Below are positions 1 through 64,000 of a DNA stretch of 64,000 nucleotides, piece after piece. The notes below the pieces were generated by a model. The model did no database searches. It was not told the origin of the DNA and was given only the letters and a program-made list of their open reading frames with translations. Each line of letters starts with the position of its first letter. The first letter of the stretch is position 1. The position numbers were made by a program, and so were the translations under genes. This DNA is from an uncultured Isosphaeraceae bacterium. Lineage in GTDB: Bacteria > Planctomycetota > Phycisphaerae > Phycisphaerales > SM1A02. The stretch is taken from contig CAZAZD010000005.1 in NCBI GenBank assembly GCA_964489535.1, forward strand, positions 895 through 64,894. The letters are read 5' to 3'.

Positions 1-199
1 TTTCAAGAACGATTTTATCATCAGCCAAACCCATTTCAACAAGCACTTCGCCAATCAACTTGCGTTCATCGCATTTCCGTTGTTGTTCCAGTGCACAATC
101 AAGTTGCTCTTGCGACAAAACTCCACGACGCAACAACAATTGACCAAGTGGTGCTTGGGCAGAAATCGCGGAGGTTTGATTATCTTGTTGGGGGTTCAT
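1..199 (-). CDS. GspE/PilB/MshE-family secretion/pilus ATPase; only the N-terminal ~66 codons are present and the gene runs off the left edge
   Basis: Reverse-strand ATG at 199-197. It is absent from the ORF track because the ORF is truncated. My translation is MNPQQDNQTSAISAQAPLGQLLLRRGVLSQEQLDCALEQQRKCDERKLIGEVLVEMGLADDKIVLE, which looks like a T2SSE_N/MshEN helical N-domain. The start lies 7 nt downstream of the STAS gene stop. Confidence 0.6.
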   Translation of the reverse strand, partial: MNPQQDNQTSAISAQAPLGQLLLRRGVLSQEQLDCALEQQRKCDERKLIGEVLVEMGLADDKIVLE

Positions 200-206
200 T
201 CTTTGT

Positions 207-542
207 TTATGTAAAACTCCGTGCTGCTTGTTCTACTGATTCGTGGGTGCTAAATATGCGATTCAAGCGTGTCAATTCAAAAATGCGATCCACCGAGCTT
301 GGAACGGAAGCAAATCGAAGTTTGTTTCCGGCTCTACTCAGTTCATCGGACAGCCAAAGAAGCGACTCAAGACCAATCGAGTCAATTAACCCCAAGGACG
401 AGCAATCAAGAATGACGTTCGTGCTGAATTTTTCTACCTTTTCTCGGACATCACGTTGAAAACGATCGCTGTCATCCGTGGTTAAATCGCCTGTAATGCA
501 GATTACCGTTGCTGCACGATGTGATTCTGCTGTAATGTTCAT
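207..542 (-). CDS. STAS-domain protein (SpoIIAA-like anti-sigma-factor antagonist fold)
   Basis: 111 aa. ILDCSSLGLIDSIGLESLLWL...LRFASVPSSVDRIFELTRLNRIF is a typical STAS pattern. Its ATG overlaps the upstream stop as ATGA. Confidence 0.75.
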   Translation of the reverse strand: MNITAESHRAATVICITGDLTTDDSDRFQRDVREKVEKFSTNVILDCSSLGLIDSIGLESLLWLSDELSRAGNKLRFASVPSSVDRIFELTRLNRIFSTHESVEQAARSFT

Positions 543-2185
543 GCCGCTTTCCTTTCGCCAGTTATAGGACGACTTTCATTGAGGGCAGGGTCCAATGAAG
601 GGCGACCTGTCTGATGATCAACCATGAGTTGTTCCCAGTTTGAAAAATCAAGTTCAAAAAAGAGTTCTGCGAGCTCGGGATCAAACTGCGAGCCGACAAC
701 GCGCCTCATCTCATCAAGCACGGCATTGCGATTCATCGCATTGCGATACGTACGGCTTGACGACATCGCATCAAATGTATCTGCAAGAGAAATCATTCGC
801 GCAACAAGTGGAATATCGTTTCCAGCGATACCGTATGGGTAACCGCCACCAGAATACTTCTCGTGGTGGTGCAAAACGCCGCCAAGAATGTCTTCCATTT
901 GCGGAATGTCTTTAAGTATTTTCGCGCCGATTTCAGGATGCTTTTGAATTTCTGCAAACTCATCCTTCGTCAAGCCGCCCTTCTTTGTAAGTACATGCTC
1001 AGGAACTCCAATCTTGCCTATGTCGTGCACAAGCCCAGCGATTCGGAATCGGTCGACTTGATCAGCGTTCAAGCCCGCTTTTTCTGCGAGTTGTGAAGTT
1101 AATAATGCCACCCTTTGAGAATGACCACAGGTGTACTTATCTTTCGCATCAATGGAAGCAGTTAACGCTTCAAGCGTTCCAAAAAACGTTGCGCTTAAAT
1201 CTTCATATAAAAGTGCGTTTTCAAGGAAAATAGCGAGTTGTGACGCCGTTGCAGACAACAATTTAATGTCTACAGAGGATGCTTCTGAGTCATTCCCCTG
1301 CTTATTTGCTGCGACGAGGACTCCAATAACGTTTCCATCGCTCACAATTGGTTCAATAATCGTTGCCAGTCCCAAGCGGTTTGCAACAGAATCATCGCCA
1401 TGAGAAACGATTGGCGCCGCTTCGATATCGTTTGTGACCGAACGAACAACGTCCGATGCGTTGGTTGGTGCACTACCAGCAAAAACTAATTCGCTCCCAA
1501 TTCTCGGAAGACGATCACCTATGCGAAGTTGCACGCCAATCCATTCGTAGGGCAATGTTTGTAACAGTTCGTTGCATGCAAGTTCAACAAATCGCTTTGG
1601 ATGATTCACCGAATTCATACTTCCTGTAATGGTGTACAACAAATTTATTTCTTCGTACGAATCAGCAAGTTCTTGACCAACTGCATCCATTGTGTTTTGA
1701 TTCGTGTTGCTTGATGCCTGTGCATTCCACGCAAATTGGAACATCGATGCAATTCTTTGAACATCCTGAGTTGCAACTGGAGAAAGTGAATGCAACATAT
1801 CACGAACAACTGTTGTGTCCGCGCCGCTTGCTTGACAGAGCGCGTGTAAATATTCGCTTGTGCACAGCCCATCGGTAATTATCACACCGATAGCAAAACC
1901 ACCATCTCGCCGATTCTCTTTTCGTACTGGAACCAACCAAAGGCCTTGAAATGCCTCCGCTGGTTGTAGCGAACCTTGGCTGTCCCAGGTGGCAAAGTTT
2001 GAACTAACAGCAAGACGCACGAGTGGAGACGCTGTAAGCAAATCAACGAGCCAATCGCTTCGGTCTGTTGTGGTAAGTTTTCCCGTTTCGTCACAAAACA
2101 ACATCGTCATACCAGCATCATGGACCAACTTCGCAAGTGGCGAAGAAGTGTCACGGATTATTGATGTAAAGTTGTTAATATTCAC
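539..2185 (-). CDS. GAF-domain HD-GYP c-di-GMP phosphodiesterase
   Basis: Contains HDIGKIGVP...HHHEKYSGGGYPYG...SLADTFDAM (HD and GYP motifs) after a GAF-like region. I favour the GTG start at 2185, which overlaps the receiver-gene stop as GTGA. The ORF track extends to an ATG at 2242. Confidence 0.85.
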   Translation of the reverse strand: MNINNFTSIIRDTSSPLAKLVHDAGMTMLFCDETGKLTTTDRSDWLVDLLTASPLVRLAVSSNFATWDSQGSLQPAEAFQGLWLVPVRKENRRDGGFAIGVIITDGLCTSEYLHALCQASGADTTVVRDMLHSLSPVATQDVQRIASMFQFAWNAQASSNTNQNTMDAVGQELADSYEEINLLYTITGSMNSVNHPKRFVELACNELLQTLPYEWIGVQLRIGDRLPRIGSELVFAGSAPTNASDVVRSVTNDIEAAPIVSHGDDSVANRLGLATIIEPIVSDGNVIGVLVAANKQGNDSEASSVDIKLLSATASQLAIFLENALLYEDLSATFFGTLEALTASIDAKDKYTCGHSQRVALLTSQLAEKAGLNADQVDRFRIAGLVHDIGKIGVPEHVLTKKGGLTKDEFAEIQKHPEIGAKILKDIPQMEDILGGVLHHHEKYSGGGYPYGIAGNDIPLVARMISLADTFDAMSSSRTYRNAMNRNAVLDEMRRVVGSQFDPELAELFFELDFSNWEQLMVDHQTGRPSLDPALNESRPITGERKAA

Positions 2186-2592
2186 GCAGCATCTCGCTTT
2201 TCTGCACTTGCGCCCTGAACTGACGAGAGCAATTGTGCACATAATTCAGAAATCCCACGAGGACTAAATGGCTTGCTTAATACTTTGCGAACATTTGGTA
2301 TTTCTGTGTCGCTTGCCTCAAGGGTATGACCACGCGCAGTAAGCACAACTACTGGTATATGCGATGTTGCAGAGTCTTTTGATAGTGCAAGCGCGAACTC
2401 AAGACCATTCATGTATGGCATTTGCACATCTGTAATCACAAGATCGGGAGGGTTCATTTTTACTTGATGCAACGCATCTTCGCCATCAACTGCAGTTGCA
2501 ATATCGTAGCCACAGTTACGCAACTTCAGTGAGAGGACTTGCAAAATGTGTGCTTCATCGTCAACAATTAAAATAGAGTGCTTCTGTGTCAT
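2182..2592 (-). CDS. Single-domain response regulator (CheY-like receiver)
   Basis: ILIVDDEAHILQVL...DLVITDVQMPYMNGLEF...VVVLTA...KPF. The ATG at 2592 overlaps the kinase stop as ATGA. Confidence 0.9.
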   Translation of the reverse strand: MTQKHSILIVDDEAHILQVLSLKLRNCGYDIATAVDGEDALHQVKMNPPDLVITDVQMPYMNGLEFALALSKDSATSHIPVVVLTARGHTLEASDTEIPNVRKVLSKPFSPRGISELCAQLLSSVQGASAEKRDAA

Positions 2593-3875
2593 GCTGCCTT
2601 TCGTTGACCTCGCTCTGCTGGAATAGAAAACCAAAACTTTGACCCCATGCCCAATGTTGATTCCAAACCAATTTGCCCACTGTGGAGTGTTTCAATAATG
2701 TGTTGGCAAAGATTTAAGCCAAGCCCAGTACCTTTGGCAACATGTCGGTAATTCTCAATTCTAAAGAACTTATCAAACACTTTACCGGTTTGGTCTGGGG
2801 CAATTCCAAGACCAGTGTCCGACACCGAGAAGTGCAAACTGCGTGTCAAATTGTCGGTGTCTGCTGCAATTGTGATACGACCACCTTCTGGCGTGTACTT
2901 AATTGCGTTCGAAAGCAAGTTAACAATGACTTGATAAAGCATGTCGCCGTCGGCCACAACAGATAAATCGACATCTGCTATCTGCGATTGAATCTCAAGT
3001 TTCTTTTCATTTGCTTGTGGCTTCATGTTTGTCACAGCACGTTGAACAATCTCGGCAAAGTCCACCGATGTTCGGTCAATATGCATCAAGCCAGCTTCGA
3101 TTTGGCTTATGTTCAAGAGATTGTCAATCATTCGCTGAAGCCGCTGCGTTTCAGTTGTAATCACACTATAAAAATCTTGCCGAGTTGCTTCATCCTGAGC
3201 ATCGCCATCAACAAGCATTTCGATATATGCCGCAATGGAAGAGAGTGGAGTACGTAACTCGTGACTTGCTTTAGAAACAAAGTCACTCTTAAGTCGAGCA
3301 ATCTCCCTCTCTCGTGATAAGTCGCGAAGAACGGTAACAACTGCATGCATCGCTTCATCTTTATGACCAACTGATTGCAAATGCACTTCGTACGAAACCG
3401 TTTCGTCGCCATTCTTAATTTCTTGTTCGTAAAGTCGTCCTTCTTTTGAAAGACCACTGCGTGCATGAGAAATTGTTGCAGCGAGCTGGTGATCGGCTAT
3501 GACTTCTGTAAGTGGTTTTCCAGTAGCTTCGTTCGTTGAAACGGATAGCAGCCCAGAGGCAATTTTATTTACATGCAGTACTTCACCGTGTGCATCAACA
3601 ACTATGACGGCATCACGCAAGACATCAAACACTGCTTCAACTTGACGGCGGTGCGTGCGGTCAATGCATGTATGGATTTTTGCAGAGTCGAGCGCGCCAT
3701 TTGCTTCTTCTGCTTCTTGGTTCGCAAGGTACATTGCTGCAACCGCTGCGGACTCACGTGCCTTCCATTTCAATGCAATGAAAACCGCAACCACTGCTAC
3801 GACGGTTGTTACGGTTAGAATTGAAATTGAAATTGGGTCTGTAAACACGCGGCACCTTGGGTTGTTCCTACCCAA
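2589..3875 (-). CDS. Membrane-anchored PAS sensor histidine kinase
   Basis: N-terminal TM segment, a PAS-like region, the H-box SHELRTPLSSI, and HATPase N/G boxes (LLSNAIKYTP, DTGLGI, GTGLGL). Confidence 0.9.
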   Translation of the reverse strand: MGRNNPRCRVFTDPISISILTVTTVVAVVAVFIALKWKARESAAVAAMYLANQEAEEANGALDSAKIHTCIDRTHRRQVEAVFDVLRDAVIVVDAHGEVLHVNKIASGLLSVSTNEATGKPLTEVIADHQLAATISHARSGLSKEGRLYEQEIKNGDETVSYEVHLQSVGHKDEAMHAVVTVLRDLSREREIARLKSDFVSKASHELRTPLSSIAAYIEMLVDGDAQDEATRQDFYSVITTETQRLQRMIDNLLNISQIEAGLMHIDRTSVDFAEIVQRAVTNMKPQANEKKLEIQSQIADVDLSVVADGDMLYQVIVNLLSNAIKYTPEGGRITIAADTDNLTRSLHFSVSDTGLGIAPDQTGKVFDKFFRIENYRHVAKGTGLGLNLCQHIIETLHSGQIGLESTLGMGSKFWFSIPAERGQRKAA

Positions 3876-3889
3876 GTTGACGTACGCGT

Positions 3890-5101
3890 CTAAGGGGCAA
3901 GAGGGGAATCTTGAGTGACACCCACAATTGGCTGGCTTCCCTCAACCAGTCCAACGGGGTGTTGCTCAGCATCACCTTCGACCGAATATGTCGTCATATT
4001 CTGTGTAATTAGACTTTCTACGCGCAATTTTGCGCTTTTTGTATACGATTGAAGAAGTAAATCCAAGCCCTCAATGGTGTTATCGGACTGTGCTTTTGCA
4101 AACAATTGCTCTCCTCGAACAGCGTCTCCAGAGCGCAGAGCAACAATCCCTTCAAACAGAGGGCCCTCTGCAAATTCGGGTGCTAACTCGTTTATTTTCT
4201 TGCCACACAGAGCAACTCGATCATAGTCGCCCATCTCCCACGCGATGAATCCAAGGTCAACCCACGCGCCCGCGTCATCTGGCGTTTGTCTTGTTACTCT
4301 CAAGCAGATATCTCTACCCTGAATTTGCCGACCCGTTGCCGAGAGACATTTTCCCTTTAACCGCTGGAACGTGTACGACAACTCGCTTGTTTCTTGAAGC
4401 TGGGCAATGGTGTACAAACATTTTGCATACTCGCCAGCATTGAACTGCGCCGTTGCAAGTAACGTCAAGACTTCAGCATCATCATTACCGAGCAATCTTG
4501 AATCCGATATAAATTTCGATGCCTCTTTTGGATTACCTTTTCGCAAATGAATGTGCCCGAGCAATGCAGTAACTGCGGGTTGGTGCTGAAACTCTTTTCC
4601 TGCGGTGCTCAGAAGTTCTATTCCTTCATCAAGTTGTCCGAGTGCAGCGTGCGACTCAGCAGCAGCAAGTAAGAATTGTGGATGAGTTGGATTGCACTCC
4701 ATTGCTTTCTTGTAACACGCTAATGCTGGCACATCTTCTGACCATCGCTGGTGCAACACACCAAGAAAATAATGTGACTCTGCAACTTTAGAGTCTAGTT
4801 CTATAGACCGAGCAAGCGATTTACTCGCTGCGTCTAACCGATGCTGTTCGATTAAGACTCTTCCTCGAAGCAAGTGGTATTTCGCATTTTCTTCATACCT
4901 CGCAATCGCTGCATCGATAGTTTCAAGCGCTGCTTTAAGTTGCCCGACTTCAAATTGTTGCATTGCTTGTTGTGCTGCTAGGTCTGCATTTACTACGTCC
5001 ATTCTTTGGTGGGCGTTCGCACGTGCTATTTTTCCTTGCTTTGTCGGTCCAGCACAACCCGCGAGAATACACAATCCAACCATGACTGCAAAACGATTCA
5101 T
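3890..5101 (-). CDS. TPR-repeat lipoprotein (PilF/PilW-like candidate secretin pilotin)
   Basis: Lipobox LAGCAG at the N-terminus and multiple TPR-like repeats. Its start overlaps the secretin stop as ATGA. Confidence 0.7.
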   Translation of the reverse strand: MNRFAVMVGLCILAGCAGPTKQGKIARANAHQRMDVVNADLAAQQAMQQFEVGQLKAALETIDAAIARYEENAKYHLLRGRVLIEQHRLDAASKSLARSIELDSKVAESHYFLGVLHQRWSEDVPALACYKKAMECNPTHPQFLLAAAESHAALGQLDEGIELLSTAGKEFQHQPAVTALLGHIHLRKGNPKEASKFISDSRLLGNDDAEVLTLLATAQFNAGEYAKCLYTIAQLQETSELSYTFQRLKGKCLSATGRQIQGRDICLRVTRQTPDDAGAWVDLGFIAWEMGDYDRVALCGKKINELAPEFAEGPLFEGIVALRSGDAVRGEQLFAKAQSDNTIEGLDLLLQSYTKSAKLRVESLITQNMTTYSVEGDAEQHPVGLVEGSQPIVGVTQDSPLAP

Positions 5102-6813
5102 TGAACTACCTCTGCACTCATTTGTGCTGTTTGCGCTTCTCGATGCAGGAGTTTGCGAATCAAATCACGCTCCCACACTGATTCTTGTTCATTCGTTATT
5201 CTTTCCCGCAATCGAATCATTTCTGGTTGCTCAGTTGTATTGCGAAGTGACAGATTAGACCAGTACAGCGCCTTGTCCAAATCACCAATACGGTACGCAT
5301 TCAGCGCATCTCGATTGTAATTTGCAGTAATTTGATCTTTGCTAAAAGGCAATAATCCCGCACGAGCACCAACGCGAACTGATTCAACAATATCTAGCGA
5401 ATCTCTGCCTGCTTCCCAAAGACGTTCGTCAGGAATAATGGATGGAGTCAAGAGAAATATAATTTCTTCCTTTTCAACTTGGTCATCTTGTCCACGAAAC
5501 GCCGCTCCAAGGAGCGGGATGTCGCCAAGAAACGGAACTTGGTTGCGACCTATTGTTGTAGATTCTCTAAATAGTCCACCAAGAATAATTGTTTCGCCAT
5601 CACGACAGCGAACGTTCGTCATTATCTGTTGGGTGATTTCATCTGGAATCGATTGTCCTGCGTCTGTACGCAACGTTGCACTCGATACGTTTGGATGCAA
5701 CTCCATCCGAATCATGCCATCGGGTGAAATGAAGGGTCTGAATACTAATTGAATACCAGTATCTAAAAATTCAACCGTTTGCGTTGTGCTCGTATCCGTT
5801 TGTGTACTTGAAAGATAGCCAACTCTCGTGCCTATGAGAACCTCGGCACGTTGACGGTTCAAGCAAGTAATTCTTGGGCGGGCCATTACAGTCGTGTCAA
5901 CCACTTGGTCAAGTACTTTCAGGAATGCGCCAACATGATCTTTAATTATCCCCGCCTTTAATCCACCTGAAAAAGATGAAGAATCCGTTGCGCCTACTCC
6001 TGAAGTAACCGCTTCTATGTTTGTATCACCAAAAGTGCCAGAGATTACACTTTGTGCAGCCGATAGCGGACCACCCGCAATTCCTCCGATTTGAATATTT
6101 GAAAGGGCAGTAAAATCCACACCAAATTCATTGTCTTCGGTGACTTTCGTTTGGACAATTGTTGCTTCTACAACCACCTGTGCTGGCGGAGTATCTAATT
6201 CGGTCAGCAATAATGCGATTGTCTCTAAGTTTTCTGGGTAATCATTAATAACAAGTTTACTTGCCCACGCGTAACTATCTCCACCTCCATCAGTGAGAGA
6301 TGGTTGATACCCTGCTTCAACATCCCCTCGAAATGCCGCTTTGCCATTTTCAGAAAGAAGCGGTTTTACAAATTCATCTGCGTCTGCTGCTGATAAATAT
6401 TGCAACTCGTAAATGCGACTCTCGGTTTTACGTCTTGCTTTTTCAATCGTGTCCAATTCTTCAAGTGTATAGACATACACAAAGTTTCCTTCTTCAATGT
6501 AACCGAAGCCATTGACGCGAAGCACCGCATCGAGCGCTTCGTTAAACGTTACGTCGTACAAGTTTGCTGAAACTGCTCCCGTCACATTGTTTGATGCAAT
6601 AATGTTTTTACGGCTTTGAATCGCCAGCATTTCAAGTACTTGCACGACTTCGGTTTCATTGACAACAAGGTCAACAGTACCAAACTCGTCCATCACAACC
6701 TCTTCGCTTGCCTCTTGTGCGACAGATAGTGGTGTCAGAAAAAGAAGAGAAAATAATAATGCAGTGAGTGTTTTTTTCACGGGTGCGTCTCCATACGCGC
6801 ACCCACAACCCAT
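5098..6813 (-). CDS. Secretin (PilQ/GspD family) with a ~115-aa C-terminal extension
   Basis: Signal peptide and N0/STN-like domain. The secretin C-domain signature VPFLGDIPLLGAAFRG...EEIIFLLTPSII is present. Confidence 0.9.
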   Translation of the reverse strand: MGCGCAYGDAPVKKTLTALLFSLLFLTPLSVAQEASEEVVMDEFGTVDLVVNETEVVQVLEMLAIQSRKNIIASNNVTGAVSANLYDVTFNEALDAVLRVNGFGYIEEGNFVYVYTLEELDTIEKARRKTESRIYELQYLSAADADEFVKPLLSENGKAAFRGDVEAGYQPSLTDGGGDSYAWASKLVINDYPENLETIALLLTELDTPPAQVVVEATIVQTKVTEDNEFGVDFTALSNIQIGGIAGGPLSAAQSVISGTFGDTNIEAVTSGVGATDSSSFSGGLKAGIIKDHVGAFLKVLDQVVDTTVMARPRITCLNRQRAEVLIGTRVGYLSSTQTDTSTTQTVEFLDTGIQLVFRPFISPDGMIRMELHPNVSSATLRTDAGQSIPDEITQQIMTNVRCRDGETIILGGLFRESTTIGRNQVPFLGDIPLLGAAFRGQDDQVEKEEIIFLLTPSIIPDERLWEAGRDSLDIVESVRVGARAGLLPFSKDQITANYNRDALNAYRIGDLDKALYWSNLSLRNTTEQPEMIRLRERITNEQESVWERDLIRKLLHREAQTAQMSAEVVQ

Positions 6814-7343
6814 CAGCGGTGAGGGGACGCTATCGTGAGTTCATATCGGCGGTCTCCAGCCGAAATGATGACTGAACGCCCTAATACATCCGTTAGCCGC
6901 AGTGCATCCGGCACATCCTGCACAACCACAATATCGCCCTTTTGGATAACTCGACCATTGATCATGACCACTTTGCCCATGATTCCTTCAAGTGTTAAGC
7001 CAGCAATTATCTCTTGTTCTGCCTTGATTGTTGAATCTAGATAATGTGGCTTATTATTATCGGTCACTTTGTATTCGGTTGGGAATGCATTCCAATTGAT
7101 CGTGAAGGGATTCTTCGCTGGCTCTGTTTCCAAAAAAACAGGGACTGAGATTTTATCGGTAGTTGCAAGTACTTGAACCGATGCCTCTATAACCGGATCT
7201 GCGACAGCTGTTCGCGGCGGTCTCGCGATAACAATAATCCTTGCCCAAAGGAGCAATCCAACAAACAAAAGCGTGCAAAACAAACCAAAACGTCTTCGGT
7301 CCGCTGTTAAGCGTTGCCAAGTTAATCTCATTTTTTTATTCAT
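6813..7343 (-). CDS. PilP/GspC-like membrane-anchored pilus/secretion assembly protein
   Basis: One N-terminal TM helix. C-terminal LTLEGIMGKVVMINGRVIQKGDIV resembles the PilP/GspC HR beta-domain. It sits between the PilO-like and secretin genes. Confidence 0.45.
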   Translation of the reverse strand: MNKKMRLTWQRLTADRRRFGLFCTLLFVGLLLWARIIVIARPPRTAVADPVIEASVQVLATTDKISVPVFLETEPAKNPFTINWNAFPTEYKVTDNNKPHYLDSTIKAEQEIIAGLTLEGIMGKVVMINGRVIQKGDIVVVQDVPDALRLTDVLGRSVIISAGDRRYELTIASPHR

Positions 7344-7903
7344 TTCTGTGCACTCCCACTGTCGTACATAGCGTGCAACCCTATCGCTGCTTCAAGTACT
7401 GGCAGGTCGCCATTGTTTTCAATGTCTTTTGACGTGATTCGTAACGATGAAACACGAATAAACCTGTTCATTGATTCGACATTATGTATGACTGAAAAAA
7501 TAGAATCAAAATCTGCGTGTAGTGTTACCGCAAGTGGCTGGATTGAGAATCCTCCACCTTGCTCTTGTTTTGACGAAGAAGCTCCTGCGGTAAAACTTTG
7601 ATCAAGTACGTATTGCCCGTCAACCTCCAGCGACAGTGCCTTCACTATTTGTGCTGTATCTGGAGAAGTTAAAACACGCTTGCACTCTGATTCTGCTTGC
7701 TTTTCAAGGGCAAGAAAATCTTGGTGCATTTTTTGAACTTCAACTTGGCGGCGTTCAAGTTGCGTAATTCTATTTTCCAATTCAAGCGCACTAGAAGATG
7801 CGTTTGTAACGTTTTGATAGTTTGGAACTATAAAGAAACAAACAAACAATACCGTTAATACAAACGCGCCAAACAACAGCCAACGCTCACGTGATGCAGT
7901 CAT
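7340..7903 (-). CDS. PilO-like assembly protein
   Basis: TM helix plus coiled coil (LELENRITQLERRQVEVQKMHQDF) plus a C-terminal ferredoxin-like region. Gene order supports the call. Confidence 0.55.
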   Translation of the reverse strand: MTASRERWLLFGAFVLTVLFVCFFIVPNYQNVTNASSSALELENRITQLERRQVEVQKMHQDFLALEKQAESECKRVLTSPDTAQIVKALSLEVDGQYVLDQSFTAGASSSKQEQGGGFSIQPLAVTLHADFDSIFSVIHNVESMNRFIRVSSLRITSKDIENNGDLPVLEAAIGLHAMYDSGSAQK

Positions 7904-8496
7904 TCTTCACCTCCAACGACAATCAAGCGGGAAACTTCCCATTGACTTTCTAAATCGATAAGAAAACTCACTCTGAATTCACGTGCACGCATTCCTCGAA
8001 CAGTACGCGACTTGCTGTAGTCCATGGACACTGATCCGAACGGTGCTTGCGTTTGCAGTGTTGAAACAAGTGACGCAATCATTTCGTCTGTTGCCGCGAA
8101 ACCAGCAAGGCGGCCACTTATCCCTTTCCCGTCTTCTGTTTGCACAATATCAAGAGATATATCTTCTAGAGTCATTGACTCTGGAAGCATATTTGTAATG
8201 GTAGACACAATATCTCCCATTGCAAATGTAATCTTCTCTTTGTCATATCTATCAATAAAAGATTCAAGGCGTGCCTTTTTCAACTCCAGCGAAGAAGCAT
8301 CGATTTCAAGTTCAAGCGCACTGTTTGCTCGAGTTTGCATAACGATGAGATGCTCCACAGCTGCGTTCATAGAGAGCCGCGAGTGTGTTGCAACTGCTGC
8401 AACTGCGCAAAGTGTAATTATTATGGCAACTGCAACACGGTTGCTTCTTGCTTTGTTTTTGCTTCGCTCAATATATTGATCAGGCAATAAATTCAT
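7900..8496 (-). CDS. PilN-like assembly protein
   Basis: N-terminal MNLLPDQY (the conserved INLLP-type motif), then a TM helix and a coiled coil. Coupled by ATGA overlap to the PilM-like gene. Confidence 0.65.
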   Translation of the reverse strand: MNLLPDQYIERSKNKARSNRVAVAIIITLCAVAAVATHSRLSMNAAVEHLIVMQTRANSALELEIDASSLELKKARLESFIDRYDKEKITFAMGDIVSTITNMLPESMTLEDISLDIVQTEDGKGISGRLAGFAATDEMIASLVSTLQTQAPFGSVSMDYSKSRTVRGMRAREFRVSFLIDLESQWEVSRLIVVGGEE

Positions 8497-9563
8497 GCTG
8501 CATCCTTTATTACGATGTCGCTGTCGCTTCGGCGTCTTTGCTGTTGCATGCTTACTAAACTTGCACCAAGTGCAACATGCCAGCCATTGGAGTGGATAAC
8601 CCCACTAGGCAATGCTTGGATATGGGGAACATCCCTGTCCGAAACAACCTCTTGGCTACACGATGCCTTGAGCACATTTGCTAAATGTGTATTCCATCCA
8701 GAGTTTCCAGTCACAATTAAGTGTGTAGAAAGTGGCCCTCGATTTGTCACGCCGTAATGTCGAGTGCATTTCATAACGTCCGTTGCAATCGCTTCGTGTG
8801 TTGCACGTGTTGCATCTCGAACAGCTTTGCTGATATCTAAATCTACTGGCTCATTTTGAGAAACCATGAGCATTCGTTTTGCTTGCTCTATTGTTACGTC
8901 TGTATGCGATGCGATTGCTTCAATTAAATTCGATCCGCAGTGTTCAAGGTGCTTATAAAAAACTAATACATCTCCAGCAAGAACCATAAACGAAGAGTCG
9001 TACAAACCAAAATCCAGCACAGACCGAACGGTAGATTGATCGCTTTGGCGTCTGTGCAACATGCTTAATGTTCGAGCAACGGAAACACAATACGGTTCAA
9101 TGGCGGTTGGCCGAAGTCCCGATGCATACAGTGGATCTAGTAAACCAGAGAGTACTTGATGGTCGATTGCAATAGCAAGTACATCGCCACCAGTTCCAAC
9201 AGGAATCGCATCAAGTTGCAGGGTTGAGCGTTCTACTCCAAGACGATCAACCAGTTCCCAAGCGGCGGCCTCTTTGAGTTCTTCTTCGCTCATGTTTGGA
9301 AGTTGCAACACTTGGTGATGGGCAATTGATGGCGGAAGAGATAGCACACAATCTGAACCCGTCATTCCAGTTTGATTGATGTGTGTTTGCCAACATCCTG
9401 CAGTAAGATCCCGAGGGTTAACATCTATTCGTTTTACAATAGGATGTTGGTAACCACCATTTTTCCAAGAACATTGACCAATAGTTACACCGCCATCGTG
9501 AAATGCGATGCCAATTTGACCTTTTGTGTTTTTCTTTTTTGAAAACATCTTAAGGAGAACCAA
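8493..9563 (-). CDS. PilM-like actin-fold pilus assembly protein
   Basis: 356 aa with an IGIAFHDGGV start, an LIVTGNSG late motif, and a position upstream of the PilN-like gene. Confidence 0.7.
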   Translation of the reverse strand: MVLLKMFSKKKNTKGQIGIAFHDGGVTIGQCSWKNGGYQHPIVKRIDVNPRDLTAGCWQTHINQTGMTGSDCVLSLPPSIAHHQVLQLPNMSEEELKEAAAWELVDRLGVERSTLQLDAIPVGTGGDVLAIAIDHQVLSGLLDPLYASGLRPTAIEPYCVSVARTLSMLHRRQSDQSTVRSVLDFGLYDSSFMVLAGDVLVFYKHLEHCGSNLIEAIASHTDVTIEQAKRMLMVSQNEPVDLDISKAVRDATRATHEAIATDVMKCTRHYGVTNRGPLSTHLIVTGNSGWNTHLANVLKASCSQEVVSDRDVPHIQALPSGVIHSNGWHVALGASLVSMQQQRRRSDSDIVIKDAA

Positions 9564-10137
9564 CTTTTGTTACTGTTACTTTTCCTGTAAATGGCGCAAG
9601 TTGCACTTGCCATGCGTGCTCGCCACTGTGCACTTCAAAACTTCCACCGGTACTCGGCGAACCGTCTGGCGCAATGATCCCTCCAGTTTGATCAAAAATG
9701 ACACCTGTGTTCGCACCATCAAAAAGTGCCGAATCGATGGACAAGTTCTTAAAACGATTGTCTTGATTGAAATCGATGTATGTTGTTTGACCGTGCCCCT
9801 GTGATTCAGATTCGTCATCTGCGTACAGTGCGGTTGCGGAATTGTACGGTGTAGAAAGTTGACTACTGTTGAGAACTTCAACACACCAACCGCATCCATC
9901 TGAAAAAAAATGAATACGACGAAACTCTTGATTCGCAACTGCGTCCATTTGTGCTGCGAGTATGTCCGTAACCGCGAGCCGAGTTGCTGACTGTCCTGAT
10001 GCAGAGGCACCAGAACTTGCTTGAGGAACGAGCACAATTGCTGCTATTGCAAGAACGGTAATCGTGGTGAGCAACTCGACATACGTCCATCCTCGTCGGC
10101 GAACAGATAATTGTGATGTGGCATTATTCTTCATCAT
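9550..10137 (-). CDS. Minor pseudopilin (GspH/FimT-like) with prepilin N-terminal methylation motif
   Basis: RRRGWTYVELLTTITVLAIAAIVLVP shows a G/W cleavage site, Glu at +5 and a hydrophobic helix. Confidence 0.75.
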   Translation of the reverse strand: MMKNNATSQLSVRRRGWTYVELLTTITVLAIAAIVLVPQASSGASASGQSATRLAVTDILAAQMDAVANQEFRRIHFFSDGCGWCVEVLNSSQLSTPYNSATALYADDESESQGHGQTTYIDFNQDNRFKNLSIDSALFDGANTGVIFDQTGGIIAPDGSPSTGGSFEVHSGEHAWQVQLAPFTGKVTVTKVGSP

Positions 10138-10320
10138 TCTTTACTTAACCCAAAGCGGGTCAATGGCTTGCATCGGGCGATTTCCTACCCAACACAAGCC
10201 CATCCCCCGATTTCTCGCTCACTGAACCGTCCACTTCACGTTATCGGACCACACCATCTCCTCTGAGACGAAGGTCGAATCAAATTAATTCCTCGGAGGA
10301 ATTGTTTTGGTACAAACATA

Positions 10321-10352
10321 GCGGGGCAGATGACCTCCATCATCTGCCCCGC
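10321..10352 (-). terminator. Strong hairpin 40 nt downstream of the major pseudopilin gene (candidate terminator/attenuator)
   Basis: GCGGGGCAGATGA-cctcca-TCATCTGCCCCGC is a perfect 13-bp stem. No clear U-tract follows it. Confidence 0.45.
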
Positions 10353-10394
10353 TTGTGGGGTAGTAACTGCCCGAGGTGGTAGGGAATTGATTAC

Positions 10395-10814
10395 TTATTC
10401 TGAGAACTCGGTACCGTCCGCGGCGACACCGTAAAGACATTTTGTGGTATTTGTTGCACTCTTATCGCGCCAAACCCAGCCAACGCCTGAAGCGGCTGCA
10501 GCGGCTACTGTTGAGGATGAGGAAAGTGGATTACTTGGTGAACCCATCAAGTAATCGCCATCAATCATGTCAGTCCATCCAGTACCAAGCAGGTCCGGAT
10601 CCCCTGAATTTTGTGCTCGATAAAGCTCAATTTGCCCTCGAAGTGTTTGCAATTGACTGCGAATTGCTGCGTCATTTGCATCATCTGCGGCATTGGTAAA
10701 TTGCGGTACTACGACTGCAGCCAGAATGCCAAGAATGACGACCACAATCAGGATTTCAATCAGTGTAAATCCACGTCGAATGATGTTTGTGTTTGTTGTG
10801 GTGAGTGTGTTCAT
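10395..10814 (-). CDS. Major pseudopilin (GspG/PulG-like, prepilin-type N-terminal cleavage/methylation domain)
   Basis: The internal ATG at 10814 gives MNTLTTTNTNIIRRGFTLIEILIVVVILGILAAVVVPQF. The upstream part of the 197-aa ORF looks non-coding. Confidence 0.85.
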   Translation of the reverse strand: MNTLTTTNTNIIRRGFTLIEILIVVVILGILAAVVVPQFTNAADDANDAAIRSQLQTLRGQIELYRAQNSGDPDLLGTGWTDMIDGDYLMGSPSNPLSSSSTVAAAAASGVGWVWRDKSATNTTKCLYGVAADGTEFSE

Positions 10815-11097
10815 ACGTTTGTTCCCTTTGTAAGCAATCAGACATGGATTGCGGGGCTTGGGTGACTTGATCGAAATCACGGCGATTTCGAACCTCGGGG
10901 TTCCTGCTGCCATCCTAGCGGCGGGATTGCAACAATTTTTTCCTGAGCCATGCTCTTCCTGATGGCCAAGGGCGTTGCTGCTTATCAATCATCGGTGGAA
11001 AAGCGGGGCTAAAATAAACTGTTTCATTGAAGCAAACAAGAGAAGCGTGGATAACCCAACTTCCTTTCCTATCTTCTCAATTAGGTACACTCCCCAC

Positions 11098-12333
11098 ATG
11101 TCAACACTACGTATTAGGCCGTTTCATGCTGTTCATCCAACGACTTCAGAAGCAACTCGAGTTGCTTCAGTGCCATATGACGTTGTCAATCGCGAAGAGG
11201 CAAGGAAAATTGGTCAAGAAAACGAAGATAGTTTCATCCACGTCGTCAGGTCAGAAATTGACTTAGACCCAGATACATCCCCCTACGATGAGGCTGTGTA
11301 CACCAAGGCAAAAAATAACTATGAACGGCTTTGCGAAATTGGTGCGTTAGTAAAAGACAAGGAGCCTTCGCTCTACTTATATAGACAGCGCATGGGAGAC
11401 CATGACCAAGTTGGGCTCGTCGCATGCTGCCACGTTGACGACTACAACAACAATCTCATCAGAAAACATGAGAAAACTCGACAAGTCAAAGAAGACGACC
11501 GAACAAACCATGTTCTCGGAATCCACGCAAACTCTGGTCCAGTATTCCTTACGTATCGCGGCAACAGAACCATTGACGTCCTAGTCGATGATGAAATGAA
11601 CAAACGACCGCTCTTTCATTTCGTTGCTGACGATGGTGTTATGCACACTGGCTGGCGGGTAAAAAACCAAGATGATCTGTTAAAAGCGTGCGAGGAGATA
11701 CATCTTGCCTATGTTGCAGATGGCCACCACCGTAGTGCCAGCGCAGCCCGAGCGGCTGTTGCATTACAAAAGCAAAATCCAAACCACGATGGCACCGAAG
11801 AATACAACTGGTTCCTTACGGTTCTTTTTCCCGCTGACCAATTGCATGTTTTGCCCTACAACCGCGTTGTGTTTGACCTTCACGGAAACACTCCAGAAGA
11901 GTTCCTTGCAAAACTTGAAGAAGTTGGGTCCATCACGAAGACAGAAACACCTTCCCCAAGTTCCTCTGGCTCATGCTGCATCTACCTTGGCAAAGATTAC
12001 GGCTGGTTTCAATTTGAGTTCAAAGACATCGACACTACCGATCCAATTGCGTCACTTGATGTTGACTTGCTTCAAAAACGTGTGCTATCACCCCTGCTTG
12101 GGATTGGTGATCCACGAAGTGATACGCGCATCGATTTCGTGGGCGGCATCCGAGGGACAGAAGAGTTGGAAAAACGAGTCGATGAGGGCAATGTGGCCAT
12201 CGCATTCTCGATGTATCACACAACCATCGAGCAATTGCTCGATGTCGCAGATGCAGACCTCGTCATGCCACCAAAATCAACTTGGTTTGAACCCAAGTTG
12301 CGCAGCGGGCTGTTTGTACACGAACTGAGTTAA
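11098..12333 (+). CDS. DUF1015-family protein
   Basis: The ATG at 11098 gives MSTLRIRPFHAVHP...VASVPYDVV...LYLYRQ...GLVACC...HEKT...DR. This fits my memory of the DUF1015 N-terminal pattern. Confidence 0.75.
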   Translation: MSTLRIRPFHAVHPTTSEATRVASVPYDVVNREEARKIGQENEDSFIHVVRSEIDLDPDTSPYDEAVYTKAKNNYERLCEIGALVKDKEPSLYLYRQRMGDHDQVGLVACCHVDDYNNNLIRKHEKTRQVKEDDRTNHVLGIHANSGPVFLTYRGNRTIDVLVDDEMNKRPLFHFVADDGVMHTGWRVKNQDDLLKACEEIHLAYVADGHHRSASAARAAVALQKQNPNHDGTEEYNWFLTVLFPADQLHVLPYNRVVFDLHGNTPEEFLAKLEEVGSITKTETPSPSSSGSCCIYLGKDYGWFQFEFKDIDTTDPIASLDVDLLQKRVLSPLLGIGDPRSDTRIDFVGGIRGTEELEKRVDEGNVAIAFSMYHTTIEQLLDVADADLVMPPKSTWFEPKLRSGLFVHELS

Positions 12334-13424
12334 TGATTCGCTGCGAACGTTTCTAGAAACTCGGCAAACCGTGCACAGCCCTCTTCTGGAAATGCGTTGT
12401 ATACAGATGCTCGCAAACCACCGAGATTGCGATGCCCCTTCAGTCCAGACATACCCTGTTTTGCTGATTCTTCAAGGAACAAAGCATCGAGCTCTGGGGT
12501 TTTCGTTTTGAACGAAATGTTCATTCGAGACCGGCAACATTCGCGTGCAAACGTTGTGTAAAAATTGCTGTTTGAATCAAGCGCATGATAAATCATCCCC
12601 GCCTTGCGTTCGTTTCGGTCTTCTATTTCTTGCAAGCCGCCTTCTGCCAAAATCCACTTGAACACCTGCCCCATCAAATAGATACCAAATGTTGGTGGAG
12701 TGTTTAAACAAGAGTTTTTAGCTGCGATTGCTTTGTAATTCAACATAAGAGGCAAGGTGTCGGAACATTGTTCAAGCATCGTCTTTCGGATAATAACAAG
12801 CACCGTACCCGATGGACCAAGATTTTTTTGTGCGCCAGCATAGACCATGCCAAACTTTGACCAATCAATTGATCGAGAGAAAATATCCGAACTCATGTCG
12901 CATATAACTGGAGCATCGCTCGTTGGAACACTCGCAAATCTCGTTCCATAAATAGTATTGTTTGTGCAGTAATGCATATATGCCGCACGATCAATCGCTT
13001 GAATTTCGTCCTCTGAGGGGCAATGGTCGTAATTGCATTGCGAACCATCAAATGCAAGATGCACGTTGCCTATTTTTTTTGCTTCTTTAATTGCTTTGCT
13101 AGTCCACACTCCAGTATCAAGGTAATTCGCAGTTTCATCCTCACCTAAAAAATTCATCGCAAGCATTGCAAATTGAAGCGTTGCGCCGCCTTGCATAAAG
13201 AGAACTTCAAAATCATCTGGAATATTGCCGACTGTTCTACAATCAGCAACCGCTTCATCTATAACTCTATCAAACACTGGACCGCGGTGGCTGTGTTCGC
13301 AAATTCCAATTCCACTTCCTGCAATGTTCCAAAGGTCACCCTGGGCTTGCTGTAGCACTGGTTCTGGCAATGTTGCTGGTCCTGCAGAGAAGTTAAGAAT
13401 ACGGTCGGTAGTGGTTGTAGTCAT
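12330..13424 (-). CDS. serC: Phosphoserine aminotransferase
   Basis: ILNFSAGPATLPEPVL..., the YAGAQKNLGPSG PLP-lysine region and a length of 364 aa. Confidence 0.95.
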   Translation of the reverse strand: MTTTTTDRILNFSAGPATLPEPVLQQAQGDLWNIAGSGIGICEHSHRGPVFDRVIDEAVADCRTVGNIPDDFEVLFMQGGATLQFAMLAMNFLGEDETANYLDTGVWTSKAIKEAKKIGNVHLAFDGSQCNYDHCPSEDEIQAIDRAAYMHYCTNNTIYGTRFASVPTSDAPVICDMSSDIFSRSIDWSKFGMVYAGAQKNLGPSGTVLVIIRKTMLEQCSDTLPLMLNYKAIAAKNSCLNTPPTFGIYLMGQVFKWILAEGGLQEIEDRNERKAGMIYHALDSNSNFYTTFARECCRSRMNISFKTKTPELDALFLEESAKQGMSGLKGHRNLGGLRASVYNAFPEEGCARFAEFLETFAANH

Positions 13425-13433
13425 AGTATTACT

Positions 13434-14702
13434 TTATGTGTTGATAGTTGAAACTGCGACAGACAACACGTTGTCGTTGTCGCGTATTTTTTCAATTTGT
13501 TCTGCTGTTGGCATTTCGCCAAGTTGTATTCTTGCACATGCTGCCTCTGCGCCTTCGTAGATTATATTTTCCATCTCTTCCACATTGATACCGGTGTGGC
13601 TAATTGATTCAAATATATGCGCTAGCACTCCAGGTAAATTTAAATGTCGAATAGATAACATTGCTTGCGCCGGTGTGAACTTTGCTCTGTTCACACAGTT
13701 TGGAACTTCGCCACTCTTTATGTACGTTTTAATAATTCGAACTGCCTCCATTGCAATTGCATCTTGCGCTTGTTCCGTTGAGGCACCAACATGGTGTGTT
13801 CCATACACAAATGTCTGCTTCACGATCTCAGGAGAAAACTCAGCATTTCCGGACGAGGGTTCATTTTGATACACATCGAGTCCAACGCAAAGATTTTTTT
13901 CGCGTGCAGTTTTTACAAGCGCCTGTTCATCAATGACCTTGCCTCGACTTGTGTTAATAAGCATGGCACCATTTTGCATCGCATCCAGAAATGTGGCGTC
14001 GATGATATGCTCCGTTTCTGGCGTTGAAGCAAGGTGAATAGAGATTACATCTGACATTTTTGCCAAATTGAGCAAACTGTCACATCTATTGATTCCTAAT
14101 TCAGCAGCAATCTCATCGGTGAGCGATCTCGACCACGCAATAATATTCATCCCGAATGCTCTCCCGCGTCTAATCACTTCTTTTCCAATACCACCAAGAC
14201 CAACAACGCCAAGTGTTCGGCCATGCAAGCCCTTTGCCTTGGAATACTCTTTTTTATTCCAAGAGCCATTTCGCAAATCAGCGACTTGATCTGGAACTTT
14301 TCGATCGCAAGACAAAATGAGTGACCACGCAAGTTCCGCAACGGCAATGGAGTTTTTATTTGGGCAATTTGCAACAAAGACGCCGCGTTTTGAGGCTGCT
14401 GCAACATCTATGGTGTCATATCCAGCCCCCGCACGGACAATAACACTGAGGCGCTCAGAAGCATCCATCATTTCGGAGGTGACTTTTGTAGAACGAACGA
14501 CAAGAACGTCTGGATTCGTTGCTGCAATCGCTTCAACCAATGTGTCCTCTTTCAATGATGGGTCCAACACAATTTCGCACCCGCACTCTCCAAGTGCATC
14601 TAGTCCCTGGTCGCGAAATGAATCCGCAAGAAGAATAACTGCTGATGGAGCATTGCTCGCACAATCATATTGCGCACATTCCATAGTTTGGTTTGACATC
14701 AC
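13434..14702 (-). CDS. serA: D-3-phosphoglycerate dehydrogenase with C-terminal ACT-like domain
   Basis: 2-hydroxyacid dehydrogenase fold, GVVGLGGIGKEV NAD loop, and adjacency to serC. Confidence 0.9.
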   Translation of the reverse strand: MMSNQTMECAQYDCASNAPSAVILLADSFRDQGLDALGECGCEIVLDPSLKEDTLVEAIAATNPDVLVVRSTKVTSEMMDASERLSVIVRAGAGYDTIDVAAASKRGVFVANCPNKNSIAVAELAWSLILSCDRKVPDQVADLRNGSWNKKEYSKAKGLHGRTLGVVGLGGIGKEVIRRGRAFGMNIIAWSRSLTDEIAAELGINRCDSLLNLAKMSDVISIHLASTPETEHIIDATFLDAMQNGAMLINTSRGKVIDEQALVKTAREKNLCVGLDVYQNEPSSGNAEFSPEIVKQTFVYGTHHVGASTEQAQDAIAMEAVRIIKTYIKSGEVPNCVNRAKFTPAQAMLSIRHLNLPGVLAHIFESISHTGINVEEMENIIYEGAEAACARIQLGEMPTAEQIEKIRDNDNVLSVAVSTINT

Positions 14703-14716
14703 CGCATTTTATCAAT

Positions 14717-15184
14717 TTATGCGCAAAGTTTCAGCGCTAATTGCTTTGTTGCATCATGAATTAGAGAGACCACGTGTTCAAACCCATCTTCCCCACCATA
14801 ATAGGGGTCTGGTACTTCATTCAGTGTGGCGTGTTCAATATAAGGCAATAACATTTTAGTTATTTCTGGTTTTGCTCCCATGCCCAGCACATCATCAAGA
14901 TTGTCTTGGTCCATGCAAAAAATCCAGTCAAAGATAGAAAAATCCCCAACAGCAATTTGCCTTGCACTCCCTGAAATCACAAGGCCCTGTTTTTTTGCTG
15001 CTATTCGCATTCGCCTGTCCGGCTTTGCTCCAACATGCCATCCACCTGTTCCTGCAGAATCTATTTCAAAAGCATGCCCATGCCCCATCGTTTCTATTGC
15101 ATCCCTAAAAAAACATTCTGCTGCAGGCGATCTGCAAATATTTCCCATACATACAAACAACACTTTTGTTGATCCGTTTTTCAT
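14717..15184 (-). CDS. Low-molecular-weight protein-tyrosine phosphatase
   Basis: VLFVCMGNICRSPAAE (the CX5R-S P-loop) and a DPYY Asp loop. Confidence 0.9.
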   Translation of the reverse strand: MKNGSTKVLFVCMGNICRSPAAECFFRDAIETMGHGHAFEIDSAGTGGWHVGAKPDRRMRIAAKKQGLVISGSARQIAVGDFSIFDWIFCMDQDNLDDVLGMGAKPEITKMLLPYIEHATLNEVPDPYYGGEDGFEHVVSLIHDATKQLALKLCA

Positions 15185-16449
15185 GTTGATTCATGCCGCC
15201 TAGCAGCGCCCAATGCAAGCAAACTTATTCCACCAAAAATAATTACCGCAGCAAGATAAATAGCCCAAGCTCGAATTGCTGCAGTGAGATGCGCATACGC
15301 AAGTGTAACTCCAAGCAAACAGAAAATTACAGAAATCCCATAAAGCGAGAGAACAGTCACCTTTACGCTACCTAATTTCCGCTTAATGATGTGATGAATA
15401 TGATTGGAGTCAGGTTCGGACATTGGTTTTCCAGCCATCTTTCTGCGGATTATTGCAAGCAGAGTGTCTAGAATTGGAAGAGCAAACACAATCAACCCAG
15501 CAACCACTAAATACGTTTGCCCCCTTTCGCCAAGCATGAGCACCATCACGATACACAAATATCCGAGCAATAAACTTCCCGCATCTCCAAGAAAAATAGA
15601 CGCAGGATTAAAGTTGTATATTAAAAAGCCAAGCACTGCGCCTAGAACTGCAAATCCAAGCACAATGTTCGCATTTACAAGTGTGATGGCATCACCTCGA
15701 TTAGATAAAAATTCATTATTTGGTAGCCGTTTTGCAATATTAACAAGATCATCTTGCGACATATGCATTGCAACTAAAACACTGATTGCAATCAATCCCA
15801 CACAAGTAATAGCGACAGTTCCAGAAAGTAATCCATCTAAACCATCAAGCAAATTTGCTGCGTTGCAGGCACCCAAAACAAAAATGACAATAATGATGAC
15901 ACCAGTGATCATTGTCAATGTAATCGGATCCGGCATCAACGCACCGGATTCAACAAGTGGATAATTACAAACTGATTCTGAAACACCGAGTACCCCCCGC
16001 ATAAATCCTTCTGCTACTCTAGTCCCCACCCCTTGTTGCGCCATGGCGGCAGCAGCAACCAGTTGACCTGCAACCTTCCACCACGGATCGAAATACTCAA
16101 AAATATCATCGGCAAGACCAGTCAATCCAATTGCACACATGCCAACTAAAACAACAACGGGGAATGGCTGAAACACTGGTGAACTGTCAACTGCAAAATA
16201 ACTCGCTAGAACACCGGCAAACACCGCAACAAACACCGCAACACCGCCCAAGTAAGCAATTGGTTTCTTATGCATCTTTCTTGCTTCATCCGGATGATCG
16301 ACAACACCGGTTTTCCGAGCGACAAAACGCACGAGTGGTGTGGCAATAACTGAAACCACAAACGCAACGCAGAGCACAGGCCAATACCGAAGCAAAAAAG
16401 GAAGCCACCCGATTTGGATAAACGGCTCTGCGGTGTCAGCTTGAATCAT
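15181..16449 (-). CDS. Polyprenyl-phosphate sugar-1-phosphate transferase (MraY/WecA family, GT4)
   Basis: About 10 TM helices, plus NAANLLDGLDGLLSG and FLGDAGSLLLGY motifs. Confidence 0.85.
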   Translation of the reverse strand: MIQADTAEPFIQIGWLPFLLRYWPVLCVAFVVSVIATPLVRFVARKTGVVDHPDEARKMHKKPIAYLGGVAVFVAVFAGVLASYFAVDSSPVFQPFPVVVLVGMCAIGLTGLADDIFEYFDPWWKVAGQLVAAAAMAQQGVGTRVAEGFMRGVLGVSESVCNYPLVESGALMPDPITLTMITGVIIIVIFVLGACNAANLLDGLDGLLSGTVAITCVGLIAISVLVAMHMSQDDLVNIAKRLPNNEFLSNRGDAITLVNANIVLGFAVLGAVLGFLIYNFNPASIFLGDAGSLLLGYLCIVMVLMLGERGQTYLVVAGLIVFALPILDTLLAIIRRKMAGKPMSEPDSNHIHHIIKRKLGSVKVTVLSLYGISVIFCLLGVTLAYAHLTAAIRAWAIYLAAVIIFGGISLLALGAARRHEST

Positions 16450-16455
16450 AGTATT

Positions 16456-18639
16456 TTATTCGTTGTCTTCTTCCTGTTCTGAGTAGGAAACCATCGCGAG
16501 ATAATTCTTGCGGAAGTAACCACCAACTGTGCCAACTGCAGCATTCAACATGACACCAAGAACTTCGGCTCTACTCTCGCCAAGTTCACGAAGAACTCGT
16601 GCAACAAGTCCCCTTTCGTCGCGGTCACTGTGCACAACCAGCGTAATCGCATCAACTAAGTTCGCAAGAAGAACAGCATCACCGGCAACAATTGATGGCG
16701 GCGCATCTATGAGCACAAGATCATACTTAGCACGAAGTTGCGCCAAAATGCTTTTCATTTTTTCGCTACCGAGGCGTTGGAAGAGGCGGTTAGCGGGCGT
16801 TCCTGCTGAGATTACATCTACGCCCGAATCTGTATGGTGAATCACACTTTCCAAGCTTGCTCCATTGGCAAGTAAATCTGCAACGCCTGCATCATCATCA
16901 ACACAATCAAACATAGAAGCCAAACTTGGTCTGCGGAAATTGCAATCAACTACGACTGTATTGGAGCCCGACAACTGCGCTGCAATTGAAAAGTTGCCTA
17001 TTACAGTGGTTGTGCCTGCTTCTGGTGCCGCTGAGAGAATGAGAAGCGATTGATGTGCAGATTTTTGCAACGCACGGTTAATCCCCGCCCATGCTTGACG
17101 GCAGGATTCTGAAAAGACGCTCTCTGGACTCGATACTAACGCCAACTCCGGACTTTCTAAACCAGATGGGTCTTCATCTACATCTGGTAACACACCAGCA
17201 ACACGGGCGCCGGGAATAACCAATACATCACTGGCACTTCGGATTTTCTGATCAGTCAATTCGTGAAGGAAAATTATTCCTACAAAAGCCCCAATGCATA
17301 GCACCACTCCAACAGGAATCATTATTTCAATCTTAGGAAACGATTTTTCTCGTGGCTCAAGCGCTGGTGTTAACTTCCGCACACGGCTAGCATCAACCCG
17401 CAATTGCATGAGTGCCAAACTTGAAGTAAGTCGCTGATTCTCATCAAGCTGCATCTCTAATCGTTTACGTTTGGATTCCATTCCTTCATAGACCGATTGG
17501 TTTGCAGCAAGATCGCGTAACCCAGCATCTTTTAATTCTATATCAGACTCTGTTCGCTCTAGTGTGCTCGTAATTGTACTAATCGAGGTGTCTGTCTCTC
17601 GCAATTGCGCCGTTAGGTTTCTTCTAATAATTACTAAGATCTTCGATTCAATTTGGGCCTCTGTTGCCTTAACGGTGATTTCTGCTTCCTTAATCTGCGG
17701 ATGTGTTGCACCAAGGCGCTCTCGGAGTGCTCGCAAGTTTGCCTGAAGAGATTCTAGAACCTGCTCTTGTCTCATTACAATTGGGTCATTTTCTGCACGA
17801 AGCCGATCCTCCATTGTTGGTTCCAACGTTCCATCCAATTTTGCTGCCGTATGCAAATATGTTTGTCTTAAAGACATCAGTGATTGTCTTGCAATTGTCG
17901 CTTGTTCGGTCAATTGCTGAGTTTCAAACATCTGCGCAGAAAACCGAGCATCATCTAGTGTGGTAATTCCCTTCGATTGAATAAAAGCTTGCAGGTCATC
18001 GTTCAAATCTTGGAGCAAAAATCCAAGTCGTCGGCCCTGATCTTTAAACAACTCAATATTCCCTCTAAAGCCCTCGTCATCCAACTCCTTAATCCTACGC
18101 ATATACGAATCTGAAATTGCGTTAAGCATAATCGGAACATCAGAAGGAACATGTGCAGACCATTTCACTCCATAAAGATTTGTCCCTTTTTTGATAACCG
18201 TTCCAATCTCTTCGATCAACTGATCCACTGCTTCGTCAACCAAAACAACGCCTGTATCAGGGTCAAGAAACTGATCAATCCAGACCGTTTCACGTATTGT
18301 TCGGTTTGAGATTGCCTCAGTAAGAATTGAGCGCTCCTTAATCATATAGGTTTGTGTTGCTGCAACACGCTCAACCATCTTGTCACTAATAGTATCTGTT
18401 GTAGCAATATCGGTTGCCTCGCCCAAGCCCGGACGAACTTCAAACATCACATCCCCGGTGTAAAGCGGGTATACCCTTGCAAAAAGGAAAAACGAGCCGG
18501 CTCCGATGAGGGCTCCAACAATCCCCCATATTGGAATCCCCTTCCAGTATCTACGCAAAACCCTTACTGGGTCAAGTGCACGCCCTTTTGGCATTGGCCG
18601 ATTGGGAGTACCTACATTTTTTGGTGGTGGTGCTGGCAT
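16456..18639 (-). CDS. Polysaccharide co-polymerase (Wzz domain) fused to a BY-kinase-like P-loop domain (Wzc/EpsG-like)
   Basis: Two TM helices flank a long coiled-coil periplasmic region. The C-terminal domain has VLIDAPPS (Walker A prime) and a Tyr-containing tail GGYFRKNYLAMVSYSEQ. The Walker A is atypical (PEAGTTTV). Confidence 0.85.
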   Translation of the reverse strand: MPAPPPKNVGTPNRPMPKGRALDPVRVLRRYWKGIPIWGIVGALIGAGSFFLFARVYPLYTGDVMFEVRPGLGEATDIATTDTISDKMVERVAATQTYMIKERSILTEAISNRTIRETVWIDQFLDPDTGVVLVDEAVDQLIEEIGTVIKKGTNLYGVKWSAHVPSDVPIMLNAISDSYMRRIKELDDEGFRGNIELFKDQGRRLGFLLQDLNDDLQAFIQSKGITTLDDARFSAQMFETQQLTEQATIARQSLMSLRQTYLHTAAKLDGTLEPTMEDRLRAENDPIVMRQEQVLESLQANLRALRERLGATHPQIKEAEITVKATEAQIESKILVIIRRNLTAQLRETDTSISTITSTLERTESDIELKDAGLRDLAANQSVYEGMESKRKRLEMQLDENQRLTSSLALMQLRVDASRVRKLTPALEPREKSFPKIEIMIPVGVVLCIGAFVGIIFLHELTDQKIRSASDVLVIPGARVAGVLPDVDEDPSGLESPELALVSSPESVFSESCRQAWAGINRALQKSAHQSLLILSAAPEAGTTTVIGNFSIAAQLSGSNTVVVDCNFRRPSLASMFDCVDDDAGVADLLANGASLESVIHHTDSGVDVISAGTPANRLFQRLGSEKMKSILAQLRAKYDLVLIDAPPSIVAGDAVLLANLVDAITLVVHSDRDERGLVARVLRELGESRAEVLGVMLNAAVGTVGGYFRKNYLAMVSYSEQEEDNE

Positions 18640-18656
18640 AACGCTACATTCCTTAA

Positions 18657-21600
18657 CTAGTCAGACACACTTGCCTGAATCTTGCGAATATCGTCCTGAA
18701 GGGCAGATATTCTATTCCTAGAATATGGATCCTTAGCAAGTTCTTGTGCCATCCTTAGATGCCCAAGAGCCTCATCAAATTTGTCCTTGTTCATAACTAT
18801 CTGTGCTAAATGGATATACGCATCCATGGTCTCTTCATTCCGCAAAGATCGTTGAATTAAATCTTCTGCTTTATCGTTCCGTCCTGTCCGATAATAACTC
18901 CATCCTAAAGCATCTAGAACTTCGGGTGCTCTTGGGGACAAACTCCGTGCCCGCTCGGCAAAGACGATTCCTCGCTCTGGCTGATTAAGTTTATCCGCAT
19001 ATAAGATTGCTATTTTTGACATTGCAATTGCATTTGAAGGATCAATTTGCAAAAGATAGTCAAACATTTCAGCAGCCTTTTCATAATCGCCAGTTCGGTC
19101 ATACAAAACAGCAACCGTGTCAATTATCGAAGGCTCCCTCGGTGCTTGTTTTGCTGCTTCTTTTGCTATTTGAAGACCCTCTTCTGGCTCGTCCATGTAA
19201 ACCCCCACAACGTAGGCATAATTATTCAGAACAAATGGTGAACTCTGCTCTTCTATTAGTTGCTTGAACACTGATTTACTTTCTTCTAATCTTCCTGCAT
19301 CTACCAAATAACCTCCCTGCATATTAAGTAATCTTGAACGAATAGAATCCGGTGTATTTGGATTGTTCACTGCCTCTGAGATTATTTCCAAAGACCTGTC
19401 AACATATGCATCACCAAATTGCTTGTAGTATTGAGCAAGACCAAATTTCTGCTCAACAGTCAACGTTCCACCAGCAAGATTGCGCGCCATCCGCTCTCCG
19501 TCTTCTGGGTTTTCTTGGAACAGTTCATGCAAATCAACAAACCACTCAGATGCGGATAGCGGCGGAATCCAGCCGTTTTCAATAGCTGAATGATATTCCT
19601 TCCATGCTCGCTCCATAGCCAACATCCCGTCTCTCCTACGACCTAGATTTAGTAACGCTTTTGCTTCTATTGTAATTGCAACTGGATGCAGTTTTGAAAA
19701 ATCACCTTTCGCCATAAGCAATAAGTCATTGTTTGGCAATTCTTGATCCGTCCTCGTCAATGCATTGATTTGGTGCAACACTCGGACTGACGGTTGATGT
19801 TCTAATGCGGAGATATACGCGATAATTGCATCGGACACATTGTCGTTTGCTCTAGCGTGAAGTGCTCCTAATCGTTGGTACCACATGCTATTTGCTGGGT
19901 CCAATTCAATCCCATCTTCAACCGTCGAGATAGCTCGGTCAACATTATCCATATCAAGATACGCTTCAACAAGCCGATTCCGAGCGTTATGTGCTTCAGG
20001 ATTGTTTGCAACATACATCGACAAGCTATCTGTACCTCGAAGTAACTGACCATTTGCTTGATAAACATCTGCACGAATCACCGCAAATTGCTCAGACTCT
20101 AAACCAATCTTTTCACCTGCGCTTATGATTTGCAATGCTTCTTCAAGGAGGTCTTTATTTTGTGTTAGACCATATTCATTGAGAAGACTATTGCAAAGAC
20201 GGAAATAGGGAACCTGATTTGATGGATCCAATTCGATTGCTCTCTGTAGTGCGTCTCTATAGTGAATCACCGAAGCCATACCGCCTTCAATATCGCCTTG
20301 CGCGAGAAGTTGTTCTGTTCTTACTCTATGAATCATTGCCCCCAACATCTCCGTCGCATACTGTGTGTTTGTTGTTGCGAGTTTACTAAGTGATGCTTCC
20401 GCTTTCTCAAATTGTCCCGAGAGAACCAACGCTTCAATCATTCGGGAATGCAATACACGGTCATTTGTTGCCTGAACAGATTTTTCAAACGCAGAAGCTG
20501 CCTCTTCATATTTTTGTTGAATAAAAAATACCGAACCTAGGGCACCATCTATTGCAAACTTCTCTCCTTGAACTCCTCGAGCGGATTCCAACAATAATTC
20601 CGCTTGTACAAACCGTTCACTATTCACTAAAAAGTCTGCCGCAGCAATCACAGCTATTTCATATTCTTCGGTGCCTTTCCTGCTCTCTATGAAGCGGTCC
20701 CATACTCTAGATGCTTCCGAGAGTTGTCCTTTGTCTCTGAGGGCAGATGTATGTAATACACAAGTACGTATATCTGGATCCACTCCGATTGAAAGTTCAT
20801 CAAGTATTTTCTGTGATGCAACACCCCAATCCGCTTTTGTTTTGAGAATTATTTTCGCTTTTGCATCGGTTGGCAGTTTCTGCCAAGATCGCACAGTGTA
20901 TACGGGCTTGCCGTCAGCATTGAATAAATACTTGAGTTCTGGCTTTGTATTGATATAAAATTTGGCTAACTTGAGTGCATTTTCTCGGTCATCTGGTTGT
21001 ACGAGGTACTGACGTTGCCGATAGACAAGAACATCTTGGGCTTTGCCATGCAACTCCTCTAGATCTAGCCAAACTGCAAGCAGTTGCTTATCATTTGGGT
21101 ACTGTTCCCTTGCGAGATGAACTACTCGCATCAAACGCTGATTGTCTTCCCCTATGGCTACCAAAGAGCCAATGTAACTTCGAATATTCGCCTTTGTTTT
21201 AGGAGCAATATGGTAAGCCCTTTCGAACGCCTGTAATGAGTCTCCTTGATTACCCATCGCTGAATAAACAACGCCTAGCATTCTCCATGCTTCATCAGAG
21301 AATGCAACATCATCAGTTGCATTTTTCGCAATTACTAGTGCTTTTTCAATATATGAAGAGTGAGCATCTAGGTTCCCATTTTGCTTTTCGATATCAGCTG
21401 TAAGCAGGTTCAAGTTAACTCGCATCCCAAGCACCCGCATTGCATCATCTGACGTTTCTTGAAATTGATTAACCAAATCATTGGCTCTTGCTATATCTTT
21501 ATCAATCATTGCTTGACTAAAATCAAGTGCGATAATTTGACTCAAGTCTCCCCCAAGTTCTTCTGCTACTGACTGATATTCTTTGCTTATCTCAAATGCT

Positions 21601-23774
21601 TTTTCAGAAAGTTCAAAAGCAGATTTCGCTTCTACTCGATTACCTGCTCTATCCCAGCGAGTTGAATCTGCACGAAGTTCATTACCTAAAGTAAAAAGAC
21701 TTACTGCAAGAGATGTCGCTTCTTCTGCTTCAGGCAAATCTCTAGACTTGATAATTGCAATTGTAGATTGCACTCTATCTTCGCTTTGGATTACAATTAA
21801 CTGGTTTCTTAATTGCTCAGAATCTGGATTTTGTTCTATCGCCCTTTTACGCCAAGCAATTGCTTCCGCTTTGTTATCATCAAGCATATAAGCGTTTGAC
21901 AAAGCAACCATCAGTCGCCAATCCTTTGAATTTGTTGTTTCAATTTCTGACAGCAACATCGAAATAGCCTCTTCGGATTCACCTGTCGCTGAAGCTTGTT
22001 CTGATGTTGCAATCAATGCCAAAACTGGATTTGAAAAGACTGATTCAGTGGATGTAGATTCATTCATTATTATTGCATCGAGGAGCTCGGCAACTTCTGG
22101 AGTCTCTCTTGCCTTTGGCGTAAGAGTGTTCAATGTTAGTTTCGCAGCATCAAAATCTGACATTTGAATTTCTAATCGCGCTTTCATCAAATAGTTCATC
22201 AAATTTGCTGGCTCTTTTTCCATCGCACTTCTTAGACGCTCAATTGCTAAACCAGTAGATCCTATTTCAGCAAGAGCAATTGCACTTTGGCGATAGCGCT
22301 GCGCCGAAGAGTCTTGATTTTTGCTAATAACTTCTTCAAGTAAAATTGAGGCATCTGCATATCTTTTCTCTGCAAGGGCAATCATTCCATTTGAGTAAAC
22401 AAGCATTTGATTTGCCGCATTGTTCGACACTAAATCAGCAAGAACTTCTCGGTATGATTTTGCTTCATCAATAAATGCATTTCGCTCCAAATCATCCTTG
22501 GCATTTATTGCTTGCGTTGCAAGTAGTTCAACGAGAAACTGCGCTGCAACTGGTCGTAAATAAAACTGCTCGATTGCTTCAAGAGAAACAGTTTGTTGCG
22601 GAGCATCAACAATCAGTTTTGCCACTGACTTTGCCTCATCATATTTATTAAGTTCGTCAAGAACATTTGCATACAAGTATTGACGGCCAAAATCTTTTGG
22701 GTTTTTCTCAAGGTGCGCCATTAACATTTGTTCAGCGGACTCAGCACCATCTTGAGTTGCCCTTGCAAGGAGCCCAACGACCTCCGCTGTTCTCATGCCA
22801 TGCAGTTCGGGATTGAATGCCTTTAATAGTTTTTTCTGAGCAGCCAGCAACTCGCCATCCAATACATCCAGCGCTTCCTGAGTAGCTGCTTGGGGATCTG
22901 CAATTTGCTTAAAAGATAACCTCGTTTTTTGTAATCCAAGTTCTCTAAAGTAAGTAACCAAAACATCAAAACTATCTCCAGCCACTTCAATAGCTTTTTT
23001 CATAGTTTCATCAGCAAACTGGCGATTTCTCCCAGCTTGCTTGGTTTGCCCCTCTTGGCTTATTCGATAATAAACAGCCATTCTACCGAACGCCAGCGCT
23101 GCCCATGCGGCTTCATTGTTTGGGTCTAGTTCAAGAACTTCTTCAATTGCATCTTCACCAGGAAAACGAATGTTCCCGACAATATCTAAGTCATCTGTCA
23201 TTGAAGCATTTTCAATTCTAAGCGACGACAATCCAACATACAGTAACAATTCATGGCGTCTTGGATTATCCGATGAGATACGATCATATCCATTCTCAGC
23301 AGCGGCTTTTAATCTTCGCCAATAGTTAACGCTACCTGTTATGTGCGCTGCTTTATACAACTCTTCGACGACTATGAGATGTGAGTCAATGTCTAGCGGA
23401 GCGTATCTTGATTTGTGTACAAGGGTGGAAAGATACCTATCATATAAAGCAGATGCTTCATCGGAAGTAACTGGAACAATCTTGCTTACCGAATCTTTTA
23501 CTTTAGCAACATATTCAAGGTTGTTTGGCTCTTTGCTAACCGCTCGACCATATTGTTTATACGCTTTCTTAAAATCACCAAGTGCATAAAACTCGTCTGC
23601 GGATTGAATATTTTTTTCTGCGCTTCTTAAATTAACATAAAGCAAACCACCTAGGACACCTGCAATTACAATGATAGACGTAATAACTATTGTTATCAGT
23701 TTCTTGTTTGCCTTTGCAGTTTTTCGCTTTCGTTTTACGCTTTTGTTTATATTCTTTCGTTTCTTCTTCGCCAT
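18657..23774 (-). CDS. Giant (1705 aa) membrane-anchored TPR-repeat protein (PrsT-like partner of the exosortase locus)
   Basis: Lys-rich N-terminus plus one TM helix, then TPR-like repeats throughout. It lies between the exosortase and Wzc-like genes. Confidence 0.8.
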   Translation of the reverse strand: MAKKKRKNINKSVKRKRKTAKANKKLITIVITSIIVIAGVLGGLLYVNLRSAEKNIQSADEFYALGDFKKAYKQYGRAVSKEPNNLEYVAKVKDSVSKIVPVTSDEASALYDRYLSTLVHKSRYAPLDIDSHLIVVEELYKAAHITGSVNYWRRLKAAAENGYDRISSDNPRRHELLLYVGLSSLRIENASMTDDLDIVGNIRFPGEDAIEEVLELDPNNEAAWAALAFGRMAVYYRISQEGQTKQAGRNRQFADETMKKAIEVAGDSFDVLVTYFRELGLQKTRLSFKQIADPQAATQEALDVLDGELLAAQKKLLKAFNPELHGMRTAEVVGLLARATQDGAESAEQMLMAHLEKNPKDFGRQYLYANVLDELNKYDEAKSVAKLIVDAPQQTVSLEAIEQFYLRPVAAQFLVELLATQAINAKDDLERNAFIDEAKSYREVLADLVSNNAANQMLVYSNGMIALAEKRYADASILLEEVISKNQDSSAQRYRQSAIALAEIGSTGLAIERLRSAMEKEPANLMNYLMKARLEIQMSDFDAAKLTLNTLTPKARETPEVAELLDAIIMNESTSTESVFSNPVLALIATSEQASATGESEEAISMLLSEIETTNSKDWRLMVALSNAYMLDDNKAEAIAWRKRAIEQNPDSEQLRNQLIVIQSEDRVQSTIAIIKSRDLPEAEEATSLAVSLFTLGNELRADSTRWDRAGNRVEAKSAFELSEKAFEISKEYQSVAEELGGDLSQIIALDFSQAMIDKDIARANDLVNQFQETSDDAMRVLGMRVNLNLLTADIEKQNGNLDAHSSYIEKALVIAKNATDDVAFSDEAWRMLGVVYSAMGNQGDSLQAFERAYHIAPKTKANIRSYIGSLVAIGEDNQRLMRVVHLAREQYPNDKQLLAVWLDLEELHGKAQDVLVYRQRQYLVQPDDRENALKLAKFYINTKPELKYLFNADGKPVYTVRSWQKLPTDAKAKIILKTKADWGVASQKILDELSIGVDPDIRTCVLHTSALRDKGQLSEASRVWDRFIESRKGTEEYEIAVIAAADFLVNSERFVQAELLLESARGVQGEKFAIDGALGSVFFIQQKYEEAASAFEKSVQATNDRVLHSRMIEALVLSGQFEKAEASLSKLATTNTQYATEMLGAMIHRVRTEQLLAQGDIEGGMASVIHYRDALQRAIELDPSNQVPYFRLCNSLLNEYGLTQNKDLLEEALQIISAGEKIGLESEQFAVIRADVYQANGQLLRGTDSLSMYVANNPEAHNARNRLVEAYLDMDNVDRAISTVEDGIELDPANSMWYQRLGALHARANDNVSDAIIAYISALEHQPSVRVLHQINALTRTDQELPNNDLLLMAKGDFSKLHPVAITIEAKALLNLGRRRDGMLAMERAWKEYHSAIENGWIPPLSASEWFVDLHELFQENPEDGERMARNLAGGTLTVEQKFGLAQYYKQFGDAYVDRSLEIISEAVNNPNTPDSIRSRLLNMQGGYLVDAGRLEESKSVFKQLIEEQSSPFVLNNYAYVVGVYMDEPEEGLQIAKEAAKQAPREPSIIDTVAVLYDRTGDYEKAAEMFDYLLQIDPSNAIAMSKIAILYADKLNQPERGIVFAERARSLSPRAPEVLDALGWSYYRTGRNDKAEDLIQRSLRNEETMDAYIHLAQIVMNKDKFDEALGHLRMAQELAKDPYSRNRISALQDDIRKIQASVSD

Positions 23775-23787
23775 TTATTCACGGCTC

Positions 23788-25563
23788 CTAGTTGTCGGTA
23801 TTGTTTTCGTTGAAGGTTTCTGTCACCTCTGCCCAATCGGGAAGGCACTTCATGATTTCTGGCAAAACATTTGATGTAAAGTCAGAAACAATTGCATTAA
23901 ACTGTTCTACATTAAACTGTCTACTGCCTTGCATTGTAAATTGAACTTTACAATAGTAGGCATATTTTGCAGATCTGTCGAAAGAGAGCAGTCGGATTTT
24001 TTCCGGATAAGCGGTTGTTTTGCCGTTTGCTACAAAGAAGTATCCTGCAAACACGTGGTCATCTGCCAGTTTAGGATGACTAAATTCGGTAACTCGCAAC
24101 TCGAACTCGCCAATTGGCAGTCTGATTATTTCATTCTTCCCAGTCTGTGTGTCTAATTGTTCCACAATTGGATATGGCAATCCATTGATGTCTGCTTCAG
24201 TGTCTTCGCCCCACAACGATGTATCTAAAGTCATTGGAACAATGATCGGCTCAGCAGTCAGCGGAACGAAGCCACCAGCAACCATACAACGGTCTGGGAC
24301 ATGAGGCACTGCATCAACTTGCCCAGTGTAATAGGCAACGTGCAGCTGTATCGGATGACGGGCTTGTAATTTATTTATGTACTCTCTTGTGATATATATA
24401 TCTGTTCCTAGCGCCTCCACGCCCGCAGCGTCAATACGAATATCCTTCCCGTTCCGCTTCCAATTTCCAATCGTGTTTGGTAATACAGCAAAATCTTCTC
24501 TTGGAAATACTGGCGCTTTCTTAAGATACACATTCAAAGCACTTACGCCCACCTGCAATCCCAAGGCAGAAGCAGAAAGTAGGACAATCGCAACAACAAA
24601 TCCGATTGTCGCAGAACCAGTAAACCGTATTGCAGAAAAAACTGGTTCGTCTTCTTCAAATTCATCCTCTTCTTCTATTACAAGATTTTTTAGAATCCAT
24701 ACTATTCCTAGGTAAATGAGAAAAGCGGGGATTAACCAGAGCGTTCCAACAAACGTATGGAAATCTCCCGCAGCAAACTCACTGTCTGCAATACTTAGCA
24801 GCCCAAGTGTCATTACTCGAAGAATGTTTACAAAAACCGCTGTAGGTAATGCCAATATAACGAGCGTGACGCGTTGCCAACTATACTTTAATCCTGTGAA
24901 CGCCATTGCAACACCCAATGCTAAAAATGCCATGAGCATTCGCATCCCAGAGCATGCCTCTGCAATATTTAATGGATAAGACCCCTCTTTGTACAGTATC
25001 TCGATAGTGTTGCCAGCTCGCGTAACATCAAGACCTAGAAATGATAAACCGTAGTACGAACCAACTGATGCAATGTCTTGTAATTTGAACGTCACAATTT
25101 CCATAAACCGATCAGAAATTGTTTGGCCAAAAACAAACAAATACAACAAAGGAAACCAGAGGTACAACATTGCGCGCCAACCAAACAAGAATAAACACAT
25201 TCCAAAGATTGTTAACGCTACTCCCAAACCCATCAGGTTATGATGATGCATTGCGGTTGGTCCAAGTGCACAAAGCGTGTACCAGCCCAACCCTAAAAAA
25301 AGCAAGAAGAGCCCCGTCCAAGCTCTTTTAAATGGCTTGCTTAATAATTGTCCCCTGTACAACCAAACAAAGTATCCAGAGATAAATGGGATAACCAGTG
25401 TATGCCCCCAGTCCGCCTGTTGCTGAACAGCAAACAAAAACTGCCGCTGAAGAAAATCCCAAAATATCCAACTAACTGCAATAAGTATCGCCACAGACCA
25501 AAGCGCAAATTTCTGTGGCGTTATCTCATGAATAGAATATCGTTCGGTACTTGTTGTCATCAC
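23788..25563 (-). CDS. Exosortase fused to a C-terminal EpsI-family domain
   Basis: Polytopic N-terminal half with AEACSGMRMLMAF (catalytic Cys), NILRV (Arg) and GDFHTFVG (His). A soluble EpsI-like C-terminal half of about 250 aa follows a final TM helix. Confidence 0.85.
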   Translation of the reverse strand: MMTTSTERYSIHEITPQKFALWSVAILIAVSWIFWDFLQRQFLFAVQQQADWGHTLVIPFISGYFVWLYRGQLLSKPFKRAWTGLFLLFLGLGWYTLCALGPTAMHHHNLMGLGVALTIFGMCLFLFGWRAMLYLWFPLLYLFVFGQTISDRFMEIVTFKLQDIASVGSYYGLSFLGLDVTRAGNTIEILYKEGSYPLNIAEACSGMRMLMAFLALGVAMAFTGLKYSWQRVTLVILALPTAVFVNILRVMTLGLLSIADSEFAAGDFHTFVGTLWLIPAFLIYLGIVWILKNLVIEEEDEFEEDEPVFSAIRFTGSATIGFVVAIVLLSASALGLQVGVSALNVYLKKAPVFPREDFAVLPNTIGNWKRNGKDIRIDAAGVEALGTDIYITREYINKLQARHPIQLHVAYYTGQVDAVPHVPDRCMVAGGFVPLTAEPIIVPMTLDTSLWGEDTEADINGLPYPIVEQLDTQTGKNEIIRLPIGEFELRVTEFSHPKLADDHVFAGYFFVANGKTTAYPEKIRLLSFDRSAKYAYYCKVQFTMQGSRQFNVEQFNAIVSDFTSNVLPEIMKCLPDWAEVTETFNENNTDN

Positions 25564-25673
25564 TCACTCTCAAGAAGAATCAGGGCTTTAATATGCACCC
25601 TAAATCAACTCCAAAAGTACGAAATCAGCCCATCCTATGTTCAACAAAGATGCAGTTTCTAGCAAAGGTTGCA

Positions 25674-27386
25674 TTACGGAGGTCTTCCGAATACATCGTT
25701 GCCGAAGTTTCGATCAAGTAGAAATCCAAACCCGTACGTTGCTCTAAATCCGTTTCGGATAATTGCCATTGGAGTTGCCCCCCAGTTTGTTCCAATGCTG
25801 ATGTGATCGTTTGGTTTAAGAAAGATGTCTGGCTCGGTTCGCTGGACAATTGCTGCATAATTAAGCGTCACGGTTGCTTGCGTATTATCACTTAAGCGCC
25901 GAGTCAAACTCACTTTTTCTGGCACTGCAATAGGTCCTAAGTCGCCAGCCGAAGTAATGAACTCAGACAGAGTAATTTTACTTCCAGACTGTGGATAATT
26001 AAACACTCCCGGTCTCCCAATCTCACCGCGAATATATAAATTACCTAGAGGTGCGCCCTTAACATAGATTCGATCTTCGGGATGAATCACTATGTTGTAG
26101 GAACTATCACCCTCCTTCAGTGGTTCCCATGGTATTTCGATAATGCGTTCAAGCATTTTTGATTTGTTTTTCTTAGACTCTTGCTGTTTATTTTTTGCTG
26201 TCACCTTCTTGGAAGAATCCGAGCTTACGGCAATCCAAGTGTCGCTTTCAGGGACATAAATGTACGCAGAGTCTGTTGTCTTGGTAGGTGCTTTTGAAGT
26301 CAAACTGTCAACATCAACTGGAACACTTCCAATATGAGAAGGTGCTGACGTTCGAGGTTGCACCACATCGTCAATGTCAACTATTTCCTGCTTACCTGTT
26401 TGAATAATCCCAGGCGAAACAGAGTGTTCAGGAACACTCTCACTGTCCCCAATATCTAATTGGTTGATGAGTTCGTTTATTTCTGGTGACGTTTTTTCTT
26501 GGGTGGACTTTGGCTCAGCACTGGGTTGCGTGTCTACTTTTGTGCCAACGTCTAATTGGTTAATTAAATCTTCAATGTTTGTTGTAGGTACAGAAGTATT
26601 TGTTTTATCTATTTTTTGTGTTGGCTTAGAATTTAGTTTGCTTTCTTTTTTCCCTTCATCTCGATCCCAACTTGGTAACACAGATTCACTTAATGGAAGT
26701 TCCCGAATAACATAAATAAATTGTGTTGATTGGGGCACTCCTCCTGCAAGGGCAAGAACATCCACCAAACGAAGGTCGGGATTTCGTAAAGTAAATTTCC
26801 CCCATCTTGCAAGTTCACCGTACACCGTATATGTGAAACCAGTGTGATCCATCACTTCCAGTTGTACACTGGGATGAGTCATGACTTTCTTGCCAAGTTC
26901 ACTTGAAATGATGTCTTGTGCAGCTTGCGCGGTCAACCCCGCAATTAATACATCTCCAACTTCGGGAACTCTTAGATATCCTCCCTCATCAACTCGCCTT
27001 GTTACTGGATATTGCTGATTCGTTGCATAAAGACCATAAATTTGTAAAACAATCGTATCCCCTGGATGGACTCTATACGTTAAATCGGAAGGCATTAAAT
27101 CTGCACTTGTTACTTTAGAATATTTTGGCAACGATACGGCATCTTCAATAATATCAATTCGATCAAGAATAGGAATTGTGGTCGGAGTTGGTTTGTAATA
27201 ACCCTGGGCATCAGGATCACCCATCCATGAGTTTGCATTACAGCCAGCCAAACCGATGCCGACTGCTAGCAGTAAGAGATTTCGACGGATATTCAGAGTG
27301 AGTAATCCTAAAGATGTGTTCTTCCAGTTAATCAAGGGTAGCCCTTCGCAAGTCAATAATCCAACATACAGCCCCCACACTATCAA
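25674..27386 (-). CDS. Polysaccharide export protein (Wza-like, Poly_export plus SLBB domains) with a long low-complexity insert
   Basis: Lipobox GLAGCN, YRVHPGDTIVLQIYG (Poly_export-like), and SLBB-like segments (VYGELARWGKFTL, YIRGEIGRPGVFNY). Confidence 0.8.
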   Translation of the reverse strand: MIVWGLYVGLLTCEGLPLINWKNTSLGLLTLNIRRNLLLLAVGIGLAGCNANSWMGDPDAQGYYKPTPTTIPILDRIDIIEDAVSLPKYSKVTSADLMPSDLTYRVHPGDTIVLQIYGLYATNQQYPVTRRVDEGGYLRVPEVGDVLIAGLTAQAAQDIISSELGKKVMTHPSVQLEVMDHTGFTYTVYGELARWGKFTLRNPDLRLVDVLALAGGVPQSTQFIYVIRELPLSESVLPSWDRDEGKKESKLNSKPTQKIDKTNTSVPTTNIEDLINQLDVGTKVDTQPSAEPKSTQEKTSPEINELINQLDIGDSESVPEHSVSPGIIQTGKQEIVDIDDVVQPRTSAPSHIGSVPVDVDSLTSKAPTKTTDSAYIYVPESDTWIAVSSDSSKKVTAKNKQQESKKNKSKMLERIIEIPWEPLKEGDSSYNIVIHPEDRIYVKGAPLGNLYIRGEIGRPGVFNYPQSGSKITLSEFITSAGDLGPIAVPEKVSLTRRLSDNTQATVTLNYAAIVQRTEPDIFLKPNDHISIGTNWGATPMAIIRNGFRATYGFGFLLDRNFGNDVFGRPP

Positions 27387-27473
27387 TATGCGGGATGGTA
27401 TCGGACTTCATCGACCAATGACGTGTACGTTGATGAGCGATTATCACGCTCTGTTTGATAGAATATACGTCTC

Positions 27474-28472
27474 GTGACAAATCCTTCTCCTACTTCTAGA
27501 CATCCAAAACCACTCGGCGGTGATACGGCTCGCAAAACAAGAAGTTCGGTGACTATTGATTTAAGTGGGCAAGTGCTCAACAACGAAGATAGTTCACAAG
27601 TATTGTTGATGCAAAAAAAACCATCTTGGATTCGTGCAAAAATTCCAAGCGGTGATGCGTACATCGCTATGCGGGAAAATATGAAAAAACACGGGCTAAA
27701 CACGGTTTGCCAAGAGGCATCCTGTCCAAATATTGGGGATTGTTGGACAAGAGGCACCGCCACAATCATGATTCTTGGTGATATTTGCACGCGTTCTTGC
27801 GGGTTCTGCAACGTTCGAACTGGAAAACCAAAACCACCAGATTTCGACGAACCACGAAATGTTGGCAAGTCAGTTGCTCTCATGAAGTTACGGCACATTG
27901 TTATCACTTGTGTTGACCGTGATGATTTGCCCGATGGGGGTGCTCAACTCTGGGCAGAGACTGTAGAGCAAGTACATAAATCTGCACCAAACACGTCAGT
28001 TGAGGCCCTTATTGGAGACCTGCGGGGAGATGCAGACGATTTGGCAACCATTATTGCTTCGCAACCCGAAATCCTCTCTCATAACCTTGAAACTGTACCG
28101 CGTATGCATGGTGCAGTTCGACCACAGGCAACCTACGGGCGCTCCATGCAGGTGTTAGAACGTATTTCAGATGCTGGACTTGTCTGTAAAACAGGCATTA
28201 TGGTTGGAATTGGTGAAACGGATGATGAGGTTTTCACGATGCTTGCGGATATTCGGGCAAAAACCGGTACAGAAATCATCACTATTGGTCAATATCTACA
28301 GCCAAGCCGCAACCATTTGCCTATCGATAGATGGGTTCACCCTGAGCAATTTAAAATGTATGCGAAAAAGGGGCTTGAACTGGGGTTCAGAGTCGTTGAG
28401 TCGGGGCCACTCGTTCGGAGTTCATTCCATGCCGAGGAACAGGTGCAATCATACCAAGCAAATAAATCGTAA
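27474..28472 (+). CDS. lipA: Lipoyl synthase
   Basis: CQEASCPNIGDCW and CTRSCGFCNV (auxiliary and radical-SAM clusters). An alternative ATG start lies at 27609 (MQKKPSWIRAKIP). Confidence 0.95.
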   Translation: MTNPSPTSRHPKPLGGDTARKTRSSVTIDLSGQVLNNEDSSQVLLMQKKPSWIRAKIPSGDAYIAMRENMKKHGLNTVCQEASCPNIGDCWTRGTATIMILGDICTRSCGFCNVRTGKPKPPDFDEPRNVGKSVALMKLRHIVITCVDRDDLPDGGAQLWAETVEQVHKSAPNTSVEALIGDLRGDADDLATIIASQPEILSHNLETVPRMHGAVRPQATYGRSMQVLERISDAGLVCKTGIMVGIGETDDEVFTMLADIRAKTGTEIITIGQYLQPSRNHLPIDRWVHPEQFKMYAKKGLELGFRVVESGPLVRSSFHAEEQVQSYQANKS

Positions 28473-28526
28473 CTATTTCTTTTCAAGCATGTTAAGTCGC
28501 TTTGAGAAGATGCCGATTTCTGCTGT

Positions 28527-28850
28527 ATGATTCATGACCAAAGCATCAAATCGGATACTTCTTCAACAGACCAAAACCGCCGTGATCGCTCTAGGACAGC
28601 GTATCAAGGCGAAGCAGTTCTTCGGTGGAGCCACGATTTTGATACCCCTATTCGGTATCAAGTCGTCGATCGCAGTGAGGGCGGCATGCGAATTATCTCA
28701 CAATTCCCTCTTTCTGAGGGTATGACGGGCGTAATTACTCGATATTTACCCGAAGGCGAGGCAGTCCATCAACCAATGATGGTCGCATGGTCAAGTTCCA
28801 CACCCAACGATGACGGCTACCATTGCGGCATCTGGTTCTTCGGCTCTTAA
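28527..28850 (+). CDS. Small stand-alone PilZ-domain protein (candidate c-di-GMP receptor)
   Basis: RRDRSR (RxxxR) followed by DRSEGG (DxSxxG) at the expected spacing. Confidence 0.6.
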   Translation: MIHDQSIKSDTSSTDQNRRDRSRTAYQGEAVLRWSHDFDTPIRYQVVDRSEGGMRIISQFPLSEGMTGVITRYLPEGEAVHQPMMVAWSSSTPNDDGYHCGIWFFGS

Positions 28851-29008
28851 CTGGGACTGTCCCCTATAGCTGAAAACATCCCAAGTTCGAAATGCGAATA
28901 TCACGAAAAAGCATAAGTTGGCATTGTGCACTGTGAAGGGAATGTCACCCCTGCTTCTTTGGAGCTATCCCAAATCGGTACATTCTGCATTATTGGGCTA
29001 AAAACGCC

Positions 29009-29037
29009 GCGAGCCCACGCTTTTGGCGTGGGCTCGC
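29009..29037 (-). terminator. GC-rich hairpin with a U-run on the minus strand (intrinsic terminator-like)
   Basis: GCGAGCCCACGC-ttttg-GCGTGGGCTCGC. On the minus strand the stem is followed by GGCGTTTTTAG. Confidence 0.4.
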
Positions 29038-29066
29038 AGAGGAGAGAAGGAAGAAAGAGAGAGGAG
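29038..29066. other. 29-nt uninterrupted polypurine/polypyrimidine tract
   Basis: agaggagagaaggaagaaagagagaggag directly abuts the hairpin at 29009-29037. Confidence 0.9.
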
Positions 29067-29184
29067 TTTAGTTAGGGTGGCTTCCTTGCCACCAGAGAGA
29101 CAAGCCCTAAGTAGAATAATCTTTTCACTTTTTAATATTTTTTTTCTTTGAATGAAATTGTCCCATCAGCCCCTTATCAAAAAG

Positions 29185-29203
29185 AACCAGCGGAGTGCTG
29201 GTT
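29185..29203 (-). terminator. Hairpin plus U-run on the minus strand (candidate terminator of the ClC transcript)
   Basis: AACCAGC-ggagt-GCTGGTT. On the minus strand it is followed by CTTTTTGA. Confidence 0.35.
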
Positions 29204-29227
29204 TCTCAACATGACAGGAAGTCGCCC

Positions 29228-29539
29228 ATGATCGCCGACACATCACCACTTGGCCATATCGGTCCCACATCGTTACCAACGAACAAAACAAATAACATTC
29301 GGCTCCAAACCGATCAATACAACGATCGGCTTGGTACGTTTTTCTCAAGTCTATCGTGGACTGACAGGCAGGTTCTTGCGTTACATTTTGCAGAACGATT
29401 GTCTCCGTGGGAAATACACGTTGTCCTCAGCATGTCTATGAGTGATGTACTTTGCAGAATTCAACGACTTAGAAAAATAGCTCGAGAATCAATTCAAGCG
29501 TCACAACGAGGTGATTCTCCGCAGCTCTCTTTAAAGTAA
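29228..29539 (+). CDS. Small protein with a sigma-70 region-4-like HTH only
   Basis: LSWTDRQVLALHFAERLSPWEIHVVLSMSMSDVLCRIQRLRKIARE matches the ECF sigma region 4.2 pattern. The ATG at 29228 is preceded by AGGAAG. The ORF track starts at a GTG at 29195. Confidence 0.5.
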   Translation: MIADTSPLGHIGPTSLPTNKTNNIRLQTDQYNDRLGTFFSSLSWTDRQVLALHFAERLSPWEIHVVLSMSMSDVLCRIQRLRKIARESIQASQRGDSPQLSLK

Positions 29540-30801
29540 TTGTTTGCAAGCGCAACGTATATTGAACAACTGCAAAAACGTTTAGAAACTAGATACGCAA
29601 TCAGCGCACCTGCAAGCATTGGCATCGTTGCGTGAATTGAATCAGTCATCTCAACCATGATTACAACCGCGGTAACTGGGCTCTGTACAACTGCTGCAAA
29701 AAAACACGCCATCGCAATCATCATGATGAGATTCGCATCAACGTTTGCAGCCCACTCGAAGTTGTGAATAATATTTGTAAACCATTGCCCAAAGCCAGCA
29801 CCCGCTGAAAGTGATGGATCAAACAAGCCACCGGGAATTCCACTCATTAAAGTCAATGCAGTGGCAACCATCCGTAACGGTGCGTAATACCAAGAAAATT
29901 CTTCGCCTCGCATCAACATCGATTGCGCTTCGGAGAATCCAGTGCCGAGTGTTTGTCCTGATGACAACCACCCAACAAACCCAATAGCCAAGCCAATCGT
30001 CATGGGAACAATAAACGGTCGACGTAGCATTACGCTTGCCACCCTCGGATATACACACACAATAATGTGCGAAAAGAGACCCCCACATACGCCCATGATT
30101 CCAGCAATCACAGGGACAAAAACCCACACTTGCCAAGTATCCGCTGGCACTTCCACTTCCCCGTAAAACCAATAGTCACCAAAGAATCCAATGCACACTC
30201 CGCAAGCAACCAAAACGACGCCGATCGTGATGCCGAGACTTCGTTTGTCGAAAGACCTTCCTATCTCCTCAATTGAAAAAACAATGCCTGCAATTGGAGC
30301 GTTGAACGCTGCAGCAATTCCCGCTGCACCCCCAGCAAGAATTAATCCACGCTGCGCAATATGCTGTGGAACCACAACAATTTTCCTGCAAAAATACATG
30401 ATGCATGCACTCGCCTGCACCGTTGGTCCTTCCCGACCCATCGATGCTCCGCTAAAAAGCCCAAGAGTTGTCAACATTATTTTGCCAAGCAAAATTCTAG
30501 GTGACAACATTTTGTTTCTTTCAGATTCTTTGTTCCTGTCAAGCGCTGCAATTGTCTGTGGGATGCCTGTCCCTTCAGTCCCTTGAAAAAAAGAAACCCG
30601 CAACAAAGTGACAACGGTTAAGCCGATTGCCGGCAACAAATAAAGTAACCACGAACATTGCTCCATGAACTTATCGTGGACAGTTTCAGACAGTTCTCCC
30701 ATATATGCGAAATAAAAAGCGACTAACCCGACCAAGCCAGCTGCGAGCAAAAGGACAACCCAAGCACGCAGAGACACCCATGTTGTTGCCTTACACGTCA
30801 T
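29494..30801 (-). CDS. ClC-family voltage-gated chloride channel / H+-Cl- antiporter
   Basis: GREGPTVQ, GIPGGLFDPS and GAAGIAAAFNAPIAG selectivity-filter motifs in a polytopic protein. Confidence 0.9.
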   Translation of the reverse strand: MTCKATTWVSLRAWVVLLLAAGLVGLVAFYFAYMGELSETVHDKFMEQCSWLLYLLPAIGLTVVTLLRVSFFQGTEGTGIPQTIAALDRNKESERNKMLSPRILLGKIMLTTLGLFSGASMGREGPTVQASACIMYFCRKIVVVPQHIAQRGLILAGGAAGIAAAFNAPIAGIVFSIEEIGRSFDKRSLGITIGVVLVACGVCIGFFGDYWFYGEVEVPADTWQVWVFVPVIAGIMGVCGGLFSHIIVCVYPRVASVMLRRPFIVPMTIGLAIGFVGWLSSGQTLGTGFSEAQSMLMRGEEFSWYYAPLRMVATALTLMSGIPGGLFDPSLSAGAGFGQWFTNIIHNFEWAANVDANLIMMIAMACFFAAVVQSPVTAVVIMVEMTDSIHATMPMLAGALIAYLVSKRFCSCSIYVALANNYFKESCGESPRCDA

Positions 30802-30804
30802 GCA

Positions 30805-31335
30805 TTAATGCGCGGGGGCGTGCCGAAAAAACCAACCCAACGAGAATAGGTAAGACCCGCTTAATAAAAAGTTAATTCCAAGGAACAACCCAATAATTTC
30901 ATAGGAACTTGGCCACATAGCAAGCATCATCACACCGAGCATGATGCCGATGAGTCCACTGAAAAACGCCAAGCCCCAGTGGTTTGAATGCCCGCCAGAA
31001 GAACGCAGCGCCATTGACGAGGATATTTCTGCAAAGCCAGACATCAAAAAGAATATTGCAAGTACAACGGTAATTGTCGCAAGTGCAGGCGAAGGCATCA
31101 GTAGAAAAATCAATCCAAAGATAACTGCCACTAATCCACCACCCAATGAAACTGGTTTGCGCGGTCCTGTTTGTGAGGTTGCTCCACCTAAAAGCGCAAC
31201 ACCCCCCACAAAAAGAAGAAGCCAGCCAATAAACATCACGACTGCTTCTGCTGCAATGCCCGGCTGGGCAATAGCAAAAACGCCAAGAACGAAGAGAATA
31301 AACCCCTCAACAATAAACCATTTCCAATTAATCAT
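30805..31335 (-). CDS. HdeD/DUF308-family membrane protein
   Basis: 176 aa with six predicted TM helices in a repeated pattern. It sits directly upstream of and co-oriented with the ClC gene. Confidence 0.65.
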   Translation of the reverse strand: MINWKWFIVEGFILFVLGVFAIAQPGIAAEAVVMFIGWLLLFVGGVALLGGATSQTGPRKPVSLGGGLVAVIFGLIFLLMPSPALATITVVLAIFFLMSGFAEISSSMALRSSGGHSNHWGLAFFSGLIGIMLGVMMLAMWPSSYEIIGLFLGINFLLSGSYLFSLGWFFRHAPAH

Positions 31336-31383
31336 GCATGGAATGGTACACAGAAAGTTACACGTGTGTCTACAATCGAAATC

Positions 31384-32433
31384 ATGAACGGCAAACTTAT
31401 CGATTTACGCAGCGATACCGTGACCAATCCCACCCAAGCAATGCTTGAAGCAATGACGAAATCGCCCGTTGGCGACGACGTTTGGGGCGACGATCCAACT
31501 GTAAATGCATTACAAGAACGTTGCGCATATATGTTCGGCAAAGAGGACGCTTGCTTTGTTCCCTCTGGAACAATGGCAAACCAGCTTGCTATCCGTGCAC
31601 AAACACAACCCGGCGATGAGATTATCATTCACAGTGAAAGTCATGTGGTGCGGTATGAAGGTGGAGCGGCTGCTGCATTGAGCGGATGTAGTTTCGCTAT
31701 TGCTCAAGGAGAACGAGGTTTTTTCACCTCTGACGATGTGCGAGAACTGTTCCGACCGCAAGATTTTCACTTCGGCCGAAGCCGTCTCGTCTCATTAGAA
31801 AACACACACAACCGAGGTGGTGGCTCAATTTGGCCATTGCAACAATTAGAAGATGTGTGCCAAACTGCCCATGAACTAGGATTAAAAACACACCTCGATG
31901 GAGCAAGGGTTTGGCACGCAATCGTTGAAACCGGCATCGACGCTGCAACGTGGGCAGCGCCCTTCAGCACTATTTCCGCATGTTTTTCTAAGGGTCTTGG
32001 CTGCCCCGCTGGATCAGTTGTCGTTGGCGATTCAACAACTATTCATGAAGTAAGGCGGTTCAGAAAGATGTTTGGTGGAGCAATGCGCCAAACGGGCATC
32101 CTCGCCGGAGCAGCGATGTTCGCCCTTGACAATCAACTTGAACGATTAAAAACCGATCATACCCATGCAAAAATGCTTGCAAAGGGGCTTCAGGTCATTG
32201 AGGGCATTACTTGCGACACAACGAAGATAGACAGCAATCTTGTCTTCTTCGATATCGATAAAATGCTTGGAGACGGCACCGATTTGTGCCGAAAACTGTG
32301 GGAGAACGGAGTTTTAGCTGAAGCACTTGATTCGCAACGGATTCGGTACGTAACACACCTCGATGTTACACAATTAGAAATCGAGCGCGCGATTCAAATA
32401 ACTGCAGACGTTTGTAAACATGTCTCAATGTAA
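31384..32433 (+). CDS. ltaE: Low-specificity L-threonine aldolase
   Basis: IDLRSDTVTNPTQAMLEAM...GDDVWGDDPTVNALQ...FVPSGTMANQLA. The ORF track offers an earlier GTG at 31366. Confidence 0.9.
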   Translation: MNGKLIDLRSDTVTNPTQAMLEAMTKSPVGDDVWGDDPTVNALQERCAYMFGKEDACFVPSGTMANQLAIRAQTQPGDEIIIHSESHVVRYEGGAAAALSGCSFAIAQGERGFFTSDDVRELFRPQDFHFGRSRLVSLENTHNRGGGSIWPLQQLEDVCQTAHELGLKTHLDGARVWHAIVETGIDAATWAAPFSTISACFSKGLGCPAGSVVVGDSTTIHEVRRFRKMFGGAMRQTGILAGAAMFALDNQLERLKTDHTHAKMLAKGLQVIEGITCDTTKIDSNLVFFDIDKMLGDGTDLCRKLWENGVLAEALDSQRIRYVTHLDVTQLEIERAIQITADVCKHVSM

Positions 32434-33277
32434 AGCAATCATTATTGGACTCTCACTCACCGCAATCACGAGCGGCGCTTTTGCGTTTGGGAAAAAATCT
32501 TTTGTATGGAATGACATAAACACGCGCGAGGTTCTTCGTTGGGAAGGCGATACCGCTGTTGTGCAACAAGGAAGCTCCATGCAAGAACTTGCTTGCAGCG
32601 TTACTATCGATCAATCAGAAGTTGATGTCGCAGTTAGTTCTTTTGGTATCCCAAAAACATGGACAACATTCATGTACGCCGATGAGAAGGATCTTGCACG
32701 ACAACAGAAAGAGTTAAAAGTAAAAGCTGCAAAGCACGGCATTAAAATGCTTGAAGAAGGCAATCGATTCACAATAGACTACAACTGGGTCATCAATCAA
32801 AACGAAAGTACGATTACAGAAATTGCAAAGAGGATTCGAAGTACCGCACGAAGAAATGGATACCGTTCAAAACGAGAACTCATCGGGGCTTTTGCATCGT
32901 TTGTGCAATCACTGAAATATCGTGTCCCGCGTGATCATCGAATAAATAGCAAGAATGAAATAATTCTTACTGCAGGTGCAATGATGCCATTGGAAACTTT
33001 ATCCATGGGATGGGGGGACTGTGATTCTAAAAGCATGCTCTTCGCAGCGCTCGTTCAAAGCATCGGTCTTGTCGATGTTTGTTTTATTGTGATGGATGAA
33101 CATTTATTTGCTGCCGTACAATTAAGACACAACCAAGATGACCAATTCATAAAACACAAAGGGAAAGACTGGGTTTTAATCGAACTTACAGATGCTTGGC
33201 CAATCGGCCGACTTCCACAAGACCGTCTTCATGGTGTCATTTTTGGCAACTACACTACAGTTAATCTTGAAAACTGA
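32420..33277 (+). CDS. Secreted hypothetical protein with a possible transglutaminase-like Cys-His-Asp/Glu core
   Basis: Signal peptide. GWGDCDSKSMLFAALVQSIGL...EHLFAAV...WVLIELTD resembles the papain/transglutaminase-fold arrangement. Weak, by-eye call. Confidence 0.35.
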   Translation: MSQCKAIIIGLSLTAITSGAFAFGKKSFVWNDINTREVLRWEGDTAVVQQGSSMQELACSVTIDQSEVDVAVSSFGIPKTWTTFMYADEKDLARQQKELKVKAAKHGIKMLEEGNRFTIDYNWVINQNESTITEIAKRIRSTARRNGYRSKRELIGAFASFVQSLKYRVPRDHRINSKNEIILTAGAMMPLETLSMGWGDCDSKSMLFAALVQSIGLVDVCFIVMDEHLFAAVQLRHNQDDQFIKHKGKDWVLIELTDAWPIGRLPQDRLHGVIFGNYTTVNLEN

Positions 33278-33287
33278 TTCAATCTTT

Positions 33288-34193
33288 ATGAACAGCAAGA
33301 AACTCGAGTTAATAGCAAGAAAGTTACCTCCAAGCGTTACGCGTTTAGGCAAACGGTTTGCTGTAAAACTAAGAGCAAAAGATCAACTCAATGCATGTAG
33401 AGATGGTTTTGCAAAATACGGAGACAGGTACCCTCAGCCAATTCTATTCATTGCTGGCTTACCAAAAAGCGGGTCGACTTGGATTGAAAAAATGGTTGCA
33501 AGTTACGAGGGCTACCACGAGTTTCTGTTGCCAGCAATTGCAAAACATGAATTGGATACTGGCGGCAGCCATGACTTTGAAATGCCTGCAGACATGTTTG
33601 ACAGCATGAAAGACGTGTTGGTATTGACAAAAATGCACAGCCACGGTTCTGTCAACAACGTCAGAGTGTTAGAAGACGCAGGCATCAACTACGTTATTTT
33701 ACACCGTGATCTTCGTGACGTTGCGGTGAGTTACCATTTCTATGTGCACAACACACCATGGCACCCCGAACATAAACTACATCACAATAAAAGTGTGCAA
33801 GAAGGTCTTGCTGTTTTTGGACACCGAATGCTTCCTGCTTATATCGATTGGGTTCGTTCTTGGAAAAAGAATGCAAATCCAGCGCACTCCGTTCAACTTC
33901 GTTACGAAGATATGCTTGTTGATCCAATTGCCGGCATGACTAAAGTTGCAACCCTTTTTGAGTTAGACAATTCTATGGAAACGGTTACAAAAATTGTTGA
34001 ATCGCACAGTTTTAAAAAAATGAGCGGTGGCAGAGAGAGTGGAGACTCGTCAAGTTCTTCCTTTGCGAGAAAGGGAGTTGCCGGTGACTGGAAAAATCAC
34101 TTCACTCCCAAACTGCGCAAGCAATATGGCGAATTACTATCGAATTTTCTCATTGAAAATGACTACGAAACCAATGACGCATGGATAGCCTAA
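33288..34193 (+). CDS. PAPS-dependent sulfotransferase-domain protein
   Basis: GLPKSGSTW (5-prime PSB loop) and HRDLRDVAVS (3-prime PB motif). ATG at 33288. Confidence 0.8.
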   Translation: MNSKKLELIARKLPPSVTRLGKRFAVKLRAKDQLNACRDGFAKYGDRYPQPILFIAGLPKSGSTWIEKMVASYEGYHEFLLPAIAKHELDTGGSHDFEMPADMFDSMKDVLVLTKMHSHGSVNNVRVLEDAGINYVILHRDLRDVAVSYHFYVHNTPWHPEHKLHHNKSVQEGLAVFGHRMLPAYIDWVRSWKKNANPAHSVQLRYEDMLVDPIAGMTKVATLFELDNSMETVTKIVESHSFKKMSGGRESGDSSSSSFARKGVAGDWKNHFTPKLRKQYGELLSNFLIENDYETNDAWIA

Positions 34194-34210
34194 GAAAGCA
34201 GTACTTAACC

Positions 34211-35374
34211 ATGAAATTATTACATTACTTCCCAACAACTCGCTTTACTGAAGGCGGAACCGTTCGCGCAGCAATCGATTTCTGTTCCGTTCTAGCGCGC
34301 AGAGGTCACGATGTGACTTGGTTAACATGCGACGATGCCGACGTTCCACAATCATGGAAAGACAACGAGCCAAACACCCCAACGATAGAGTTACTAGGAT
34401 CTCTTCAAAAAACCGGCAAGCGATTAACAAAACAACAAATTGCAAGGGCTGCTGAGGTTGCAAGTGGCATGGACGTAACACATATCCACGCAATGTGGAT
34501 GCCTTCAAATCCACAGATGGCGAAAGCGTGCGACTCTGTAGGAACACCTTGGGTACTCAGCACTCATGGCATGCTTGACGACTGGTGCATGGAACAACGA
34601 GGATTAAAAAAGAAATTCTATCTTTCAACCGCAGGACGTATTTTAATCCGCGGTGCGAATACATTTTTAACAACTGCAGAAGCTGAAAAAAGCCAATCTG
34701 AAAAATGGCTAAAACATGAGAACATTGCTGTTATCCCCTACGTCGTAGATCTTAATCCATACAAAGATGTCCCAAGTCCACAAGAGGCGATCGAAGAGTA
34801 TGGTCTTTCGGAAGAGCCAACTGTGTTGTTCTTAAGTCGTGTCCACGAAAAGAAATCAATCGAAACATTAATTGATGCAACCGCCATCTTAAAAGAACGG
34901 GGATATCCCACACGTGTCTTCATAGCAGGCACTGGAGAAGATTCTTATATCAAATCCCTACAAGATCGAGCTAGCGCTGCTGGAATTAGTGAACAAATAA
35001 CCTTCTTGGGCATGGTTGTTGGCGATTTAAAACTTTCGCTCTACGCAATGGCTGATGTCTTTGCATTGCCAACGCAACAGGAAAACTTTGGGCTCGTCTA
35101 TCCAGAAGCGATGCTCTGCGAGACCCCAGCAATTGGGACCAAGGGAACCGACATCTGGAAGGAATTAGAGGAGGGCGGCGCTGTAATAGCTGACCGAACC
35201 CCAGAAGCGTTTGCTGATGCAATCGAAACGCTAACCTCAGACAAGGAACTCCTCAAAAGAAAAGGCGTCGAAGGTAGAAAACACATTCTTCAATGGTTAG
35301 ATACCGATAGTGTTGCAGAACGGTATGAGGGAATGTACAAAGCCGCCGCTAGCGAACGCTTATTGAAAACGTAA
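34211..35374 (+). CDS. Glycosyltransferase family 4 (GT-B, GT1 clan)
   Basis: TEGGTVRAAIDF N-terminal motif and the C-terminal EX7E region QENFGLVYPEAMLCETPAI. Confidence 0.85.
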   Translation: MKLLHYFPTTRFTEGGTVRAAIDFCSVLARRGHDVTWLTCDDADVPQSWKDNEPNTPTIELLGSLQKTGKRLTKQQIARAAEVASGMDVTHIHAMWMPSNPQMAKACDSVGTPWVLSTHGMLDDWCMEQRGLKKKFYLSTAGRILIRGANTFLTTAEAEKSQSEKWLKHENIAVIPYVVDLNPYKDVPSPQEAIEEYGLSEEPTVLFLSRVHEKKSIETLIDATAILKERGYPTRVFIAGTGEDSYIKSLQDRASAAGISEQITFLGMVVGDLKLSLYAMADVFALPTQQENFGLVYPEAMLCETPAIGTKGTDIWKELEEGGAVIADRTPEAFADAIETLTSDKELLKRKGVEGRKHILQWLDTDSVAERYEGMYKAAASERLLKT

Positions 35375-35747
35375 CTACCCGCGTCGGGGCTGCGTTTTCT
35401 TCCCATGGTCTTTGGTAAGAAAATGTTACTTTTGCATTCCCCTTTTGGTGGGTCATAAGTGTCCATGTTGTTTCACCACCTACACCAACTCGATTGCTTG
35501 CATCGGCTACATATTTGTTTGACTCAACAGAAACGATTGTTCCATTATCAACTGTGCTGTTCCAGGAATAGCCCGTTGTTGGGTTGCTCGGCAGCACAAT
35601 ATGAAATAGGTGATTTTGAGGAAGAACTATTTCTCGATCTGTGTCGGATGTAGTGAGTGGTTTGCTCAATGCATTACTTGCTTCCTTTGAGAACATTGAG
35701 CAGGAAGCAAAGAGTGAGAAACATATAATTGCAATAAGAGTTTTCAT
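35349..35747 (-). CDS. Chagasin-family (I42) cysteine peptidase inhibitor, lipoprotein
   Basis: All three family loops are present: NPTTGYSW, GVGG and RPW. Lipobox LFASCS. Confidence 0.8.
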   Translation of the reverse strand: MKTLIAIICFSLFASCSMFSKEASNALSKPLTTSDTDREIVLPQNHLFHIVLPSNPTTGYSWNSTVDNGTIVSVESNKYVADASNRVGVGGETTWTLMTHQKGNAKVTFSYQRPWEENAAPTRVVTFSISVR

Positions 35748-35771
35748 GTAGTCAGCATACCACCTCTAGCA

Positions 35772-37058
35772 TTACTCGTCACCAGGAACTCGACTTCCGT
35801 GTGGGTCTTTCTTTGCATCCACGAGTGAAGACTGCATCGATGGAGTCGTTATGTGTTCCAATCGCTCTGCGGATTGATGCAGTTGGTGGGTGTCTTGTGG
35901 AAAATGTTTGTCTAAATACACTTCCCACAATCGGTGTGTGCGGACTAAATTTGTCGCTCGAACTCTACCGACATCTGTCAATGACCACCCCGCGGCATCA
36001 CCTGAAATTGCATTCCTTTTTTGCAAACCAAACAACGCAAGTCGAATCATTATTGTCGTTGTACCAATTGCCTCTGACAACTGCACTGGAAGCAACTTCT
36101 GCTGTCCTCGTTCTTCCAACCGCCACAAAACACCAAGAATATCTTCACGAACAACAAGCAGGCGAACTGAAAGCCGATGATATATCTTTGAAATCACTCC
36201 GTGATTCGGCGATGCAACCCACGCTGCCATAAACAAGATGCCTGTTGCAACTGCCATTGCGCCGGCTGTGCTTGTTCCTGAAAAACCAAACCACGTCGGA
36301 ATAGTAATTGCCGAAAGATGTCCAAGGACAGTGGCAACAATCGATAATCCAATTGCAAGCATAAACAGTATGCCGTAGCGATCTGTTAATAAGTACGCAG
36401 TTGCTGGAGGAACAATAAACATCGCAACAACAAGAATGGAACCAACTGTTTCAAATGCTGCAACTGCCGTTGCGGCGGTCATCGTCATCAATACATAATG
36501 CATAAAGGTTGGCTGGATGCCCTGTGACTTTGCAAGTGCAGGATCAAACGACGTAATTTTAAACTCCTTGTAAAAAAGAAGCATGACAACAAGATTTGCC
36601 AGCAACATAACACCGTTGACAATCGCTCCGCGAGGTATTCCAAGTCCATCTGGGTCTTGATCAAACCATGCCAACTCTATGGAGCCATACAAAACACAAT
36701 CTGGGTCAATGTCAACATGGTCTACCGCTTGACGCATCAGCACGAGACCAAATGCAAACAGAACGGTAAACACAATGCCCATCGATGCGCCAACTTCTAC
36801 TTTGCCAAGTGACTGAATTGCTTGCACAAGAAATGCCGTGAGCAATCCAACAACGACAGCGCCTATCAGCATAGCCATGGGATCTCGGCTTCCAGTGATT
36901 AAAAACGCAATTGCAATTCCTGGCAACACTGTGTGACTAATGGCATCCCCCATCAAACTCATTCGACGCAACACCAATATGGTTCCGGGAATTGCACAGC
37001 CAGCGGAGCAGAGTGCACCGATAATGACAATCCAAGTGTCTATGATTGACCACGTCAT
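35772..37058 (-). CDS. Metal ABC transporter permease (ABC-3, TroD/MntD-like) fused to a C-terminal DtxR-like domain
   Basis: ABC-3 polytopic core followed by ...LTDVGRVRATNLVRTHRLWEVYL...HQSAERLEHI...DPHGSRVPG (DtxR dimerisation/metal-site pattern). Confidence 0.85.
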   Translation of the reverse strand: MTWSIIDTWIVIIGALCSAGCAIPGTILVLRRMSLMGDAISHTVLPGIAIAFLITGSRDPMAMLIGAVVVGLLTAFLVQAIQSLGKVEVGASMGIVFTVLFAFGLVLMRQAVDHVDIDPDCVLYGSIELAWFDQDPDGLGIPRGAIVNGVMLLANLVVMLLFYKEFKITSFDPALAKSQGIQPTFMHYVLMTMTAATAVAAFETVGSILVVAMFIVPPATAYLLTDRYGILFMLAIGLSIVATVLGHLSAITIPTWFGFSGTSTAGAMAVATGILFMAAWVASPNHGVISKIYHRLSVRLLVVREDILGVLWRLEERGQQKLLPVQLSEAIGTTTIMIRLALFGLQKRNAISGDAAGWSLTDVGRVRATNLVRTHRLWEVYLDKHFPQDTHQLHQSAERLEHITTPSMQSSLVDAKKDPHGSRVPGDE

Positions 37059-38407
37059 TCGCTTCCACCAATCGGGTGTGGGCTCTTTGGTATTGTCGTT
37101 GCATCAAGTAACGTCTCAAGTTTTGCAACAAGATTTCTTCCAAGCACGTGCTCTATCATGTCAGCGTCTCGGTCAACGTGGGTTGGTGCGATGTCAGCGT
37201 ATGTAATTAAATACATCTCCCATAACCGGTGATTACGAACCACTCTCGATGCTTCTGCTGCACCCTTTTCAGTCAATCGCCACTTATTCGCTGATGCTCG
37301 TGTCGCATAATTGTACTTGCTACAACGCGAAAGTAGATTCGTGACCGACCGTTTACTCCAAGAGCGAACACGGATAACTTCTTCTAATGTAAATTCAGAA
37401 TCGTGCCCACCTTCGCACACCTCCCACATTGCTCGAAGAATATGTTGCATGGCAATCCGCCTCTTTAAACGCAAACGTAAAACTTGGCGAACAAATAGAC
37501 CATCATTTGGTCCCAGAACAAAACTCACTACAAACCAAAATCCGCAAATCAGAACAATAATCGGTCCTGTTGGCATTCGTGGAATAAGTGCGCTGACTAC
37601 TGCTCCAAGCCAACCACTTAAACAACCAATTACCGCTGCTGCGAGTAGCATCGATGTAATTTTTTTTGTCCAGTACCTTGCACACGCTGCGGGAATAATC
37701 AGCATCGCAACTGCAAGCACAAGTCCAACTGATTGCAGAGCAATAACCGTCACAATTGCAACCATTGCCATCAACATGACATCAAGCCAAACCACTGGCC
37801 ATCCCTGCACTGCACCAAACGTTTCATCAAAACAAAGTAGCGTCCATTCTTTGCGAAGCACCATTGTCATGGTTGCGATTGAAAGCGCAGCAACACCCAT
37901 TGCAATGGCATCACTTGCAACCATCGAGGCGGCTTTACCAAATATAAATCCATTCAAACCCGCCGCGCTTCCACTTGGCAATTCGGTCGCGATTCGAAGC
38001 AAGCAAAGCCCCAAACCAAACAATACACTCAGCACGATGCCAATCGCGGCGTCATCTTTTAACCGCGTCGTGTGGCGAATCCCCAGTATTGCAAGAACGC
38101 CAATACAACCAAACACAAACGCACCGAGCAACAATCCCATGAGAGATTTGCCCTCACCGCCAAGTGCCACCATCACCATAAATGAAACGGCAATTCCGGG
38201 AAGAGTTGCATGGCTTAGAGCATCGGCAGTAAGTGCCCGTTTTCTAAGAAGTAAAAACGTTCCAACTAAGCCAGCCGCAATTCCTAGCGCCATAACACCA
38301 AGCACGACAACACGCGTGTTGTAATCTTCGAGCGTAATAACTCGCCAAACTTCTTCAAGGGAAGGCAACGCCATCCGAACATCTGAAATTGAACGGTTCG
38401 CACTCAA
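37055..38407 (-). CDS. Metal ABC transporter permease (ABC-3, TroC/MntC-like) fused to a C-terminal DtxR-like domain
   Basis: ABC-3 core followed by ...LTEKGAAEASRVVRNHRLWEMYL...DRDADMIEHVLG...SPHPIGG. Confidence 0.85.
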   Translation of the reverse strand: MSANRSISDVRMALPSLEEVWRVITLEDYNTRVVVLGVMALGIAAGLVGTFLLLRKRALTADALSHATLPGIAVSFMVMVALGGEGKSLMGLLLGAFVFGCIGVLAILGIRHTTRLKDDAAIGIVLSVLFGLGLCLLRIATELPSGSAAGLNGFIFGKAASMVASDAIAMGVAALSIATMTMVLRKEWTLLCFDETFGAVQGWPVVWLDVMLMAMVAIVTVIALQSVGLVLAVAMLIIPAACARYWTKKITSMLLAAAVIGCLSGWLGAVVSALIPRMPTGPIIVLICGFWFVVSFVLGPNDGLFVRQVLRLRLKRRIAMQHILRAMWEVCEGGHDSEFTLEEVIRVRSWSKRSVTNLLSRCSKYNYATRASANKWRLTEKGAAEASRVVRNHRLWEMYLITYADIAPTHVDRDADMIEHVLGRNLVAKLETLLDATTIPKSPHPIGGSE

Positions 38408-39180
38408 TGGCGCGCCAGCCGTTCCGCTGCTTCAGAGAGTAATGTTAATCGACCGCCGAATGTTTTCTTTAGGTTTTCCTCGGTAAACACTTCGTCAACT
38501 AACCCATGCGCAACAACGCGCATGTTTAACAAGATAACGTGATCAAAATACTCGCGGACAGTCTGCAAGTCGTGGTGTACAGCAACGACGGTCTTCCCAG
38601 ACGAGCGTAAATCCTCAAGCACCTTCACAATTGCTTTTTCAGTCGCAGCATCAACACTTGCAAATGGTTCATCCATAAAGTAAATAGTGGAATCTTGCGC
38701 GAGTGCCCGAGCAAGAAAAACCCGTTGCTGTTGCCCACCAGAGAGTTGACTGATTTGCCGTCGAGCATAGTCTGCCATACCAACACGGTCGAGAGCATCC
38801 ATCGCAACCTGAGAGTCTCGGCGCCGAACTGGTTGGCACCAGCCAATACTGCTGTAACGTCCCATCGAAACAACGCCAAGTGCGTCGATTGGAAAATCCC
38901 AATCCACCGATTCGCGCTGCGGCACATACGCAACCAACTTGCGTTGTTTCTTAAACGGTTTGCCATAGAGCATTACTTTGCCGGATGCCTTTGGCACGAG
39001 ATCCATCACTGCTTTGATAAGCGTGCTTTTCCCTGCGCCATTTGGACCAATAACTGCCACAAGTTTTCCCTCAGGAATATCAAGGTCAACGTCCCAAAGC
39101 ACTGGCTTTCGGTGGTACGCAACGGTTAAATCATGAATTGAAACTGGCGATGTCGGTGAGTGTCCTGCTTCAATCTTCAT
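38404..39180 (-). CDS. Metal ABC transporter ATP-binding protein (ZnuC/MntB/TroB-like)
   Basis: Walker A GPNGAGKST, signature LSGGQQQR and Walker B IYFMDEPF. Confidence 0.9.
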   Translation of the reverse strand: MKIEAGHSPTSPVSIHDLTVAYHRKPVLWDVDLDIPEGKLVAVIGPNGAGKSTLIKAVMDLVPKASGKVMLYGKPFKKQRKLVAYVPQRESVDWDFPIDALGVVSMGRYSSIGWCQPVRRRDSQVAMDALDRVGMADYARRQISQLSGGQQQRVFLARALAQDSTIYFMDEPFASVDAATEKAIVKVLEDLRSSGKTVVAVHHDLQTVREYFDHVILLNMRVVAHGLVDEVFTEENLKKTFGGRLTLLSEAAERLARH

Positions 39181-40114
39181 CGTTCTTGCTCACTGTACAT
39201 TTTGCAAAACCTTCTCCTGTGGAACCCCCAAGGGCATTTGCTATTGTCGTTATGTTGTGATCAAGCATCCCAATATACGTGCCTTTATACGTTCCGGTCT
39301 TTCCCATTGCATCTGAGAATAGACGTCCACCAATAGTTACCGTGTGCCCTTTTGATTTCGCGCCTTCGATGAGCGCGTTCACATTTCTATCTGACACACT
39401 TGACTCAACAAAGACTGCAGTAATTTCTTTATCAACAAGCATGTTGACAAGGCGATTCACATCTTCGATGCCGGCTTCCGACTCGGTGGATAAACCCTGA
39501 ATGCCAACCACTTCGATACCGTAGGCACGTCCAAAATAATTAAACGCATCGTGCGCAGTAATGAGGACGCGTTGCTCTTTTGGTATCGATGCAATCGCTG
39601 CAATCGCGTACGCGTGTAACGTTGCTAATTGCTCGTTGTATTGTTTGGCGTTTGTTTTGTAATCGTCACAATGTTCTTGGTCTTGTTCACAAAGCGCGGT
39701 GGCAACAGCATCGACAGTGCGGCTCCATGCGGAAACATCCATCCACACGTGCGGATCCCAGTGCCCTTCAAATTCGGGAGGTTCGAGTAAGTAGGTTTCT
39801 TCAATAAACTCAGTGACGGGAAAAACAACTTTGCCCATTCTCGCGGCCTTCAAAAACGTGTCTGTCATCCGTCCCTCAAGCAACAAGCCACTGTAAAAAA
39901 TCATATCAGCGTTCATTATTTTTCGTGCATCCGAAGCAGTTGGTTTGTAAAGGTGTGGGTCAACGCCTTCGCCCATCAAAGCAAGAACCTCGCCGTGCTC
40001 GCCAACCACCTGCCGCGTGATGTCCGCAACCATGCCAGTTGTGGCAACGATGTTCAATCCTCCGAAAACGTTTGTAGCGATAAGAATGGCCATAATCGTA
40101 GTTTTTAACAACAT
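39170..40114 (-). CDS. Metal-binding periplasmic solute-binding protein (cluster A-I, ZnuA/MntC/TroA-like)
   Basis: Conserved DPHLY, DPHVW and ITAHDAFNYF motifs. The ATG at 40114 is preceded by AAGGAG. The ORF track starts at 40138. Confidence 0.9.
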   Translation of the reverse strand: MLLKTTIMAILIATNVFGGLNIVATTGMVADITRQVVGEHGEVLALMGEGVDPHLYKPTASDARKIMNADMIFYSGLLLEGRMTDTFLKAARMGKVVFPVTEFIEETYLLEPPEFEGHWDPHVWMDVSAWSRTVDAVATALCEQDQEHCDDYKTNAKQYNEQLATLHAYAIAAIASIPKEQRVLITAHDAFNYFGRAYGIEVVGIQGLSTESEAGIEDVNRLVNMLVDKEITAVFVESSVSDRNVNALIEGAKSKGHTVTIGGRLFSDAMGKTGTYKGTYIGMLDHNITTIANALGGSTGEGFAKCTVSKNDED

Positions 40115-40123
40115 AAAAGACTC

Positions 40124-40141
40124 CTTTTGATTAGTCAAAAG
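40124..40141. promoter_or_regulatory. Inverted repeat in the divergent promoter region (candidate DtxR/MntR operator)
   Basis: CTTTTGA-ttag-TCAAAAG has 7-bp perfect arms. It overlaps the RBS of the binding-protein gene and lies 31 nt upstream of the DtxR-gene ATG. Confidence 0.3.
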
Positions 40142-40171
40142 TTTAATCTATGGTATGCTATAAGTCAAGTC

Positions 40172-40828
40172 ATGCTTTCTAGTACCGTCGAAAACTACCT
40201 TAAAGAGCTCTTTCTGCTCAATCCTCGTAGCGAAAAACAAGTTGCCACAGGCGAACTTGCCAATGCCCTCGATGTAACACCAGGATCAGCAACCTCGATG
40301 ATAAAGACGCTTGCAGAGGCGGGACTCGTCGAGCACCGCCCCCACTACGGCGTAAAGTTGACAAAACAGGGTCGAACACTTGCTGTGCACGTTGTCCGCC
40401 GGCACCGAATCGTCGAATTGTTCCTAGTCAATATACTTGGGATGGATTGGAGCGAGGTGCACGATGAGGCGGAGCAACTTGAACACGTTGTTTCCGATGA
40501 GGTCATTTCTCGGATGGATGATTTGCTAGGGCATCCAAGTCATGACCCACACGGTGATCCGATTCCGACCCCAGATGGAACCCTTCCAACGAGGGCTTTA
40601 CAATTGCTTTCGTTTTGCAATGAGGGCGACAACGTATCAATCGCTCGAATCGGAAACCAGGACGCAGGTTTTCTCAAATTTGCCGAAGAAAACGGACTGT
40701 TACTCGGCAAAACGATCGAAATAGTCAGCCGCAATGACATTGCAGATTCCATCACACTCTGCGCTGAAGGCAACAAAGTTGTACTCGGTCTTGCTGCCGC
40801 AGGAAAAATCGAAGTCGAAACCACATAG
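40172..40828 (+). CDS. DtxR/MntR-family metal-dependent transcriptional regulator with C-terminal FeoA/SH3-like domain
   Basis: VENYLKELFLL..., VRRHRIVELFL, HDEAEQLEHVVSDEV and DPHGDPIP. ATG at 40172. Confidence 0.9.
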   Translation: MLSSTVENYLKELFLLNPRSEKQVATGELANALDVTPGSATSMIKTLAEAGLVEHRPHYGVKLTKQGRTLAVHVVRRHRIVELFLVNILGMDWSEVHDEAEQLEHVVSDEVISRMDDLLGHPSHDPHGDPIPTPDGTLPTRALQLLSFCNEGDNVSIARIGNQDAGFLKFAEENGLLLGKTIEIVSRNDIADSITLCAEGNKVVLGLAAAGKIEVETT

Positions 40829-40944
40829 TTTGACCGTCACCCTCATACGGCGAACAGAGTCCAGATACTGGAATTGCAATCTGATGTGACAGCCACACGA
40901 AATTGGGACTGTCCAAAACCGCAACTTCTTACTGAGAATCAGTC

Positions 40945-40974
40945 TCCTCTGAGACTTTTAAAAGTCTCAGAGGA
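40945..40974. terminator. 30-bp perfect palindrome between the DtxR gene and the cytochrome c gene (hairpin terminator or operator)
   Basis: TCCTCTGAGACTTTTAAAAGTCTCAGAGGA would form a 13-bp stem with a TTAA loop on either strand. Confidence 0.4.
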
Positions 40975-41057
40975 AAAAGCTTCGGGTGTGGCTCTCGAGG
41001 GAATACTTTTTTCTGGTCTGTACGCATTGCCCTTGCTCGTCCTGTACCCTAGTAAAT

Positions 41058-41999
41058 ATGAAACGATTCGCGCTCATTTCCCTCGTTGCGATTTGCTTGT
41101 ACGGTTGCGGAAACCCGCCCAACCCACCAGCCCAACAAGTCAAAAAACAAACCGGCAAGGAAATCTACTTGATGTACTGCGCCATGTGCCACGGCGCATC
41201 CGGAGACGGCAAGGGCACCATCACGCTCGATAGACCCGCGCGAAGTTTTATTGATGGTGGATTCTCGTTTGGTAATACCGTGCGCGCAATCTCAAAAACT
41301 ACTCGCTCTGGTATTCCTGGAACACCAATGCCACCATTTGCAGACGTTCTCAATGCAGAACAAACAAAGAAAGTCGCCACATACGTTCGGTCCCTCTCTC
41401 CAACTGTCGAAGACGCCGCCATCGAAGAAACTGAGATGGTCGTCAAAGAACGACCACTCGTTGCCCGTGGCATGATTCCACCAGTTCAAGAGGGAATGCA
41501 ACTACATCCTCGCGGAGTTGTCATAGGCAATCCCGATGGTTTTAGTTACGAGTACCGAGCAGATGACGTCCGTCTGCTTGCAATCAGGCAGGGTCGATTT
41601 GTTGAAAGAGCTGATTGGGGTGCGCGAGGCGGCTCACCACTGACCATACTTGGAAAAGTAATAGTACTTGTTGTTGGCGGAGACCCTCCCCCACTATTCT
41701 GGACTATGGACCACAAACCACTTCGAGCACAACTTACGGCAACAAATACCCAAGGTAAATACGCCACTATTTCGTACGTCCTCATTGATAACAATGGCGA
41801 GAAATATGCAACTGTCGATGACCGATGCAAAACGACAACACTCGCAAGAGCGCTCATCGAACAACAGTTTACGATTAACGCAAAAATACCATTCCAGATT
41901 CGAATCCTGCAAGGAACTGGCATGAGCGACTCTACCTATGTTCCTATCGGCAAATCAACGCGAACACTCATTCACGCAATGCGGGAGTTCACACAATGA
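41058..41999 (+). CDS. Cytochrome c-domain lipoprotein
   Basis: The ATG at 41058 gives MKRFALISLVAICLYGCG (lipobox). CAMCHG heme-binding site. Its stop overlaps the next gene's start. Confidence 0.7.
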   Translation: MKRFALISLVAICLYGCGNPPNPPAQQVKKQTGKEIYLMYCAMCHGASGDGKGTITLDRPARSFIDGGFSFGNTVRAISKTTRSGIPGTPMPPFADVLNAEQTKKVATYVRSLSPTVEDAAIEETEMVVKERPLVARGMIPPVQEGMQLHPRGVVIGNPDGFSYEYRADDVRLLAIRQGRFVERADWGARGGSPLTILGKVIVLVVGGDPPPLFWTMDHKPLRAQLTATNTQGKYATISYVLIDNNGEKYATVDDRCKTTTLARALIEQQFTINAKIPFQIRILQGTGMSDSTYVPIGKSTRTLIHAMREFTQ

Positions 42000-44344
42000 T
42001 TGAACTCCTATCTATTATTGCACTCGCTCAAACAACACAACCAGATTACTGGGCTGTTGATTATCTCGACCCACCAACAGGCGCTGTGCTTGAAGTTGGC
42101 GGCATTGGTTTTATGTCTGATGGCTCTCTTGTTGCAAGCACAAGGCGTGGACAAGTTTGGCGCATCGATACTCCAAACGCATCCAACCCCGAAGACGCAA
42201 CATTCACTTTAATCTGTGAAGGGCTCCACGAAGGACTTGGACTTTCGGTCATCGACGATGAAATTTTTGTCATGCAACGGGGTGAGATTTCAAAACTCAT
42301 TGACCTCGATGGCGACACCATCATTGACGAGGTGCAAACCATTACCCAAGAATGGGGCATGAGTGGAAACTACCACGAGTTTGGTTTTGGACTTCCAGTT
42401 GACAGAGATGGCAACATGTATTTTTCATTGAACGTTGGTTTTTGGAACCCACACTGGTGGCATGGAAAATCACGCGCACCCTATCGCGGCTGGGTATTAA
42501 AACTTGCCCCCAACGGAACAGTCACTCCAATTGCGGGCGGTCTTCGGTCGCCTGCAGGTTTAGGGCTTTTAGATGACGGAACATTACTTGTCACCGACAA
42601 CCAAGGCGACTGGATGGCAGTTTGTCCTGTGTACGCAATTAAGGAAGGTGCGTTTTACGGACACCCTGCATCACTTCGGTGGTATGAGGACCAACCAAGC
42701 ATAGAACCAAGCGATACACTTCCGCACCCCGAAGTTGAGCGAGAACATCCAGTTCTGTGGCTTCCATATCAGTGGTCGCGCTCAACAGGCAACATTATCC
42801 AAGACAACACAAATGGACCATTCAACGGGCAATACTTGCTTGCTGAGCTTACCAACGGACAAATACTGCGCGCCAACTTTGAAGAAGTTGACGGCGTCTT
42901 GCAAGGTGCTTGCTGGCTTGCACACCAACGAATTGGATCTGCATACCACATTGAGTACGGACCAGATGACACACTCTATGTTGGCATGACAAATCGCGGC
43001 TGGGGTGGACTTGCACCCGGAAGCGGCATCGCAAGAATCAAATACAACGGCGAACTGCCTCTTGAAATGTCGAGTGCGCATCTTGTTAAAGATGGTTTTG
43101 AAATCACGTTTACAAAACCCCTTGCAAGTGCGCCAACCATCACAGGAAACAAATACGACTACAATTATTGGTGGGAGTATGGTTCGCCGCAACAACACGT
43201 CGAGGACCTACAGATTTCGAATGTTATTCTTTCAAAAGATGGATTGTCTGCAAAAGTAACTATTGATAATCTTGAATCTGGCAAGTGCGTTATGGTCAAA
43301 CTTGAAAATGCCGTGAGTACTGACGGAGCGTTGCTTCTGCACAACGAAATGTCCTACACCATCAACAAACTTCCCGGCGGTGAACTTGTGTACGTTGCAA
43401 AACAAGTTGAACCACCCATAGAACGTGGCGAAGAAGTCGATGGATGGCTTTACCTCACGTGGGCAGATGCAACTGATGTATGGAACAATAACGGTGTAGA
43501 AATTTGTAACGCAGAATTAGATATAGACAACCCAACTCAATTCGTAATTACAGACGGCATGGGTGCACTCGTTGCAAGCGAGGGCGAATCCATGGCAACC
43601 AAGTTTGATCTTGTCGAAGGCGAGTTGCTGATTTCATATATGCTCGCGCAAGAAAGTGAAGCAGAAATAAAACTTCCAATCGGAATTTCTATTGTTTTTT
43701 CAAACAAACAACGCGGCGGATACCTTGGGGCTGGAATATGGCACAAGGCAGTCATCAAGTTCCAAGAAACTCCAGCTAAGATCACACTTGTTGAAGTGAA
43801 CGGCGTGCATACAGAAGTTGACATGATGACGTACAGTGGAATCGTCAAGCCATCTCCACTTGAAATCAAATGCATAACGGGAAACTTTGCAATTGGTGAT
43901 GTTCGGTTTAGAACTCCTCTTAATGAACTCGGCAACGAGTGGCAACCATTACAACCCGACGGCGAGTCTCTCATTCTTGAAGACACCAAAACAGGAACCA
44001 TCTCAATATCCAACACAAAGTATTCCGCAATTAGATTCGATACCAAATTTTCTGGCTCTGGAAATGCAGTCATTCAAATTGGCGAACTAGAAGTGTTTGT
44101 CGCAACAGAAGGCGACCAAAAAACTGGCTCCATCACTGCGCACGCCATCAAAGCAAATCTCGTCGATCAAAATGAATGGTGCACAATAGTAATCCATCAA
44201 GAAGACGAAAAAAACGAAACCGTTGTCTATCTCAACGATGTGCCGATTTTAACTGTTGACGATGCGCCCTCTATTCAGACCGACGCAGTCAAAATAAGCG
44301 TTGACAACGCCAAACTTACTTTGCGGCGGACATATATAAAGTGA
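41996..44344 (+). CDS. Beta-propeller (glucose/sorbosone dehydrogenase-like) protein with C-terminal beta-sandwich domains
   Basis: The N-terminal half resembles the SGL/GSDH-type propeller (GLGLSVIDDEIFVMQRGEISKLIDLDGD, LLVTDNQGDW). Translationally coupled to the cytochrome c gene. By-eye call. Confidence 0.55.
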   Translation: MIELLSIIALAQTTQPDYWAVDYLDPPTGAVLEVGGIGFMSDGSLVASTRRGQVWRIDTPNASNPEDATFTLICEGLHEGLGLSVIDDEIFVMQRGEISKLIDLDGDTIIDEVQTITQEWGMSGNYHEFGFGLPVDRDGNMYFSLNVGFWNPHWWHGKSRAPYRGWVLKLAPNGTVTPIAGGLRSPAGLGLLDDGTLLVTDNQGDWMAVCPVYAIKEGAFYGHPASLRWYEDQPSIEPSDTLPHPEVEREHPVLWLPYQWSRSTGNIIQDNTNGPFNGQYLLAELTNGQILRANFEEVDGVLQGACWLAHQRIGSAYHIEYGPDDTLYVGMTNRGWGGLAPGSGIARIKYNGELPLEMSSAHLVKDGFEITFTKPLASAPTITGNKYDYNYWWEYGSPQQHVEDLQISNVILSKDGLSAKVTIDNLESGKCVMVKLENAVSTDGALLLHNEMSYTINKLPGGELVYVAKQVEPPIERGEEVDGWLYLTWADATDVWNNNGVEICNAELDIDNPTQFVITDGMGALVASEGESMATKFDLVEGELLISYMLAQESEAEIKLPIGISIVFSNKQRGGYLGAGIWHKAVIKFQETPAKITLVEVNGVHTEVDMMTYSGIVKPSPLEIKCITGNFAIGDVRFRTPLNELGNEWQPLQPDGESLILEDTKTGTISISNTKYSAIRFDTKFSGSGNAVIQIGELEVFVATEGDQKTGSITAHAIKANLVDQNEWCTIVIHQEDEKNETVVYLNDVPILTVDDAPSIQTDAVKISVDNAKLTLRRTYIK

Positions 44345-44402
44345 CCGCTGTGTATTCCCGCCTTCAATAACTCGCAAAGGGGACACCCACTGGAAATTCG
44401 AC

Positions 44403-44448
44403 GTGACTGTCACATCAAGCGAGCTAGCGAGCGCAAAGTGACTGTCAC
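44403..44448. repeat. Two copies of the palindrome GTGACTGTCAC, 35 bp apart, in a convergent intergenic region
   Basis: Exact copies at 44403-44413 and 44438-44448. The same 11-mer recurs at 62854-62864. Confidence 0.9.
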
Positions 44449-44507
44449 TAGAATTGCTGTGTGGGTGACCCTTACAAGTATGCACTTGACCCTGCGAGTT
44501 ATTTATA

Positions 44508-46184
44508 TCAGTTACACAATCCCCATGCGTCGACGATTGCAAGAAGGTCGCCAACACCAACGCTGCCGTCGCCATTGATGTCGCCACTGCATCCATTGCA
44601 TGCGCCCCATTGATCGACAACCGAGAGCAAGTCCGCAACGCCAACGTTACCGTCGCCGTCAAGATCACCCGCACAACTTGAACCATCGTCCACTGCGTCG
44701 AGTGCTGCTTTTGCATTAACAAAACCGTGCCCGAACGTTGTGTCGTACCCACCGCTTCCGTAGTCAACCGCCGTTGAAGAAAGCACGACTTCTAATTCCT
44801 CAGGTGTGAGTGATGGGTCAACCGAAAGCACAAGTGCCGCAACACCTGCCGTGTACGGCGAGGCAAAAGAAGTTCCATCAATCGTTGTTGTGTTACCGCT
44901 GCCATACCCATCACCACCACTTCTGTCGGTTGTACGAATTGATTCGCCGGGGGCGCTAATAAACAAACCATTTCCGTGGGTACTAAAACTAGCAAGCGTG
45001 CCATTGGAGGACATCGCAGCAACGGATATTAAACTATCCAAGTTGCCCGGCCATCCAATTGTTGTTGAGCCATCGTTGCCTGCTGCTGCAACGTGAAATA
45101 CACCCGCAGCGCGTGTTGCATTAAATGCGTTTGTTATTCCTGAAAGAGGCGAACCACCACCCCAACTCGAATTTGTCACACGCGCGCCTGAATCCGCTGC
45201 CCATGTTATGCCATTGACTGCCCAGCTTTCTTGGAATTCAAGGAAGCCAAGACAAAAACCAAAAATGTCCATCTCGTTAAAAATCTTTCCTGCACGAACC
45301 CAACAGTGTGGCGCAACTCCTGCAACACCTTGGCTATTATCTATTGTTGCAGCAACGCAACCAGAGACAGCGGTGCCATGATTATCACAAGCATTGCTTG
45401 GATGACCGTTACTACTGCTTCCTGTAAATGTTTCTCCAGTTAACTGATGTATGTCAGGATGATTTTGGTCAATACCTGAATCAAGTACAACAACAACAAT
45501 GTCTTCGCTGCCCATGGAAATATCCCACGCTTCGGGAAGGTCCATGTCGTGATTGTTGGACTGATGTAATCCCCATTGTTGGCCAAATTCAGGATCGTTT
45601 GGCATGTGCGCCGGCTTCACCCAAGCAATTGCATCGCTTTCCGCAAACGCAAACATATCCATAGCAGCGAGTTCGTTTGCAAGATCCAACACATCTCGCC
45701 CATCCCGCAACATTGTACGCACTCGATAGACGCGTTCCATTCCCGCAAAATCACTGTCAAGAATTTCACCATGACTACGCAGTAATGTTTCAAATACACC
45801 TTGATCACTTACGGAGGTTCGCATCACGAGTAGATCGCGAGTTGGGATGTAGGGCAATCCGCCCTCTCCAAGAAAAACAGGCGACACAAAATCGTACGTT
45901 GGGTCGAGTGTCAGTTCGTCAACAACGCGCTCAATCGCTTGGAGCGTTTGCATCTTTTGCGTTGTCTTCACATACGCCCAACCGTGCACCGAACTTTCGG
46001 AAAACGCACTGTGGTTTCCTTTTGCAAAATAGGGTACTTCGATTGCTTCTTCTTCATCGAACACAGCAATCATTGAAACATCAACCGTTAATTCAATCGT
46101 TGTTTTGAAGTGCGAGTATGAAAATTGCGATTCTTGGGGTGCGCCAGCAAGTAGCACCGACAAAAGTGTAATGAGTTGTAACAT
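44508..46184 (-). CDS. Secreted subtilisin-like serine protease (S8) with two C-terminal dockerin-like repeats
   Basis: Catalytic triad contexts VVVLDSGID, HGTAVSG and GTSFASPY. The ATG at 46184 is preceded by AGGAGA. The tail is DLDGDGNVGVADLLSVVDQWGAC / DINGDGSVGVGDLLAIVDAWGLC. Confidence 0.9.
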   Translation of the reverse strand: MLQLITLLSVLLAGAPQESQFSYSHFKTTIELTVDVSMIAVFDEEEAIEVPYFAKGNHSAFSESSVHGWAYVKTTQKMQTLQAIERVVDELTLDPTYDFVSPVFLGEGGLPYIPTRDLLVMRTSVSDQGVFETLLRSHGEILDSDFAGMERVYRVRTMLRDGRDVLDLANELAAMDMFAFAESDAIAWVKPAHMPNDPEFGQQWGLHQSNNHDMDLPEAWDISMGSEDIVVVVLDSGIDQNHPDIHQLTGETFTGSSSNGHPSNACDNHGTAVSGCVAATIDNSQGVAGVAPHCWVRAGKIFNEMDIFGFCLGFLEFQESWAVNGITWAADSGARVTNSSWGGGSPLSGITNAFNATRAAGVFHVAAAGNDGSTTIGWPGNLDSLISVAAMSSNGTLASFSTHGNGLFISAPGESIRTTDRSGGDGYGSGNTTTIDGTSFASPYTAGVAALVLSVDPSLTPEELEVVLSSTAVDYGSGGYDTTFGHGFVNAKAALDAVDDGSSCAGDLDGDGNVGVADLLSVVDQWGACNGCSGDINGDGSVGVGDLLAIVDAWGLCN

Positions 46185-46230
46185 CCTATTTCTCCTATTT
46201 GTTAGAACCACATTATTCCAAATCTACTTG

Positions 46231-47622
46231 CTATTCAAGACCAAACAAGGAAGTTTGTTGTTTTGAATCCACACTCTGCACTGTTTGCCCGTCCCAATAG
46301 GGTTTAATGTTGATTTTTCTATTCCCATGCCATCCTACAAAGGTGCCAAGGGGCCAATCGCTCAAGTAGTTGATTGTGAATATAGGCCCTTCGGACGGAA
46401 ACACATGCTCAATATTCCAATACACATTCTCTCTCGCAGCGTGCAAACCCCTTGGTTTGGAACCACCACTTCGCAACGGTTGCAATGGTGTGTCGCCATG
46501 AACAATAACCATATCTTCATGTAGATTTCGAAATGAACATGCTCGGTGTGAATCCATTGCAAGCTCGTTTCCTCGCCCACTATGAAATACGTTGTAATGA
46601 CTACTCCAAGAAATAGTTGTGCCATGCCTGTGTGGCGCATAAATTTCAAAGTCCTTCACTAAACAGTGGCTACACCAACTCAATGAAATTGGGTGATGCA
46701 TATATCTTCCTTTAATTAAGATGTTTCGCAACGTCGTAAAACCACAATTGCCGAGTAGTACTCCACTATCAGCATGCTTTGTTGTAATATTTTTAAAGAG
46801 ACACTCAACCAGTGCTGACCCTGCAATTGCATTATGACCACGTTCTTTTAAGTGCCCTGGATATATCGACTCCACAAATTCAAACGTCATATTTTCGACA
46901 ATGCAGTGTTGGAGAAAAGGAACCTTCATGATGGTGGGGTTCCAATCCAATTCGATTGGCGCTGGTAGTGGTGGTTCAATAGATAATGTATTTTCTCCAA
47001 CGTCGACTATTTTAAACCACGATCGGATTCGTGGCGCAGTAGACTCTTGCATTTCTATTCCATACTTTGACAGCGGAACTTCATCCCCATATAACCACTT
47101 CAACAACGTGTCTTTACCCGTGTCGTTGTACCACCAAATTTGAATCCACTCTCCAGGAACTGGGCGTTCTCCCTTCCAATGAATATGCAATTCCGTTGCC
47201 CCATCTTTTACCGGCTGATCGACCTCGCCAAGTTTAGCCGCTTTACCTCGTGGGTTCAGCACTAAGAACCCGCTACTCCAACTCCATTTTTTGTTTTCAC
47301 CATAAATATCTGCGAGTGGCTTAGGGCAATAAAGAGCTGTTTCATTTCCAAGTAAACGAACATTACTTGTGTGCACAGCAATCCGTTCTTTCAAAACAAA
47401 TGTGCCGCGAGGAAAAACAACCGTACCCCCAGTCTTAGAAAGTGATTCTATTGCTGCATTAATTGCCTTGGAGTCATCTAGCTCGTCGTTTGGCATTGCA
47501 CCAAAATCTGCAATGTCTACTTGATTCATTGGGATTTTGGAAGCAATATCTAATGAGCACCCTGCTCTAGAAAAATCAGGAATGGGCATTAATAAAATGC
47601 AAGTAATAAACAAAAATGACAT
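46231..47622 (-). CDS. Right-handed parallel beta-helix protein (Pectate_lyase_3 / GH28-like fold)
   Basis: DFGAMPNDELDDSKAINAAIESLSKTGGTVVFPRGTF is the typical N-terminal motif of this fold family. Confidence 0.65.
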   Translation of the reverse strand: MSFLFITCILLMPIPDFSRAGCSLDIASKIPMNQVDIADFGAMPNDELDDSKAINAAIESLSKTGGTVVFPRGTFVLKERIAVHTSNVRLLGNETALYCPKPLADIYGENKKWSWSSGFLVLNPRGKAAKLGEVDQPVKDGATELHIHWKGERPVPGEWIQIWWYNDTGKDTLLKWLYGDEVPLSKYGIEMQESTAPRIRSWFKIVDVGENTLSIEPPLPAPIELDWNPTIMKVPFLQHCIVENMTFEFVESIYPGHLKERGHNAIAGSALVECLFKNITTKHADSGVLLGNCGFTTLRNILIKGRYMHHPISLSWCSHCLVKDFEIYAPHRHGTTISWSSHYNVFHSGRGNELAMDSHRACSFRNLHEDMVIVHGDTPLQPLRSGGSKPRGLHAARENVYWNIEHVFPSEGPIFTINYLSDWPLGTFVGWHGNRKINIKPYWDGQTVQSVDSKQQTSLFGLE

Positions 47623-47657
47623 AACTATCGCGCCATACTAATCTGTACCATGTTTAC

Positions 47658-48671
47658 ATGATTACATGCACCCTTGCAATTTCTTTTCTTTTTTCTAATC
47701 CTCAAGCATGCACACCGCTCTTTAACGGTGAAAATCTTGATGGCTGGACCATCGTCAATGGCGACAAAACAACTTGGGTTGCAAAGGACAACATGCTTGT
47801 CACAACCGGCAAGCCCACTGGAGTAATCCGAACAAACAAGATGTACGAGAACTTTGTTTTGGAACTCGACTGGCGCCACATGGTCGAAAATGGAAACGCT
47901 GGCTTGTTTGTTTGGTCCGACCCTATTCCAGCCATTGGTGTGCCTTTTACGCGCGCCATTGAAGTACAAATAATGGATGGAAAAGAGCTCGAATGGTACA
48001 CAACCCACGGTGACATCTTTTCGATTTGGGGTGCCACGATGACGCCCGATCGACCACATCCACTTGGCGATCATGTCCAACGATGTCTCCCGAGTGAACG
48101 TCGTTCTAAACCGTCGCCAGAGTGGAATCATTACAAAGTAACGTGCAACGGCGGAACTATAAAACTTGAGGTCAATGGCAGAGAAGTGTCGGGCGGTTTC
48201 GATGTGTCGCCTCGCAAAGGGTATATATGTTTCGAGGCCGAAGGCACAAAAACAGAATTTAAAAATATAGTCATAGAAGAATTGCCCTCAGCAAGTCCAC
48301 CCCTTACAAAGGATCTTGTCGCTCGGGAAGATTCTGGTTTCACAACCTTATTCACCGGCATCAATCTTCTCGGATGGGATTTGACAGGAAGCAATGGTTG
48401 GGCAGCGAAAGAGAACGTACTTCATTGTGATACTAAGAGCAAAACCCTCAAGACTATCCGCACTTTCGATGCGTACGAATTCCAGTTCGACTATAGGTGC
48501 AACGGTGTTGGCTCTAGCGTGTATGTTGTCATAGATGATAAGCAAACAGCGTTACCCTGCGGCGAGGAAGATGCGTGGACCCGCTTCCTCATACAGGGTG
48601 ATGGGGGAACTATTGGTATAGGCGGTGACAACGCTCGTTTTACAAATCTATTTATCCGACCACTAAAATAA
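47658..48671 (+). CDS. Tandem DUF1080 (3-keto-disaccharide hydrolase-like) domain protein
   Basis: Two repeats of the LFNGxNLDGW ... NSGxxxR ... EFKNIxI pattern (FNGENLDGWTIV... and FTGINLLGWDL...). Confidence 0.8.
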   Translation: MITCTLAISFLFSNPQACTPLFNGENLDGWTIVNGDKTTWVAKDNMLVTTGKPTGVIRTNKMYENFVLELDWRHMVENGNAGLFVWSDPIPAIGVPFTRAIEVQIMDGKELEWYTTHGDIFSIWGATMTPDRPHPLGDHVQRCLPSERRSKPSPEWNHYKVTCNGGTIKLEVNGREVSGGFDVSPRKGYICFEAEGTKTEFKNIVIEELPSASPPLTKDLVAREDSGFTTLFTGINLLGWDLTGSNGWAAKENVLHCDTKSKTLKTIRTFDAYEFQFDYRCNGVGSSVYVVIDDKQTALPCGEEDAWTRFLIQGDGGTIGIGGDNARFTNLFIRPLK

Positions 48672-48686
48672 AATGGAAACAATAAT

Positions 48687-48813
48687 GGGGACGGTCCCCC
48701 TGAGGCTGTCCCCCTATAAATGAACAAAAATGCCATTTATGCTTCGTTATGAGTCCTTTTGCCCTGATTTCATGGGGACTGTCCCCTTGGGGCGTCCCCT
48801 TGGGGCTGTCCCC
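48687..48813. repeat. Cluster of five GGGGAC-N-GTCCCC-type palindromes/half-sites
   Basis: GGGGACGGTCCCCC 48687-48700, GGCTGTCCCCC 48704-48714, GGGGACTGTCCCC 48774-48786, GGGGCGTCCCC 48789-48799 and GGGGCTGTCCCC 48802-48813. Confidence 0.9.
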
Positions 48814-48874
48814 ATGTGAATGCCCCTATTATTTTTTTGAAAAGAGCGGGTGGCTACATGCTTATCAGAGAAGC

Positions 48875-49660
48875 ATGCCACCAATCCCCACTACCACGAC
48901 TACAAATGATATTTATGCACTCAGAGATGAAATTGCTTCTTTGCGTGGGCAATTGCAAGCAGAACGCAATGCTAAAAATGAAGCTGAAACCGCCCTGCTT
49001 ATGGTCGATTTAGCACAAGAAAATGGCGATCCCCCACCATCAAGAATGGCGATGATTGCAGGACTCGCAAAACTTGCCGAGTCAAGGGATGGTCATACCG
49101 GCGCGCATCTCTCGCGCATTCGCCATTACACAACCATCATTGCAAATGCATACGCAGAAGCAAACCCAAAACAACTTCCCCTTGGTGAAGTTTCCATTAT
49201 CGGCGCTGCCTCTATCTTGCACGACATTGGAAAAGTCGGTATTTCAGACGACGTATTGTTACATACTGGCAAGTTCTCAGATGAACAATTTGAAGCCATG
49301 AAACACCATGCCGTCGCTGGTGCCGAAATCCTCCTCGCACTTTCCGAAGAACTCGGCAGCGATCCATGGATTGATACTTCCATCCAAATCGCCATAGCGC
49401 ATCATGAAAAGTGGGACGGAAGTGGATACCCGTTTGGATTAAAGTACGAGAACATCAATCTCCCAGCAAGAATCGTTGCAGTTGCAGATGTTTATGATGC
49501 GCTCACTTCCAAACGAGCATACAAAGACGCCATAATGCATAGTGAAGCCAAAACAATTATAAAGAGAGGCAAAGGGACACATTTTGACCCCGTAGTTGTG
49601 CAAGCATTTTTAGAAAATACAGATGAGATTGAAACTGTAAAGAACCGTTTTGGCAATTAA
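48875..49660 (+). CDS. HD-GYP domain c-di-GMP phosphodiesterase with N-terminal coiled coil
   Basis: HDIGKVGISDDVL...HHEKWDGSGYPFG...AVADVYDAL. I favour the ATG at 48875, because the upstream part of the ORF is the palindrome cluster. Confidence 0.85.
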   Translation: MPPIPTTTTTNDIYALRDEIASLRGQLQAERNAKNEAETALLMVDLAQENGDPPPSRMAMIAGLAKLAESRDGHTGAHLSRIRHYTTIIANAYAEANPKQLPLGEVSIIGAASILHDIGKVGISDDVLLHTGKFSDEQFEAMKHHAVAGAEILLALSEELGSDPWIDTSIQIAIAHHEKWDGSGYPFGLKYENINLPARIVAVADVYDALTSKRAYKDAIMHSEAKTIIKRGKGTHFDPVVVQAFLENTDEIETVKNRFGN

Positions 49661-49805
49661 CGCTAGTTCTTTGAATCCGCGTAGCACAACAAACACCAAC
49701 CGAGAAGGAACGCAAGCCATAAACCGTTCGTGATGAGTACTGTAAGCATGCGAGGAATTATACACAAACTTTTGCCTTTCGCTCTTTTTTGTGTATGATA
49801 ATTAG

Positions 49806-50861
49806 GTGGCAGAACGCATAACAATGAGGAATATCGAAGGAGGGTGGGGATGGATTATCCCACTTCTGCTTCTCGTTTCACTCGTATCGAATATTCTAGG
49901 GCTTGTCCTGCCTTTTTTAGAAATCAAAGAAGCATTCCATGACAAGGTGATTTACAGTTTGCCGCATTCAGTCCACCTCATGTGGCAACACGACCTGTAT
50001 TTCATTGCTGCACTCATCCTTGGTTTTTCGATCATCTTCCCATTTGTAAAACTTTTTTCGCTGTTTGCTATCTGGTTTTTGCCGTGGAAAGCAAATCACA
50101 GAGAACGATACCTCCATGCCATAGAGCTCCTCGGCAAATGGTCCTATATGGATATCTTTGTAGTCATCTTATTGCTTTCAATCACAAGTAACCAATCGAG
50201 CATTGCTTCCACTATACACGCTGGTGTCTATTTCTTTATTGGAGCAATCACTCTGAGCATGATCACATCAGGAATCATTATGACGCTTGCGAGAAAACAA
50301 TGCGACGCTGAAATCATTCCTAAACAGTACTCAGCAAAAAGAATATGGATGTTGTTTGACAGCATCTATCTCGGATGGATTGTACCCGTACTCGTATTCG
50401 CTTCCGCAATTGCACTCATTGAATCTTTGCACTCAACATTCCTTAGAGTTAGCCAACTCTTTCTTGTTTCTCGTTCATATTCCATCAATGAAATAGGCAT
50501 TGTACTTCAAGAACAAAAACACTTCGTACTCCTCATTATTCTTGTTTGCACTATTTTTATCATTCCGATGCTTCGGCTCGTGATATTACTTGGAGCATGG
50601 ATAACTCCCATGCGGAAAAAACATCGTATCAAAGCGAAACAACTTATCGATGTGCTTTCAAGATGGTGTATGCTCGATGTATTCGGCCTTGCGCTCTTTC
50701 TCATTACAACCGAAGGCAAGGAATTAGTTAAGACGGACATCCAGCCGGGCCTTTACGTGGTTGTCGCCGCTATCGGCTTGAGTTACATGCTCGGTGTCAT
50801 CGCCATCATGTTAAACAAGGCGATGATTGCAAAAGCAAACAAACTTACTGAAGCGTCTTAA
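49806..50861 (+). CDS. PqiA-family integral membrane protein (two PqiA repeats)
   Basis: Duplicated pattern LPFLEI...LLGKWSYMDIFVV and LVSRSY...VLSRWCMLDVFGL. An alternative ATG lies at 49824. Confidence 0.65.
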   Translation: MAERITMRNIEGGWGWIIPLLLLVSLVSNILGLVLPFLEIKEAFHDKVIYSLPHSVHLMWQHDLYFIAALILGFSIIFPFVKLFSLFAIWFLPWKANHRERYLHAIELLGKWSYMDIFVVILLLSITSNQSSIASTIHAGVYFFIGAITLSMITSGIIMTLARKQCDAEIIPKQYSAKRIWMLFDSIYLGWIVPVLVFASAIALIESLHSTFLRVSQLFLVSRSYSINEIGIVLQEQKHFVLLIILVCTIFIIPMLRLVILLGAWITPMRKKHRIKAKQLIDVLSRWCMLDVFGLALFLITTEGKELVKTDIQPGLYVVVAAIGLSYMLGVIAIMLNKAMIAKANKLTEAS

Positions 50862-53814
50862 GGTACGCAACAACATCGCGAATTTCGCGCTTGGTTAACA
50901 ACACACCCATCGGGGGCATCGCCGAATACGCTCCAAAACCTTCAGCCACTTGTTCATTGGGAGAGAGAAGAGCATTGAGCAACTGCGTTTCGTCTAATCG
51001 TTCCGCAATTCCATCAAGTGCTGGTCCAGCTATACCACCCTTCCCACCAATCGTATGGCAGCGTAAACATTCACTGTGTGAATGTTCGAAAACGATTTTT
51101 TTACCCAACGCTGGGTTGCCTCCGCGGAGTAACCAAGCGTCTTCTATTGGATGTGACCATGCTTCTGCAAAGTCCAACTTCAATTCATTTCGCAACGTCG
51201 CCTTTTTTATTTTTGAAGATGCAAGCGGGTAATTCCCCAGTGACTTGATTGCTTCCTGTGCTTCAAATATTTCTCCATTTTCTATTGCGTCAAACAATTT
51301 TTCTTCTGCAAATAAATCGTTTTGGCGAAGCAAAACATCTCTCGCTACGGCGCGTAGTTGCCAATGTTCATTTTGCAGTGCATACTCGACAATTTCCCTG
51401 TTTGCATTCATTTGCAGTGCGTACGCGCGAATAGTAATTGGCATTGTTTCATCAAGCACAAAGGCAGTGCACATTTCTTTTGGGATTTGCTTTTTGCTTG
51501 AAGACGCAAAGCGAAGGGCTTCCATCAACAACGCACCCTGTGCGTTTGCAAGCAATTGCGCAAATGCTTCTTCAATACCCTCTATACACACAAAAGTCAT
51601 GTGTTGCGGAGGAATGATTCGCCCTTCAACGATGTCGCGGTTACCCTGAAATGGCGGACTCCAATTTCGCAGCGCTTGCACAGCAAGGATGCGCATAGAT
51701 TCTGGTTTACTTGCATCCGCTGCAAACTCAGCTACGCGAACGCTTTCCACGCAACCGTGTTCCATTTTGTTTGCGCTGATTGCACGCTTCTGCCATGGAA
51801 TTGTTCTTGCCACTGCAATTGAGTGAGCAAGTTTGCCCATCGGTCCTTCGGTTTCTCCAAACCCGCGCCCTTTAATTCGCTTGTCATGAATAGCACGCGC
51901 TGCTCCGGTTGCAACCTGATCGTCTGGATCCGTTAAATAATCCGCGACAAAGGGTGACTCCATTCTTCGAAGTACAAGCACCGCAGCAAGCCGGACCGCT
52001 TGGCTAGGGTGTGTTTGCAGATTTGCCATCGATGCAGCGTATTGCGTTTTTTCCAGCGCAACTACGCCAGCGTGCCTAAGGTACACGTCTTCATTATTGT
52101 TTCTCGCAAGCATAGCAACGATAGCATCCTTTGCATTACCTAGATAGCCAGTTGCCATGGTTGCAAAGTACGAAACGCGGGGGTTTGAATCGTCGATTAA
52201 CGAAACAATTTTTGCAAACGCTTTCGTGTAATGCGCTTCTCCCAAAATTTGGCACGCCTGTGCGCGTATTTCTGGATCTTCATCATCGAGCAACGGATAG
52301 ATGTGTTCCATTTGTGGAAGCAATGCATTTCGCTGCATCATTGCAAGTGCCCACATTGCGTGGATTCTTGCCAATTGGTTGTTTGATTGCAACGCCCCAA
52401 CAAGTTCGTTACCACTATTTCGTTTTGCTAGTGCATACTGCGCACGAATGCGGACGCGCCTATCAACGTGTGGCAACATTGCAATCAATGCTTCTGTTGT
52501 TTGACTTTCAAACCCCTTGCGAAATATATCCGACACATCGCCTTCTGTTACATTCTCTTCGTCCCAAACAGAATACAACCGACCCTCTTCGTTGCCCGTC
52601 CAGCCCTCGCCCCAATCGCTAATGACCATTTTTCCGTCATAACTAAAATCGACATCCGTACACAAAACTTTTTCAGCAAATGGATGCAAGTCTACCATCT
52701 TAAAATGTGCACCTTCTGGTTCAACGGCAAAACTTAACACATTGGAATATTCTGCACCACCACGAAAATCGCACATGAAAAAATGGTCGTCGTACCGCAC
52801 TGGAAAACCAGCTCCCGGATACGCAACAAGCCCAGAAGGACCTGAACCAATGATATCAATAGCAGGAAGAATCCATGCAGGCCTATCCTCTGCGTGTGGG
52901 TCCCAACCATTTTCGGTCACCCAAGGCCCCCGTTCGTTTACGCCTTCAAGCGTTTGGTATTCCATCCGCCAACCGGTTTCACCACCTTCAACACAGTAAA
53001 CCAACCTTGCCTTGTCTGTTGCGTCTGAGTTGTTGTCGCCAGTAAATAAGTTTCCATACTTGTCAAAGGCAAGTTCTTGTGGATTCCGCAAGCCGTGATG
53101 AAACACTTCAAGATTATGCCCATCAAGTTCACTTCGAAAAACTGCACCTTCACCGGGACTGTGCAGTTCTGTTCCATTTTCAAGATCAATGTGGTAACCG
53201 CGATCGCCAATCGACCAATACAAACGACCATCTAAACCAAGCGCAAGCCCATGCATGTCGTGACCACGCAACGCAGTCCGAACACCAAACCCAAAAAACA
53301 GCGAACGCATATTTCCATTACTTGAAATTTTCCAAAGGTGAGGAATGCACGTGTAGTAGACGGTATCACCAAGGGCGAGCACTCCCGCACCCGTCCCATC
53401 AAGCGGTTCATTAAATCCATCTGCAAAAGTGGTCGCCGTTTCAAACACCCCATCGCCATCGATATCTTGCAACTTGCGTATGCGATCTTCAAACTCTGAG
53501 TAATACTCCATTCCGTTTTTGCGTTGGTCTGCAAAATGTTTGTACATGTTCAAACGGCTTTCAACTGATTGCAAACATAAATCCCAGTTGAGCCAAAAAG
53601 AACTTGAACGGTTATCTTCAACCCCTTGCTCTTGCCGAAATGATTCGGCAACAAGAATGTTCCCATCATCATCGAAACAAAACGCGACTGGATCCATAAT
53701 CTGTGGCTCGGTTGCGATTAACTGTTTTGTAAACCCTTCTGGAACTTGTAGCGATTCAAACGCAGAGTCGGGAGAACTAACAAGCAGAAATGCCGCAACA
53801 AAACTTAAGACCAT
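50845..53814 (-). CDS. PVC-type membrane-bound-dehydrogenase-domain / HEAT-repeat / CxxCH heme-binding protein
   Basis: N-terminal propeller-like domain, central HEAT-like repeats and a C-terminal CLRCHTIGGKGG cytochrome c motif. The architecture matches the Pirellula/Verrucomicrobium-type families as I recall them (TIGR02604 plus TIGR02603). Confidence 0.75.
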   Translation of the reverse strand: MVLSFVAAFLLVSSPDSAFESLQVPEGFTKQLIATEPQIMDPVAFCFDDDGNILVAESFRQEQGVEDNRSSSFWLNWDLCLQSVESRLNMYKHFADQRKNGMEYYSEFEDRIRKLQDIDGDGVFETATTFADGFNEPLDGTGAGVLALGDTVYYTCIPHLWKISSNGNMRSLFFGFGVRTALRGHDMHGLALGLDGRLYWSIGDRGYHIDLENGTELHSPGEGAVFRSELDGHNLEVFHHGLRNPQELAFDKYGNLFTGDNNSDATDKARLVYCVEGGETGWRMEYQTLEGVNERGPWVTENGWDPHAEDRPAWILPAIDIIGSGPSGLVAYPGAGFPVRYDDHFFMCDFRGGAEYSNVLSFAVEPEGAHFKMVDLHPFAEKVLCTDVDFSYDGKMVISDWGEGWTGNEEGRLYSVWDEENVTEGDVSDIFRKGFESQTTEALIAMLPHVDRRVRIRAQYALAKRNSGNELVGALQSNNQLARIHAMWALAMMQRNALLPQMEHIYPLLDDEDPEIRAQACQILGEAHYTKAFAKIVSLIDDSNPRVSYFATMATGYLGNAKDAIVAMLARNNNEDVYLRHAGVVALEKTQYAASMANLQTHPSQAVRLAAVLVLRRMESPFVADYLTDPDDQVATGAARAIHDKRIKGRGFGETEGPMGKLAHSIAVARTIPWQKRAISANKMEHGCVESVRVAEFAADASKPESMRILAVQALRNWSPPFQGNRDIVEGRIIPPQHMTFVCIEGIEEAFAQLLANAQGALLMEALRFASSSKKQIPKEMCTAFVLDETMPITIRAYALQMNANREIVEYALQNEHWQLRAVARDVLLRQNDLFAEEKLFDAIENGEIFEAQEAIKSLGNYPLASSKIKKATLRNELKLDFAEAWSHPIEDAWLLRGGNPALGKKIVFEHSHSECLRCHTIGGKGGIAGPALDGIAERLDETQLLNALLSPNEQVAEGFGAYSAMPPMGVLLTKREIRDVVAYLKTLQ

Positions 53815-54953
53815 GATAAACCTTCGGGAAGGAAATTAAAGTTTTCGCAACCACCTTTAGTGACAAGCACCATATCTTCCACGCGAATTCCGCCAAGGGC
53901 GTGGCTATAGAGACCGGGCTCAATCGTGACGACATCCCCAGAAAGGAGTACTTCTCCGTTTCTGTCTAAAAGCGGTGGTTCGTGCACATCAAGACCAATG
54001 CCGTGGCCAGTGCCGTGAGGCATGGAACAAAACGTATCGGGGTCGGTTTCTTTCGGGAGACCCTCTTCGTATCCATGCTCTTTGAGTACCCGAATAGTTT
54101 CAAGGTGCACTATTTCACCTGTTGCGCCCGCTTTTGTTGCTTGTGTTGCCGCTTGTTTTGCAGCAACAACAGCTGCGTGCATGTTTTGTATTTCTCCTGG
54201 GATTTCACCATGCACAACGGTGCGCGTGCAGTCGCCGTTGTACATCGTACTTTTATCAAGCGGAAAAATATCGATGATGACTGGCTGCCCCGTTCGAAGT
54301 GGACCGCTGCCGAGCTCGTGGCAATCACCACCATCGCTTCCGCCTGCAACAATGCAGGGCGGATTAAAAAAGTTCCGTTCAAGTAAGAACATGTCAATCA
54401 AAGTGCGAAGGCGTTCGCTTGTGAGAATTTCATTAGCGACATATAACTCGCCAGCACTTCCAATGGTTGCATTTGCAACTGTTTCACAAGCCATGCGCAT
54501 GACTTCTTCCGTCACTTGTTGCGCTTGTTTCAAGTGTGCGATTTCTTCTTCGTCTTTTATTCTGCGGTTGGTGACACCCATCTCATTGTCAAGTTCAACG
54601 GCAATTCCAGAAGCTTGTATTTCATCAACGTAGATTAGGGGTAATGTCCTGTCTCCGATAACATTTGTGATTCCATTTCTGCGCAAGCATTCCGCGGTTG
54701 CTTGTGCTGCTGCGGTCTCCCTATCTCCCGAAAGCCCACTTCCCGGGGTAAAGTCGGAGTAACCATAGACTCGGTCTGCGCGGGCGTCTTTCTTCGCGCG
54801 ATCCATTTCAATTTCTCGCAGGATGAGCGATCGCGTTCCATCAGGTAAATCAATTGCAATCATCGCATCGTGCACCATAAATCGTACCATTCTGTACAAC
54901 GATTTATTCGTCGATGAGTTGCCTGCCATAACTCGTGCTGTTTTTGTTTGCAT
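53805..54953 (-). CDS. M24-family Xaa-Pro peptidase
   Basis: Pita-bread fold metal ligands: IIDIFP...DCTRT, HGTGHGIGLDVHEPP, VTIEPGLY and RVEDMV. Confidence 0.85.
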   Translation of the reverse strand: MQTKTARVMAGNSSTNKSLYRMVRFMVHDAMIAIDLPDGTRSLILREIEMDRAKKDARADRVYGYSDFTPGSGLSGDRETAAAQATAECLRRNGITNVIGDRTLPLIYVDEIQASGIAVELDNEMGVTNRRIKDEEEIAHLKQAQQVTEEVMRMACETVANATIGSAGELYVANEILTSERLRTLIDMFLLERNFFNPPCIVAGGSDGGDCHELGSGPLRTGQPVIIDIFPLDKSTMYNGDCTRTVVHGEIPGEIQNMHAAVVAAKQAATQATKAGATGEIVHLETIRVLKEHGYEEGLPKETDPDTFCSMPHGTGHGIGLDVHEPPLLDRNGEVLLSGDVVTIEPGLYSHALGGIRVEDMVLVTKGGCENFNFLPEGLSWS

Positions 54954-55124
54954 GAATGTAGTTTATCGAATGCTCGCAAGGTGGACACTCATTAATACGT
55001 CTAGCAATAATGTAATTCGCGTCCCCTTTGGCAATATATAGATTTATATGCATACATGTCTAGTGATCCGTAACAACTGAAGCAACTGTTGCATCTATCT
55101 ATATGTTAATGGGGACAGTCCCTT

Positions 55125-55184
55125 CACCGTGCATTAGACTTTCTTTCATCCTGTCACCGTGCATTAGACTTTCTTTCATCCTGT
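55125..55184. repeat. Perfect 30-bp tandem direct repeat (2 copies)
   Basis: caccgtgcattagactttctttcatcctgt at 55125-55154 and 55155-55184. Confidence 0.95.
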
Positions 55185-55238
55185 TGCAAATTACGTTCTT
55201 ATTAATTTTATGTCTCCAGTTTGGGGACAGTCCCGTAA

Positions 55239-55540
55239 TGGAGCCGATCGGGCTCGCAGTCAAATTGCCGCAAGGCAATCCGGACCCGAGCAAGTTGCTG
55301 CCGAAGGCAGCAGAGTGACGGCGCAGCCGGCACGCGGATCCACGCAGCAAAGAAGAAAGCAAGACGGAGTCTTGCTTTTTCGGAGCGAGTGGAGCCGATC
55401 GGGCTCGCAGTCAAATTGCCGCAAGGCAATCCGGACCCGAGCAAGTTGCTGCCGAAGGCAGCAGAGTGACGGCGCAGCCGGCACGCGGATCCACGCAGCA
55501 AAGAAGAAAGCAAGACGGAGTCTTGCTTTTTCGGAGCGAG

Positions 55541-55558
<18 letters not shown>
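55239..55558. repeat. Perfect 151-bp tandem repeat (2 full units plus an 18-bp partial third unit that is the 3-prime end of tRNA-Ala)
   Basis: Units at 55239-55389 and 55390-55540 read as identical. Each begins with tggagccgatcgggctcg, the same 18 nt as 55541-55558 inside the tRNA. Confidence 0.95.
55500..55531 (-). terminator. Bidirectional terminator-like hairpin just downstream of tRNA-Ala (duplicated at 55349-55380)
   Basis: GCAAGAC-gga-GTCTTGC is flanked by an A-rich run on one side and TTTTT on the other. Confidence 0.5.
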
Positions 55559-55613
<55 letters not shown>

Positions 55614-55637
55614 AAAGTAATCCACCGAACATACTAT

Positions 55638-55955
55638 TTACATTGCCGCGTCAATTGCGCCAGAAAGGTCATCTTTGGGAGAAATACCAACGAACTTATT
55701 TACAACTTCGCCATTCTTAAAGATGATAATGCTTGGAATTGATTGGATACCGTATTGCACTGCAGCGTCGCGATTATTGTCAATGTCAATCTTGCCAATT
55801 TTTGCTTTGCCTTCGTATTCGCCTGCGAGTTCATCGATAACGGGACCGAGCATCTTGCACGGACCGCACCATTCTGCCCAAAAGTCAACAAGGACTGGTT
55901 GGTCTGCGTTTAAAACTTCGTCTTGAAAATTAGCGTCTGTAAATTCTAATGCCAC
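55638..55955 (-). CDS. trxA: Thioredoxin
   Basis: 105 aa with a WCGPC active site. Confidence 0.95.
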   Translation of the reverse strand: MALEFTDANFQDEVLNADQPVLVDFWAEWCGPCKMLGPVIDELAGEYEGKAKIGKIDIDNNRDAAVQYGIQSIPSIIIFKNGEVVNKFVGISPKDDLSGAIDAAM

Positions 55956-55978
55956 GGTTCTATCTCCTACGGTTCAGG

Positions 55979-56833
55979 TTATGCGAGCGGGGATTGTAGC
56001 ACTCGAACGTGCCTTGAAACATCATGCACTCGAAAAATCTGCGCTCCCATGTCAGCCATCTCTCTTGCGACCGCTGCCGATGCAGCATCTCGCTTTGCAG
56101 GGACCCTCACTCCCTCGACCGCCCCAATAAAACTCTTGCGGCTCGCTCCAACATAAACTGGATATCCCAATGTTGTAATACGGTCTATTTGTTGTACAAG
56201 TTGCCAATTCTGTTCGACGCTCTTACCAAAACCCAAGCCTGGATCTAGCGCAATAGTGTTTTTCTGAACACCCTGCCCTATTGCAACCGAAACTCGATCC
56301 ATTAGCCAGTCGATAACGTCTTGAACGATGTCCGTTGACTCTGGATCTTGCTCGTACTCGTTCGAGTACTTGTCTTGTTCCGGCGACAAGCGCCGATGCA
56401 TCAAGACGAGCCCTGCACCAGTAGCGTGAGCGAGTGAACATATCGCAGGGTCTTCTTCGCCCGCTGAAACATCGTTGATAATCGTTGCACCCGCATCTAT
56501 CGCAGCAGCAGCGACTTGCGAGAGCGTTGTATCGATGGAAATTAGCACATCGCTCTTGTTTCGAATCGCATTGATAACAGGAAGCACTCTTTGAATTTGC
56601 TCACAGGCATCAACTCTGGCTGCGCCGGGTCTTGTCGACTCACCACCAATATCAATAATGTTAGCACCTTCCGATTCCATTTCTAATGCTCTTCCGACAG
56701 CGGTTTCTTTTGTCGAATATTCCCCACCGTCGCTAAAACTATCCGGAGTTACGTTTAAAATGCCAACAATAATTGGGGTTTCCAACGATAATGCACGTTC
56801 CCCAAATTGCCAAGATGTCGCAATTGTTTGCAT
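55979..56833 (-). CDS. folP: Dihydropteroate synthase
   Basis: The ATG at 56833 gives MQTIATS...IVGILNVTPDSFSDGG. Also DIGGESTRPG and GASRKSF. Confidence 0.9.
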   Translation of the reverse strand: MQTIATSWQFGERALSLETPIIVGILNVTPDSFSDGGEYSTKETAVGRALEMESEGANIIDIGGESTRPGAARVDACEQIQRVLPVINAIRNKSDVLISIDTTLSQVAAAAIDAGATIINDVSAGEEDPAICSLAHATGAGLVLMHRRLSPEQDKYSNEYEQDPESTDIVQDVIDWLMDRVSVAIGQGVQKNTIALDPGLGFGKSVEQNWQLVQQIDRITTLGYPVYVGASRKSFIGAVEGVRVPAKRDAASAAVAREMADMGAQIFRVHDVSRHVRVLQSPLA

Positions 56834-56852
56834 ATAGGAAGTAGAGTAATCG

Positions 56853-58022
56853 ATGCACGACCTCGTTATCAACAGCACAGTACAACACACCTTATTACTT
56901 TTCGTACCGTTAGCTTTTGCGTACATTCTTAAACAAACAAAAATCAGGGGATGGGCGATGCTTGGGGGGGTTATTGGTGGTATTTTGCTCGGTCCTGCCA
57001 TCTTTGGAGCCGTTACGCCAGAGTACTGGGAGGGAATTTTTCAAGGAGGCACCAGTGAGCACAAAAAGATAGTTCGACTTGAGCGACAGCAACAGGCGGA
57101 TATTCTCGCAGCAACAACCCTTGGCGTGGACGAAACGAGCATTCTGCAGATACGAGCGGATCATCATTACGATGTGTCACTCCTAGAAGAAAAGTGGAAC
57201 GTTGCCAAATGGAAGGAACAACGGACACTTCGGGATTATGCGATGTTGCTCATCGTTTTGATTCTTCTGGGTGGGAGTATGCGTTGCAAAGCAAAAGGTA
57301 CTGCCCCTCCAGCCATGTCACTTTCTGTGGGAGTTTGGGCGGCGATTGTTCCAAGTGGCCTGACTGCCTTGTTGCTCTTCTGGCTCACCGATATGGGGTT
57401 AACGCCCGCGTTGGCGCTTGGCGCATGCCTTGGTGCTGGGCCATGGACACTTGCCACGTGGGAGCAACAAGCTGCCGATGATTCTGAAATAGATGGGGCG
57501 TTGCTCATGTTGCGCTGCGGAAGAATTGCTTGGGTCATTGCTGGTGCGATTGCAATCTATGCTGCTTGGCAAGCGCAAGCCGCCATGGCTCTGGTCTGGA
57601 TGCTACCGCTGCTTCTCCTTCCATTCCTCTGGCTTGTCCCCAACAAGCAATGGCGCTGGCTCCAAGTTTTTGTGGACTATGCTGCCATACCAAGTGTGAT
57701 GGCAACATCTTTAGTGCTCATCGATCCAATCAAAAACCTGCATTTCTGGCCGATTCTCATTGTGATCATGTTCTGTGCTGACGCACGTTGGATAGGTGGC
57801 ATGATTGGGCTTGGGCTCCTCGGTGGTCGAAAGAGTGGCGACGCTATGCGTTTGGCTATTCCACTGGTGGACGCGAGCGTTTCGCAACTCTGCATGGCGT
57901 CTTTGCTCATTGGCGTTGGCGTGCTCCCCGCCCCATTCGCGATTGCCGCACTCGTCGGCGCCCTCTTTCTTGAATTCACCGCTCCCATTCGCCTTAACAT
58001 GTCAACATATACCGCAGAATAA
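56853..58022 (+). CDS. Polytopic membrane protein, distantly cation:proton antiporter-like
   Basis: The N-terminal LGGVIGGILLGPAIFG resembles CPA-family TM1-2. A charged soluble insert and roughly 8 further TM helices follow. Weak call. Confidence 0.35.
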   Translation: MHDLVINSTVQHTLLLFVPLAFAYILKQTKIRGWAMLGGVIGGILLGPAIFGAVTPEYWEGIFQGGTSEHKKIVRLERQQQADILAATTLGVDETSILQIRADHHYDVSLLEEKWNVAKWKEQRTLRDYAMLLIVLILLGGSMRCKAKGTAPPAMSLSVGVWAAIVPSGLTALLLFWLTDMGLTPALALGACLGAGPWTLATWEQQAADDSEIDGALLMLRCGRIAWVIAGAIAIYAAWQAQAAMALVWMLPLLLLPFLWLVPNKQWRWLQVFVDYAAIPSVMATSLVLIDPIKNLHFWPILIVIMFCADARWIGGMIGLGLLGGRKSGDAMRLAIPLVDASVSQLCMASLLIGVGVLPAPFAIAALVGALFLEFTAPIRLNMSTYTAE

Positions 58023-58043
58023 ATAAACTATCCGCGGGATAGG

Positions 58044-59879
58044 TCACTCCACCGTGACTGATTTTGCGAGATTGCGGGGTTTATCGACGTCCTTGCCGCG
58101 GAGCACAGCAGCGTGGTACGCCAATAGTTGCAAAGGGATGACCGTTAACAATGGCTGCAGCGGCTCCGGAACATCTGGAACATAAAAGACATCGTCGCAA
58201 TGCTTTTGTATTTCAACGTCACCTTCTGTTGCCACTGCGATCACGTGTCCACCACGAGATCGTACTTCTTCCATATTGCCAATGACTTTTTCGTACTGGC
58301 TTCCTTTGGTTGCAACAATCACCACCGGCATACCCCTGTCAATCAGGGCAATCGGACCATGTTTCATCTCAGCCGCAGGCATACCCTCAGCGTGAATGTA
58401 ACTAATTTCTTTTAACTTCAGCGCACCTTCAAGTGCAACTGGATAATTTGTGCCACGTCCGAGGAACAACCAGTTGTCCCTATTCACTACGCCCTTGGTC
58501 GATTCAAGAATGTGATCGGACTGCGAAAGCACTGTTGCAATATGATCAGGGATTTGTTCAAGCGACGAAAGCAATTCCGACATATCTTCTCGCCCAAGGT
58601 GGTGCCGTCTTCCCACGTAAGTTGCAAGCATCGTCAACACAGCAACTTGCCCAATAAATGCTTTTGTTGACGCCACGCCAATTTCGGGACCAACTCGTAA
58701 GTACACGCCCGCATCCGTTTCGCGAGCGATGGTCGAACCAACTACATTGACTGCTCCAAATGTAAGCGCACCTCGCCGCTTTGCTTCTTGCACCGCCGCA
58801 AGCGTGTCAGCGGTCTCGCCAGACTGGCTCACTGCAATTGCAACTGTGCCTTCTTCGACAATTGGGTTTCGATAGCGGAACTCGCTTGCAAATTCCACCT
58901 CGGTTGGAATACCCGCAAGTTTTTCGAATAAGTATTCACCAATCATCGCTGCGTGTAACGCTGTCCCTTGCCCAAGAAGCAACACGCGTTTCGCCTTCGT
59001 TAATTCGGTTTCAAAGTCTGCAACACCCCCAAGCACAATTTTCGTATGAAGCGCATCCACTCTTCCTTGAATACATGTTCGCAGGGTATCGGGTTGTTCG
59101 TGAATTTCCTTCAACATGAAGTGTTCAAAATCACCGAGTTCTATTTGCTCAAGCGTGAATTCAAGTTCTTGTATTTCCGGAGTTAACTCAACATTGTCAA
59201 CCGTCGTTGTTCTAAAAGAGTCGCGCGTGAGCCGAGCAACCGTTTCGTCATCCAACAAAAATGCTTGGGTTGTGTGTGCAATAATCGCACTCGAATCTGA
59301 GGCAACAACATATTCCTCTTTGCCAACGCCAACAATAAGCGGCGACCCCTTCCTCGCAACGACCAATACCTCTGGCTCCTTTTCGCAAACTACGGCAATT
59401 GCATACGCTCCCGTCACTTCTCGAAGCGCAGACTGCACTGCAGTTTCCAAATCGCCATCGTACAATTCGCCAATTAAATGTGCTAAAACTTCCGTATCAG
59501 TTTCACTTGTAAACACGTGTCCCTTATCGCTTAGATATTGTTTAAGCGACGCATAATTTTCAATAATCCCATTGTGCACGAGCCGAATGCCGTGACCACT
59601 TGCTTCATCATCACTTTGAGGGTGTGCGTTGCGCTCGGACGGCTCGCCGTGCGTTGCCCACCTTGTGTGCGCAATACCGAGTGTGCCATCAAAGTCGTCA
59701 TTGCCAGCGACCATTTCCTCTAGACCAGTAACACGCCCCTTTGATCTGGCTTCTTTGATGTTGCCATTCAAAACCGCAATCCCAGCCGAGTCATACCCGC
59801 GATACTCCAGTCGCTTGAGCCCCTCTAGAAGGAGCTCCCTCGCTGGTTTAGATCCAATATATGCAACAATTCCACACAT
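58044..59879 (-). CDS. glmS: Glutamine--fructose-6-phosphate aminotransferase
   Basis: The ATG at 59879 gives MCGIVAYIG (Cys1 nucleophile). Two SIS domains and the C-terminal KSVTVE. Confidence 0.95.
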   Translation of the reverse strand: MCGIVAYIGSKPARELLLEGLKRLEYRGYDSAGIAVLNGNIKEARSKGRVTGLEEMVAGNDDFDGTLGIAHTRWATHGEPSERNAHPQSDDEASGHGIRLVHNGIIENYASLKQYLSDKGHVFTSETDTEVLAHLIGELYDGDLETAVQSALREVTGAYAIAVVCEKEPEVLVVARKGSPLIVGVGKEEYVVASDSSAIIAHTTQAFLLDDETVARLTRDSFRTTTVDNVELTPEIQELEFTLEQIELGDFEHFMLKEIHEQPDTLRTCIQGRVDALHTKIVLGGVADFETELTKAKRVLLLGQGTALHAAMIGEYLFEKLAGIPTEVEFASEFRYRNPIVEEGTVAIAVSQSGETADTLAAVQEAKRRGALTFGAVNVVGSTIARETDAGVYLRVGPEIGVASTKAFIGQVAVLTMLATYVGRRHHLGREDMSELLSSLEQIPDHIATVLSQSDHILESTKGVVNRDNWLFLGRGTNYPVALEGALKLKEISYIHAEGMPAAEMKHGPIALIDRGMPVVIVATKGSQYEKVIGNMEEVRSRGGHVIAVATEGDVEIQKHCDDVFYVPDVPEPLQPLLTVIPLQLLAYHAAVLRGKDVDKPRNLAKSVTVE

Positions 59880-59972
59880 AGTGTGAAGAATACACCACAA
59901 CTGTGCAATAGAGAAAAAAATAACCAACTTCATGTTGTTATCGGAGCGAGATGTAGCGTTTACAATCTAAAA

Positions 59973-61127
59973 ATGCCAAATCTTTTTTCAGATGAAGCCC
60001 AAAAACAACGTGACAGGGTCAGACCCCTCGCTGACCGGTTTCGACCTCGGTCGCTCGATGAAGTTGTTGGGCAATCGCATATTCTTGGACCAGATGACCT
60101 TCTTCGAAGAATGATTACAAGCGACACGTTGAGTTCAGCTATTTTCTGGGGTCCTCCCGGCACCGGAAAGACTACGCTCGCGTATGTCATTGCAAACGAA
60201 ACAAACGCACACTTCGCATCATTCAACGCTGCAATGATTGGCGTTGCTGATATCCGCCGAATCATCGATGAAGCTAGCATCCGCATTGAACAAAACGCAG
60301 GTCGAACAATTCTATTTTTAGATGAAATTCATCGCTTTAGTCGGAGCCAACAAGACGTTTTGCTTCAAGCGGTCGAACAAGGAACCGTTATTCTCATTGG
60401 TGCAACAACTGAAAACCCTGCATACACCGTGAACAACGCGTTGATTAGTCGCTCAACCTTGTTTCAACTTGAACCTCTATCACAAACTGAAGTCGAAACG
60501 ATACTTCGCGCAGCACTGCAAGAGAATAGAGGCGTCGGTACACTCGATGTGCAAATCACCAACAAAGCAATCGACCACTGGGCAAAACTCGCCGACGGAG
60601 ATGCAAGGCGCGCACTCAATGCACTAGAAATTGCAGTAGGAAGTTCTTGTGGCACTACGATTGATTTGAAAATCGCACAACAATCGATACAGAAAAAAGC
60701 TGTGCGATACGACCGGCATGGCGATGGTCACTACGACCACGCAAGCGCACTCATAAAATCTGTTCGCTGCGGTGATACAAACGGAGCACTCTATTGGCTT
60801 GCCTGCATGCTTGAAGCAGGCGAGGACCCAAGATTTATTGCAAGACGTATGTCCATTTTTGCTAGCGAAGATGTTGGACTTGCCGACCCACGCGCAATGG
60901 AACAAGCCGCTGCAGCATGGCTTATCATCGAACGTGTGGGCATGCCCGAATGTCAACTTGCGTTAAGTCAACTCGTTATTTATCTTTCAAAATCACCCAA
61001 ATCTCGCTCCGCTTGCGAAGCAATTGCGCAAGCAAGAGACGATGTAAAAAATCAGCGGACGGTTCTCGCGCCTTCCGACCACGACCCTACACAACTTCAA
61101 ACCATAACTGCAACGTATTTCACATGA
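59973..61127 (+). CDS. rarA: Replication-associated recombination protein A (AAA+ ATPase)
   Basis: The ATG at 59973 gives MPNLF...LADRFRPRSLDEVVGQ. Also GPPGTGKTT, LFLDEIHRF and a MgsA C-terminal domain. Confidence 0.9.
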   Translation: MPNLFSDEAQKQRDRVRPLADRFRPRSLDEVVGQSHILGPDDLLRRMITSDTLSSAIFWGPPGTGKTTLAYVIANETNAHFASFNAAMIGVADIRRIIDEASIRIEQNAGRTILFLDEIHRFSRSQQDVLLQAVEQGTVILIGATTENPAYTVNNALISRSTLFQLEPLSQTEVETILRAALQENRGVGTLDVQITNKAIDHWAKLADGDARRALNALEIAVGSSCGTTIDLKIAQQSIQKKAVRYDRHGDGHYDHASALIKSVRCGDTNGALYWLACMLEAGEDPRFIARRMSIFASEDVGLADPRAMEQAAAAWLIIERVGMPECQLALSQLVIYLSKSPKSRSACEAIAQARDDVKNQRTVLAPSDHDPTQLQTITATYFT

Positions 61128-61687
61128 GCAAAAGTGCACTTCGAAAACAAATCCAAGAACGTGTTGCATCGATGAACCCCGACAAAAAGAAGTCTGCGAG
61201 CCAAGCAATCTGTGCGCAACTTTCGACCATTGCATCTATCGTACACGCGGATTCGATTTTTACCTACTTGCCATTGCAAGACGAAGTTGACCTCCGCCAA
61301 ATTATCGAATTATGGATTGATGAATCCCGAACCGTGTGCGTACCCCTCATCCACTGGGAAGAGAAAACTATGCGCGGCGGATTGCTCACATCCCTCGATG
61401 ACGATGCCCTTCTGGAAACCCGCCATGGCATCAAGGAACCAAGGGCGCGCCACCCACTTCAAGACGACTGTATCGATGTTATTCTCGTTCCTGGGGTTGG
61501 CTTTGATCAAGGTGGAGGTCGCCTCGGTCGAGGTGGTGGGTTTTACGACCGATTTCTCGCTCATGCAAGGCCGCCGATTGTCATTGGTGTCTGTTTTGAT
61601 GAACAACTAGTCGATGCAGTCCCTCGCGAATCACACGACCAGCGCATGACCATCGTAGTTACTCCGACAAATGTCCTCGTAGAGTAG
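61124..61687 (+). CDS. 5-formyltetrahydrofolate cyclo-ligase
   Basis: The ATG at 61124 overlaps the rarA stop as ATGA. GVGFDQGGGRLGRGGGFYDRFL motif. Confidence 0.85.
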   Translation: MSKSALRKQIQERVASMNPDKKKSASQAICAQLSTIASIVHADSIFTYLPLQDEVDLRQIIELWIDESRTVCVPLIHWEEKTMRGGLLTSLDDDALLETRHGIKEPRARHPLQDDCIDVILVPGVGFDQGGGRLGRGGGFYDRFLAHARPPIVIGVCFDEQLVDAVPRESHDQRMTIVVTPTNVLVE

Positions 61688-61722
61688 GCACGGGACAATC
61701 CAAAATCGCTACAATCCCATCC

Positions 61723-62853
61723 ATGGCATTACCATCACAAGGCGGTTTTTCATCTGTTCGACGCGGAAGTATGTACCGACGAAAGCGAGGGCGAAAAGGC
61801 GTGTCGTGGCTCATCGTTGTCGTTACAGCAACGGGCATCACATGGCTGTTATGGCCAAACTCTTCAACCGAAGACAGAGCGGAAATCGCTCAAGCGCCCC
61901 TTGAGCTTCCAGTTGTTGAAGAGGTAAAGCCAACGTTCATCGCTACGCCACCAGTTATTGCTGAAAAGCCAGCACCCAAGTTGGCTCCAATCATTAAAGA
62001 GCCCGAAGTAACGGTCGCGGTTATTGAAGAAGAGCCTATACAGGTAACCGAGCCGGTTATTTCAAAACCGATCGTGCTTGCCGCCACGACCTCTGCAAAC
62101 CTTGAAGAGGGGTTAGCCCTTCTTGATAACGGTCAACTTGTTGCTGCGCGGTTGCAACTTTCAACATTACTTCGAAGCGGTTCACTCACAGAAAGCGAGG
62201 CTGCACAAGCGCGCGGTGTGCTCACCGATATTTCCGATACGCTTGTGTTCTCCAAAAAAATAGTTCAAGACGACCCGTTCGTCATTGAATATATTATTCG
62301 AGGCGGGGACACCCTCAGCGGAATCGTGCAAAAGATGGGATTACAGGTAAATTGGAGATTCATCCAACGGATTAACGGAGTTAAGCAAGCATCAAGCATT
62401 CGCCCCGGACAAAATATTAAGTTAATCACTGGTCCATTCCACGCAAAAGTGGATAAAGATACGTATCGCATCGATCTTTATCAAGGTGATGGAAGCGAAC
62501 AAGTCTTTGTTCGGTCGTATCGAGTTGGTCTTGGTGAATTTAATTCAACACCAACTGGATTGTTCAAAGTTCGTAACAATTCAAAACTTGTCAATCCAAC
62601 TTGGGTCAATCCGAGAACTCGAGAGTTTTTCAGTGCTGACAACCCCATGAATCCAATCGGCGAACGATGGATTGGGCTTGAAGGTATTGAGGAGCGAACC
62701 AAGGATCTTACTGGTCTTGGCATTCACGGCACCATTGAACCGGAAACCATAGGTACACAGTCCTCTATGGGTTGTATTCGTATGGAATCAAATGCTGTGG
62801 CACAAGTCTATGAGATGCTTGCGGAAGGTGTTTCCACCGTCGAAATACACTAA
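61723..62853 (+). CDS. LysM-domain L,D-transpeptidase (YkuD family)
   Basis: LysM segment YIIRGGDTLSGIVQKMGL and catalytic GIHGT...SSMGCIRM. Confidence 0.85.
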   Translation: MALPSQGGFSSVRRGSMYRRKRGRKGVSWLIVVVTATGITWLLWPNSSTEDRAEIAQAPLELPVVEEVKPTFIATPPVIAEKPAPKLAPIIKEPEVTVAVIEEEPIQVTEPVISKPIVLAATTSANLEEGLALLDNGQLVAARLQLSTLLRSGSLTESEAAQARGVLTDISDTLVFSKKIVQDDPFVIEYIIRGGDTLSGIVQKMGLQVNWRFIQRINGVKQASSIRPGQNIKLITGPFHAKVDKDTYRIDLYQGDGSEQVFVRSYRVGLGEFNSTPTGLFKVRNNSKLVNPTWVNPRTREFFSADNPMNPIGERWIGLEGIEERTKDLTGLGIHGTIEPETIGTQSSMGCIRMESNAVAQVYEMLAEGVSTVEIH

Positions 62854-62864
62854 GTGACTGTCAC
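62854..62864. repeat. GTGACTGTCAC palindrome between convergent genes
   Basis: Exact 11-mer starting 1 nt after the transpeptidase stop and ending 4 nt before the porin stop. Confidence 0.9.
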
Positions 62865-62867
62865 ACT

Positions 62868-64000
62868 TTAAAACGCCAACTGTAATTGCGTCCTGAAGAG
62901 CCATTCTGCGTTTCGGTTTGTTGTTGCACGCCAACCGACCATTTGGTTTGACATGCCCTGGCTGATTTCGCCAAAACTCCATCCAAAATCGCTCGTTACT
63001 TTTAGTCCTTGCCCATCTAAGTACCAGTTCACCCCTCCCGTCAGAATATGAACGTCGTCTCCTCCTAATTCATTCTGAATGACTCCACCGCCTTCAAATC
63101 GTAAAAATGCTTCCGTTGTATCCGTCATGTACGTACTTGCTTGTGCAATGTAGCCAACCCAATCGGCGTTCGCTGTCGTTGGGGAGGGGTCTTTTTGGTT
63201 GTGGATAGTGCCAGAAAGAAAAAATGACATCCCGTCGATCTGGATAGACACATCCGCAGTTGCACCAACTTGGTCTCTCTTTTTCGAACCACCTCCAAGG
63301 CGTTCTTCGTGCTGGGCGTGTACTGCGAATCCAATCATTGTTCCGCTCTCGCTTCCCACTGGACTCGTAAATTGTTTAAATTGGCTCCAATTGCCTTCGG
63401 TTAACCATTCGACCCTTGCTGTAAAGGACCAATCTGCGTCTTGAGAGAGCGCACTCCAAGGAGGTGTTGGGTTGGAACCCGCTGCAGGAATGCCCCTGAG
63501 TGTAAGTGAGCCATTTGAAGTCGCCAGAAAGATCCGTGTGTTTTCACCCGCCCACGTAAACTCGACACCTTGCGAGCGAGCAAGACCTATTCGGTAATCA
63601 ACCAAACTTCGATCAACTGCAAGTTGTAGTTGATCAGAGACGAGGGATTCTCTAGTGAAAGGCAACATAAAGACACCTAATTTTGCTGACCATTGGTCGC
63701 TCAATTTAAACTTCACCCACGAATCCCAGAGCCGTGGACCAATTCGCATTAATGGCGAACTTGAAATCGCGTTTGGATCGAGCCAGCCCCAGCCCGCCTG
63801 TACAAGGAACGTTGTGTCTCGATCAAACACATGTCCACTAATGTTCAAACGTGTTCGGGTGTTTTCAAGACCTCCGCGCCAACGGTCAAACAATGGACTT
63901 ACTGCGACGCGTTGGTAATTCAACAAGAGCCGTTCTTGAATCAACCCGCCAACTTTTAACTTGAACCTTCCATCGCTACTTGCGAGAAAAAAGCCGTCAG
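62868..64000 (-). CDS. Phosphate-selective porin O/P-family outer-membrane beta-barrel; the 5-prime end lies beyond the right edge
   Basis: The frame stays open upstream of the listed TTG to the window edge (…DGFFLASSDGRFKLKVGGLIQERLLLNYQ, typical of Porin_O_P). The C-terminus ends in an aromatic residue (LQLAF). Confidence 0.7.
   Translation of the reverse strand, partial: DGFFLASSDGRFKLKVGGLIQERLLLNYQRVAVSPLFDRWRGGLENTRTRLNISGHVFDRDTTFLVQAGWGWLDPNAISSSPLMRIGPRLWDSWVKFKLSDQWSAKLGVFMLPFTRESLVSDQLQLAVDRSLVDYRIGLARSQGVEFTWAGENTRIFLATSNGSLTLRGIPAAGSNPTPPWSALSQDADWSFTARVEWLTEGNWSQFKQFTSPVGSESGTMIGFAVHAQHEERLGGGSKKRDQVGATADVSIQIDGMSFFLSGTIHNQKDPSPTTANADWVGYIAQASTYMTDTTEAFLRFEGGGVIQNELGGDDVHILTGGVNWYLDGQGLKVTSDFGWSFGEISQGMSNQMVGWRATTNRNAEWLFRTQLQLAF

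Follow-up and report, generated by a model that had tools for sequence, protein, structure and literature searches.

The window, the whole 64-kb stretch of DNA analysed, comes from an uncultured marine planctomycete of the class Phycisphaerae (Planctomycetota). Twelve tightly packed genes lie on its minus strand in the order pseudopilin-PilM-N-O-P-secretin-TPR lipoprotein-PAS histidine kinase-receiver-GAF/HD-GYP-STAS-PilB, with intergenic gaps of at most 41 nt. This long operon is opened by a prepilin-like gene (9550..10137) for a minor pilin or pseudopilin, whose product has the N-terminus ...RRRGWTYVELL and which occupies the same position in relatives. It is followed by the alignment-complex genes, whose start and stop codons overlap in a chain: PilM (8493-9563, a weak TIGR01175 pilM match), PilN (7900-8496, Pfam PilN), PilO (7340-7903, Pfam PilO) and a PilP-like gene (6813-7343). 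The order of these genes is conserved in 26 genomes. The secretin (5098..6813, Pfam Secretin E 3e-41) is of the PilQ/GspD type and scored 225.8 bits against TIGR02515 PilQ and 204.9 bits against GspD, both under cut-off. The next gene (3890..5101) encodes a 403-aa TPR lipoprotein, MNRFAVMVGLCILAGCAG, with the lipobox LAGC and matches to Pfam TPR families; it resembles the PilF/PilW/Tgl secretin pilotins, its matches to the PilW and Tgl models being weak and under the cut-offs. A pilin gene lies at 10395..10814 on the same strand, and its 139-aa product (gene call on the sister contig) carries a class III signal, …IIRRG/FTLIEIL…, with a Pfam N_methyl match at E 1.4e-7. Just downstream of it lies a strong minus-strand hairpin of 15 pairs, 9 of them G-C (10320..10353), which probably serves as terminator or attenuator and splits pilin transcription from the assembly operon.

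Four signalling genes stand between the secretin/TPR genes and the assembly ATPase, as a preliminary description of this DNA had stated, and Pfam domains and minus-strand order agree. The histidine kinase gene (2589..3848) belongs to an ORF that is open to a TTG at 3875; gene callers give a 419-aa product from the GTG at 3848, with an N-terminal hydrophobic segment followed by Pfam PAS, HisKA and HATPase_c domains. Its H-box, SHELRTPL, and its N, G1 and G2 boxes are conserved at 90% or more. The receiver gene (2182..2592) encodes a stand-alone CheY-like response regulator of 136 aa (Pfam Response_reg E 3e-23); across 27 orthologues its phospho-acceptor residues (DD, D, T and K) likewise show 90% conservation or more. 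Judged by these residues, the PAS-histidine kinase and the stand-alone receiver hold the complete set for phosphotransfer. Read directly in the sequence, the overlaps between the signalling genes fall exactly where the preliminary description had put them: ATGA at 2592..2589 (receiver/kinase), a 4-nt GTGA at 2185..2182 that combines the receiver stop with the HD-GYP start, and ATGA at 542..539 (STAS/HD-GYP). Orthologues start with ATG at the aligned position, which supports GTG as the start codon of the HD-GYP gene. Since the gaps are this short and no strong internal terminator was found inside the 12-gene operon, the placing of the kinase, receiver, HD-GYP and STAS genes in the pilus operon is supported at the sequence level.

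A search with the STAS pattern led to 26 species-level genomes, and all of them retained the complete gene order, shortened only at contig ends. The same order, continuing through PilB-PilC (pseudopilin-PilMNOP-secretin-TPR-HK-REC-HDGYP-STAS-PilB-PilC), was seen at three more loci, found through PilB homologues of 96, 79 and 69% identity. The HK-RR-HDGYP-STAS-ATPase synteny, which the preliminary description had marked for comparison with related genomes, was thus conserved in every relative examined; the sample consisted of Phycisphaerae/Planctomycetota MAGs, with STAS identity as low as 37%. The 4-nt overlaps and the site of insertion, with the pilotin gene on one side and pilB on the other, were conserved down to this identity. 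Such a conserved insertion of signalling genes before the motor ATPase suggests on-site nucleotide control of pilus assembly. The same genes could be co-transcribed passengers without a specific link to PilB, acting on some other target such as the neighbouring exopolysaccharide/exosortase locus or the global c-di-GMP level. An exosortase/polysaccharide-export locus does lie 5-17 kb off in the window, and HD-GYP enzymes often act on a global pool. We give this explanation only a small chance, given the insertion point and overlaps kept to 37% STAS identity, the gene content past pilC that varies among the three PilB-homologue loci, and the EPS locus, which is not retained beside the operon, the downstream neighbours differing in the three loci.

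The HD-GYP phosphodiesterase (539..2185, 548 aa; Pfam GAF and HD/HD_5, HD_5 E 2e-38) is composed of an N-terminal alpha/beta domain (~aa 13-135), a long helix (139-190), a GAF domain (196-326) and the HD-GYP catalytic domain. The catalytic domain carries the HD, HHE and GYP motifs and a complete two-metal ligand set, as aligned to PmGH (4mcw) and V-cGAP3 (5z7c), and the catalytic residues are invariant in 43 orthologues, which bears out the earlier claim of intact HD and GYP motifs. The Glu that binds the third metal in PmGH has given way to Tyr, so the metal site is probably binuclear. In a Foldseek search with the AlphaFold2 model, the top match was PmGH (GAF-HD-GYP), and the overall layout was like that of tandem-GAF phosphodiesterases. 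The N-terminal domain had just 37 matches in 1.84 billion representative proteins, and the half comprising this domain and the GAF domain had 267. The N-terminal domain is family-specific, and the HD-GYP family appears to be confined to the clade.

The pilB/gspE-type ATPase gene (1..199) is truncated by the window edge: starting from the ATG at 199, its first 66 codons read MNPQQDNQTSAISAQAPLGQLLLRRGVLSQEQLDCALEQQRKCDERKLIGEVLVEMGLADDKIVLE. The preliminary description had advised recovering the longer protein and looking for the second half of the MshEN fold. A sister contig lengthens the ATPase to 364 aa, with the Walker A sequence GPTGSGKST, and relatives at 96% identity encode 571-aa MshEN+T2SSE proteins (PF05157+PF00437), followed by PilC, that give the full layout. 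The closest solved structures are those of Geobacter PilB and Myxococcus PilB. The sister contig, the homologues and the AlphaFold2 model support a real MshEN+T2SSE protein of the PilB/GspE type in which both MshEN-fold subdomains are present.

The MshEN domain contains motif I (aa 17-40), a 7-aa spacer and motif II (aa 48-71), the larger part of which lies in the window fragment. The abstract of Wang et al. 2016 gives the motif as RLGxx(L/V/I)(L/V/I)xxG(L/V/I)(L/V/I)xxxxLxxxLxxQ, and the relaxed search motif of the same authors permits P at position 1. Motif I fits this relaxed form; its sole departure from the published motif is P in place of R at the first position. The preliminary description had counted two mismatches; the P stands as one, but the V after the Gly does not, because the published motif permits V. 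Motif II starts with L and ends in Ala in place of Gln. Its last residue was A, G or S, never the ligand-contacting Gln, in the distant loci and in all homologues with both motifs parsed (92/92). The hydrophobic guanine-stacking residues and both Gly are fully retained in the two motifs, and the MshEN domain apart from the terminal Gln is highly conserved across the clade.

Published PilF domains offer a scale for these changes. GSPII-B (KD 6 nM) is the source of the extended consensus (R/K/L)LG, which the L start of motif II fits, and the binder GSPII-C has P at the motif start and a 7-aa spacer, as PilB has here. GSPII-A is a proven non-binder whose N-terminal extension blocks the site; no such extension is present in the AlphaFold2 model of the PilB N-domain, a four-helix bundle with helix 1 from L18. 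In the GSPII-A resurrection experiments, restoration of the terminal Gln was one of three changes reported to be needed for measurable binding. PilB passed the NCBIfam c-di-GMP motif model at 48.5 bits, the lowest score of the set tested, and the non-binder GSPII-A scored 55.3 bits; this model fails to separate binders from the non-binder. A MshEN motif match is by itself insufficient to establish c-di-GMP binding by PilB, and c-di-GMP gating of PilB is plausible.

Among PDB structures, the HD-GYP catalytic domain is closest in sequence to V. cholerae V-cGAP3, a 3'3'-cGAMP-specific enzyme (E 1.5e-36, compared with 4.5e-31 for PmGH), and the two have the segment DAKxxYTxGHSxRV in common. This match counts against a c-di-GMP mechanism. 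The messenger might be 3'3'-cGAMP or another cyclic dinucleotide, with a V-cGAP-like HD-GYP protein and an altered motif II that reflects the different ligand; some HD-GYPs hydrolyse cGAMP, and weak cGAMP binding by VcMshEN is given in a figure legend of Wang et al. 2016. We think such a change of messenger unlikely, however, as the E-value gap is small, no cGAMP-specific residues were identified, and neither a Hypr-GGDEF nor a DncV-like cGAMP synthase was seen in the vicinity. Moreover, MshEN recognises guanine through backbone amides, those of the conserved Gly and of the residue that follows it, and both motifs retain this Gly.

The STAS gene (207..542, Pfam STAS E 3e-17) ends 7 nt ahead of pilB in the window and directly precedes it at every locus long enough for both genes. 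It encodes a 111-aa single-domain protein of the anti-sigma-antagonist type (58.9 bits against TIGR00377, cut-off 53.45), with TM1442 and SpoIIAA as best PDB matches. The residues D54-S55-x-G57-L58-E59 and W63 are invariant (120/120 family members), and the family, with 397 matches, appears to be confined to the clade. The earlier idea of a partner-switch element found no local support, as no RsbW-type kinase or PP2C phosphatase was present in the operon or among the genes called in the three flanking regions that were examined. STAS-only outputs on non-sigma targets exist in SypA and BtrV. Control could run through protein contacts: STAS would bind PilB directly and switch it on or off, PilB would not sense nucleotide, and the availability of STAS would be governed by the phosphorylated receiver, by the HD-GYP protein in the role of enzyme or of c-di-GMP sensor, or by both. 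The clade-wide loss of the motif II Gln in an otherwise conserved domain, the position of the STAS gene, the SypA and BtrV precedents and the clade confinement of the STAS and HD-GYP families, as co-adapted partners would show, all point this way. The functional analogue would be the Xanthomonas FimX(EAL)-PilZ-PilB chain, in which an adaptor joins a c-di-GMP-binding protein to the PilB N-terminus. We regard this as possible but doubtful: the kept guanine-stacking residues and Gly are hard to square with an unused nucleotide site, and the complete HD-GYP catalytic residues favour real hydrolysis over a pure scaffold.

The reading that we prefer, and in which belief and doubt are about balanced, takes the locus as the distal genes of an assembly operon resembling that of type IVa pili, with a post-translational control module inserted just upstream of the motor ATPase, PilB reading local c-di-GMP. 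The PAS domain of the kinase would sense a cytoplasmic or membrane signal, leading to phosphorylation of the receiver. The receiver may then work in trans on the HD-GYP protein's sensor half, so that the pair would resemble a REC-(PAS/GAF)-HD-GYP response regulator in two pieces, and the GAF and N-terminal domains may supply a second, ligand-dependent input. The active enzyme would cut c-di-GMP, probably to pGpG, close around the machine; the PilB MshEN domain would read the nucleotide, and pilus extension would track local c-di-GMP. STAS, made beside PilB, would most likely serve as adaptor or switch, with either PilB or the HD-GYP protein as its binding partner and the choice perhaps depending on Ser55 phosphorylation. 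The reading of nucleotide by PilB is the weakest step because motif II is without its terminal Gln, and the missing local Ser kinase/phosphatase also counts against the mechanism, leaving the need for STAS unexplained.

A further point against this reading is that only a sink for c-di-GMP is encoded nearby. No source was seen: a GGDEF-type motif, the mark of a diguanylate cyclase, occurred neither among the larger ORFs in the 64-kb window nor in any flank examined.

V. cholerae MshE and T. thermophilus PilF resemble PilB here in having an N-terminal four-helix bundle and alpha/beta subdomain fused to a T2SSE ATPase, and a pair of 24-residue motifs in tandem that keep every hydrophobic stacking residue and both Gly; the binders GSPII-C (P start, 7-aa spacer) and GSPII-B (L start) match it in these details. 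They differ in the motif II terminal Gln, which is A/G/S in the clade here, where binding is putative. To our knowledge, c-di-GMP enzymes are not encoded beside the ATPase gene in Vibrio and Thermus. The phosphodiesterase CdgJ, according to the abstract of PMC4624765, acts on MshA pili from elsewhere. In Xanthomonas FimX-PilZ-PilB, pilus biogenesis is controlled by a c-di-GMP-domain protein and a small adaptor that act at the PilB N-terminal region, and a similar contact may exist here. FimX is a degenerate GGDEF-EAL protein, whereas the HD-GYP enzyme here is catalytically intact by its residues, the small protein is STAS rather than PilZ, and the genes are within the pilus operon.

RpfG-type and REC-(PAS/GAF)-HD-GYP proteins share the two-component input to an HD-GYP phosphodiesterase that is proposed here, and PmGH, the top Foldseek match, has a GAF domain directly upstream of its HD-GYP domain. 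In contrast to these, the receiver here is a polypeptide of its own, encoded by a gene that shares 4 nt with the HD-GYP gene, an additional N-terminal domain is exclusive to the family, and the third-metal Glu is Tyr. Bordetella BtrV (type III secretion) and V. fischeri SypA (syp locus) are likewise single-domain STAS proteins whose phosphorylatable Ser is conserved; the gene of each stands within the locus that the protein is thought to control, and the output is other than a classical sigma factor. The same loci also encode Ser kinase/phosphatase partners for them (BtrW/BtrU, SypE), whereas no such partner is present here. Precedent for local c-di-GMP modules adjoining MshEN or PilZ effectors is found in E. 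coli, where DgcJ-NfrB MshEN and DgcC/PdeK-cellulose synthase place a dedicated c-di-GMP enzyme beside one effector with a local pool, the effector of DgcJ-NfrB being a MshEN domain. Those modules use GGDEF/EAL enzymes, in contrast to the HD-GYP sink here; reports of HD-GYP proteins acting locally are rare. A literature search found no paper describing a kinase-receiver-HD-GYP-STAS arrangement in a pilus operon, in line with the novelty suggested earlier. Type IV pilus ATPases under local second-messenger control are already known, and the arrangement here is a new version of that theme.

The four signalling genes lie inside a pilus gene region that is read entirely from the minus strand. A pilin gene with a class III signal (10395-10814) is directly followed on its 3' side by a strong, G+C-rich hairpin of 15 bp (10320-10353, minus strand), located before the prepilin-like gene (9550-10137) which opens the long operon. 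A hairpin so placed is usual where pilin is expressed at a high level and transcription reads through into the genes for assembly. The operon continues with genes for PilM (8493-9563), PilN (7900-8496), PilO (7340-7903), a PilP-like protein (6813-7343), a secretin (5098-6813) and a TPR lipoprotein with an LAGC lipobox (3890-5101). Then come the PAS-HisKA-HATPase_c kinase (2589-3848), a stand-alone receiver (2182-2592), the GAF/HD-GYP protein (539-2185), the STAS protein (207-542) and the first 66 codons of the PilB-type ATPase (1-199), which is cut at the window edge. Pfam assigned every domain that had been named in the preliminary description, including those of the four signalling proteins, and the three start/stop overlaps noted there were read in the sequence as ATGA (542..539), GTGA (2185..2182) and ATGA (2592..2589). 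Within the 12-gene run the TPR and kinase genes are the most widely spaced neighbours, with 41 nt separating them, and the STAS and ATPase genes are 7 nt apart. No strong terminator-like site was found inside the 12-gene run, and a search of positions 1-12000 against the Rfam families, including c-di-GMP riboswitches, returned no match.

Kinase, receiver, HD-GYP protein and PilM share the C-terminus -(K/D)AA (junctions 2589-2592, 2182-2185, 539-542 and 8493-8496), because their final codons GCN GCN TGA carry the ATG or GTG of the next gene. The same stop/start junction is repeated in the operon with a purine-rich stretch ahead of it, and the -AA ending is kept in HD-GYP orthologues.

The components of a type IVa pilus are all present: a pilin with class III signal, PilM/N/O/P, secretin, PilB-type ATPase and, in relatives, the PilC platform protein. 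The ATPase, platform protein and secretin scored about equally with T4P models and those of the T2SS (GspE/F/D), in every case without reaching the equivalog cut-off, and it is the predicted PilM/N/O set that argues for machinery of the T4aP type. Neither a PilT retraction ATPase nor a prepilin peptidase was found in the cluster or in the flanks examined. Divergent from the pilin gene lies a gene for a DUF1015 protein (10975-12333, plus strand), followed on the minus strand by genes for a class-V aminotransferase (12330-13424) and for an ACT-domain 2-hydroxyacid dehydrogenase (13434-14702), a pair that looks like SerC/SerA of serine biosynthesis. An exopolysaccharide/exosortase locus occupies 14717-27386, also on the minus strand. 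It encodes a low-molecular-weight phosphotyrosine phosphatase (14717-15184), a GT4 sugar transferase (15181-16449), a protein of 727 aa (16456-18639) that matches AAA_31 weakly and may be a chain-length determinant/tyrosine kinase, a TPR protein of 1705 aa (18657-23774), an EpsH exosortase with a fused DUF3485 (23788-25563) and, last, a Poly_export/SLBB exporter (25674-27386). Two large proteins at 41879-44344 and 50845-53835 have DUF7133 and GSDH-like beta-propeller matches, the second with additional HEAT repeats and a C-terminal cytochrome c domain. Proteins of this beta-propeller/HEAT/cytochrome c type are common in Planctomycetota.

Whether the HK-REC-HDGYP-STAS-ATPase order is conserved in relatives had been left as a check by the preliminary description. 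Patterns of the STAS family were scanned against one genome per species (GTDB r232), and gene order was established by searching the ORFs of all loci with the proteins of the window. The scan gave 26 loci, all in Phycisphaerae/Planctomycetota MAGs, with STAS identities from 83% down to 37%. The order pseudopilin-PilM-N-O-P-secretin-TPR-HK-REC-HDGYP-STAS-PilB-PilC was found at every locus, shortened only at contig ends. Since the scan was seeded with the STAS pattern, clade members without the module are invisible to it, a gap covered in part by look-ups seeded with PilB: homologues with 96, 79 and 69% identity to the fragment all lay in the same gene order (3/3), with the PilC/GspF platform gene next after the ATPase gene. 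The synteny is thus kept at all 26 loci and at the three PilB-seeded ones. A lesser rival explanation is that the signalling genes are merely co-transcribed with the pilus genes. Both the STAS family (397 matches) and the HD-GYP protein's N-terminal half (267 matches) appear to be restricted to this clade.

The kinase keeps the H-box SHELRTPL and the N/G1/G2 boxes NLxSNAxKYTP, DTGLG and GTGLGL, and the receiver keeps DDE, D.QMP, TARGH and KPFSPR (DD-D-T-K), all at least 90% conserved in 27 sequences; both proteins therefore carry the residues expected of a two-component pair. In the HD-GYP protein H355, H387-D388, K391, H416, H440-H441-E442, G448-Y449-P450, D469 and R478 are invariant in 43 orthologues, and the catalytic residues align with those of the GAF-HD-GYP structure PmGH (4mcw) and the Vibrio cholerae cGAMP phosphodiesterase V-cGAP3 (5z7c). 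The HD, metal-ligand, substrate-Lys and HHE/GYP motifs of a c-di-GMP phosphodiesterase can all be recognized in its sequence. At the D/N position of HHExh(D/N)GxGYP the window protein has Ser, and orthologues have D, A or S. A loop Glu for the third metal marks the trinuclear class, which hydrolyses its substrate to GMP. This Glu (E185 of PmGH) is Tyr here (DAKDKYTCGH versus KDPETQNH in PmGH), as it also is in V-cGAP3, which by the quoted criterion places the enzyme in the predicted binuclear class; its product would then likely be pGpG.

The Pfam GAF domain (24.9 bits, cut-off 22.4) lies directly upstream of the catalytic domain, and an AlphaFold2 model (mean pLDDT 75) shows a GAF-like fold at residues 196-326. 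Its four parts are an alpha/beta domain at the N-terminus, modelled with confidence, a helix of 50 residues, the GAF domain and the catalytic domain. Foldseek gave PmGH as the best match (E 5e-13) and a layout like that of tandem-GAF phosphodiesterases and phytochrome sensor modules; the search with the whole model was swamped by the GAF and HD-GYP parts, and shows only a PAS/GAF-like tandem layout. The N-terminal domain (window 1691-2185, residues 1-165) was modelled with pLDDT of about 90 and has no Pfam or NCBIfam match. Only 37 matches to residues 1-165 were found among 1.84 billion representative proteins, all of them N-terminal and in the same protein family, with full-length proteins of 540-564 aa.

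The nearest PDB match of the catalytic domain is a cGAMP phosphodiesterase, which speaks for a lesser rival explanation: the messenger could be a cyclic dinucleotide different from c-di-GMP. The c-di-GMP reading has the phosphodiesterase motifs in its favour, together with the ATPase's N-terminal domain.

The preliminary description had proposed recovery of the full ATPase, and this succeeded only in part. Each of the five listed contigs with an identical STAS protein breaks off in the ATPase gene or shortly ahead of it; the longest version, from L001, extends the protein to 364 aa and includes the Walker A motif GPTGSGKST, and no complete gene of this strain was obtained. L001, L002, L003 and L005 break 216-1092 bp into pilB, i.e. 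inside its first 1.1 kb, and L004 ends ahead of the gene. These recurrent breaks suggest strain-level variation or a repeat that defeats assembly. The full length was taken from relatives at 96% identity or less, same-strain contigs giving at most 364 aa. These homologues have 571 aa with PF05157 (MshEN/T2SSE_N) and PF00437 (T2SSE) and, where named, come from Phycisphaerae, Phycisphaerales or Planctomycetota MAGs.

The nearest solved structures are the PilB proteins of Geobacter and Myxococcus. Using phmmer, residues 16-154 aligned with the N-domain of Geobacter PilB, and residues 17-128 with MshE (5htl) and with the GSPII-B domain of Thermus thermophilus PilF. The alignment over residues 16-154 indicates that both halves of the MshEN fold are present. 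In the AlphaFold2 model residues 1-17 are disordered and are followed by a four-helix bundle (18-24, 30-42, 49-55 and 61-71) and then by an alpha/beta unit. The second half of the fold, whose absence would have spoken against the proposed c-di-GMP gating, is therefore found in both alignment and model, and the four-helix bundle with C-terminal alpha/beta subdomain agrees with PF05157, which was precomputed on the 571-aa homologues.

Motif I, PLGQLLLRRGVLSQEQLDCALEQQ, fits at 23 of 24 positions, the extended consensus being (R/K/L)LGxx(L/V/I)(L/V/I)xxG(L/V/I)(L/V/I)xxxxLxxxLxxQ. Position 1 is P in the window protein, P or Q across the clade; P lies outside the strict and the extended consensus and is permitted in the relaxed motif of Wang et al. 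2016. Of the two mismatches first reported, P for R stands, and V after the Gly was wrongly counted as a second, since the motif printed in Wang et al. 2016 allows it. Motif II, LIGEVLVEMGLADDKIVLETLAQA, follows after a 7-residue spacer. Its first residue is L, within the extended consensus, and its position 24 is A. Both motifs could be parsed in 92 of 120 homologues, and these, together with the more distant loci, gave the clade pattern: motif I ends in Q, the spacer is 7 residues and motif II begins with L. Position 24 of motif II is A in 66 of the 92, G in 21, S in 4, T in 1 and Q in none. A terminal Gln is thus absent from motif II, and A and G fall even outside the relaxed set [QNKRYWST] of Wang et al. 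2016. In one homologue (P0015) KKKKK replaces the end of motif I (…DSAKKKKKNCDERK…), probably through faulty sequencing or assembly and not for a biological reason.

The terminal Gln of each motif hydrogen-bonds ribose and phosphate. In PilF GSPII-B the two motifs begin with K and L and c-di-GMP is bound at 6 nM, and the consensus was widened to (R/K/L)LG, L and K at position 1 giving higher affinity; GSPII-C is a binder with P at a motif start and a 7-residue spacer (PMC11731258). P at the start of motif I, L at the start of motif II and the 7-residue spacer all occur in binders and are therefore compatible with binding. A reading in which P17, L48 and the spacer exclude binding was dropped on the same evidence (PMC11731258). 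Two non-binders make the missing Gln a point against binding: GSPII-A, in which measurable binding was reportedly regained only when both Gln residues, and also the Arg at the start of motif II, were restored, and XpsE, in which Q61V is one of eight changes. The site of GSPII-A is also blocked by an N-terminally extended helix 1; in our model helix 1 begins at L18, right after P17, so an obstacle of this type seems absent. We discarded the score of NCBIfam NF053729 (53-residue c-di-GMP motif) as a predictor of binding: the window ATPase scored 48.5 bits (cut-off 38), the proven non-binder PilF GSPII-A outscored it with 55.3 bits, and binders and canonical PilBs scored 52.0-68.3 bits, so that the model does not discriminate. 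Judged by its motifs, binding of c-di-GMP by the PilB N-domain is plausible, perhaps with reduced affinity. The clade is a natural setting in which to ask if motif II can do without its terminal Gln once hydrophobic residues begin the motifs.

The STAS protein scored 58.9 bits with the anti-sigma-antagonist model TIGR00377 (cut-off 53.45). The family profile matches TM1442, SpoIIAA and RsfB, and TM1442 and SpoIIAA are the nearest solved relatives. D54-S55-x-G57-L58-E59 and W63 are invariant in 120/120 family members; the DSxG aligns with DS(A/S)G of TM1442 and SpoIIAA, S55 being the conserved phosphorylatable Ser. No RsbW/SpoIIAB-type Ser kinase and no PP2C phosphatase was found in the operon, among the Pfam-scanned window ORFs or among the genes called at L001-L010 (the contigs with the identical STAS protein and more distant loci). 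Genes for a partner kinase or phosphatase could lie in another part of the genome.

The account with the best support is that of a module which controls the pilus motor locally. In it the kinase would phosphorylate the receiver, which, its gene overlapping that of the HD-GYP protein, probably acts as the detached receiver of a REC-(PAS/GAF)-HD-GYP regulator, an architecture known in fused form. The HD-GYP protein would be a c-di-GMP sink beside the pilus machine, PilB would read the nucleotide via its MshEN domain, and the STAS protein, made beside PilB, would be an adaptor or switch. Against c-di-GMP stand the absent Gln of motif II, the lack of a nearby cyclase (neither the window's larger ORFs nor those of 36 fetched loci showed a GGDEF-type motif of a diguanylate cyclase) and the STAS protein, which it leaves unexplained. 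In the main rival explanation the MshEN domain would serve as a docking surface, with control exerted through protein contact, of STAS on PilB. Set against it are the largely intact MshEN motifs and the complete catalytic residues of the HD-GYP protein.

Every part of this module is from a known family, and the logic of a second messenger that controls a type IV pilus ATPase is known as well. In the literature searched (STAS with PilB, Phycisphaerae pili with c-di-GMP, HD-GYP with STAS) we found no description of the arrangement: the HK-REC-HDGYP-STAS insertion fixed in the operon between pilotin gene and pilB, the receiver and HD-GYP protein split into a pair, the N-terminal domain peculiar to this HD-GYP family and the STAS gene immediately upstream of pilB. 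Everything past gene content is inference. Since the Phycisphaerae studied here are uncultured, their behaviour has to be read chiefly from operons, and in marine Phycisphaerae pili are important for attachment to particles.

That c-di-GMP controls type IV pilus motors is established; genes for the enzymes setting the signal usually lie elsewhere, and HD-GYP enzymes that signal locally are scarcely documented. A sink, a two-component input and a STAS protein fixed clade-wide beside a receptor-bearing ATPase make a compact, testable candidate for such signalling, and a possible new role for STAS-only proteins. Each step of the account has a precedent, among them local DGC/PDE modules at MshEN and PilZ effectors, STAS outputs within secretion or biofilm loci, and FimX-PilZ-PilB. 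In the RpfG family REC and HD-GYP are on one polypeptide, whereas here they are encoded by separate genes with the GTGA overlap, as in all relatives. A tentative and rather unlikely proposal is that the STAS protein regulates PilB directly, or serves as its adaptor, and tethers the catalytically active HD-GYP protein to the MshEN domain; if true, STAS acting on the PilB motor ATPase would be a new class of STAS output, and the self-contained HD-GYP-STAS-PilB unit under two-component control would be a Phycisphaerae-only counterpart of FimX-PilZ-PilB.

Follow-up and report, generated by a model that had tools for sequence, protein, structure and literature searches.

A Tro/Ytg-type metal importer with DtxR-family modules on both permeases in a planctomycete

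The locus considered here lies in a 64-kb window, the whole stretch of DNA that was analysed. Its minus strand carries an operon for a TroA-like binding protein, an ATPase and two permeases, A and B, and a free-standing regulator is divergently encoded 57 bp from this operon. All open reading frames were found where a first-pass annotation of this DNA had placed them. The host is a marine planctomycete. The closest homologues carry the labels Phycisphaerae or Planctomycetota, in line with its earlier assignment to the PVC group. The locus comprises the following features:

35772..37058, minus strand: permease B (TroD/YtgD position), 428 aa
35775..36212, minus strand: permease B tail, residues 283-428; helical linker, winged helix-turn-helix and DtxR-type metal-binding/dimerisation domain, with a DPHG end
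36222..37028, minus strand: permease B ABC-3 transmembrane domain, residues 11-279; PF00950, 158.6 bits
37055..38407, minus strand: permease A (TroC/YtgC position), 450 aa from TTG 38407
37058..37510, minus strand: permease A tail, residues 300-450; short helical linker, winged helix-turn-helix and DtxR-type metal-binding/dimerisation domain
37517..38314, minus strand: permease A ABC-3 transmembrane domain, residues 32-297; PF00950, 190.8 bits
38404..39180, minus strand: ABC ATPase subunit, 258 aa; Pfam ABC_tran, 101.4 bits
39170..40114, minus strand: TroA-like substrate-binding protein, 314 aa from ATG 40114
40124..40141, no strand: predicted TroR-type operator, palindrome CTTTTGA-TTAG-TCAAAAG, read from the sequence
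40140..40168, minus strand: promoter-like site for the operon, -35 TTGACT (40168-40163) and -10 TAAACT (40145-40140), from a consensus scan
40172..40828, plus strand: free-standing DtxR-family regulator, TroR-like, 218 aa from ATG 40172; FeoA/SH3-like domain at the C-terminus

The start of permease B and the stop of permease A overlap by 4 nt. Permease A, for which a 100% identical protein (P0001) exists in public collections, begins at ATG 38374 in the public gene calls, with a length of 439 aa. For the binding protein, the mechanical list of open reading frames gives TTG at 40138 and the public gene calls give 314 aa; an AAGGAG is located 7 nt 5' of its ATG. The free regulator has 218 aa in the public gene calls. 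ATG 40172 for the regulator and ATG 40114 for the binding protein are the likely starts, and the intergenic region therefore spans 40115-40171, as first proposed.

The assignment to the Tro/Ytg-type (ABC-3, cluster A-I) divalent-metal importers, for Mn, Fe or Zn, is well supported, because the binding protein reaches 245 bits with Treponema pallidum TroA (1toa/1k0f), its best match among solved structures (next at most 147 bits), all four TroA ligands (H68, H133, H199, D279) are identical in the alignment, and the transmembrane domains are nearest to PsaC. The binding protein also matches Pfam ZnuA with 257.7 bits. The top NCBIfam matches of the ATPase are manganese/iron ABC ATPases, none of which reaches its curated cut-off. 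For the transmembrane domain of permease A, the nearest solved structures are PsaC from Streptococcus pneumoniae PsaBC (7kyo/7kyp, 112 bits) and ZnuB from ZnuBC (9oko), with alignment over the full length of the domain. The solved PsaC/ZnuB-type chains have 260-290 residues, and since the alignment stops at about residue 270 of PsaC, such a short chain has no room for a regulatory domain.

Overall, the system is nearest to Treponema TroABCD-TroR, a name absent from the first-pass annotation. Besides a binding protein by far nearest to TroA, it shares the TTTGA-N4-TCAAA palindrome, placed directly before the ribosome-binding site as in T. denticola, and a free regulator that, like T. denticola TroR, joins a DtxR core to an SH3-like domain. 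In Treponema, however, troR has been described as its own gene at the operon end (troABCDR), whereas the regulator of the present locus is divergent and both permeases carry a DtxR-like tail.

In Pfam, the free regulator matches Fe_dep_repress (48.1 bits), Fe_dep_repr_C (112.9 bits) and FeoA (42.3 bits), which upholds the earlier description of a third, divergently encoded regulator with a FeoA-like tail; Thermus-type MntR of NCBIfam scores 191 bits, under its cut-off of 350. The promoter holds a single palindrome, CTTTTGATTAGTCAAAAG, the sole exact TTTGA-N4-TCAAA within the window, in agreement with the published Treponema TroR operators ATTTTGATATATCAAAAT and ACTTTGATGCATCAAAAT (PMC2628430). 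It overlaps the -10 element and the ribosome-binding site of the operon; promoter-like sites show no excess in the region (7 found, 5.8 expected), and the operon promoter is a pattern match only. Of 72 related loci, 35 have the same palindrome 5' of the gene for the binding protein, with about 0.4 expected by chance (28.8 kb). Where a FeoA-type regulator is present, 21 of 27 loci have the exact palindrome and the other six have near matches; among 13 double-fusion loci without such a regulator, the exact form is found in none, and other palindromes take its place. From locus to locus, then, the palindrome goes with the free regulator rather than with the tails. The recognition helix of the A tail is alike under all three operator types in the promoter, and therefore probably does not read that operator.

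There is good support for a complete two-domain DtxR-family module, lacking an SH3 domain, at the C-terminus of each permease; Pfam, phmmer against the PDB, AlphaFold2 and Foldseek agree on the fusion that the first-pass annotation had proposed. The tails comprise about 130 residues each and, next to the ABC-3 domain, exceed the Pfam cut-off of 27 bits for Fe_dep_repr_C (PF02742), with 54.2 bits at residues 379-436 of permease A and 46.6 bits at residues 361-425 of permease B; neither contains an SH3/FeoA domain. Their alignments to DtxR, MntR and ScaR proteins of solved structure run from residue 2 to about 132, and in phmmer ScaR, SloR, DtxR, IdeR and DR2539 are matched over the winged helix and the dimerisation domain. 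The A tail matches DR2539, ScaR, MtsR and IdeR, and the B tail matches 5zr4 (residues 2-132, E 3.5e-12) as well as SloR, ScaR and DtxR. PF01325, the Pfam N-terminal DNA-binding domain, has no match in either tail at E<0.1. The winged helix, whose lack would have told against the fusion, is present in the AlphaFold2 models as helix-helix-helix-strand-strand, with a long helix after it (pLDDT on average 82 in A and 81 in B). Foldseek with these models returns almost exclusively DtxR-family chains among the top 50, with probability 1.0, and exclusively such chains for the A tail; the B tail matches DtxR, DR2539, SloR and IdeR, and MntR can be superposed on its winged helix at 1.9 A (81 columns). 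The motif noticed at first is also present, although it reads R(N/T)HRLWE(M/V)YL and not (R/T)(N/H)HRLWE(M/V)YL. The term repressor domain, when applied to the tails, is a family name and not a functional claim.

Every DtxR metal-ligand position is occupied in both tails. At the positions of DtxR M10/H79/E83/H98/C102/E105/H106, the A tail has H/H/E/D/D/E/H, the B tail D/H/E/H/E/E/H and the free regulator N/H/E/H/E/E/H. The equivalents of H79, E83, E105 and H106, shared with DtxR, IdeR, MntR and ScaR-SloR-MtsR along with the two-domain fold, are thus conserved in all three proteins, and position C102 is D in A and E in the other two, both as originally read. Among 81 A tails, H322, H393, E397, D412, D416, E419 and H420 are invariant, except that the first is H in 78; among 31 B tails, six positions are invariant and E102 is kept in 22. 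This near-invariance across several phyla, together with a low dN, suggests that metal binding by the tails is functional. In the DtxR family, Asp or Glu at position 10 and at position 102 is linked to Mn selectivity, and the B tail resembles the Mn-type members in both. Its DPH motif aligns with the CPH of ScaR, whose C123 and H125 we take to be metal ligands. The A tail differs from the family by its unusual set H10, D98 and D102. Further differences from the family are the fusion to a membrane protein, the missing SH3 domain, the poorly conserved recognition helices, and W82 and Y85 (DtxR numbering), common to both tail families and missing in the free regulators here and in the aligned PDB members. 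The pair is found in 31/31 B tails and 0/28 free regulators, which have I or V, and F, at these positions.

The DNA-reading surface of the tails drifts, whereas conservation of their metal ligands and dimerisation domain equals that of the transmembrane domain. In the same genomes, the mean pairwise identity of the helix-turn-helix is 0.34 in A, 0.25 in B and 0.60 in the free regulator, with dN values of 0.47, 0.42 and 0.14, and the DNA-reading helices of the tails evolve at three to four times the rate of those in the free regulator, with metal sites invariant or nearly so; in the metal/dimerisation domain, dN is low (0.10 in A, 0.20 in B). Thirteen Verrucomicrobiales loci share the same operator; among them, identity in the first turn of the recognition helix is 85% for the free regulator versus 49% for tail A, while in the dimerisation domain it is 83% for both. 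No polar residue is conserved in the recognition helix of B. Judging from the high pLDDT, the net positive charge of the recognition helices (+2.3 in A, +3.1 in B), a near-invariant R-S-W-S preceding that of A, and a winged-helix dN/dS of about 0.2-0.4, the winged helix is retained in the tails. The dimerisation domains of tail A, tail B and the free regulator are 30-35% identical to each other. The A-tail and B-tail profiles score 50-60 bits against each other and 160-190 bits against themselves, by which measure the two tails are distinct families.

Permease A is fused in 80 of 80 related loci. Permease B is fused as well in 30 of them, nearly all from Planctomycetota, with Kiritimatiellae, Lentisphaeria and Sumerlaeota, and is unfused in about 44, mostly from Verrucomicrobiota. 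Twenty-four loci labelled Planctomycetota have the double fusion, against one clear exception: it is the usual state in this phylum and not special to the present genome. The observation of two fused permeases has stood, but as a common arrangement. Many tail-bearing loci have no FeoA-type free regulator nearby. The occurrence of the fusion in Planctomycetota, Verrucomicrobiota, Kiritimatiellae and Lentisphaeria fits the earlier suggestion that it is old in the PVC group.

The characterised precedent, as named from the start, is Chlamydia YtgCR, in which the TroR-like C-terminus of YtgC is released by cleavage and acts as repressor of the ytg promoter, YtgD being unfused (PMC5599777). Chlamydia trachomatis YtgABCD has the same gene order of binding protein, ATPase, permease and permease, its YtgA is TroA-like, its first permease has a TroR/DtxR-like domain at the C-terminus in which the metal ligands are conserved, and both hosts are PVC bacteria. 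Compared through the description of YtgCR, the present locus differs in bearing a tail of a distinct family on the second permease too, and in having a free TroR-like regulator and an operator for it. For YtgR, both cleavage and DNA binding have been demonstrated; for the present tails they are predictions.

We regard as about evenly plausible an explanation in which the free regulator represses through the TroR box and the tails are transporter-coupled sensors, most likely released as co-repressors. The metal-loaded free regulator would probably bind the single palindrome and switch off transcription of the operon, because the box overlaps its -10 element and ribosome-binding site. The two tails would be metal sensors physically coupled to the transporter and, in double-fusion lineages, would lie side by side, probably paired through their dimerisation domains. 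More tentatively, proteolysis might release them to bind DNA as an additional co-repressor, with a supply coupled to transporter synthesis and a specificity relaxed or unlike that of the free regulator. By analogy with YtgCR, release is the likeliest fate of the tails, at something short of an even chance. The linker and the first DtxR helix are modelled as a single continuous helix of about 31 residues, which would not be expected of an exposed protease site and counts against release. The poorly conserved helix-turn-helix, the operator-independent A helix, the lack of conserved polar residues in the B helix and the PF01325 miss are points against the released-repressor proposal.

The main alternative, possible though rather unlikely, is that the tails are never released and brake transport in place (trans-inhibition). 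As cytoplasmic metal rises, the DtxR-like modules would bind it and close, A and B would pair under the membrane, and the last transmembrane helices would be pulled, locking the transporter; transcription would be left to the free regulator. The logic would be like that of MetNI or ModBC, in which an importer subunit bears a C-terminal ligand-binding regulatory domain, two per complex and capable of dimerisation. This likeness is a functional analogy only, since that domain belongs to the ATPase and has the transported substrate as its ligand, whereas the present one is on the membrane subunits and has the fold of a DNA-binding protein. Regulation in place would suit the conserved metal and dimerisation domain beside a drifting DNA-reading surface, the shared W82/Y85, and an operator that tracks the free regulator rather than the tails. 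A tail on both subunits of one heterodimeric transporter makes a built-in 1:1 pair, and a ligand (H322 in A, D in B) lies on the first DtxR helix, which in the AlphaFold2 models runs on without a break from the end of the transmembrane domain by way of a short conserved linker. It leaves unexplained why the winged helix is kept, positively charged and under purifying selection; we know of no precedent for a DtxR-family domain regulating transport, which also counts against it. In Verrucomicrobiota and, per the literature, in Chlamydia, the tail is on A only, and pairing inside one transporter is therefore impossible; cleavage and DNA binding have been shown for the Chlamydia orthologue (PMC5599777).

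That the tails stay attached and are sequestered at the membrane or bind DNA from it seems improbable. An A-B heterodimer might sit on DNA at the membrane, or mixed dimers with the free TroR-like regulator might form, the level of active repressor then being set by the state of the transporter, as in Mlc/PtsG and MalT/MalK. Full-length YtgC also repressed in E. coli, and membrane-anchored repressors can work (review PMC5599777); the same ligand pattern recurs in the DtxR-type dimerisation domain of all three proteins, and the recognition helices of the tails are strongly basic. These domains are, however, just 30-35% identical, W82/Y85 in the tails corresponds to I or V and F in the free regulator, so that a mixed interface is not obviously compatible, and many tail loci lack such a regulator nearby. 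Least credible of all, and very improbable, is a decaying remnant of an old gene fusion, kept for permease folding or assembly with no sensing. The fast-evolving winged helix, the presence of a free regulator and the loss of the B tail without replacement in a Verrucomicrobiota clade would fit such decay, but the seven (near-)invariant ligand positions in 81 A and 31 B tails of several phyla, a metal-domain dN as low as that of the transmembrane domain and a winged-helix dN/dS still below 1 oppose it.

No paper characterising the double fusion was found in the literature. It represents a widespread form of the YtgCR-type fusion, common in the phylum Planctomycetota.

Four genes on the minus strand form one operon encoding a binding protein, an ATPase and two ABC-3 permeases, designated A and B in operon order, and a free-standing TroR-like regulator is encoded divergently upstream.

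Genes of the importer locus and its downstream neighbor (window positions)
39170-40114, minus strand: binding protein, PF01297 (ZnuA) 257.7 bits
38404-39180, minus strand: plain 258-aa ATPase, ABC_tran (PF00005) 101.4 bits
37055-38407, minus strand: permease A, 450 aa, ABC-3 (PF00950) 190.8 bits
35772-37058, minus strand: permease B, 428 aa, ABC-3 (PF00950) 158.6 bits
40172-40828, plus strand: free regulator, Pfam Fe_dep_repress, Fe_dep_repr_C and FeoA
35349-35747, minus strand: chagasin-family (I42) peptidase-inhibitor lipoprotein gene, starting 24 nt downstream of permease B

Identical DNA is found on two marine metagenome scaffolds, where the public gene calls agree with these, but permease A is started at ATG 38374. 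All components of the Tro/Psa/Mnt/Znu type (ABC-3, cluster A-I) are present, namely a ZnuA/TroA-fold binding protein, two ABC-3 subunits and an ATPase. The TroA protein of T. pallidum matches the binding protein with 245 bits, any other solved protein with at most 147 bits, and the four TroA ligands (H68, H133, H199 and D279) are all identical. The nearest solved structures to the transmembrane domains are those of PsaC (112 bits) and ZnuB. The order binding protein-ATPase-A-B is kept across 80 related loci, drawn from at least 450 relatives. Judged from its sequence, the locus is an ABC-3 (cluster A-I) importer of the Tro/Ytg type with three putative DtxR-family metal sensors. No NCBIfam equivalog cut-off is reached by the operon proteins (AztC, for Zn, 224 against a cut-off of 350; EfaA, for Mn/Fe, 173; Mn/Fe ATPase, 230 against 393), and the scores therefore point to no single metal. 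The 3His+Asp site of the binding protein, of TroA type, is likewise compatible with more than one metal.

Several neighboring genes were also inspected. The chagasin-family inhibitor gene was considered as a part of the system acting in tail cleavage and was rejected, as no locus beyond the five closest (L001-L005) keeps it at this position. A subtilase (Peptidase_S8; 44508-46211, minus strand) carries two C-terminal D-x-D/N-G-D-G-x-V-G-V-x-D-L-L repeats, dockerin- or EF-hand-like in appearance. Adjoining the regulator gene, 40986-44344 on the plus strand encodes a cytochrome c protein and another of 782 aa that weakly matches glucose/sorbosone dehydrogenase, a neighborhood kept in the related loci L002, L003, L005 and L006. 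An ORF of 285 aa at 32420-33277 (plus strand), its N-terminus resembling a signal peptide, has no Pfam match and is flanked by beta-eliminating lyase and sulfotransferase genes.

The first-pass annotation had proposed that both permeases are fused to DtxR-like domains and that a third, separate regulator with a FeoA-like tail is divergently encoded, and both proposals are borne out. Besides ABC-3, PF02742 (Fe_dep_repr_C, Pfam cut-off 27) is found in A (54.2 bits) and B (46.6 bits), as well as in the free regulator (112.9 bits), which combines it with Fe_dep_repress and FeoA at 40172-40828. The DNA-binding domain PF01325, which reaches 48.1 bits in the free regulator, has no match in either tail, that is, in the C-terminal modules of about 130 residues. 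Despite this miss, alignments and models indicate that a winged helix-turn-helix exists in both tails. In phmmer searches against the PDB, the two tails align to ScaR, SloR, MtsR, DtxR, IdeR and DR2539 from regulator residue 2-9 onward, and the B tail aligns to residues 2-132 of 5zr4 (E 3.5e-12). In the AlphaFold2 models (mean pLDDT 82 for the A tail and 81 for the B tail, 84-97 in the winged-helix part), three helices and a two-stranded wing are followed by a long fourth helix. The top 50 Foldseek matches are nearly all DtxR-family chains, and the B winged helix superposes on MntR with an rmsd of 1.9 A over 81 columns; the global rmsd is high because the loop with the last ligands is modeled at low confidence. 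The linker is short and conserved, and in both A and B one helix is predicted to run unbroken across the permease-tail junction into the first DtxR helix, which bears a ligand. This predicted continuity is compatible with proteolytic release of the tail as well as with its absence.

Metal ligands were assigned by alignment with DtxR and B. subtilis MntR, two reference sequences whose known ligands carry the expected residue numbers. At DtxR positions 10/79/83/98/102/105/106, the A tail has H/H/E/D/D/E/H, the B tail D/H/E/H/E/E/H and the free regulator N/H/E/H/E/E/H. This confirms the earlier reading that H79, E83, E105 and H106 are conserved in all three proteins and that Asp or Glu replaces C102. 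Every ligand position in A and B holds a residue of metal-binding type, with little or no variation among 81 A tails and 31 B tails, a pattern that marks the tails as functional metal binders. W82 and Y85 (DtxR numbering) are present in both tail families and are lacking in free regulators. Cross-scored profiles separate A tails, B tails and free regulators into three old, distinct families, B being the more DtxR-like of the two tail families. By these cross-scores, the B tail may be either a duplicate of the A tail or a TroR-like gene captured separately.

The DNA-reading surface of the tails is constrained less tightly and in a different way. Among 13 genomes with all three proteins, mean pairwise identity in the helix-turn-helix is 0.34 for A, 0.25 for B and 0.60 for the free regulator, and in the metal/dimerization domain 0.73, 0.53 and 0.70, respectively. 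Across 13 Verrucomicrobiales loci that have one operator in common, identity over the first turn of the recognition helix reaches 85% for the free regulator and 49% for A; for the dimerization domain it is 83% in both proteins. For the five closest genomes, winged-helix dN is 0.47 in A and 0.42 in B versus 0.14 in the free regulator, and transmembrane-domain dN is 0.07-0.10; only the dN contrasts are relied on, as dS (1.2-2.1) is saturated and some pairs are not computable. The winged helix of the tails is not in decay, as seen from its confidently predicted fold, its net positive recognition helix (+2.3 in A and +3.1 in B), the near-invariant R-S-W-S turn of A tails and a dN/dS below 1, the latter with synonymous sites saturated.

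The palindrome CTTTTGA-TTAG-TCAAAAG lies at 40124-40141, inside the 57-bp intergenic region, where it shares bases with a -10-like hexamer and with AAGGAG, the ribosome-binding site of the binding-protein gene. An inverted-repeat search of this region reported nothing; the 7-bp arms were recognized by eye and confirmed by pattern search. The exact motif TTTGA-N4-TCAAA occurs once in the 64-kb window. It is the same motif as in the TroR operators of T. denticola, ATTTTGATATATCAAAAT, with AGGAG directly after it, and of T. pallidum, ACTTTGATGCATCAAAAT (PMC2628430). Of 72 related loci, 35 have an exact TTGA-N4-TCAA in the 400 bp preceding the binding-protein gene, with ten further matches in the remaining ~890 kb, and a scan with a 6-nt spacer gave no match upstream of any binding-protein gene, the right spacer being 4 nt. 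The motif is present in 21 of the 27 loci with a FeoA-type free regulator (the other six are one-mismatch or edge cases) versus none of the 13 double-fusion loci without one, which carry TGTAGC-N4-GCTACA instead; operator type thus tracks the free regulator. TTAGC-N4-GCTAA is found in six Verrucomicrobiota loci that have a single fusion and lack a FeoA-type free regulator. The free TroR-like protein is the likely reader of the TroR box, as this co-distribution suggests. The recognition helix of A is alike across loci of all three operator types.

The alternative operators deserve mention in their own right. TGTAGC-N4-GCTACA was recorded before the operon in L019, L025, L029, L034, L049, L053, L054, L060, L065 and L079, in double- and single-fusion lineages of several phyla, all at loci without a TroR-like regulator. 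TTAGC-N4-GCTAA, likened to the DtxR/IdeR box, lies upstream of the binding-protein gene in L012, L017, L032, L043, L061 and L080, whose hosts are Roseibacillus, Akkermansiaceae and related Verrucomicrobiota. Divergent ORFs of 140-210 aa, weakly similar to the free regulator (26-54 bits), precede the binding-protein gene in L020, L053, L054, L069, L071, L079 and L080, and possibly represent another DtxR/MntR-like regulator type that lacks FeoA. In the window itself (40159-40174), TATAAG stands 7 nt before the regulator ATG at 40172, without a ribosome-binding site. This arrangement, seen by eye only, suggests a leaderless regulator transcript whose -35 region would overlap the TroR box, and hence autoregulation.

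The distribution of the fusions was surveyed in one genome per GTDB species with two A-tail peptide patterns, and the 80 listed loci were annotated by phmmer with the window proteins as queries. A is fused in all 80, partly by construction because the search patterns sit in the A tail. A B tail is present in 30 loci, and the double fusion, whose frequency in PVC genomes the first-pass annotation had suggested surveying, is common in Planctomycetota. Planctomycetota labels (Phycisphaerae, Gimesia, Rhodopirellula, Pirellulaceae and Planctomycetales) account for 24 of the 30, and the others are Verrucomicrobia (two), Kiritimatiellae, Lentisphaeria, Sumerlaeota and "bacterium" (one each). B is unfused in about 44 loci, nearly all from Verrucomicrobiota, and six were left unclassified for B owing to contig ends or a split gene. 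Chlamydiota are absent among the 80 loci listed. Against 1.84 billion cluster representatives, the B tail gave 313 matches at E<=1e-10; in all of the best 150 the matched part is the C-terminus of the target, and 50 of these targets are full-length fused permeases. Eleven short ORFs among the representatives, with a Met start at the domain boundary, were considered as stand-alone B-type tails. The one looked into, P0272 (L084 693-1184), was ruled out, being a fused permease frameshifted in a run of eight T (~717-724), and no free B-type protein is supported. In a midpoint-rooted neighbor-joining tree of the transmembrane domains, without support values, single-fusion Verrucomicrobiota form one derived clade and double-fusion loci a basal grade, which no more than hints at a single fusion derived by loss of the B tail.

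What the tails do can be read in several ways. Release from the permeases by cleavage, followed by action on DNA, is ranked first because of the YtgCR precedent, the permease-repressor fusion of Chlamydia, and is put forward tentatively by that analogy. A serious alternative, possible though rather doubtful, is that the attached tails act in place as a transport brake, in favor of which stand their conservation pattern, the rigid permease-tail junction and the built-in A-B pair. In its full form, which we regard as somewhat unlikely, the tails would not be transcription factors here; they would pair as a heterodimeric metal sensor resident in the transporter and close the pump within seconds of a rise in cytoplasmic metal, transcription would be left to the free TroR-like protein, and YtgR would have been re-used as a repressor secondarily, once the free regulator was lost. 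If true, an ABC importer would have gained its allosteric gate by recruiting a DNA-binding metalloregulator fold. Membrane sequestration or tethered DNA binding by the tails is improbable, and a purely structural remnant is very improbable.

Permease A resembles the description of YtgC: each ends in a TroR/DtxR-like domain and is the first permease in an operon ordered binding protein-ATPase-permease-permease (PMC5599777). One permease is fused in YtgCR, whereas B is fused here too, and the single-fusion state recurs in the ~44 listed Verrucomicrobiota loci. With TroABCD-TroR of Treponema, the locus shares a free TroR-like regulator and TTTGA-N4-TCAAA before a troA-like gene; however, TroC and TroD are unfused and troR is the last gene of its operon, whereas here both permeases are tailed and the regulator is divergent upstream. 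In the trans-inhibited importers MetNI and ModBC, the regulatory ligand-binding domain is on the ATPase, unlike here, where a plain ABC_tran ATPase is combined with extra domains on the membrane subunits. The single fusion is already known, having been reported from 11 phyla (review PMC5599777). No paper mentioning the double fusion was found in the literature searched. The association of this fusion with a TroR-like regulator and box, and the way it is spread over phyla, likewise appear to be new to that literature.

Chlamydia YtgCR has so far been the one experimental system for permease-repressor fusions. Its genetics are hard, and the cleavage protease and trigger are still unknown (PMC5599777). 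The operon type is widespread among free-living PVC bacteria; in Planctomycetota, Kiritimatiellae and Lentisphaeria (one listed locus each for the latter two) the double fusion is its usual form, in many cases accompanied by a TroR-like regulator and a recognizable TroR box. Among the sources are Gimesia and Rhodopirellula sp. SWK7, the latter with a genome record without a MAG label, and such named genera and strains could serve for experiments that tell cleavage, DNA binding and transport control apart. Invariant metal sites set against fast-evolving DNA-reading helices raise the question of whether the fused domain acts as a transcription factor, as a brake on transport or in both ways; loci with one or two fusions, some having a free regulator and others not, form a natural series of genotypes for this question.
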